Below are positions 1 to 64,000 of a DNA stretch of 64,000 nt, one piece after another (within the stretch, counting starts at the first letter, position 1; every line of letters starts with the position of its first letter). The stretch lies in contig NW_027271157.1 in NCBI RefSeq assembly GCF_040938485.1, positions 372,001 to 436,000 on the forward strand, in the 5' to 3' direction. The position numbers were made by a program, and so were the translations under genes. This DNA is from Diadema antillarum. Lineage: Eukaryota. The notes below the pieces were generated by a model. It saw nothing but the letters and a program-made list of their open reading frames with translations, did not search any database and was not told the DNA's origin.

Positions 1-13926: not shown

Positions 13927-15426
13927 GGGGGGGGGGGGCTGCTGAAGGGGGTGAGAGGAGAGCCATTGAGGGTCATTAGCATTCAACATGTAACAAACAT
14001 TTGACCTCGTCTCTATTGCAGAGTGTTAAATGTATGTGTGTGTGTGTGTGTTTGTATTCAAAAGTGTCTATACAGTCAACCTTGCTTAATTTGACCTTGC
14101 ATAAGTTGAATAATTGGTGATATCGAAGGTCTTTTCAAGTCCTCTTCTCTTTGTATTCTATTGATTTTAATCCCTCATAGGCCGATTTTTCTCTAAGCTG
14201 AAGCGATTTCTTCAGTCCTAATGATTTGACTTAGGCAAAGTTGACTGTATGTGGGTGTTTTTTTGTTGTTGGGGGGGGGGGGGGGGGTGGGTGGGCTGAA
14301 GTGGAGGGGGTGTCAAAGGTAAACATTTTTATCCTTGGTGTGAATTTTTGAGTCCCAACAAGGCACTGTCATCATACACCAAGCTGTGATATCATCAATA
14401 CGCTCAGAGTTTTATTTTTCTATCCATGGCAGTTGGGAGAAAAGTTCATGTCATTTTAAAAAGCCATTTAGAATGCCTGAATGTATCATTCTATGATATA
14501 AAAAGACTGAAGAGTTGGCATGGATGACATTCATTTCATGTCAATGGATGCATATTACAATACTTTGGAATATGACCCTGAATGCACTGTGAAAGCAAAC
14601 ACTAATTTTGTGTGTCAAAATATAATTACCTCCACCAAGGGAGGAGGTTATGTTTTTGGGGGTGTTTGTTGGTTTGTTTGTCGGTGTGAAAAATAACTCG
14701 AAAAGTAGTGAATGGATTTGGATGAAACTTACAGGAAAGATTAAGAATGACACAAGTATCAGATGATTAAATTTTGGTAGGGATCCGGGAATTTTCGGGG
14801 ATTTTATGAAGGATTTTCAATATTTTGGCAGGTGGGTCAATGAACTTGGGAGTTCAAGCTGCGCGTGTTTTTAGGTTTTCATTCATGCACTAAAGTGCGT
14901 GCTCTATAGGGCGAGGGGCGCCATGCAGCTGGAGGTTGATGACGTAACAAAAGGCTTCTATATTGGGAAATTTGGCAACTTTCAGCATGGGTGGAAATAA
15001 TTGATACCTATGGAAGAACAAGATCAGTGATATTAATGAACTGATTGGTGGAGGTCTCAGAGTGCTTCTCTAGTTATTATGTGAAATAATAGTTATTCCA
15101 TGATCTGATGGTATTTTTCTATTTTTGTATGTGGTGTTTATTTTATTTTACTTTTGAAAGCAAGCCACAATAGCTATTGAGCAAACATTGTCATTTCTGA
15201 TGAATCATTTCAGCACAATACACCATACAACCATGCATCTTGAGTAGTCCTTTGTTTGACCTAAGTGATGACCTTTTGATGACCTTTCTTGTGACCTTTA
15301 GGGCTGTGAGGACATCATCATGGCTGAGCTGAGAGACTGGCTGGTCCTGATTGGAGTGGTCTGTCTCATCTTTGTCATCATCCAGGTAATCCTATCACCT
15401 TCCATCATCATCATCATCATCTTCAC

Positions 15427-15463
<37 letters not shown>

Positions 15464-16250
15464 GTGTGCACATTTTCTGATATCTATATGTGACATTGAA
15501 ATTGACATGTAGCCTTTGTGAATATTTAAGGGAATATTGAGTGAAGTCTTATTCTTACACGATGTTTTTGTCTTATCCTCTTCTCTTTTTCTTTTTCTGT
15601 TCATCTATACATCTCTCCCTTTCTTTTTGTCCATCATTTTCTCTACCTTGCTTCTTTACTATCTCCATCTGTCTGTGTGTCTTTCTGTTTTCTTCATCTA
15701 TTTTTCTAGCTCTCTTTGTGTCTCTTTCTCTGTCTTCCTCTGTCTGTCTATCTTTCCCTATCTCTCCTTTCTTTGTCTGTATATCTCTCTTTATTCCTCT
15801 GTCTATTTTCTCTCTTTGTCTGTTTTCACTGTTTGTCTGTCCCCTTGCTTCTTTCTCTCTTTCCTCTTTATTCTATCTTTTCTCTTCTGATCCCAGGTCC
15901 TGCTCANNNNNNNNNNNNNNNNNNNNNNNNNNNNNNNNNNNNNNNNNNNNNNNNNNNNNNNNNNNNNNNNNNNNNNNNNNNNNNNNNNNNNNNNNNNNNN
16001 NNNNNNNNNNNNNNNNNNNNNNNNNNNNNNNNNNNNNNNNNNNNNNNNNNNNNNNNNNNNNNNNNNNNNNNNNNNNNNNNNNNNNNNNNNNNNNNNNNNN
16101 NNNNNNNNNNNNNNNNNNNNNNNNNNNNNNNNNNNNNNNNTCCTGCTCATTTGGTTCATCCTCATCCTCTTCTTCAAGCTGCATCGGGGGAGCAAGAGGT
16201 ACTGCTGCGGCTGCTGTGGGGTCTACTCCTATGTCAAGGAGATTGACTAG
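7843..16250 (+). CDS. Tetraspanin, 6 coding exons, 254 aa
   Basis: Exons 7843-7905, 11054-11251, 12550-12735, 13748-13870, 15302-15385 and 15897-16250 (gap-bridged). All joins are phase 0 with AG/GT. Four hydrophobic segments; CCG and PNSCC motifs with 6 Cys in the large extracellular loop. Confidence 0.93.
11054..11251 (+). CDS. Tetraspanin coding exon 2 (end of TM1, TM2, GCIAAIRES)
   Basis: tag|CTC...GTC|gtaagt, 66 codons; classic tetraspanin GCxxAxRES motif. Confidence 0.93.
12197..12481. mobile_element. Small MITE with CAG termini (hAT-like)
   Basis: CAGAGACTCCAAC ... GTTGGAGTCTCTG, internal CGGGAG/CTCCCG repeats, CAAGGA duplicated on both flanks. Confidence 0.55.
12550..12735 (+). CDS. 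Tetraspanin coding exon 3 (TM3 and start of large extracellular loop)
   Basis: tag|TTC...GAT|gtaaag, 62 codons, contains AWDSLQED. Confidence 0.93.
13748..13870 (+). CDS. Tetraspanin coding exon 4 (AQCCGV...PNSCC)
   Basis: cag|GCT...GAG|gtatgt, 41 codons; followed by a (GT)n microsatellite. Confidence 0.93.
14073..14247. mobile_element. Tc1/mariner (pogo-like) MITE
   Basis: TA|CAGTCAACCTTGCTTAA ... TTAGGCAAAGTTGACTG|TA. Confidence 0.6.
14624..15075 (+). mobile_element. Probable non-autonomous Helentron-type (DINE-1/HINE-like) repeat
   Basis: Starts ATTACCTCCACCAAGG..GAGGTTATGTTT, has subterminal inverted GGTGGAGGT (15047-15055), and ends CTAGTT. Family assignment is from recalled consensus. 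Confidence 0.5.
15302..15385 (+). CDS. Tetraspanin coding exon 5 (GCEDII...IFVIIQ)
   Basis: tag|GGC...CAG|gtaatc, 28 codons. Confidence 0.92.
15897..16250 (+). CDS. Tetraspanin last coding exon (VLLIWFILILFFKLHRGSKRYCCGCCGVYSYVKEID*), interrupted by an N-gap
   Basis: Acceptor tcccag at 15896. TCCTGCTCA occurs on both sides of the gap; collapsing the overlap gives an open 36-codon exon ending TAG at 16248-16250. Confidence 0.8.
   Translation, partial: VLLXXXXXXXXXXXXXXXXXXXXXXXXXXXXXXXXXXXXXXXXXXXXXXXXXXXXXXXXXXXXXXXXXXXXXXXXXXXXXXXLLIWFILILFFKLHRGSKRYCCGCCGVYSYVKEID
15907..16140. other. Assembly gap (N run)
   Basis: Seen directly. Confidence 1.
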
Positions 16251-19200
16251 ACCAGATGAAGGCTGCGATTGGTGGTTTGCAGGGGATTAGGGATGGGATT
16301 GGGGAGGGAGGCTGGGTGGATGGAGGGACGAGGTGTGGGTCTAATGGGGGGGGGGGAGGGATGTTATGCCACTGGGTCACTCTGTTACCCCTCCATACTC
16401 TTCAAGTGGGGAGGCGGATAGGAGCTATAGGGAATGGGGTCAGGAATTTTTCACTTCTCTTGATGAGGGCACAACTTTTTTGATGAGCCCATGCAAGATA
16501 CAGGACGCAATGACATTGCCGTGTGTGTATATCCAACATAAGCACTTGTATGTCTGTATCAGTATGTAATGTCCAATATCCTTTGCAATGTGGTCAATGT
16601 AGCTCTGTGCTCTTCTTCATCTACATGTAGTTGAATGAGGCAATCTCAAGGAAATATCAAGAAAATACAGATATAAAGTGATTTGGGATACGGAACAATA
16701 AGCAGCAGGGTGTGTTCTGTGACCAGCATGATGGAAGAGATGTGTGGTCTATCTCCATAAAATCTCTCCCTTTTGTTTTGCACTTGTGCCGGTCGTGTTC
16801 TGCTCTCCTGTACAAGAAGTTGAGTGTATGTATCTGCCATCAAGCTGAACCTGCAGGTCCTTCTCCATAGTCTGCATCTTAGACCCATATGAGAGTATTG
16901 TAAAATCAGAAACATTTGTGGTATGATACTTTCACGAATTGGAGCCAGCAGCCTTTCTCGCGTGAAGCTTTTTTGAATTGCCACCGCCATTGAATGCTTT
17001 ATGTAGATGAAACCTTTTGTATGCATTTTACTTTTGCCAATCTTGGCTCCTCGCAAAGACTCGTGAAAGTTTAATGCACATGAAAGTTTCTTGTTCTTCA
17101 TTGTGGTGGTACTTCCTTCTACAGCTGTGAAGAGAAAAGATGGTATGGGCTAAATAAATGCAAATAGAGAGATGGACAGTGATCTTTGGGTCAGGTTTTT
17201 GCCCTCAAACAACCCACTTCCTTCATGATTTCCCTGAATGCATCATGCGGCAATGACAGGGCGGAGGGGAACAACAGTATGGAAAGGGGGGGGGGGGGGG
17301 GAGGGGCCAAATAGTATTGGGTGGGGAGGGATGAGTACTAGGAATTTGGTTTATGAACTTGCCCCTCGCATGGATGTGATGAAATGGTGATAGGTTAGGC
17401 TAGAGAGATGCTACAGCCTATGAATAACCTTGGAATCACGATGCCCATACCTTTATCCCCGTGAATTTTCAGTGTAGTAGATGGACGGGCATGGGGATAG
17501 GGATGGGTTTTGGGGAAGGAGGGTGTGGGAAGTTTATGTTGAAAGTATGAATTGAAAAATGATTTTTTATAAAAACAGTGTTTTTAGTATGAAAAAAGAA
17601 AAGGTGTTTCCGAGCATTTCTAGGTAGTGAAAATGAAAGTTTGGTGCTTTGACTCTTAGCTTGTCTGATTTTAACCTCTCCATGTTCAATATGGGTTTGC
17701 TTTCGTACCACTGAATTTTGAATGGGTGGTTGTCCCCGTAAACTCTAAACAAGTTTTGGGTAACATATATAAGAACTGTGGTCATAGACCCTAGCCTCAT
17801 CTTTTGTGCTATAGTTATAAGAATCTTTTGGCAGTTTAGTTGTCCTAATATAAAGTACATGTAGACAAAGCGAAAAATACATGTTTAACCATGATGAGCA
17901 GACAATAATGACTGACGACTGTGTGGTATAGGGTAGCTAATTATGTACTTCACTGAACTATTGCATCAAATTATATGCAGGCAAATTTCACTGGAAATGA
18001 TCCAAATGCACAAAAATAAATTGCATTAATTTTTGCACTTTCACAGTACATGTATGTTTGCCATGGGATAGCATGTGTATATGTGTAACCTGAACTGTGT
18101 GTCAGCACATACCTGTAGTTATAGTGTTAAACGGGTATTTATGTTGTAAAAATTTGTACTTAGTTGTGACTGATAACTGCTATAGCCATATAGTTATAAG
18201 ATATATACTTGTATACCCTCATTGAGTTCTTCCACAGTTTATATATGCCATAAGCAATTAAGCAGAGATAGAAGTTAATCTTAATCGTAATGGTTAGGCA
18301 AATTGATTTCTCATGGGTTTTGATGGCAGCATTATGTCATATAGTGCATCCCACAATAACCCTTACAGTGCTTCATGCCCCACTTTGCATGTCTACCAGA
18401 GGGCTTCCTTCGCCAATAAGCACCACAGGAGCCTTGCTGTTAACCCGTTTCGTACAGTAACGGGAACCTGGTGGCCAGCATAGTAAGTTTATGGGCATTT
18501 CAGAATTCTGTGTGGAATGGGTTAACTGGGCACGAGAAGGGATTATCCAATTCTCTAATCCCTTTGGTCTCAACACGGGCTTTCCTTTGAACTATGGCAT
18601 AGCTCCATTGGAGTGGGCCATCTTAAGTCTAATGGGGATGAATTGAAAGCTGATGGGAAAAACATTGTTTGGCAGTCTATTGTGAAGTGTCATGGCACAT
18701 AAAGGGTTAATTGTAAGTTGATAAATTTGGTAAGTTTATTAATATCAATATTAGATATAAAAAGTAGAGATTGTTGTCTCAAAAGTGCTTCCACAGCCTC
18801 TTCCCAAAATTACATGTGAAGAAATGTTGTATGTCTATTAGATTAGAAAGTAATGTTATTTATACATGTCTTCCATAACAATCTAAACTTTGTTAGGAGC
18901 TGAACTCTTTCAGTCAAGTTGACATAGTTTTGGTAATCAATGTCTATAGGATTTTTGCAGTTGGTGCTCAACGGGTTAACCACTTTGAGCAATAATTTTG
19001 AACAGTGAGAGACAACAGCAGAAAAGACATTCAAATCATATACTTGATAATCGTGGAGGGTATGCAAAAGGACATTAGATTGATCATGATTGAATGGTGA
19101 TTATATGAGAGCTGTATAAACCACAGTTAGTGTACTGGTACAGTGTATTATCATTACTACATGGATGAGATATATACAAGATTGGAACTTCTTGTATGCG

Positions 19201-21097
19201 AATTAGTAAATCACTACACTGTATACTCTACACAAAATTGTACTGCAAAATTAATATTTATCTATCTATTCCTCGGCATATCATACCGTTTTGAATAATG
19301 CTAGTTTTTGTATTCTCACAGAAGAAATTTATTGTTTTGATAGATTTGCTTTCCTCGTAGGAATAGAACTGTCCCCCACTTCTATATCAGGGAAACTATT
19401 TGATATTTCAAATTATCAATTATTATGTTGTTGGGCTTTATTTTTTTTTAAACCCGAAACCTTGGTTGTAGCAGTACTTCCATAGAACAATGCATAGAAA
19501 GGGGATTTTGCTTCTAGTACTTGTGAAAATAGTGTATTCATATTATTTAAAGTGTAACCTTGCATTTCTTACCTTGTAATATTATGTCTTTCCTCTTTCA
19601 ATTTTCTAAACCTTGGATTGTATACCTATGCTCAGTGTCTTCCTTGAAAATGTAAACAAAGTGTATTCAAATACAGCTGCTATGTATATATTGTTTGCTT
19701 TGTATAAACTAGCACAACTCTGTCTATATTTGTATATTCTATTGTGATTAGAATCAATACTTTGATATGGGGAATGAACAGTGCCTTTTAAAATGTATTC
19801 AAACATTCTATTCTACTTTTGAGAGTTTCTGAGTAACATTTTATATCATGAGATGATTTAAAACACAAGTGTACTTCTATTTTAAAAATGAAGTTGGTAG
19901 ATTGCAAGCTAATGTTGAATGCAGTTAGAGGTCTTTGTTTGTGTATCATAACTATGCTCTATTACTATCAATGTGATTTTGTTTCACTGTAAGGTCTGCT
20001 CAAAAATCTGCTTTCACGGTATTCTTGTATCACAATGTAAAAGTAAACTATGCCCCAAGGTTACATCGGGAAAACATGTTCATTCAATACATTGGAAGCA
20101 CAGAACTGGAGCAATGCATCCCTAAAATGTGATAAAATAAAATTTGATCATATACACAAGATGGTTCTGGCCATTTGAGCAGAAGTGGCACAAAATGGCA
20201 TTCTAGTGGGACTGTCGAAATAATGGCTTGGCCACATTACTGTAGTTTTGCTTGCATCTATACTGTAAAGGAGAATGTTACTTAACCTTTTTTTTTTTTT
20301 TTTCAGAGGAACATTGTTTTCCTGTGGTAGTTTTACATGACACTTATCAAGTGCAGCTATGTTCTATGGCATCATCTATATTACCAAAGGGAGGAAGTAT
20401 AACACTTTTGTGGAAACACTATGTGGAGGAAAAAAAGAAGATTGAAAATGTGTCTTACTGGGTACAAGGCAGATTAATACATTGTACTGACGCCTAAGAA
20501 ATGTCATATGCATCTACCAAAACGGTTACACTGCAGGGGTCCCCAAATCGGTCATGCTTAAATCTAGTTATGCTCCACCTACTCTCTGTTGCTGGTACCT
20601 TTATGGGTACATAGTGTATTGTCACTGCCTTCATTCAAAATGACTTGCATTATGTGCACACCTCCTTTTGAGGATTGTCAAGGATATTACTGTACAGTTG
20701 TCTCTTTTGTTGTGTTTGTAATATCTGCATTCTGCTCCTTTATCTGTCAGAATTTTACGTGTGGTTGTTGAGTGTCTCCAAGAGATGCTTTTGAACATGT
20801 CTTGTCATGTGGCTAGCTAAGTGTCCTTCTCTTTAGAAGTCATGTCTATTCCTTTGTTGCTGTAGTAGGGTTTTACCACAGTGCCTTATGTGTGGCTCCT
20901 TTTAAAGGCTGATAATTTATCAATCAACTTTCCATGTTTGTTTTGATATAAATGCCATGCAAATGCTTTCTGTTTGTACAAGTCTGGTAGAATACAGACA
21001 CCATTCTCCTTCCAGCTTTACTGAAAAGCAATGGATCTATTCTTCTGAACCAGACATGGTGTTTTCATGGAGAATTTCAATGACTCTCCATGACAAT

Positions 21098-21547
21098 AGG
21101 CCCGTTCACACACAAGGGAAAAAGTGAGATTTAAAAATCGATTTTCTTATCGCGATCAAAATTTCGAAATTTTTTCCTGTGTGGACAGAAAAATTTCACT
21201 AATTTTCGCGATCCTAATTGCGATCCAACCCGCGATCCAACCCGCACTATTAGTGCGATTTTCAGAATAATCGCAATTATTTTGCCAAGTGTCATGTGTG
21301 TGATCGCGATCGAGATTCGGAAATCGGTATTTTTAATCCCATCGTTCGTAGCGTGTGAACGTCAACACTTTGGGACCGCGGGGTCGGTCTTCGGTCATGC
21401 AAGTTTCGCGCATGCGCAATTTGGCCACTGATCGTTCTTTCCTTGCTGCGAAGTGCGATTTTTCCTTGTGTATGAACGGTCAAAAAAAAAAAATCGAAAT
21501 TTGGATCGCGATTGTAATTTCGATTTTCGTTGTGTGTGCACGGGCCT
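21098..21547. mobile_element. Harbinger-like MITE, 450 bp, AAT TSD
   Basis: AAT|AGGCCCGTTCACACAC ... GTGTGTGCACGGGCCT|AAT; interior rich in CGCGAT/ATCGCG motifs. Confidence 0.7.
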
Positions 21548-22595
21548 AATATCAACATAGGATTGGGGTTCTGCTCTGTCCATAGAATCAAGGTTTTAAG
21601 TGGATGGCGCATGCCATTAACTTGTCCCTGATCTGTCCTTTGCTGTATTCATGGCTACACTGCTCTAGTGTCAGTACTCTCTGTTGATTGTATGCACCCT
21701 GTTATCTTGAAGATTCATTATAAAAGTACACTGTACTAATAATATGTAGTAGGTACTCAAATCTGTATCATTAAATGGTTTGGATACATAAATTTATGTA
21801 TTTTGTCATTGTTTTGTCTTTCTTTTAGAGTGATGGACACATGTTAAATACAGGATAATGCTACCTTCCTCTCTCACACACACGGTCTGTACTAAGAAAT
21901 TCTTGGGATAAATGACAAAACCACTGGATTCGAATAATATAGTGCAAAGGAATGTCCTTGCATTTATACTTGAGATAAAGAAACAGTTATAGTAACAAAC
22001 ATAGAATGATGTGGGCATGTACTGAATTTTGTGAGATGCTGGCATTTTAAGTGTAAGAATGCAGGCTCTTTTGATAAATCCAACAAATTCAAATTGGAGA
22101 GATCCTCAAGTGGTTGGTGCTTTAAAGAGAGGGGCTTCGATGGGTAAGCTTTTATGAACACATAGACACGACAAGGGTGGAATCGATTCAGCGTCAATAC
22201 AGAATTTGTATAATAGTTAATTATGGAATACATGAAGAGTCCCATCACCTGCATACATCTTTGCAATGATTTTATATACCATGGACATTTATGAATATCA
22301 TACATCAACACAGAATGTCTGTTTCGGTGATAACTACTGTCTCAATATGTCATGTAAGTAGTATCAATGCATCCGTCAACAATCAAATGATTTTTGCAGC
22401 ACCTGTAGAATATCACAGGCTATATCTTTTCTCTTTAGTCTGCCTACCAACCAGCCTACCAAAAAAAAAAAAAGACGTCTACGTTTATGTGTAAGGCTCC
22501 TACATCTATAATCCTTTGAATACTTTGAGTGCCGACTGACACAAAACACCCCATAGCATTGTACACAATGTCCAAAGTAGCTGGTGCAGGAAGGG

Positions 22596-22769
22596 TTAAG
22601 GATCCAGTTCGTCAAATGTCACGAGGAAGCCAGTCCTCTGAATGAGATGATCGCTGTGGAGTCGGACCAGTGCCGTGTCTGTTTCTACCACTACGGAGAA
22701 GGGCGTGTCTCTTCGCCCGCACAGCCTAAAAACTTGGGACATCTCTCCGCTATCTGTGGATCCCAACAC
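22596..22769 (-). CDS. ADAMTS exon 24 (second half of CUB, stop codon)
   Basis: VLGSTDSGEMSQVFRLCGRRDTPFSVVVETDTALVRLHSDHLIQRTGFLVTFDELDP*. Confidence 0.88.
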   Translation of the reverse strand: MLGSTDSGEMSQVFRLCGRRDTPFSVVVETDTALVRLHSDHLIQRTGFLVTFDELDP

Positions 22770-25700
22770 CTATATGCATGACAAGACGGAATTTGATATC
22801 CTGTCAATAGGCTTCCATATAGGATTTCAATTTCTACATAGAAGCACACACACACACTTAGACACACACATTGTATACATGTCACACACAGACACAAACA
22901 CATAATTATGATAGCATTTGTTGTCTGTACAAACAGATGGAATATCAAAGATATCATCAGAATTGGAGGTATACAGAACAGAAATATGGAACATAGAGAG
23001 CTACGGGAAAATATACCGTAATTACAGTGTACTCCCGTTATAACGAACACGGTTATAACAAATTGTTACATCGAAGAAAATAATACATCATAGTTGTGGC
23101 GTCGCCGTCTTTCATTCCGTCATGTGATGTTTTTTTTTTCACAATAAAACTGGAAATATAATGAAAACGAATATTTCGACAGACACTTGCTTCCAAGTGT
23201 ATTGAAACATTCAGTTGAAAAGGCCAAATTTGTGAATCATTCGCACTTCAAAATTCCTGTCAAAATGTATTCATAACCGTTACGAATCAGTTTCCCCGTT
23301 CATCTAAATAGTACTAGTAATCGACACCGGAAAAAGACGTTTTATTTCAAGAGTGTTATATAGAAGTTCAGGGGAAAACGAATGAAGTGTTACATATTTA
23401 ACTTGTCCTCCCACATAACGATGTTGATTCAGCAGCGACCCACGTCTCACCTCGACAATGTCAAAGACACATTTCCCGTGGGCGGGGGGCGAGTCTTCGA
23501 GGTCGAAGGTCATGAACGTGAGCTTGATCCAATAACCGTGATTGACGCCGAGTGTCCAGATGCAATCGATGTTTGGCGGGTAGGCGCCGGGGTGATTCGG
23601 TGAGGAGAAGTGTCCCGTCGAAGCAGATATTGTCAGGTTGCACGTCCCTGGAGAAGATGTCAAAATGTTTTCAAGAAGATGTAAGATGACGAAGTCCAAA
23701 GTAGTAAGTCGAGAGAAAATTAGGTACTGAATGTTATGAATGCATGAAGGCTTATATGGAGGGGTTTATTGCAAAACGAGCTAACTCCATTCTTGTTATG
23801 TTGAGATACTTGCGATTGAAGCTACTAAAATGTGAGGATGACAATGATAAAAAATATACGGATATTTTGAATAATAACTTCAACAATAATCCTTGTTATG
23901 CGGCAAGTGAGGTGTCACTTGAAATGTTTTATTATCTTGCTCTATCTGATGATGGAATTACTTTAAGGTTGAGGAAATGTCACTTAGCCAATTTTGAGAT
24001 CACTGTCTTCATAAAGATTATAGGCCTAACGTGTGTGTTTGCGGGAAAAAGGTTTCAAACAATAAATGTCATGCTCCTGGAGGCAGATTATGAGGTGAAA
24101 CGAAGGAAGATTGCACACGACTGTTTCGTCATTCATTGTAAGATTAGGGTTGTGTTGACCGTTTTGAACGAACTCTCTTAGAACCACGATTTTTGTCAAA
24201 ATGTCCATGCTATTGTTATATCAACAAGGTATTAATAGCGTAACGATCAATGATGATGTCACAATCTTGATATAGCTTGGGTTGTAACCAGGTGCGAGCA
24301 CAGTAATAGTATAAGTGCTCATGTTTCCCGTCAGGTGAGGTTGGTACGAACCAGTTTCCATGGCGATGAATGGCTATGTCATCACACATTGGTACTCTAT
24401 ATATATAGTAATGTACAGAGCTAACGCGTATAATATTACAACTGAGAACTGTTATAATCTACAAGCTCGAATGAATGATGCACGACCGAATGATCACCAA
24501 GAATGTTATTCTTTTTTCATGACAAGATCAAAAGATGGTTAATGATTATGATTACTTGTCGCAATGATGATGATGATGCAAACATTGAAATATGACACGA
24601 GACTACACTTATTACACGTAAGAGGCATTAAAGAAAGCAATGAAATGCGGCCGTAGACAGATTTGTAACAGACCAAGTGGAAAGCAAGCAACCATCCTGG
24701 TATCTGAACTACAGCAAGACAGCGAAGAAGATAATCCATTATTGTATATTATATTCTTTTCCGCAAATAATAGTTTATCGCTTTTCTTGTCAAATCCTCG
24801 CGAGATTAAGGGTTCAGGCTTATTTACATCGAGAGTAGGCCTATAGGATGTTTGATCCCTGAGGATCTGAAAAGGGCTATCTAAACAAGCATTACATTAT
24901 ACATACACCGGTGTATACATCGTTCTGTTTAGATACATGAAACAGGGATGATCATTTACATAGATGCTCACCATCATCTGTACAAGGTGGGAGATGACAC
25001 TGTTCCTGATGTACAGGCTTCGAGTCTGCACCTTCGCACATCTCCTCAGAGCCAACTTCCGCTACACCCTCCCCGTTGCTCCTGGCGCAGAATACCTTGC
25101 GCGAGCGTACGCCCATGCCGCACGGCACGTTGCAGTCTTCCCAATCACCGACCTCCCACCTGTGACGCGAAGGGGCAGTGCCAGTTACGACTTGTCGTTA
25201 TCTTCAAATGGTCACGGACCATTTTAATGAATTTCAAAAAAGTCTATTGTAAACCATGACAACCTCAGCAACAATATATCAAAACTCTCTCCAATGAAAC
25301 AGAACACACTTCTGCAACACATGTCATTATTACAACGCAATACTGTACGACTCCAACAAATTGATATTCATATCAAGTAAAACATACAAATAATTTAATT
25401 CTCTGTACTCCATCAGATTAATAAATGTAAAAAAAACACAAACAAACAACCCCAAAACCAAAACGGTACCGAACGCAAAATCGCCTGAGGAGTAAACAAA
25501 ATCGTAGAATCCTCGTACCGGACTAGCCCCCAATACAGCGAGTTTATAAAACAAATAAGATACGAAGCGCATGCTTCGTTACCTGAATGGACAGTTGAAC
25601 GTGTTGCACGTCTCTTCCTTGACCGGTGGTCTTTGCAGGTGTTGACAGTTAAAATCCTCGACAATATGCGCGTCATTTCCTACCTCCTTGCAGGTAACCT

Positions 25701-28700
25701 CCGATCTTAGGATCCCTACATGTTTAAAATACATTATGTTGCTAGACATAGACAATATTTCCGATATAAGATTATATTACAAGGTGTGCATTCCTCAAGA
25801 AAGACAATAATGAATACTTAAAGTCTTCACAATATCACTGAAACAACAGCGCATCTATAAAACTGAACAGAGTTTCGAAACACCACAAAACTATAATGCA
25901 ACCAATAACCATAACGTTTCATCTCCTCGTAAGTCACTTCATTGACAGTCATGTTGCAAAATTTGGTTAACACTGATATGTAAAGCACCTAAAGTGATAA
26001 CAACGTGGATACTTGTCTTAACGTATTTTAAACAGACTGATTTTCATCCCAGAAATCAATTCACGCCAAAATGTTTGGACACAAGCCCTATTCTAAGTCA
26101 TCTTATAATCATTGTAATTCATAGGGACGCACCTTGCCCAACAACCGACATCCTGATAATATTCCGCGGTATTGATGGCTTTGGAAGGACGTGGAGTAAT
26201 TGATTTAAATATAAAAAAGTTTGTTGTCCGATTCTTTGTTACTCTACTCACCAAATCCACAGGTTTTGCTGCAGTCAGATTTCTCCACAGCCCACTCGTA
26301 TGTCTGTCGCGGCTCTTGATTCGGTTTGTAGAGCGACCACTGAATAGCGCACTCTACGGCCGAGGCTGACGACGTATTTGTTTTATAAATCTGCAATGAA
26401 TGATAATAGTAATTAAAAAAGAAGGTTTTATCGGAATTTGTCTCACAAGATTTAACACCAGTAGTGTCATGGCAACAACAGCAGTAGAGTAAGACTAGTG
26501 TTAAGAGCACAGTGGATTTATTTTGAAAACTGCCTGTACAATTTCTGCACATTAGAATAATCTATCTCTGCGACGAAGAAAACAAGAAACAGACAAGAAT
26601 ATCATTTGTCTGTGGCTTTTTACGATGGATTACCTGGTTTTCAATAAACTTCTATATCATATGATTATGATATACTTGGTAAATTTCCTACGACACTGAA
26701 AATTCATGGAAACTGCGATACTAATCATTTTGGATATACAAAAGTATCATTTTCTTATTAAAGAGAAAATTTCCACAGGAATACATTTCAATTGACAGCG
26801 GGTAAAATTCGCTTTTCACAAATTCCTTCAATAATTTTGAGACTCGGTGGCTGAGGTCACCTGTACTGTCAAGTTGGTTGATGTAGGCCCTCTAATATGT
26901 ATGTTCTCATGGTCACCGGTGATATACGAGATCACGTCAGTACCCGTCGTGTAAGCCTTGGATCGGACTTCTTGGCCGCTGTCGCCGAAGACGAGTTGTT
27001 CGCCAGCGATCACCGCTAGGGGCGCAACGATAAAATCTCAACCGTCAGGATGAACGTGAAGCTAGCTGGGTTACACATACTATATAATTATAGTACACAC
27101 TTCACTGAATCCATCGTAATTTAAGAAATACCTAAGAACGAGCAACAGCTTTTGTTATCACACGCGTCTCTCTCGAGGAAGTTGTCAAGATATGTGAGGT
27201 CGAAATCAGGTCACCTTGCACATTGTACCGCTTATAGGCCTGAGGGGTTTGTCCATCACAGATATAAAATATACTATAGAACGTTGGTGAATTAACTCAT
27301 CTGGTCGTGGCATCTCAAAGTCAATGGTGCATCAATGAAGTTCGTTACCTACATACGCTCGCCATGGTAGTGTATACGATTTTGTTGAAATAATCAGTTT
27401 CGTGAGAAGATACGTTCAGGTCTACAATCGACGCTTAAAATGCCTAGGTATATGGCCAAAATAACTGACATGTGTTAATTTCTCTCATACTTTTCAATGC
27501 CAGGATGCATAGTAGGCCTACCAAAATGAACTTGATCACTGAATGGCCTTAACATACAAGCTCAAGAACTGCGATTAAGACATATTGCTGACTGTCGAAT
27601 GAGGTGACAGTGTGGTTAAAAATGATAAGCAAAACTACACAATAAATACTTGTTTTAAAAGACGCAAAAATGTATTAAAATTACGACAACATATGACACT
27701 GTGTATAGATTTTTGAAAATCTCTCCATCCCCCTCTCCTTTCTTCGTCTTCTTCGTCGTCGTCTTCTTCTTCTTCTTCTACTTCCTCTTCTTCCGGGTTT
27801 GGGTAATAGGCTCTAGGTTCGGATTGGGAATTGATAGGAAAGGGTTGAATGGGACGTGCAGGGGTCTCCGAAAAAAGAAAAAGAAAAAAAAAAATGTAAC
27901 ACTGCTTACCGAGGTGGCAGTCATTGTTGAAGTTGGTTACATTTACAAACGTTGATCCGTTAGGAATTTCTAAAACGGGCTCGAACCCTGCAGTCAGAGA
28001 AGAAAACAATGTAGACGATGGTAAATTTAAAAATAAGAATAAAACTAAAAGGAATACTGTACATGTTCTTTTTCAAGTATCGTGCGCGTAAACGCTCCTA
28101 TCGCAAGAAAGCACGCCTTGATTTCAGCAATTATACAAACCTATCTTTGCACAGATATATCAGATTTTGAATGCTGACATTGTGTGATGTTATAGATATG
28201 GCTACTGGAGAATTTACAATTCCAAGAAGAGAAAGAACAAAAAACAGAAGGGAGGAGAACTAGAATTACAAATTAAGCGTTGAACGAGAGCAGACCGTTA
28301 GCAACGTTTTGTATGTTTGTCTTTCATTAAACAGGATTTTAACATCTGTCTTCCAGAAGATTAACAATCGCATTGATTAATGTGATGAAGAAATATATTG
28401 TGCGTAGGCCTTTTCAACAAGAGAAAATCAAAACATCCACTTGCAAACTTTTCATGTTCATCAAGTCTGTTATTTTGCTTTCTACTCTGTCATGTGTATG
28501 TGTCTTGATCAAAAAGATTGGTCTGGATATACATCTGTAATATTTTTACTTGAACGTTTTCAGATCCATTTCAAGAACTTAAAACACTGAATATCCTGAT
28601 ATTATTCTGTCAACAAATACTCGCCTCAAACTTTTGAGCAACCAACGTGACCAAGTCATAATTCGAGCTGACAATCAATGAAAGATATTACATTGAATTG

Positions 28701-31700
28701 ATGAATCATATCAAAACTACAACACCGGTGTTGCTCACAAAAGGCGCAACGTGACGATGTGATTGTTTATATCAGACTTATTGTCAAAACTATCAGAATG
28801 TGTAAAACTGTATCAAAGTGTATATGCAAAGTATTAACCCTCTGTGCATGACACAAATTTGACCGTTCACAGCGGTTACCGCAGTGAAACACTTTTAAGG
28901 ACAAACAATTTTCCCTACTCGAAATGACAGCAGGTGGATTCTCACCGTTCTCGATGTTAATTCTGTTCAAGTCACTATCAAGGTCGCAAGTTGTCTGGTT
29001 ACCACCGCACACGCCACAGGCATCGTAGACACGGCTAGAATTCGAGTCGAAATCGCACGCGAAGTTCTACTGAAGTAAAACAATGACAAGGATACCAGAG
29101 GCAGAGAGAGAGAGAGAGAGAGAGTTACATGTACAATAATGAACAGCGAATAAGGATTAATAAAACTACCAGCGACATCGAGTGCCAGCTTATAGGGACA
29201 GGACGAATATAAGATTCAAGAGAGCGCTTGCGCATTTAAGCAGTTGGCATGTTCCGAACGTCCGAGTGGTTTGCCAAGTGAAATCGATTCCTAATGTCAG
29301 TATGTCGAAAATGGCCGAAATAATGTCAATCTCAGTTCGTCCATAGCTAACCATAGTCACAGCATCAAATAACGCCCTCTTAAATTCCGGGTCTGTGCTC
29401 CTTTAACCCACTCTGGCCAAATCCAAAGACACTGGCAGTGTATATCGACACGTTGCCATGGCAAAAACAGAGTAAGATACAATATGAAATCAGACATTTT
29501 GAAGTCCACTGAAAATGATATTGATAACATATTGATCGGATAATATAAAGACACTGGCAGTGTCATGATATCAACACGTTGCCATGGTAATAACAGTGTA
29601 AGATACATATGAAATCAGACATTTTGACTAAACTAGTCCACTGAAAATCATATCACAAGTTGGAGAAACATGAATTATTCGTACCGTGTTTTTTTTTTCT
29701 ATCTGCTCAACAAAGCTACTACTTTGGAGCCACCACGTGGAAATGCAATTAAGACATCATAATGTTGAGGACTTGAGGTCATGTATTCAGAGGTTTCCAT
29801 CGTTATCAGTAAATTTTCATTGTTATCGTATATTTTTAATTGTTAGTTATCTTATTCAGCATGTGTCAAGAAATCGCTACTGTCATAACTGTCGACTGCA
29901 ATCATGGACACCGACGTCATAATATAATCTAACGTCAATTTCATCATTTCTATTGACATCGTTATCATTATCTATCGTTTGTGTTTGTCGTTTGTTTCTT
30001 TGACAATAGTTGTATCAAGGAGCTTTGAAGCTCCATGGTTGTAGCAAGAAACCGAGCAAAATGCGGATCGAGCAAAAAAAAACGAAAATAAATCAATTAA
30101 TAAAAAAATATATAGCAGATTCTCCTGTTATCACTGACCCGGCATTCTCCGCCTACACACATGGCGACTTCTCGATTGAACACGTCCACCACATCGCATC
30201 TCGTACCATCGACGAAAGCCCCAAACTTGACGACGATTTCCCGCGAATACGACACGCAGCTCTGCTGACAGAATTCGTCATCAGAAATGCCTGAACCATT
30301 AATACATGAGAACGTGAAAAAAGAGACGGAGAGAGAGAGACGAGGGAGATTGGCAGATGTTCATAATAACCTTTTCAAAATACATGTATACACACTTCCC
30401 AGAGTTTTGAAAATAAATACAAAGACTAACAGCGCATGCATGCACATTAGCGACAAATCAAAGTCAGATTGTTTAACGATATCCCGCAACCAGTCAAATA
30501 ATCATTCCGATGGCATTAACATCACGAACCCCCTGCTACAGCGGTGGTTGGATACGATGTGCTCACGTTTCCTATCGGTGTACGGTTCCCATAGCAACAG
30601 CTCTCCCTTGTAAGGCAGGGCATCCCTCGTCGCGCATTGCTCCTGGGCGTACCTGAGTTGGTTTCGGTCGACGCAGTCCTGATGAGGAAATCAGGCAAGT
30701 GATCAATTCATTTCTTCGATTTTTTTTTTTTTGTATTTCCCCCCTTCTCTCTTCTTTTTTTTTTTTTTTAACGCGAGACTAAAAAAAAAAAAAAAAAAGA
30801 ATATGCACAAGACAAGGAGGAACAATAGCAAACACTGTAACGATTATGTAGGTACCTATAGTTTACAAGTTGTGGGGAAAAAAATCGTTCATTAGCCAGC
30901 AATCTGTTTTTGAATTTCTATCTCTAAAGCAACGTTTACACTTTGGCGAGTTGGAGTCGCGAGTCGTGTGCGAGCTGTGCGAGCTCCAACTCGCGTTAAC
31001 TCGCACAAACTCGCGCGAAATGTATTTTTTTTTCTGGAATTTGCATGAGTGATATAAGACTCAACGCCGAGTTCACTACGCTCGCTGTACGAGTGAACCG
31101 AGCTCGAAACGAGACATACCGAGCTTAGTATGAGTTGCAGTGACCTTTATACGACTTAAAGCGAGCTTTAAACGAGTTGTCAAGATTTTATTACGAGTAA
31201 TAAGAGTTTTATACGATCGACGGGCGGGAAATGCACATTTTTGGCGCTCAAAGATGGATGCCAGAAGCATTTTCGCTCTGCTTGAAGAAGAAGAGACCCT
31301 GATCTTCTGCACGATTGGTGCGACCCTGTTGTCAAGGAGGCGCCGCAGAAAAAAAGAAGATGCTCAAGAGAGGACCAAAATGCTTCAAAGGAGGTTTTGG
31401 ACAAGACCCTGGTTGTTGAGGAGGCCAAAGTACGGACACTATGAGACGCTGATGGCGGAGTTAGCTGGTGAAGACCTGGACGGTCTTGCGGGCGGTGATG
31501 ACAAGGCGAAAGAAGACCTTCGTAGATCTCTGACCTCATCTGCTCGCTGGAGGAGCTACAACATAATAAAAGGATACCAGTCACTTCAATACTCATAAGG
31601 GTACATCGTTTATATTTCACCATGTTACACAAAACTAGTAAGTTATTGAGCAGTTAACCAGGAATGATATACGGTATCACGAAATTATCTCGAGAGTACT

Positions 31701-34700
31701 GAAACAAAAAAAAAAAAAAAATCACAGTTAACCAAAATGTTTTGCACACGTAATAAAACATATTTTGAGATCTTGAGATTAATGACAGTAATGTAACACT
31801 TTACTGTTCCTTTTTTTTAATACAGAACAATGTTCATTATCATAATGTTTAATCACCTATTAATGTATCCCTGAAAAACCCCAAGAACTGAATAATTTTA
31901 GTAATAATTTTGTGCGTTATTTTAATTCATGTTAGTGTATGGGACAATGCCTGATTAAAATTTTTGTTCACTGCAACACTTAGTGTTCAAAGCTTGTTTT
32001 AATATCGAGTGTTAAAATGTACTTGCGAACCTTTATTCCTTAACATCTGCCATATTAATTCAAATATAATTATGTAGGTGAATATATACAAAGCTACAAT
32101 ATCAGCGAAATTGAGAACAGTTTGAAATTTACATGTTAAAAGTAAGTAACTCCTTTATAACATTGAGATTAAATATTTTCAATTACTCGGATACAACTGG
32201 TTGACGAAAATGTAAATTTAAAGAAATGCCTATCGTGAAAGCATGCATATGATTTTACTTTGACGGAGTTAACTCAAACAAATAAGATTTCTGTATGGTC
32301 GAGATGAAATGTCCAAATCGCAATTTACGTGTTTAATCTCTTGTTCTGATGTTAGAGGTAATACATGTATTTAACATTATGTTCAGTTAAAAAAAAATGA
32401 GTTGCATGTCAAAGTGCTTTCAGAATATATGTTTGGATGTAAAAGTCAACATTAAACATAATTATGCTTCACAGTAAGCATTCTGTCCTTCCAGAGTGAA
32501 AACCTAAATCCTCATGGACAACTGTACTGGAATTATCATTCTAGCAGATGATAATTACAATTTTCATTAAAAAAATCTGGGCTGCATGTCCTTCCATGTT
32601 TTCAGAATATATGTTGGGATGTAAAAGTTAACCTTTCAAAAAATTATGCTTCACAGGAATCATTTAGTGCTTCAAAAGGTGAAAACCTAAAACTTCACCC
32701 CACTGTTCTGGAATTATTATTGTAGCACATAATGATAATAAAAAATTATAAACATCTTGGTAGTGAATGTGTGTCGTTAGTTATTTTCATATTCTTGGTT
32801 GTTCTAATCAATCTGAACATAATTAGACAGGCCATGCAGCTCATTTTAAGAATAATTTATTTTTAAAAATCGATCAACCACAATGTTGCAGTGGCCTTAA
32901 TGTACGTGTTGAGTATCCTTTTCACCGGTTTTATATCATGGCGTTATCATGATAAACACACGAACGGAGTTTTACCCTCTAACAATATGGTGGATTAGTC
33001 ATTCTTGTTATTCGTGCATGTACTTGTATTAAAAAATAAATGTTCATAAAATACATGTATTACTCGATCCGTACTGTCTTTTCTTTACAACAATTCACAT
33101 TCACCATTTCCAGCAGTTCTCTGTCCTTGGCTTCTTCAGAGGCCACCTTGGGGGTTGTACACCTCCCTTTCATTTTGCCCTTGCCCTTGCCAACAATTGA
33201 TAAGTTGGTGTAAGAGGAACCAGCTTCACGCTCTGCTGGGGGTCATCAGCTTCTTGGGTGGTCTGGGCCCCGTTGCTAGAAACTTTGCGTTTAAACGCAA
33301 CTTGCAACTGATTGTCACTGGCCAATCAAAATCAATGTTGCATGCATGTCTTCTTCATAGGGCAGACCCTGAGCCAATCAGAATGGTTGTTTCAAAATTA
33401 GCAATTATTTGCAATTGATTGCAACTTTCTTGCAACGGGGCCCTGGTCATTCTTACTGCTGTCATCATGCCCATCAGTCTCAGCATCCTGGTTGGGGGAA
33501 GAGTATTTAATTCGTCTTCTCTTGGTTGGGATGCTACTTGTCCTTTAGAGGTCTGCAAAAAATAGATAAATCACTCGATCAACATCTTTTACAAGAAAGA
33601 CACACGATGGCGATTTCTATATTTTGTTTAAATGTAGCTTATTACAGATTTTAATAAAATCAAATGCATATTTACCCTTCCCAATGTTCTTCCTTTCATC
33701 CTCACAATATGTCCCTCCAGGACGCGGAATGTATTGAGAATCCACTAATCTCTCTCACTGTAAGGTGTGTTTCTGGTCCCCTTTCCAGACTTTGGGTTCG
33801 TCAGACGGCTGTACTGTGTCTTCATAGACTTGAGGAAATTGTTTAGCTGTTCAAATGAAAAAAAAAATCGAACACTGGGAATTTAGATCACATAAATTAA
33901 TGGAAAGAAACAAACAACTATATTAAATTCTTGTTTCTCATACAGTGAAGTATATAGCTAGCTAACGGAATAAACGAAATGTGGGGGTCAAAATTTTCAG
34001 GACTAAATATTATGCATGTCATGTTGTCAGTTGTTACAGGATTTTCGATAATTATGACAATCATAATCATAGTAGTAATCATGGTAATGAATTCAACAAA
34101 ATATATTTAGCGAAACTCCGTTTTGCCGCCAGAGCCCTCCCCCCTAAATAATAGATATTAATATTCATCTTCACTTACCGGAGCACACCGGATCGTACTC
34201 CTTGGCCTTCTCTTCGATTAGCCGTCTTCTTTGCAGTATCCTTGTATGACTTTAGTCGCCTGTTATACAGACAATCGTGATCTCTGTACCACTCTGCTAA
34301 TTCTACTTTTTGCTCTTCAGTGAATGTGTATGCAGTGAGATGTTTTTCGTCTCTTCGGGGTGGACTTCTTAGGGATGGACTTCTTGTTTGGGGTGGACTT
34401 CTTTGTTCTTTTATTTCCGTCTTCCCTGGGGTGCCAGACGGAGAACCTTGTGAGTGGAGAAAAATGGGTTCATTTTTCTCCCCAACCAGTTCGACAGGAG
34501 AGGCCTGATGCTCAGTAGTTTGAGCTTGGACCTGGTCTAGTTTGGTGTCTTGTTCTTTTACCTGTCTCTGCTCGTCATTGATCTCCTCTTCCGTCTCCAT
34601 TCTCTCTTCCTGCACTTCTTCTACCTCTACCCTTGTTTGAATGACATTATTCTTTCGGTGTTTAACTACCTGAATGGCCACAACTCTTGGATCTCTTGAG

Positions 34701-36949
34701 TCGGGGCATATTCCTCTCCTATTTTTGCTAGTTGTAATAATACAGTGACAATAGCCGTTTTAAAAGTACGTGTACATGCGTGGGTCGATCAAAATGTGCT
34801 CTCATTGTAAAATATATATGGAAAAATATAGAACACTGGATATTTATTATTCAGCTGGCATGTCAATGTGCACTTGCAACGCAATCTGACTAAACTCATA
34901 CGAAACTCGCTGTAACTCGGGGTGCTCGATCTGAACTCACGCTAATCTCGCGGGCACCTCTCCTTCACTCGTAGTACGATCGCAGTGCTCGTATCTCGCT
35001 CTAGTAAACTCGGAATGCACTCGCGTATACTCAAATATGGCGAGTTATTACGAGTTATTACGAGTTTATCTCGAGCTTCTTTCGAGTTATTGCGAGTACC
35101 GCGAGTATATAACGAGTCTAGCTGAGTTCAGCATGAGTTAAGCAACGTTTACACTTTGGCGAGTTTGAGTCGCGAGTCGTGCGCGAGCTGTGCGAGCTCC
35201 AACTCGCGTTAACTCGCACAAACTCGCGCGAAATGTAATTTTTTTTCTGGAATTTGCATGAGTGATATAAGACTCAACGCCGAGTTCACTACGCTCGCTG
35301 TACGAGTGAACCGAGCTCGAAACGAGACATACCGAGCTTAGTATGAGTTGCAGTGACCTTTATACGACTTAAAGCGAGCTTTAAACGAGTTGTCAAGACT
35401 TTATTACGAGTAATAAGAGTTTTATACGATCGAGGGACGGGAAATGCACATTTTTGGCGCTCAAAGATGGATGCCAGAAGCATTTTCGCTCTGCTTGAAG
35501 AAGAAGAGACCCTGATCTTCTGCACGATTGGTGCGACCCTGTTGTCAAGGAGGCGCCGCAGAAAAAGAGATGCTCAAGAGAGGACCAAAATGCTTCAAAG
35601 GAGGTTTTGGACAAGTCCCTGGTTGTTGAGGAGGCCAAAGTACGGACACTATGAGACGCTGATGGCGGAGTTAGCTGGTGAAGACCTGGACGGTCTTGCG
35701 GGGGGAGATGACAAGGCGAAAGAAGACCTTCGTAGATCTCTGACCTCATCTGCTCGCTGGAGAAGCTACAACATAATAAAATGATACCAGTCACTTCAAT
35801 ACTCATAAGGGTACATCGTTTATATTTCATCATGTTGCACAAAAGTAGTATAAGTTATTGAGCAGTTAACCAGGAATTATACGGTATCACGAAATTATCT
35901 CGAGAGTGCTGAAACAAAAACAAAAAATCACAGTTAACCAAAATGTTCTGCACACGTAATAAAATATATTTTGAGATCTTGAGATTAATGACAGTAATGT
36001 AACACTTTACTGTTCCTTTTCTTTAATACAGAACAATGTTCATTATCATAATGTTTAATCACCTATTAATGTATCCCAGAAAAACCTCAAGAACTGAATA
36101 AATTTAGTAATAACTTTGTGCGTTATTTTAATTCATGTTAGTGTATGGGACAATGCCGGATCAAAATTTTTGTTTACTGCAACACTTAGTGTTCAAAGCT
36201 TGTTTTAATATCGAGTGTTAAAATGTACTTGCGAATCTTTATTCCTTAACATCTTCCATATTAATTCAAACATAATTATGCAGGTGAATATATACAAAAC
36301 TACAATATCAGCGAAATTGAGAACAGTTTGAAATTCACATGTTAAAAGTAAGAAACTCCTTTATAACACTGAGAATAAATATTTTCAATTACTCGGATAC
36401 AACTGGTTGACGAAAATGTAAATTTAAAGAAATGCCTATCGTGAAAGCATGCATATGATTTTACCTTGACGGAGTTAACTCAAACAAATAAGGTTTGTGT
36501 ATGGTCGAGATGAAATGTCCAAATCGCAATTTACGTGTTTAATCTCTTGTTTTGATGTTAGAGGTAATACATGTATTCAACATTATGTTCAGTTAAAAAA
36601 AAAAGAGCTGCATGTAAAAGTGCTTTCAGAATATATGTTTGGATGTAAAAGTTAACATTAAACATAATTATGCTTTACAGTAAGCATTCTGTCCTTCCAG
36701 AGTGAAAACCTAAAACTTCACCTCATGGACAACTGTACAGGAATTATTATTCTAGCAGATGATAATTACAATTTTTATTTAAAAAATCTGGGCTGCACGT
36801 CTTTAAATGTTTTCAGAATATATGTTGGGATGTAAAAGTTAACCTTCGAAAAAATTATGCTTCACAGGAATCATTTAGTGCTTCAAAAGGTGAAAACCTA
36901 AAACTTCACCCCACTGTGCTGGAATTATTATTGTAGCAGATAATAATAA

Positions 36950-37001
<52 letters not shown>

Positions 37002-40000
37002 ATAAGTAACAAAGCTGCAACAAAGTTCATGCTGTATTCACCAACGGTTTATTTCTTCACACAAATTTTCGGGCGTCTCGCCGCCCTTTCTCAAGTGTTG
37101 ATACTGAGAGAACAATAACAAAATTAAGCCATAACAATATATTGCAACCGTGTTACTAAGGATGCGCGCTTTAACGCATCCATGCTAGGCATCCTAACAC
37201 CCAGCGCGCATCCTGGCAACAGTACAATGTTACGTCATAATGAAATTACAATGAGTATAAAGCATACATGAAAAAACTTGGCACGACTGATACAGAAGTA
37301 ATTCCTCTGAATACGCAGCTGCGGTGGTAATGTAAAAGCAGTGCATTATTTCTTTCAAAATTCAACATACACATAAATTAACTTTAATTCTAGTGTATAG
37401 ATAATCTTTACATAATCTGAAATTATCATGATCAATATAAACATTCGATTTTTTTAAATCAAACTGAATCGTCACACTGATGGTTATGCAAAATATGTGC
37501 AAGCAGTTTACCATCCCTTTCAAACTTCAGCATACACATACATTAACTTCCAAATTCTGGTGAGTAGATAGTCTTTAAATAATCTGAGACTATAGCATGA
37601 ATATGAAATACGTGAAAAATCATATTTTTCTTCTTTTGATTAAATAGATACGTCACAATACGTCTCGGAGTGGAAAAAAGACTGGTTCCAAGAAATGGTT
37701 AAAAGGAGCGTCAGCATTATATCACTCAAGCAATATAATGATAAGATCTATTGCAGCGGGGTAAACGGGAGAACATACAACAATAAGCGGCGCACCTACT
37801 TGTAAAAAGTGTAGTTCGTGAGCCATGATAGATCTATGTTCATGCCCTGTCCCTGGAAGCTTCGTGTGCGGATGATTGTTTTTAGTTCTTTCACGTGTCT
37901 TTCTTCAAATGCTTCCATGTCCTTGTATAAAATGCAACATTGCAGATCTGTTAGTGTGTGATTTGGTTTGTTGAAGTGTTGTGCGACTGGATGTTGTGTT
38001 TGACTTCTAATGATTGTGCTTTTGTGATTGTTGAAACGTTGTCTAAAATTTGTTGTTTCTCCGATGTAGACAGCCAGGGGACATTGCTTGCATGTAAGGC
38101 TGTATACTACATTCTTGCTGTTGCAGTCCCCTGACGTCGGATGGAGGGTGTGGCCGGAGCCAAGTGTGATATCTGTATCTGTGATTAGGTGAGCGCATAT
38201 TTGACATCGTTTGTTTCCACATTTATGATTTCCAGTAGGATTGATTGTTCTGTTGACTCGAGATCGTGTAAGCAAACTCTTCAGGTTGCGTGGCTGTCGT
38301 TGTGCATGTAAGGGACGTGCTGTTAACTCGGGAGCTACCGATTGGACTTGTTTGAGAGTAGGCCATTCTTTCCTCACTTCCTTCATGAACTGTTGTGATG
38401 TGGGATGATATGTTGTTACAAAGACTTTGCGTGTGTGTGAGTCTTTGGGTTTCAGATTATCATGATGTAGTAAGGATGAGCGTCTTTTTGCTATCGCGCG
38501 GTCCCTACCTGCTTGCACAATGTCTAACGGGTACCCCGCTGCAACGAATTTTTGCCCCAGCTTCAAAGACGCATCCAGAAATTCCTTGTGATCAGAAATG
38601 ATTCGTCTGTAGCGGAGCATTTGACTGTACACAATTGACCTCTTAATATGATTAGGATGGAAGCTGTTGTACTTAAGATACGTCTGTCTGTCTGTAGGTT
38701 TGTGGTAAACAGACGTGTTCAGCTTCCCTCCTTCTTTGCGGATAGTCACATCAAGAAAGTGTACTTCTGACCTAGAGCTGTCCATAGTAAATTTGATGTC
38801 GGGATGAACCATGTTGAGCTTGGAGTGGAACTCCGACAGCTGTTCGTCAGAATGGGGCCAAATGAGAAAAATGTCGTCAATGTAGCGGACGAACATGCTA
38901 GGTTTTAGAGTTTCTTTCGAGAGGAATTCTTCCTCGAGTACGGCCATAAAAATACTGGCATACGCTGGCGCAAATTTAGTACCCATGGCAGTACCCTGAG
39001 TTTGTAGAAAGCATTCATCATCAAATGTGAAGTAATTATGTTTCAAGATGAACTGGGCAAGACGACAAATGTCTTCTATGGGCATGTCAGAAGAAGGGTC
39101 GTGTTTGGTCAAAAATCTACGCAATGCATTAACCCCATCGGAGTGAGGAATGTTCGTGTACAGACTGACGACATCCAAAGTGACTAGAGTGCAATTTGGA
39201 GGAAGCTGAATGTTGTCGAGTCTATTAAGAAAATCATTGGTATCTTTTACATAGCTCTCGACGTTATGTAAGACCCCTTGTAGATACTTGTCAATGAAAG
39301 CTGACATCGGTTCAGTAAGTGAACCTACACTGGAAACAATTGGCCGTCCAGGCGGAATGATCTTATGTTCTCTCGATAACTCAGTAATTTCGGAAGTTTC
39401 CAAATCTTCAGCATTTTTGTCAGTGGCATTTGCTACCATCGTCGGAAGTTTATGGATCTTAGGTAATGTGTAAAATCTACTAGTTACCGGCTTACTTGGT
39501 ACAAGTTGTTTCGCTTCTCTCTTATCGATGTGTTTCAGGTTATTACAAAGAGTCTCAGCTTCCTTCGTGAACAAGCTCGTAGGGTCACTGTCAAGCTTCT
39601 TGTAGAATCTCGTGTCGGACAGTTGTCTTTCCGCCTCGTTGATGTAGTCCGCTGTATCCTGGATGGTGACGGCTCCCCCTTTGTCAGCAGGCTTAATCGT
39701 GATGTCAGCGTTGTCACGCAGGGATCGGATGGCGTCTTGCTGCTTCCGTGATATGTTCGATGAGGGTTCCCGTTCAGTCTCCTTCAGCAGCTTGTCGAGG
39801 TGTCTCTCCACATTGCTCACAAACGAGTCGATGAAGGGGTTTCTTCCGCTGGGGACAGCAGGGCGTCGCTTTGCTACCATCGTGCGACGATGGTAGCAAA
39901 TGCCACTGACAAAAATGCTGAAGATTTGGAAACTTCCGAAATTACTGAGTTATCGAGAGAACATAAGATCATTCCGCCTGGACGGCCAATTGTTTCCAGT

Positions 40001-43000
40001 GTAGGTTCACTTACTGAACCGATGTCAGCTTTCATTGACAAGTATCTACAAGGGGTCTTACATAACGTCGAGAGCTATGTAAAAGATACCAATGATTTTC
40101 TTAATAGACTCGACAACATTCAGCTTCCTCCAAATTGCACTCTAGTCACTTTGGATGTCGTCAGTCTGTACACGAACATTCCTCACTCCGATGGGGTTAA
40201 TGCATTGCGTAGATTTTTGACCAAACACGACCCTTCTTCTGACATGCCCATAGAAGACATTTGTCGTCTTGCCCAGTTCATCTTGAAACATAATTACTTC
40301 ACATTTGATGATGAATGCTTTCTACAAACTCAGGGTACTGCCATGGGTACTAAATTTGCGCCAGCGTATGCCAGTATTTTTATGGCCGTACTCGAGGAAG
40401 AATTCCTCTCGAAAGAAACTCTAAAACCTAGCATGTTCGTCCGCTACATTGACGACATTTTTCTCATTTGGCCCCATTCTGACGAACAGCTGTCGGAGTT
40501 CCACTCCAAGCTCAACATGGTTCATCCCGACATCAAATTTACTATGGACAGCTCTAGGTCAGAAGTACACTTTCTTGATGTGACTATCCGCAAAGAAGGA
40601 GGGAAGCTGAACACGTCTGTTTACCACAAACCTACAGACAGACAGACGTATCTTAAGTACAACAGCTTCCATCCTAATCATATTAAGAGGTCAATTGTGT
40701 ACAGTCAAATGCTCCGCTACAGACGAATCATTTCTGATCACAAGGAATTTCTGGATGCGTCTTTGAAGCTGGGGCAAAAATTCGTTGCAGCGGGGTACCC
40801 GTTAGACATTGTGCAAGCAGGTAGGGACCGCGCGATAGCAAAAAGACGCTCATCCTTACTACATCATGATAATCTGAAACCCAAAGACTCACACACACGC
40901 AAAGTCTTTGTAACAACATATCATCCCACATCACAACAGTTCATGAAGGAAGTGAGGAAAGAATGGCCTACTCTCAAACAAGTCCAATCGGTAGCTCCCG
41001 AGTTAACAGCACGTCCCTTACATGCACAACGACAGCCACGCAACCTGAAGAGTTTGCTTACACGATCTCGAGTCAACAGAACAATCAATCCTACTGGAAA
41101 TCATAAATGTGGAAACAAACGATGTCAAATATGCGCTCACCTAATCACAGATACAGATATCACACTTGGCTCCGGCCACACCCTCCATCCGACGTCAGGG
41201 GACTGCAACAGCAAGAATGTAGTATACAGCCTTACATGCAAGCAATGTCCCCTGGCTGTCTACATCGGAGAAACAACAAATTTTAGACAACGTTTCAACA
41301 ATCACAAAAGCACAATCATTAGAAGTCAAACACAACATCCAGTCGCACAACACTTCAACAAACCAAATCACACACTAACAGATCTGCAATGTTGCATTTT
41401 ATACAAGGACATGGAAGCATTTGAAGAAAGACACGTGAAAGAACTAAAAACAATCATCCGCACACGAAGCTTCCAGGGACAGGGCATGAACATAGATCTA
41501 TCATGGCTCACGAACTACACTTTTTACAAGTAGGTGCGCCGCTTATTGTTGTATGTTCTCCCGTTTACCCCGCTGCAATAGATCTTATCATTATATTGCT
41601 TGAGTGATATAATGCTGACGCTCCTTTTAACCATTTCTTGGAACCAGTCTTTTTTCCACTCCGAGACGTATTGTGACGTATCTATTTAATCAAAAGAAGA
41701 AAAATATGATTTTTCACGTATTTCATATTCATGCTATAGTCTCAGATTATTTAAAGACTATCTACTCACCAGAATTTGGAAGTTAATGTATGTGTATGCT
41801 GAAGTTTGAAAGGGATGGTAAACTGCTTGCACATATTTTGCATAACCATCAGTGTGACGATTCAGTTTGATTTAAAAAAATCGAATGTTTATATTGATCA
41901 TGATAATTTCAGATTATGTAAAGATTATCTATACACTAGAATTAAAGTTAATTTATGTGTATGTTGAATTTTGAAAGAAATAATGCACTGCTTTTACATT
42001 ACCACCGCAGCTGCGTATTCAGAGGAATTACTTCTGTATCAGTCGTGCCAAGTTTTTTCATGTATGCTTTATACTCATTGTAATTTCATTATGACGTAAC
42101 ATTGTACTGTTGCCAGGATGCGCGCTGGGTGTTAGGATGCCTAGCATGGATGCGTTAAAGCGCGCATCCTTAGTAACACGGTTGCAATATATTGTTATGG
42201 CTTAATTTTGTTATTGTTCTCTCAGTATCAACACTTGAGAAAGGGCGGCGAGACGCCCGAAAATTTGTGTGAAGAAATAAACCGTTGGTGAATACAGCAT
42301 GAACTTTGTTGCAGCTTTGTTACTTATCTTTTTATCTTGCCAACACGTGGACTACCTTATCAACATATATATATATATATATATATATAAACATCTTGGT
42401 AGTGAGTGTGTGTCGTTCGTTATTTTCATATTCTTGGTTGTTTTAATCAATCTGAACATAATTAGACAGGCCATGCAGCTCATTTTAAGAATATTTTTAA
42501 AAATCGATCAACCACAATGTTGCAGTGGCCTTAATGTACGTGTTGAGTATCCTTTTCACCGGTTTTATATCATGGCGTTATCATGATAAACACACGAACG
42601 GAGTTTTACCCTCTAACAATATGGTGGATTAGTCATTTTTGTTATTCGTACATGTACTTGTATTAAAAAAATAAATGTTCATAAAATACATGTATTACTC
42701 GATCCGTACTGTCTTTTCTTTACAACAATTCAAATTCACCTTTTCCAGCAGTTCTCTGTCCTTGGCTTCTTCAGAGGCCACCTTGGGGGTTGTACACCTC
42801 CCTTTCATTTTGCCCTTGCCCTTGCCAACAATTGATAAGTTGGTGTAAGAGGAACCAGCTTCATGCTCTGCTGGGGGTCATCAGCTTCTTGGGTGGTCTG
42901 GTCATTCTTACTGCTGTCATCATGCCCATCAGTCTCAGTATCCTGGTCGGGGGAAGAGTATTTAATTCGTCTTCTCTTGGTTGGGATGCTACTTGTCCTT

Positions 43001-46000
43001 TAGAGGTCTGCAAAAAATAAATAAATCACTCGGTCAACATCTTTTACAAGAAAGACACACGATGGCGATTTCTATATTTTGTTTAAATGTAGCTTATTAC
43101 AGATATTAATAAAATCAAATGCATATTCACCCTTCCCAATGTTCTTCCTTTCATCCTCACAATATGTCCCTCCAGGACGCGGAATGTATTGAGAATCCAC
43201 TGATCTCTCTCACTGTAAGGTGTGTCTCTGGTCCACTTTCCAGACTTTGGGTTCGTCAGACGGCTGTATACTGTGTCCTCATAGACTTGAGGAAATTGTT
43301 CAGCTGTTCAACTGAAAAAAAAATCGAACACTGGGAATTTAGATCACATAAATTAATGGAAAGAAACAAACAACTTCATCAAATTCTTGTTTCTCATACA
43401 GTGAAGCATATAGCTAACGGGATAAACGAAATGTGGGGGTCAAAATTTTCAGGACTAAATATTATGCATGTCATGTTGTCAGTTGAAGACCTGAATATAA
43501 GAACGACCCAAGTCCAATTTTTGGCCAAATTCAGTTTGACATGGGAAATTGTAGTTTATGCATGGACTCATCTTGTGTATAAATGATAAATCCTAATTAC
43601 CCCCGGAAGTGCCTGAAATGAATGAGTTAAATCTGATATTAATGTAAAAGTGAAGGACTTGGGTCATTCTTACATTCATATAGTAGCGCCCTCTCTCATC
43701 CTTCTCTCATCTCTATAGCAGAGTATCATGTATATGAATCAAAGAACGACCCAAGTCCATATGAATCAAAGAACGACCCAAGTCCACCACACAAAATGGC
43801 CTCTCCACAATTAATGTTCAAGTTCAAGTTCAAGTTCAAGTTCATATTTATTCGTTTTTTCCACAATATATAACACAAACATAAATCTCACTTTCTTAAG
43901 TGACAAAATCAATGCATACAATTGTACAGAGAAAACAACAATAATAGCACAAAAAAAAAACTAACAGTATCGATACATTGCAATATAGTTGCTAAGACAA
44001 CGAAAGTGAAATAGTTTTCAATATAATTATGCACTGTGTGAAAAAAAAAAACGGAGGGACCCACTAAAAAGACAGAGCTTGTAGAGTGTGGGCCCCTCGT
44101 TATTAGAAGTCCGATGTAAAAATTGAATTGAAAACAGCAAAAAATCCGCACAAAAAGTTCGTCACAAAAAAGTTTGGAAGCCCACTAAGAGACAGACGAA
44201 CAAACAGTTATGCATAGAACAACTACAAACAGAGTAATGAACATGCAACAGGACTGGGACAGCAACAAGACTACTTGTAGGAGGAAAAACAAGAAAAAAA
44301 AACTGACATGACGACACAAGAGGAAACAAGACTATAGCGTGATAAAGAGGTAACAAAATAGACAGGAATATGCAACACAGATGACGATCCTCGGGGGTTT
44401 GAGGAAGAAAGAGAAGTAAATGTTAATTGTCATAAATATGTTTTAATTTGTATATTCAATGTTGCCTTCCCATCACAGTTGAATAGAATATTATTGGACA
44501 AATAAAAATATATGAAGTTTTCTTTAGTTTACTCGAAATGGTCTTCCATGGACTTGGGTCGTTCTTATATTCATATACTCAGTTGTTTACAGGATTTTCG
44601 ATAATTATGGCAATCATAATCATAGTAGTAATCATGGTAATGAATTCAACAAAATATATTTAGCGAAACTCCGTTTTGCCGCCAGAGGCCCCCCCCCCCC
44701 CACCTAAATGATAGATATTAATATTCATCTTCACTTACCGAAGCACACCGGATCGTACTCCTTGGCCTTCTCTTCGATTAACCTAATTGTCTTCTTTGCA
44801 GTATCCTTGTATGACTTTAGTCGCCTGTTCTACAGACAATCGTGATCTATGTACCACTCTGCTAATTCTACTTCTTGCTCTTCAGTGAATGTGTATGTAG
44901 TGAGGTGTTTTTCGTCTCTTCGGGGTGGACTTCTTAGGGGTGGACTTCTTGTTTGGGGTGGACTTCTTTGTTCTTTTTTTTTTTCGTCTTCCCTGGGGTG
45001 CCAGACGGAGAACCTTGCGAGTTGAGAAAAATGGATTCATTTTCCTCCCCAACCAGTTCGACAGGCGAGGCCTGATGCTCAGTAGTTTGAGCTTGGACCT
45101 GGTCTAGTTTGGTGTCTTGTTCTTTTACCTGTCTCTGCTCGTCATTGATCTCCTCTTCCGTCTCCATTCTCTCTTCCTGCACTTCTTCTACTTCTACCCT
45201 TGTTTGAATGACATTATTCTTTCGGTGTTTAACTACCTGAATGGCCACAACTCTTGGATCTCTTGGGTCGGGGCATATTCCTCTCCTATTTTTGCTAGTT
45301 GTAATAGTACAGTGACAATGGCCGTTTTAAAAGTACGTGTACATGCGTGGGTCGATTAAAATGTGCTCTCATTTTAAAATATATATGGAAAAATATAGAA
45401 CACTGGATATTTATTATTCAGCTGGCATGTCAATGTGCACTTGCAACGCAATCTGACTAAACTCATACGAAACTCGCTGTAACTCGGGGTGCTCGATCTG
45501 AACTCGCGCTAATCTCGCGGGCACCTCTCCTTCACTCGTAATACGATCGCAGTGCTCGTATCTCGCTCTAGTAAACTCGGAATGCACTCGCGTATACTCA
45601 AATATGGCGAGTAATTACGAGTTATTACGAGTTTATCTCGAGCTTCTTTCGAGTTATTGCGAGTATCGCGAGTATATAACGAGTCTAGCTGAGTTCAGCA
45701 CGAGTTACAGCGAGTTAGCAAAAATTTTGAACATGTTCAAAAATTTTGGGACTGCTCACGACTTCAAGGAGAGTTGTCCCGAGCTTGAACGAGCTCCGCC
45801 GAGCCATGCCGAGTTGTCGCGAGTTATCCCGAGTTACATGGTGAGCTTCACGCGAGTTATCGCGAGTGCCTCATTTTGGCAACTCGCCTTAACTCGCCAC
45901 AGCTCGCCATGTCAACTCGCCAAAGTGTAAACGCTGCTTTACAGCGAGTTAGCAAAAATTTTGAACATGTTCAAAAATTTTGGGACTGCTCACGACTTCA

Positions 46001-49000
46001 AGGAGAGTTGTCCCGAGCTTGAACGAGCTCCGCCGAGCCATACCGAGTTGTCGCGAGTTATCCCGAGTTACATGGTGAGCTTCACGCGAGTTATCGCGAG
46101 TGCCTCATTTTGGCAACTCGGCTTAACTCGCCGTAGCTCGCCATGTCAACTCGCCAAAGTGTAAACGCTGCTTAAGATACTTGTGATTCCATTTAACTTC
46201 CAACATACTTTAACAAAATATATCTGTATTCCGATTATTACCAAGAACCCCTGCCCGAATGATTTCCGTGACAGCCACAGGAAGCTTTTATTCTTTGAGT
46301 TAAATCTCTAGGTAATTTCTAGTGATGATGACGATGATGATGATGATGAAGATGATGTGATGNNNNNNNNNNNNNNNNNNNNNNNNNNNNNNNNNNNNNN
46401 NNNNNNNNNNNNNNNNNNNNNNNNNNNNNNNNNNNNNNNNNNNNNNNNNNNNNNNNNNNNNNNNNNNNNNNNNNNNNNNNNNNNNNNNNNNNNNNNNNNN
46501 NNNNNNNNNNNNNNNNNNNNNNNNNNNNNNNNNNNNNNNNNNNNNNNNNNNNNNNNNNNNNNNNNNNNNGTGGACAGTCATGACAGTGGAATGTGTGCTG
46601 GCGTGAGAATGATGAGGATAGAGCGGGAAAACACGGAAATACGTCAGGTGAGTATAATGGAATCATAACATTCAGTAGTGAGTGGATATTACAGTAGTGA
46701 TGATTATTACTACGACCGTTGTTTACATTATCGTCACTGTCATAATGAAGCCAAGGTCATGATTATCATTTTACAAGCAATACCATCTCTTCTCCGGGAT
46801 ATACTCACGAATATGTTACACACTTCAAGGATGGTATCCAGACCGATGCAGTTGGCTCCCCCAAAGGAAGGCCTCCATGTATGAACAGATATAGTATAGG
46901 AGCGGGAGACGTACATGGAAGTGTTATAGGCCTACCAGTAATGAAGTTTGATGGGCAGTGCACACATCCTCGTTGATAATGTGTCAACAGCGCCACCTTG
47001 TGGTACAATCCATGTGATCAGCAGTGAAGTAAACAAATCACTCACAATAGACCAGTTCGTAATTCCACTTTGCGCATGAGCAGCAAAAAGGTCATTTGTA
47101 CCAAGAGGCATTTGGGTTTATTAATTCACTGAGATAAGCATCTGTGATGTGATGATTGATCCTTATCTAAATAGTGCTTGCTAGCACATCCACCTGACAG
47201 CAAGCCTGGTATTTGGCATTATCAAAAGAAAAAGGTTGTTATTGCATTCAATACAAAACGATGAATTAGATGCCTGCTAAAGTGTCAACTGACGGACTAT
47301 TCTGGTCACCTGGTCTAAACTCAAGTTCATACTTTGTTTGAACACGAATTCCATAAATTGTTATGTCGGGCAAGCTTATGCATCATACCGCTTTGAAAAC
47401 GAGTGAAGTGCCTAACCAACTGAGAAAACACAAAGGTCATTCGTACCAAGGTGTACATGAGCTAATTACGAACTGGCTTATACTATTCTCTCGCAAATCT
47501 CAACTTCTAACTTGTGTGAAGTGTCTAAGCTTTATATAGTTCTAAGATAGAAATAGAAACAACAAACCCAGTCCACGACAGTCCTTCAAAGACACAGAAC
47601 AATGTCAATTTATAAATATTTACATAATTACCTCATGATAATTTGACGAAATTGGCCCGAAACCTGTTGCCATTACGATGTTCACCATTAATATCGATAT
47701 CATTGTCATGCGTTTCGAGATTTGTAATTACCTGGGACTATTGCAGTGTCTATATTTCTTCCGGATTCCTCCACCGCATGTTCGCGAGCACTCGGAGAAG
47801 TTCGGTTCCCATTCGGACCAGCCGCCGTGAATTGGATCGGGCCCACGCTCTCCGTAATCCACACATTCTCCACCTATACACCACTGACTCAAAATAAAAC
47901 CGGAGGGGGTGATTCAACGAGGAGCTATGGCTAGTTCCCCCCCCCCCCCCATACACCATTGGGAGAAATTTTCGAGAAGAGAACGTCATGGTGATCGCAG
48001 CTACAAACCATGGTTTGTAAATTTAACGAAATGAGGATAATGAAAAACACTATACAGTCAATCATTATCAAAATGGTCATGCAAGATTGTTTCCTCAGTT
48101 TCCTTGTTGAATGGGGGGGGGGGGGGGGGGGGGCTTTGCAGATAGTTTGAAACAATAAGCCAGTTCGTAATTAGCTCATGTACACCTTGGTACAAATGAC
48201 CTTTCTTTTTTCTCAGTTGGTTAAGCACTTCACTCATTTTAAAGCGGTATAATGCATAAGCTTGCCCGACATACCAATTTATGGAATTCGTGTTCAAACT
48301 AAGCATGAACTTGTGTTTAGAAGAGGTGACCGGAATAGTCCGTCATACCAGTTGACACTTTCGCAAGCATCTAATTCATTATTTCGTATGGAATGCAATA
48401 ACAACCTTTTTCTTTTGACATTGCCAAATACCAGGCTTGCTATCAGGTGGATGTGCTGGCAAGCACTATTTAGACAAGGATCACATGAATAATCATCACA
48501 TCACAGATACTTATGTCAGTGAATTAATAAACCAAAATGCTCATGCGCAAAGTGGAATTACGAACTGGTCTATTTTCTCAATTTACCCTTGCCATGTGGA
48601 TTGGCAAGGTGATTTTTTCCTTACTTACATTGATCCTAATTTGTTTTCTTAATTTATCTATCAAGGTCCCCTTAAACATGGGAGTAGAATTGGCTTTGAG
48701 TAAACACACTCCTATCCCTCACAACCATGGTAGCACTTCATTGTTGGAACGTACCTTACCCTCCCCACATTCAGTGCCGTCTGCAGGTGGGTACTTATTG
48801 GTGCTGCATACTAGGACGCCCTCATTCGTTCGCCCGCACCACAATTTCTCACAGTCATCCTGCAAGGAAGAAAGAGATGTGCACACAGGTATGTTTATTC
48901 ATCTGCCGTGATCCCAACGGAAAGTATTAACATGACTGTAACTTCGCTCCTGATGGGCATTTTACGGCTTTCACCTCTGAAGAGTGATGAAAATTGATCT

Positions 49001-52000
49001 ATTTTCTATCTATACAGCAACTATTTATTTCACCGTTGATGGCAAATGAACGCTCAGTAACCCTGAGTTTAAGAGTAGATTACAATTCATTAAAACGATT
49101 AAGAACCAGATATAAATGGTAAGGGGCTAAACAAGCGAAAACAAGGAGACACAACACACTTATGCAAGTGATTTGTCATTTCATTTAAAACTCTTCCACA
49201 AAATCGGCACCTGATTGCAAAACTGCAATCTGACCTGAACAACCAGGAGCAGTACTCCCGCAGAAACTGTCTGCGCATTTTTGGTGTCCCGGAAGCTGAC
49301 AAGGAAAATACAGATGACGTTGTCTGTCGGATCGCCAACCAGAATCTCGGAGTGGAGCTACGACGAGACGACATTGATCGCAGTCACCGCGTTCAACGAC
49401 GATCTCCACCACCAGTCGGATCATCCAAGCCGAGAGCGATAATTGTGAAGATGACATCATACCGACTTCGCCAACGCCTGCTCACGAACAGAAAGAAACT
49501 CAAAGGCACCGGCCTGAGCATCTGTGAAGACTTGACCGACCCCAATCGGAGATTTTAATATTGATTTGCTTAAAGTAGGGCATGTGCAATATGTAAATGA
49601 ATTTGTGGAATTGTTGTTACTGAATTCTATGCTACCTTTGATTCGTCATCCTACACGTGTATCTGACTCTTCCGCTTCATTACTTGACAATATTTTCACC
49701 AATGATTCTTGCCAAATCCAGTCCGGAGTTATTCTTACTGATATATCAGATCATTTTCCTGTTTATTGCATTTGTAAAAGTGTCATTTCATTGGTAAAAA
49801 GAGACCAAAGACAAGTAAAGAGGGATTTAAATTAAAATAATATTATACATTTTTTACGGTCATTGGAATCCATGTCATGGGTATGTGATAGAAATGATGG
49901 TGATATTAGCTTTGATAACTTTTTTGGTTCAGTCACTGACAAATATAATGAATCATTTCCATTAATTTCAACTTGTAAACACAGGAAAAATGATAATGTA
50001 TGGTGTACAAAAGATATTCGTAGATTGATAAGGAAGAAATGCAAAATGTATAAATTGTATAAGAAGAATCCGACTGATTATCGTAAAGCTCTTTATAAGA
50101 AATATCGAAATAAAGTTACTAATATGGTGAAATTAGCTACAAAGAAATATTATGAGAAAAAGCTAGCTGACAGTAGTGGCAATAGTAAAAAGACATGGGA
50201 TGTGATAAACACTGCCTTGGGGAAAAAGTGTAATTCGAAAACAATCATTAAATCTATTAAGTGTAATAGTGAAACAGTAGTAAATAGCAAAGAGATTTGT
50301 AATTTGTTGAATACATTTTTTTGTCAATATTGGTAATGATATTAACTCTTCTTTTGATGATTCATATGAGTATGATTATCTCCAATATATTAAAAAGGTT
50401 GAGTCAACCGCATTTTTAAAACCAATTACTTGTAAAGAAATAATTGATATTGTAAACAATTTTAAGAAAGATGTAAGTGCTGGATATGACAATATTGATG
50501 TTCGAATTGTTAAAAGAGCTATTCATTTGTTATGTAAACCCCTATGTGCAATATTTAATCAGTGTATGGAATCTGGTATTTTTCCAGATAGATTGAAGAT
50601 AGCCAGAGTTGTACCAATCCTAAAGAGTGGTTCCTCTGATGTAATGACAAACTATCGACCAATATCAGTGTTATCTGTTTTTTCCAAGGTTTTTGAAAAA
50701 TGTATTTCCAATAGGCTTATTGAATTTCTTACGAAGTGCAATATCATTAAGAAAAATCAGTATGGATTTAGACCGGGGCACTCCACATCTTCTGCTTTGA
50801 TTGATTTTATTCATAAGGTGATCTGTGCAATAGATAGGGGGAAAATTTTACTTGGCTTATTTTTAGACCTCAGCAAAGCATTTGACACACTTGATCATAA
50901 TATTCTTTTAGCTAAATTAAGTGCGTATGGATTTCGTGGAGTCACTTTAAAACTTTTGAAAAGTTATTTGAGCAATCGTAAACAGTTTGTGTCCATTGAT
51001 AATAATATATCAGACTACAAAAACATAAGATGTGGAGTGCCCCAGGGATCGATCCTCGGGCCTATTTTATTTCTTTTGTATATAAATGATTTACCCAATG
51101 TTTCTAATATTCTACAATATATTTTATTTGCAGACGATACAAGTATATTTCTGTCTCATGATAATATTGATTCTCTGCAAGAGGTTTTTAATAAGGAATT
51201 GCAATATGTTACAAATTGGCTGCGAGTGAACAAATTATTAATCAATATATCAAAAACTAATATTATGATATTTACAAAGAAAAAAATTAACACTGACAAT
51301 GTATTTATTAACATGTGTGGTTGTCAAATTATGCAGACGTCTTCAGTGAAATTCCTTGGAGTTCATGTGGATAATAAATTGAATTGGTCGAATCATATTA
51401 ATTTTGTTTGTAATAAATTATCAAAAAATATTGGTGTAATGTATAGACTTGGTTTTCTCCCAAAGTCTGTTTTAAAGTCAATCTATAATGCTATAATTTT
51501 ACCTCATTTGTATTATGGAATAACTGTTTGGGGCAATGCTCACGAATGTTACATTCAAAGACTTGTAGTGCTTCAAAAACGTGCAATACGAATCATTTCC
51601 CATGCCACTTTTCTTGCCCATACCCAGCCACTTTTTTTATCCCTGAAGATATTGCAGTTGAATGATATGTACAAATATCAAGCTGGCATTTTTATGTATT
51701 TGTGTAAAAATCGTTTATTACCAAAGACTCTCTTAGATTTGTTCACTTTTAATAATCAAATTCATAATTATAGCACGCGATCCGCGAATGATTTTCACCT
51801 ACCTCTATCCCGTACTTCTTTTTATCAACGATCTATCATTTACATTGGTCCTACCCTGTGGAATTCTCTCCCCTGTGCAATTCGTAATGCTATCTCTTTG
51901 AATACATTTAAATCTGGTTACAAAAAAACTCTCTTTTATAATTATAGCCAAACTCATTGAGGTCAAGAGTATAATCGTTTATTCTTTATGATTCAAGACA

Positions 52001-61000: not shown

Positions 61001-63209
61001 TAACTCATACACAGCCTATATTTGAAGAAGTTTAGATTATTGTTAATATACTATCTGCATTTTTATGTACTCGTACCTTAATGATATCTTGCCCAAAATT
61101 TTCGGCAACTGTTTCACTCTTACTCAGGTTAGAAATACATATAATACTAGGCAATTTCACAATTTGTATATTCCAAATCATAGATAATATAATCAGACGA
61201 ACAATATATCATGCTGGTTCTTTTTATGAAATGCCTTACCGAATGGCTTTAAGTGTACGAACAGTCTGAATTTATTCAAGAAAAGATATAGCATACATCT
61301 ATTAAGTCAATAATTTTTCTGCTTTATATGATTTTTAATTATGTTATTCAATTCAATTCAAAGTTTATTTCATTTTTCGACAAAACATATGTTTCACTTC
61401 TTTTGATAACAGAGAATTAGGTAAATAGAACATAGTGAAACGAAAAGACTGTACAACAATTGAGGACCTATAGTAATCATATATTGTATAGTAAAAAAGA
61501 AACAGACAGTTATTATGCATTTGAGGATTAACACATTGTGCTAACTTGCTTTGTTGTCTTGCCTCCTGTCGGTTTTGCACTTTGTAGTGTCTTCTGTTTA
61601 AGTTTTTATGTGTGTTTGGTCTTGTCCATATAGTTGAATATATTTCTTGGGGATTGACCTTGAAAGGCTGGTTTAAGCCTATGTTGATTCCTCCACTTCT
61701 CTTACAGCCTATAGATATGTTTTAAATGTATTTCATTTGCCTTACGATGTACGCTGTATTGTACAATGTAACTGTATTTTTTTATCAGATTTGTAGAAAT
61801 AAATTGAATTGAATTGAATTGAGTTGATATGAATTGAATGTAATTTCTATTTTCACCATTGGTGTCAAACACTGCGAGTAATGTAATTCGCAGTTGCAAA
61901 ATCATGATTGCTATCTCAACGTATGTTGTAAATTAATTTCTGCTTGGGTTATCCTCATCAATCTTCTCTGTTTCTTCTTCTTGCGTCTGGGTCAACAGCT
62001 CTTCCAAGACACCCACTGCCATTCGCGGCAAAAAATATCTTCTAAGATGAGCGATGGATGGAGAAACAGGACCGGGCGTTCACCCGCTGGCTAAACTACA
62101 TCTAAACCCCCGGAGGTGGGCACGCCCAAGGACCCCAACAAGTGCAGTGGTGATTGTTTGTACATGATCAAAGGATGTGTATTATTGCTATCTCTCATTA
62201 AGACATACATTGTATTGATATGTGTACATACAAAGGGTATCCATTCATAATTTTCCCCCTGGTCTTTGCATTCTACAGGTTAAACTGAACTGCTTCATAA
62301 AAACTACCTAAAACGACGTGTTTTTTTTTTTTTTTTTTTTTTGGTTCACATTGCGATGCTCGGGTTTTTGCCGTCAGGAAGTTTATAAAGCAAGGACGAG
62401 GAAGAAGAGTAAAGAATAAGACAGGCTGAATACTTACAAACATTCCATAATTCCAGGACATTTCAATGTCTGTATAAATAATAGAATACAGTCTTACTCT
62501 TGGTTGTTTATACAGAAGCGTTATTAAAGTAATCAAAACCACGATGATAACGGAGAAGTGGTAATTCTATTGAGATACGATAACAGTAGGTAACAATCAT
62601 GGCGACAATGATGATAATATAACTATAAAATCGCAAAAACAAAATGTCACGATGTGAGGTGGAAAGAATATGAATATTACGGTGACGACACCACTATCTT
62701 TATTTAACTCAGACAAATGGAGCGCAATATCTTGTATCTTGTAGCTCCTTTATTAGAAAATAAATATTTTAAAAATCGTAACATACTGGTATTCCCTTAC
62801 CATCCGAGGGCGCTCTAACCCCAAACCAGTCCACCAGTTCTTCATCCGACATGTAGTGATGAATCTATAAGGGAATGTGTAGATCAATATAGTATCATAA
62901 CAATTATAATCATAGTGCACACCATAACTATACACACGTTTTACACGTTCCACATATGGAAGTGTTTCCTTACAATGTAATTGTAATGGACATAAAATCA
63001 TAGATTCATTATTAGTATCCATGGCCTAAACAGACTTCCGGGCACCCTGAAGCCATGCACTTACACTTGATGGAAAATTGCAATTACAAGAAAGGCGACC
63101 ACCACGTTAAGACATCCAATCTCACCGTGTGTTGCTGCTTTAGAGACGATCCCTCAACTATATACAGAAGAAAGACAGCGACAAGTGCCAGATAGATGCT
63201 CAAATCCAT
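22596..63209 (-). CDS. ADAMTS-family metalloprotease with C-terminal CUB domain (ADAMTS13-like architecture), 24 exons, 1072 aa
   Basis: All 24 exons have AG/GT boundaries and compatible phases, summing to 3219 nt with no internal stop. Domains: signal peptide, prodomain, M12B ([12 protein letters not shown], HVM Met-turn), disintegrin-like, TSR, Cys-rich (CGVCGG), spacer, 2 TSR, CUB. Confidence 0.93.
23451..23647 (-). CDS. ADAMTS exon 23 (first half of CUB)
   Basis: TCNLTISASTGHFSSPNHPGAYPPNIDCIW...CVFDIVE; phase 1 to 0. Confidence 0.93.
24972..25159 (-). CDS. ADAMTS exon 22 (TSR3)
   Basis: WEVGDWEDCNVPCGMGVRSRKVFC...CHLPPCTDD; phase 2 to 1. Confidence 0.93.
25583..25715 (-). CDS. ADAMTS exon 21 (second half of TSR2)
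   Basis: ILRSEVTCKE...CNTFNCPF; phase 1 to 2. Confidence 0.9.
26252..26390 (-). CDS. ADAMTS exon 20 (end of spacer, start of TSR2)
   Basis: IYKTNT...YEWAVEKSDCSKTCGF; phase 0 to 1. Confidence 0.9.
26861..27015 (-). CDS. ADAMTS exon 19 (spacer)
   Basis: VIAGEQ...ENIHIRGPTSTNLTVQ; phase 1 to 0. Confidence 0.88.
27910..27987 (-). CDS. ADAMTS exon 18 (spacer start)
   Basis: FEPVLEIPNGSTFVNVTNFNNDCHL; phase 1 to 1. Confidence 0.9.
28946..29066 (-). CDS. ADAMTS exon 17 (end of Cys-rich domain)
   Basis: NFACDFDSNSSRVYDACGVCGGNQTTC...; acceptor is the second AG of CAGTAG. Confidence 0.9.
30139..30290 (-). CDS. ADAMTS exon 16 (Cys-rich)
   Basis: ISDDEFCQQSC...FVDGTRC...MCVGGECR; phase 1 to 0. Confidence 0.92.
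30567..30678 (-). CDS. ADAMTS exon 15 (end of TSR1, start of Cys-rich)
   Basis: DCVDRNQLRYAQEQCATRDALPYKGELLLWEPYTDRK; phase 0 to 1. Confidence 0.92.
31254..31598 (+). pseudogene. Internally deleted Harbinger transposase remnant (outer copy)
   Basis: N-terminal RRFWTRPWLLRRPKYGHYETLMAELAGED resembles the Harbinger transposase N-terminus; it jumps to a C-terminal-like tail and has no DDE core. Confidence 0.65.
33100..34681 (-). pseudogene. Myb/SANT-like (MADF-type) Harbinger accessory gene remnant (outer copy), spliced
   Basis: FTEEQKVELAEWYRDHDCLYNRRLKSYKDTAKK, donor GTAAGT at 34178, next exon LNNFLKSMKTQYSRLTNPKSG...WILNTF; contains frameshifts. Confidence 0.75.
33266..33442. mobile_element. 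177-bp Harbinger-like MITE, CTG TSD, nested in the outer copy
   Basis: CTG|GGCCCCGTTGCTAGAAA ... TTTCTTGCAACGGGGCC|CTG; absent from the inner copy (empty site near 42900). Confidence 0.85.
35467..35784 (+). pseudogene. Internally deleted Harbinger transposase remnant (inner copy)
   Basis: Near-identical to 31254-31598, with the same deletion. Confidence 0.65.
37059..37098 (-). ncRNA. Hammerhead-like motif (left-arm copy)
   Basis: Reverse complement of 42231-42270. Confidence 0.4.
37796..39880 (-). CDS. Penelope polyprotein, 5'-truncated (RT plus GIY-YIG endonuclease)
   Basis: Open for 694 aa: KPADKGG, LDVVSLYTNIP, QGTAMGT, RYIDD, Cys knuckle CGNKRCQIC, VVYSLTC...YIGET..FRQRFNNH. Confidence 0.92.
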   Translation of the reverse strand: MVAKRRPAVPSGRNPFIDSFVSNVERHLDKLLKETEREPSSNISRKQQDAIRSLRDNADITIKPADKGGAVTIQDTADYINEAERQLSDTRFYKKLDSDPTSLFTKEAETLCNNLKHIDKREAKQLVPSKPVTSRFYTLPKIHKLPTMVANATDKNAEDLETSEITELSREHKIIPPGRPIVSSVGSLTEPMSAFIDKYLQGVLHNVESYVKDTNDFLNRLDNIQLPPNCTLVTLDVVSLYTNIPHSDGVNALRRFLTKHDPSSDMPIEDICRLAQFILKHNYFTFDDECFLQTQGTAMGTKFAPAYASIFMAVLEEEFLSKETLKPSMFVRYIDDIFLIWPHSDEQLSEFHSKLNMVHPDIKFTMDSSRSEVHFLDVTIRKEGGKLNTSVYHKPTDRQTYLKYNSFHPNHIKRSIVYSQMLRYRRIISDHKEFLDASLKLGQKFVAAGYPLDIVQAGRDRAIAKRRSSLLHHDNLKPKDSHTRKVFVTTYHPTSQQFMKEVRKEWPTLKQVQSVAPELTARPLHAQRQPRNLKSLLTRSRVNRTINPTGNHKCGNKRCQICAHLITDTDITLGSGHTLHPTSGDCNSKNVVYSLTCKQCPLAVYIGETTNFRQRFNNHKSTIIRSQTQHPVAQHFNKPNHTLTDLQCCILYKDMEAFEERHVKELKTIIRTRSFQGQGMNIDLSWLTNYTFYK
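39885..41533 (+). CDS. Penelope polyprotein, shorter inverted copy
   Basis: Protein identical to the left arm from TMVANATD to the stop; the N-terminal 28 aa of the track ORF are junction artefact. Confidence 0.9.
42231..42270 (+). ncRNA. Minimal hammerhead-ribozyme-like motif in the Penelope 3' region
   Basis: ACAC-TTGAGAAA-GGGCG-gcgaga-CGCCC-GAAA-ATTT-GTGT: stem I ACAC/GTGT, variant core, 5-bp stem II, palindromic AATT as stem III. Confidence 0.45.
42740..45248 (-). pseudogene. Myb/SANT-like (MADF-type) gene remnant (inner copy)
   Basis: Homologous to 33100-34681; frameshift in the poly-T near 44970; 1.1-kb insertion in the intron. Confidence 0.7.
43486..44578. mobile_element. Insertion built from a ~27-bp unit, TCAGTTG direct repeats; contains a LINE 3' end
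   Basis: Absent in the outer copy; five unit copies in both orientations; (TTGAAC)n tail and AATAAA on the - strand at 43816-43852. Confidence 0.65.
46363..46569. other. Assembly gap (N run) next to a (GAT)n microsatellite
   Basis: Seen directly. Confidence 1.
46809..46872 (-). CDS. ADAMTS exon 14 (second half of TSR1)
   Basis: PSFGGANCIGLDTILEVCNIF; phase 2 to 0; weak acceptor (catggag). Confidence 0.85.
47050..47478. mobile_element. TA-flanked MITE-like repeat, copy a
   Basis: Terminal inverted CCAGTTCGTAATT; reverse-complement homologue of 48158-48571. Confidence 0.7.
47732..47883 (-). CDS. ADAMTS exon 13 (end of disintegrin-like, first half of TSR1)
   Basis: WCIGGECV...[32 protein letters not shown]; phase 0 to 2. 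Confidence 0.94.
48158..48571. mobile_element. TA-flanked MITE-like repeat, copy b (inverted relative to copy a)
   Basis: Same termini and internal sequence in the opposite orientation. Confidence 0.7.
48755..48859 (-). CDS. ADAMTS exon 12 (disintegrin-like)
   Basis: [35 protein letters not shown]; phase 0 to 0. Confidence 0.93.
49185..52345 (+). mobile_element. CR1/L2-group LINE, decayed: ORF1 fragment joined to a 5'-truncated ORF2
   Basis: ORF1-like EQYSRRNCLRIFGVPE...EDLT; APE motif IGDFNIDLL; RT GVPQGSILGP and FADD. One in-frame stop (49833-49835) and one frameshift (~50320); ends AATAAA plus (CTTGAAA)n. Confidence 0.88.
50527..51960 (+). pseudogene. LINE ORF2 reverse-transcriptase segment
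   Basis: 477-aa open frame: NYRPIS, QYGFR, FLDLSKAFDT, LFADD, LWNSLP; disconnected from the endonuclease part. Confidence 0.88.
52666..52816 (-). CDS. ADAMTS exon 11 (end of catalytic domain, start of disintegrin-like)
   Basis: SPISHCLNNRP...PGQIFHRDEQCKFLY...CSQKM; phase 2 to 0. Confidence 0.9.
52935..53540. mobile_element. Kolobok-like MITE with TTAA TSD
   Basis: TTAA|AGCGGAAATCCGGTCC ... AGACTGGATTCCCCT|TTAA; imperfect TIRs. Confidence 0.55.
54165..54299 (-). CDS. ADAMTS exon 10 (third zinc His and Met-turn)
   Basis: [21 protein letters not shown]...WSSCSVEYLHTFL; phase 2 to 2. Confidence 0.95.
54301..54600. repeat. (GAG)n / (GAA)n polypurine low-complexity tract
   Basis: Seen directly; abuts the exon 10 acceptor. 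Confidence 0.95.
55319..55480 (-). CDS. ADAMTS exon 9 (HEIGH)
   Basis: HDLTRND...[21 protein letters not shown]; phase 2 to 2. Confidence 0.95.
56070..56194 (-). CDS. ADAMTS exon 8 (catalytic)
   Basis: MDPVIEPDARTSLRNFCKWQ...HFDVAALIT; phase 0 to 2. Confidence 0.94.
56570..56690 (-). mobile_element. Probable tRNA-derived SINE fragment
   Basis: B-box GGTTCGAATCC (plus 56633-56643) with an A-box-like TAGCGGGTAAGG about 30 nt upstream; no full cloverleaf. Confidence 0.45.
56845..57006. mobile_element. Short MITE (CAGTGGCGGATCCAG ... CTGGATCCGCCCCTG); related copy at about 2625-2770
   Basis: 15-bp TIRs seen directly. Confidence 0.6.
57711..57794 (-). CDS. ADAMTS exon 7 (catalytic)
   Basis: AAGAFRSASISASISLHVVRCVVLETDQ; phase 0 to 0. 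Confidence 0.88.
58499..58644 (-). CDS. ADAMTS exon 6 (processing site, start of catalytic domain)
   Basis: KSEIVRRSAPDVLGGNHKYIELMVVADSTMVGYHGNELENYLKTVMSI; phase 1 to 0. Confidence 0.93.
59348..59522 (-). CDS. ADAMTS exon 5 (prodomain)
   Basis: NGLVSTTDSDFFIREV...YPHLAVRRPRTSCHGY; phase 0 to 1. Confidence 0.88.
59947..60095 (-). CDS. ADAMTS exon 4 (prodomain)
   Basis: VFSPSLL...NCHYRGDIIGDNQSAIEISVCKGHL; phase 1 to 0. Confidence 0.9.
60729..60902 (-). CDS. ADAMTS exon 3 (prodomain)
   Basis: PEYEIVYP...LYYALIAFGRKHVLRLKKDD; phase 1 to 1. Confidence 0.88.
61999..62149 (+). pseudogene. ASPM: Isolated pseudogenised ASPM/asp exon
   Basis: [35 protein letters not shown] matches the recalled ASPM motif [36 protein letters not shown]. 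Stops at 62043 and 62103; intact upstream polypyrimidine tract and CAG. Confidence 0.85.
62801..62864 (-). CDS. ADAMTS exon 2 (start of prodomain)
   Basis: IHHYMSDEELVDWFGVRAPSD; phase 0 to 1. Confidence 0.85.
63126..63209 (-). CDS. ADAMTS exon 1 (signal peptide)
   Basis: MDLSIYLALVAVFLLYIVEGSSLKQQHT|gtgaga. Confidence 0.85.
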
Positions 63210-63252
63210 TTCCCGCGCGCTTCCCGCTTTCCGTTTGAACCAGACAATCACG

Positions 63253-63259
63253 CTTTATA
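63253..63259 (-). promoter_or_regulatory. Candidate TATA box of the ADAMTS gene
   Basis: TATAAAG on the - strand, 44 nt upstream of the ATG. Confidence 0.4.
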
Positions 63260-63543
63260 CATACTCTCTATAGTTTGAGACCGAGTAGATCTACACCACT
63301 TAGATTTGAATAGGCAGTGGCGTAACCCATGTCAAGACACAATCACATGGGTTGAAAAATATGCATCCCAACATACTGGTATCCCCAACGTAAGAGCTAT
63401 GGTATCTTGGCGCACCTGTTGTTTAGTGTGAAATAATTTCTTTTCTCTCGAGAATACCAAATGTATTATTCCTGTCAGGACAAATCGTAGGAATGTATTG
63501 AAAGGGGTTTCTGGTTCGAGGCATGCATAAAAGCGTAGTCCTA

Positions 63544-63999
63544 AGGCTGCGTTCACATAGAAGTATTCGGTATTCGGTATTCGGTATTCGCTATTCGCTA
63601 TTCGCTATTCGCTATTCGGGCACCGAGTAAACCATCACCCGCACCGTCAAATCACCATCCCATGCAGTGAGGATTTCTTCCTCCTACATCCCAGCAAATC
63701 TTATTAACAATTTCTAAATTGCATCAGAATGTCAGTCTACATGCTTATTTTTGCTAAAGGGCAAATCCAGACCAAAATTGTCATTATTTCATAAACGAGA
63801 GACGGTATACGCTGCAAGAAAATCGAACAAGCTCGATTCCCACTTTGCTATACTATTCGCAGCTATTCGGTACTTTCGAATAGTGCCCTCTTATGTGAAC
63901 CGGTGTGAGGAAATCCTATCGTTCGATTCAAGCTATTCGCGTGCCCTCGAAAACGAGCCCCGAATACCCGAATAGTATACTTCTATGTGAACGCAGCCT
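63544..63999. mobile_element. Harbinger-like MITE upstream of the ADAMTS gene
   Basis: AGGCTGCGTTCACATAGAAGTAT ... ATACTTCTATGTGAACGCAGCCT; subterminal (TATTCGG/C)n; right TSD lies beyond the window. Confidence 0.75.
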
Positions 64000-64000
64000 T

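Follow-up and report, generated by a model that had tools for sequence, protein, structure and literature searches.

A sea urchin ADAMTS gene with a terminal CUB domain and its probable place on the ADAMTS13 branch

Among vertebrate ADAMTS proteases, C-terminal CUB domains are peculiar to ADAMTS13 (Kelwick 2015, PMC4448532; Brunet 2015, PMC4349717), as the first-pass annotation of this locus had stated. It had also judged the genome to be that of an invertebrate, correctly, since the DNA comes from the sea urchin Diadema antillarum. The locus raises the question of how an invertebrate ADAMTS gene comes to end in a CUB domain: the annotation left the choice between an ancestral state and independent exon shuffling. 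We conclude with high confidence that an intact gene for a secreted ADAMTS zinc metalloprotease of the ADAMTS13 branch has its 3′ end here, and that its CUB tail was inherited and not acquired by a local exon shuffle.

Exon structure and domain content

The window analyzed is the whole stretch of 64,000 nucleotides (contig NW_027271157.1, positions 372,001 to 436,000). The region proposed to encode the end of the gene, 22596-26390, has the stop codon at one edge and the first base of the exon denoted TSR2a at the other, and its five minus-strand exons encode TSR2 (two exons), TSR3 and one complete CUB (two exons; Table 1), as expected of an ADAMTS ending in two TSRs and a single CUB. Exons were searched singly, and full-length analyses were carried out on the public protein NCBI RefSeq XP_071492695.1 (P0151, 982 aa, named "ADAMTS6-like", Diadema antillarum), which has exactly the same exon joins. 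The acceptors are AG throughout, the donors are GTGAGT, GTAACG, GTGAGC and GTGAGA, and the split codons encode G, R and G. The intron before CUBa is a phase-1 intron (split codon G|GG), as had been read from the letters. The in-frame joining of TSR3 to the CUB exons, with the stop in the last of them, is likewise predicted from agreement of the phases, the AG/GT sites, the TAA and the RefSeq model; the joins as a whole are based on sequence logic, conservation and the NCBI model. A search for transcript-derived fragments of residues 790-982 of P0151 yielded none, a blank that carries no information on expression. Read-through of the TSR2b donor would add an Arg and then a TAA, and the 423-nt intron between TSR2b and TSR3 holds two ATTAAA hexamers. 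A shorter isoform that lacks the CUB and stops within this intron may exist. Between the stop codon and the start of the window, tblastn with the C-terminal parts of relatives found no more TSR, CUB or PLAC coding potential and no second CUB. The neighboring downstream gene is a tetraspanin on the opposite strand.

Table 1. Features of the ADAMTS gene in the window
Feature	Positions	Strand	Phase and splice sites	Support or remark
TSR2a exon, first half of TSR2 (IYKTNTSS...WAVEKSDCSKTCGF)	26390-26252	-	phase 0 to 1; AG acceptor, GTGAGT donor	
TSR2b exon, second half of TSR2	25715-25583	-	phase 1 to 2	Pfam TSP1_ADAMTS 0.0025
TSR3 exon, TSR3 entire	25159-24972	-	phase 2 to 1	Pfam TSP1_ADAMTS 9.1e-15
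CUBa exon, CUB profile 1-60	23647-23451	-	phase 1 to 0	Pfam CUB 5.9e-13
CUBb exon, CUB profile 69-110, end ...FDELDP	22769-22599	-		Pfam CUB 0.0084 (single exon)
TAA stop codon	22598-22596	-		directly after CUBb
ATTAAA, first polyadenylation-like hexamer 3′ of the stop (candidate)	21332..21337	-		1261 nt from stop
Exons lying further 5′ in the gene: part of prodomain, reprolysin, disintegrin-like, TSR1, Cys-rich, spacer	26861..62852	-		tblastn and Pfam on P0151
Exon with zinc motif	55318-55509			
Prodomain-like exon (VPEYEIVYP...)	60721-60903			
ORF with hydrophobic start	63087-63254			

The family core (M12B protease, disintegrin-like domain, central TSR, Cys-rich region and spacer) is present in order. 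On P0151, Pfam places Reprolysin (2e-21), ADAMTS_CR_2 (368-436), TSP_1 (450-502), ADAMTS_CR_3 (507-615) and the spacer (627-719), followed by two TSP1_ADAMTS domains and a CUB at 862-977 of 982 that covers the profile from 1 to 110 of 110 (E 9.6e-19). Neither PLAC (PF08686), whose absence had been claimed, nor GON-1 (PF08685) was found on P0151 by Pfam. The zinc motif HEIGHTLGMEHD (HExxHxxGxxHD type) is encoded in the window and is also present in P0151 and in the second-haplotype protein P0119. The predicted domain order is protease, disintegrin-like, TSR1, Cys-rich, spacer, TSR2, TSR3, one CUB and the stop. Aligned to the window by tblastn, P0151 matches the C-terminal exons, from the Cys-rich region through the CUB, at 100% over in-frame cores (TSR2a being residues 706-753, 100% match), and there are gaps in two N-terminal matches. 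The RefSeq model begins without a signal peptide; the window contains an exon absent from P0151 that matches the prodomain of Strongylocentrotus purpuratus and, upstream of it, an ORF with a hydrophobic start. One intron among the upstream exons holds a transposon stack of about 15 kb.

The CUB tail of P0151 has four Cys, and its closest solved-structure relatives are cubilin, PCPE1 and the MASPs. The calcium-binding subtype of CUB domains carries an acidic triad (Glu, Asp, Asp) at its ligand-binding face. Acidic residues at FDLE, VFD and HSD, assigned by eye against the consensus, together with the four Cys suggest that this CUB may well be one that binds calcium and ligands. By analogy with the distal TSRs and CUBs of ADAMTS13, we infer that the TSR2-TSR3-CUB tail may be an ancillary module that serves substrate recognition or regulation. 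A complex prediction of the Cys-rich region and spacer against the CUB, set up to look for a closed conformation like that of ADAMTS13, scored 0.00, a value that has no bearing on binding either way.

Conservation of the tail and phylogenetic placement

In the second haplotype (contig C1540, P0119), the reading frames, splice sites and TAA are all kept, in surroundings where the DNA of the two haplotypes is about 90-94% identical. The CUBa exon has 91% protein identity with its second-haplotype copy. In a protein search with this exon, which was dominated by multi-CUB (e.g. cubilin-like) proteins, P0119 was the sole useful match. Between haplotypes, pN/pS is 0.38 across TSR2 to CUB and 0.22 in comparable exons just upstream (catalytic end to spacer). 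Single terminal CUBs are found in D. setosum (P0152, 714-829 of 834) and in Lytechinus variegatus (P0153, 722-833 of 838), whose layout is identical to that of the Diadema gene and which shares its ...ELDP terminus. The S. purpuratus RefSeq ortholog (P0154, 902 aa, 54% identity) ends ...CNEFNCPHK, exactly at the TSR2b/TSR3 boundary and before TSR3 and the CUB.

We placed the gene with a maximum likelihood tree of 67 proteins by 607 columns from the protease-to-spacer region, with the root not inferred. A clade of 28 rows (UFBoot 98, SH-aLRT 94) unites the echinoid genes with the crinoid, a hemichordate, 13 lophotrochozoan rows and vertebrate ADAMTS13; its SH-aLRT is 100 with 44 rows and 99 with 32 rows. 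All 17 sampled CUB-bearing rows fall inside this clade and none among the 39 other rows, and part of the members of the clade lack a CUB in their models. An AU test on the 32-row subset (LG+G4) rejected a grouping of the echinoid genes with ADAMTS6/10 (delta lnL 103.6, p = 0.0002). Several rows of the clade are long branches, and the branching within it departs from the species tree, with lophotrochozoans sister to vertebrate ADAMTS13. Judged from these sequences, the gene belongs to the ADAMTS13 branch and not to ADAMTS6 as its RefSeq name implies.

In addition to the echinoids, terminal-CUB ADAMTS were found in the crinoid Anneissia (2 CUBs), Patiria, three Haliotis models, Littorina, the chiton Liolophura, Pomacea and the nemertean Lineus. 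Each of the CUB-bearing ADAMTS sampled closes with its CUB, 4-7 residues short of the C-terminus, or with two CUBs in the crinoid. The terminal CUB is therefore an ordinary trait common to the ADAMTS13 branch across bilaterians, and probably an ancestral one.

Inheritance, shuffling and other explanations

Because all CUB-bearing rows lie in the ADAMTS13 clade and the ADAMTS6/10 grouping is rejected, the ancestral state, one of the two origins first proposed, is favored over exon shuffling, the other. Had an echinoid ADAMTS gained a mobile CUB alone, its likeness to the ADAMTS13 tail would be convergent. The phase-1 intron at the start of the CUB is typical of many shuffled extracellular modules, the tree needs four changes of state in CUB presence, and Brunet 2015 (PMC4349717) likewise explains the CUBs of ADAMTS13 by domain shuffling. 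The domain itself resembles CUBs of the cubilin, PCPE and MASP type more than those of clade members outside the echinoids: identity reaches 37% and 82 bits with cubilin-type CUBs, compared with 23-33% and at most 69 bits with these members, and similarity to the CUBs of vertebrate ADAMTS13 was not detectable. As the CUB sequences themselves show no orthology, homology of the tail rests on its position and on the tree of the host gene. Both of these nevertheless weigh against convergence, in that the CUB is confined to one clade among the sampled rows and always stands last there. A single gain followed by losses is also a more parsimonious account than capture of the same module at the same site, again and again in one ADAMTS lineage, by echinoderms, molluscs, a nemertean and vertebrates. 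We consider independent shuffling improbable.

That the CUB end is an artefact of the gene model, or belongs to a minor isoform, is less probable still and would be surprising. The main product would then stop after TSR2, and the TSR3 and CUB exons would be spliced on seldom if ever, or would be part of another transcript; the early end of the S. purpuratus model and the Arg-TAA read-through with its two ATTAAA hexamers fit such a product. Yet all four junctions have canonical sites and compatible phases, the second haplotype keeps frames, sites and stop despite 6-10% divergence of the surrounding DNA, and pN/pS is below 1. D. setosum and Lytechinus share the TSR3-CUB end, with 50% identity in the CUB. 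A separate CUB gene has neither a start codon context nor a signal peptide here, and the next gene downstream lies on the opposite strand. There is next to no chance that the gene is orthologous to EBR1, the receptor on sea urchin eggs for the sperm protein bindin. The Diadema protein spans 982 residues and carries a single CUB and three TSRs, whereas EBR1 measures 3700-4600 aa, with 24-27 TSP1 domains and 17-20 CUBs arranged in tandem CUB/TSP1 repeats (PMC13672419). In addition, a distinct EBR1-like locus lies elsewhere in the Diadema genome (G000:C95, about 1.867-1.96 Mb, + strand), where a reprolysin exon is followed by many alternating TSR/CUB exons, and S. purpuratus has EBR1 as well as the separate ortholog P0154. 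Two other proteins considered as EBR1 candidates, P0010 and P0087, were rejected as pure CUB or CUB-EGF proteins.

Relatives and known systems

The tail of the Diadema gene is not new, as its architecture has largely been described in this lineage before. It is already present in RefSeq models of Diadema antillarum, D. setosum and Lytechinus; S. purpuratus has had two ADAMTS13-like genes reported since 2006 (as cited in PMC4448532); and the egg receptor EBR1, an ADAMTS whose TSP1/CUB repeats are followed by a last CUB, made the pairing of ADAMTS and CUB known for echinoids as early as 2003 (Kamei and Glabe 2003, cited in PMC13672419). The gene itself is an ordinary, already modeled family member, and its importance is modest: ADAMTS13 is clinically important, and this relative from an invertebrate is compact, with a CUB that is canonical and easy to recognize. 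A sea cucumber "ADAMTS13-like" cDNA (PMC8746392), considered as a further relative, was rejected as it has TSRs only.

A mildly new point comes from the protostomes. Brunet 2015 (PMC4349717) proposed that the ADAMTS13 CUB tail originated at the base of the deuterostomes; the protostome sequences suggest that the CUB-tailed lineage is older than that. On balance we lean toward a CUB tail that dates to the bilaterian ancestor and is neither a vertebrate nor a basal-deuterostome novelty. Under this scenario, a single ADAMTS lineage with distal TSRs and CUB would have survived in echinoderms, hemichordates, molluscs, a brachiopod, a nemertean and vertebrates; the echinoid (spacer-TSR-TSR-CUB) and crinoid (spacer-TSR-TSR-CUB-CUB) layouts would be near ancestral, and vertebrates would have expanded the TSRs. 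If a bilaterian origin is true, the lineage acted on a substrate that was not von Willebrand factor well before haemostasis arose in vertebrates. The CUB-tailed invertebrate genes could serve to study the role of the distal TSR-CUB tail at a time when there was no von Willebrand factor.

The invertebrate CUB-tailed models (Lytechinus, Anneissia, Haliotis, Littorina, Liolophura, Pomacea and Lineus) share with the Diadema gene both the clade and the M-D-T-C-S core. The crinoid carries two CUBs after its two distal TSRs where the Diadema gene has one. The mollusc and nemertean proteins (1536-1949 aa) have a stretch of about 500-900 additional residues that separates the CUB from the distal TSRs, unlike the Diadema gene, and three of the mollusc models contain ShK domains. 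These relatives are uncharacterised predictions with inconsistent names ("ADAMTS4-like" in Lytechinus, "ADAMTS18-like" in Anneissia, "ADAMTS6-like" in Lineus), and the RefSeq labels ADAMTS4-, 6-, 10-, 12- and 18-like obscure what is one family.

ADAMTS6/10 have the general ADAMTS core in common with the Diadema gene and differ in their end, which is a PLAC domain that the Diadema gene lacks. EBR1, as described in PMC13672419, resembles the Diadema gene in being an ADAMTS-type protein of sea urchins that combines TSP1 with CUB domains and has a CUB last. Vertebrate ADAMTS13, which cleaves von Willebrand factor, shares the family branch in the protease-to-spacer tree, is the best solved-structure match over M-D-T-C-S (6qig, E 5.8e-86), and likewise has distal TSRs followed by a C-terminal CUB without PLAC or GON-1. 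The two differ in the prodomain, whose length is ordinary among the echinoid orthologs (Pep_M12B_propep in P0154), and in the totals of TSRs and CUBs (three and one in the Diadema gene, eight and two in ADAMTS13). The Diadema CUB is canonical by Pfam, whereas the CUBs of vertebrate ADAMTS13 barely or never reach the Pfam CUB model.

Exon structure, gene models and the second haplotype

The AT-rich, eukaryotic DNA of the window carries one long minus-strand gene, whose upstream exons lie in stop-to-stop frames and encode a reprolysin catalytic domain (with HEIGHT), a disintegrin-like domain, TSR1, a Cys-rich region and a spacer. The last five exons are named by domain (Table). Their donors are, in order, GTGAGT, GTAACG, GTGAGC and GTGAGA, and the exon phases, together with the split codons G, R and G, set the start of the CUB domain at a phase-1 intron, as the first-pass annotation had claimed. 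Single exons searched one at a time, unspliced, matched Pfam CUB (5.9e-13 and 0.0084) and TSP1_ADAMTS (9.1e-15 and 0.0025).

Table. Positions of the features discussed (window coordinates unless a contig is named).
Feature	Position	Strand	Phase	Remarks
TSR2a exon	26390-26252	minus	0>1	AG acceptor
TSR2b exon	25715-25583	minus	1>2	AG acceptor, donor GTAACG
Intron after TSR2b	25160-25582	minus		423 nt
TSR3 exon	25159-24972	minus	2>1	AG acceptor
CUBa exon	23647-23451	minus	1>0	AG acceptor
CUBb exon	22769-22599	minus		AG acceptor, then TAA stop at 22598-22596
Exon omitted from XP_071492695.1	60721-60903	minus		VPEYEIVYPRQL...
Upstream ORF	63087-63254	minus		starts MDLSIYLALVAVFLLYIVEG
Tetraspanin gene	11054-13942	+		three exon ORFs
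Second ADAMTS-type locus	G000:C95:1867666-1958512	+		loci L004-L014

When the CUBa exon was used to search protein representatives, most of the proteins returned were multi-CUB. Among the matches was P0119 (91% identical, 945 aa, match at 824-888). Its cluster contains two Diadema antillarum entries, XP_071479936.1 and XP_071492695.1 (P0151, 982 aa), and one from D. setosum, XP_072171836.1 (P0152); each carries the name 'ADAMTS6-like'. The window gene is an already annotated D. antillarum gene. XP_071492695.1 matches the C-terminal exons, from the Cys-rich region through the CUB, at 100% over the in-frame cores, TSR3-CUBa-CUBb and stop included, with gaps in two N-terminal matches; the exon joins are predicted from splice logic, conservation and NCBI's model, and a word search for transcript-derived fragments returned none.

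A Pfam scan of this protein revealed Reprolysin, ADAMTS_CR_2, TSP_1, ADAMTS_CR_3, spacer, two TSP1_ADAMTS domains and a full CUB at 862-977. The same scan found no PLAC domain, in agreement with the first-pass annotation, and no TSR-, CUB- or PLAC-like sequence was found 3′ of the gene. The next gene, a convergent tetraspanin gene (Pfam Tetraspanin positions 14-186, CCG motif), marks the limit of the 3′ side. At the other end, XP_071492695.1 has no signal peptide at its start (62852) and omits an exon that matches the S. purpuratus ortholog at residues 53-109, and the beginning of an ORF further upstream resembles a signal peptide. Part of the N-terminus is probably missing from the public model.

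P0119 derives from contig C1540 of the second haplotype, which is ~90-94% identical in exons and introns alike, and which retains all frames, splice sites and the TAA. Between haplotypes, pN/pS is 0.38 in TSR2-CUB and 0.22 in those exons just upstream that allowed a comparison (catalytic-domain end to spacer); the tail is under constraint, though looser than the upstream exons. The catalytic-domain end, TSR1 and TSR2a show zero amino-acid differences, and 15 of 187 residues differ in the TSR3 and CUB exons (4/64 in TSR3, 11/123 in CUB; window 22599-25159 versus L001, the locus compared as the other haplotype). CUB pN/pS is ~0.5, and no other coding part of the gene is as polymorphic as the tail. 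The CUB exon lies 31.9 kb from the catalytic exon on the window haplotype versus 17.1 kb on the other (window 30925-46175 versus G000:C1540). As this difference is about the size of a transposon stack noted earlier, the stack looks like an insertion specific to the window haplotype.

Phylogenetic position and origin of the CUB tail

We built a maximum likelihood tree of the protease-to-spacer region (67 proteins, 607 columns, LG+C20+F+G4), excluding six redundant vertebrate rows and also Patiria, which has a long branch, an unusual composition and inserted TSRs. The window gene's echinoid group falls with vertebrate ADAMTS13 in a 28-row clade (UFBoot 98, SH-aLRT 94) comprising four echinoid genes, a crinoid, a hemichordate, one ophiuroid and one holothurian row, 13 lophotrochozoan rows and seven vertebrate ADAMTS13 rows, in a tree that is unrooted, contains several long rows and departs from the species tree in its branching order within this clade. 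Smaller sets gave the same grouping, with SH-aLRT of 100 (44 rows) and 99 (32 rows). A clade joining the echinoid genes to ADAMTS6/10 was rejected by an AU test on the 32-row set (delta lnL 103.6, p = 0.0002). All 17 CUB-bearing rows lie inside the 28-row clade and none among the other 39, with four state changes needed on the tree; the CUBs of the vertebrate ADAMTS13 rows were scored from the literature, and Pfam detected only one, weakly, in a salamander.

Relatives were gathered by a word search with P0151 and a profile search, followed by Pfam scans. The Lytechinus variegatus model P0153 (57% identity) has the same C-terminal end, with its CUB at 722-833 of 838 and final residues ...SELDP versus ...DELDP in Diadema. 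A CUB also comes last in ADAMTS proteins of the crinoid Anneissia (spacer, two TSRs, two CUBs), Patiria, three Haliotis models, Littorina, the chiton Liolophura, Pomacea and the nemertean Lineus.

The first-pass annotation had offered two origins for the tail, an ancestral state or independent exon shuffling. Of the two, the more economical reading is that the tail was inherited within the ADAMTS13 branch, which the CUB sequences by themselves do not prove. The window CUB shares 23-33% identity with the tail CUBs of non-echinoid clade members, is up to 37% identical to cubilin-type CUBs, and has no similarity to vertebrate ADAMTS13 CUBs detectable by sequence comparison. An independent capture of the CUB by an echinoid ADAMTS therefore keeps some probability, behind inheritance.

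Possible short isoform and predicted function

P0154, the S. purpuratus model (54% identity), has ...CNEFNCPHK as its last residues, which places its end precisely at the TSR2b/TSR3 boundary, and read-through of the TSR2b donor in the window gives Arg and then TAA, making a short CUB-less isoform conceivable. The intron after TSR2b contains two ATTAAA hexamers. Taken together, these features hint at a conserved short isoform that would lack TSR3 and CUB.

The window gene encodes an intact catalytic motif and a full ancillary core, and its product would be a secreted protease. By analogy with the distal domains of ADAMTS13, the TSR2-TSR3-CUB tail may act in substrate recognition or regulation. 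The four Cys of the CUB, together with its acidic residues at FDLE, VFD and HSD, suggest the calcium-binding, ligand-binding type.

Comparison with known CUB-bearing ADAMTS proteins

Reviews describe CUBs as unique to ADAMTS13 among human enzymes (PMC4448532), and Brunet 2015 (PMC4349717) set the CUB gain at the base of deuterostomes. That molluscs, a nemertean and a brachiopod-related row have CUB-tailed members suggests that the lineage predates deuterostomes, a point we did not find in print. In sea urchins, PMC4448532, citing Angerer 2006, reports two ADAMTS13-like genes in S. purpuratus, and PMC13672419 describes the egg receptor EBR1 as an ADAMTS with 24-27 TSP1 and 17-20 CUB domains, including a final CUB.

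The window gene was rejected as EBR1 itself, as a separate Diadema locus on contig C95 (haplotig on contig C506) carries exons for a prodomain and a reprolysin domain (Pfam Reprolysin 8.4e-11) and then, across ~90 kb, numerous TSR exons alternating with no fewer than four or five CUB exons, the layout described for EBR1. With ADAMTS13-like genes and EBR1 known in sea urchins, the window gene is thus one more member of an already known type.
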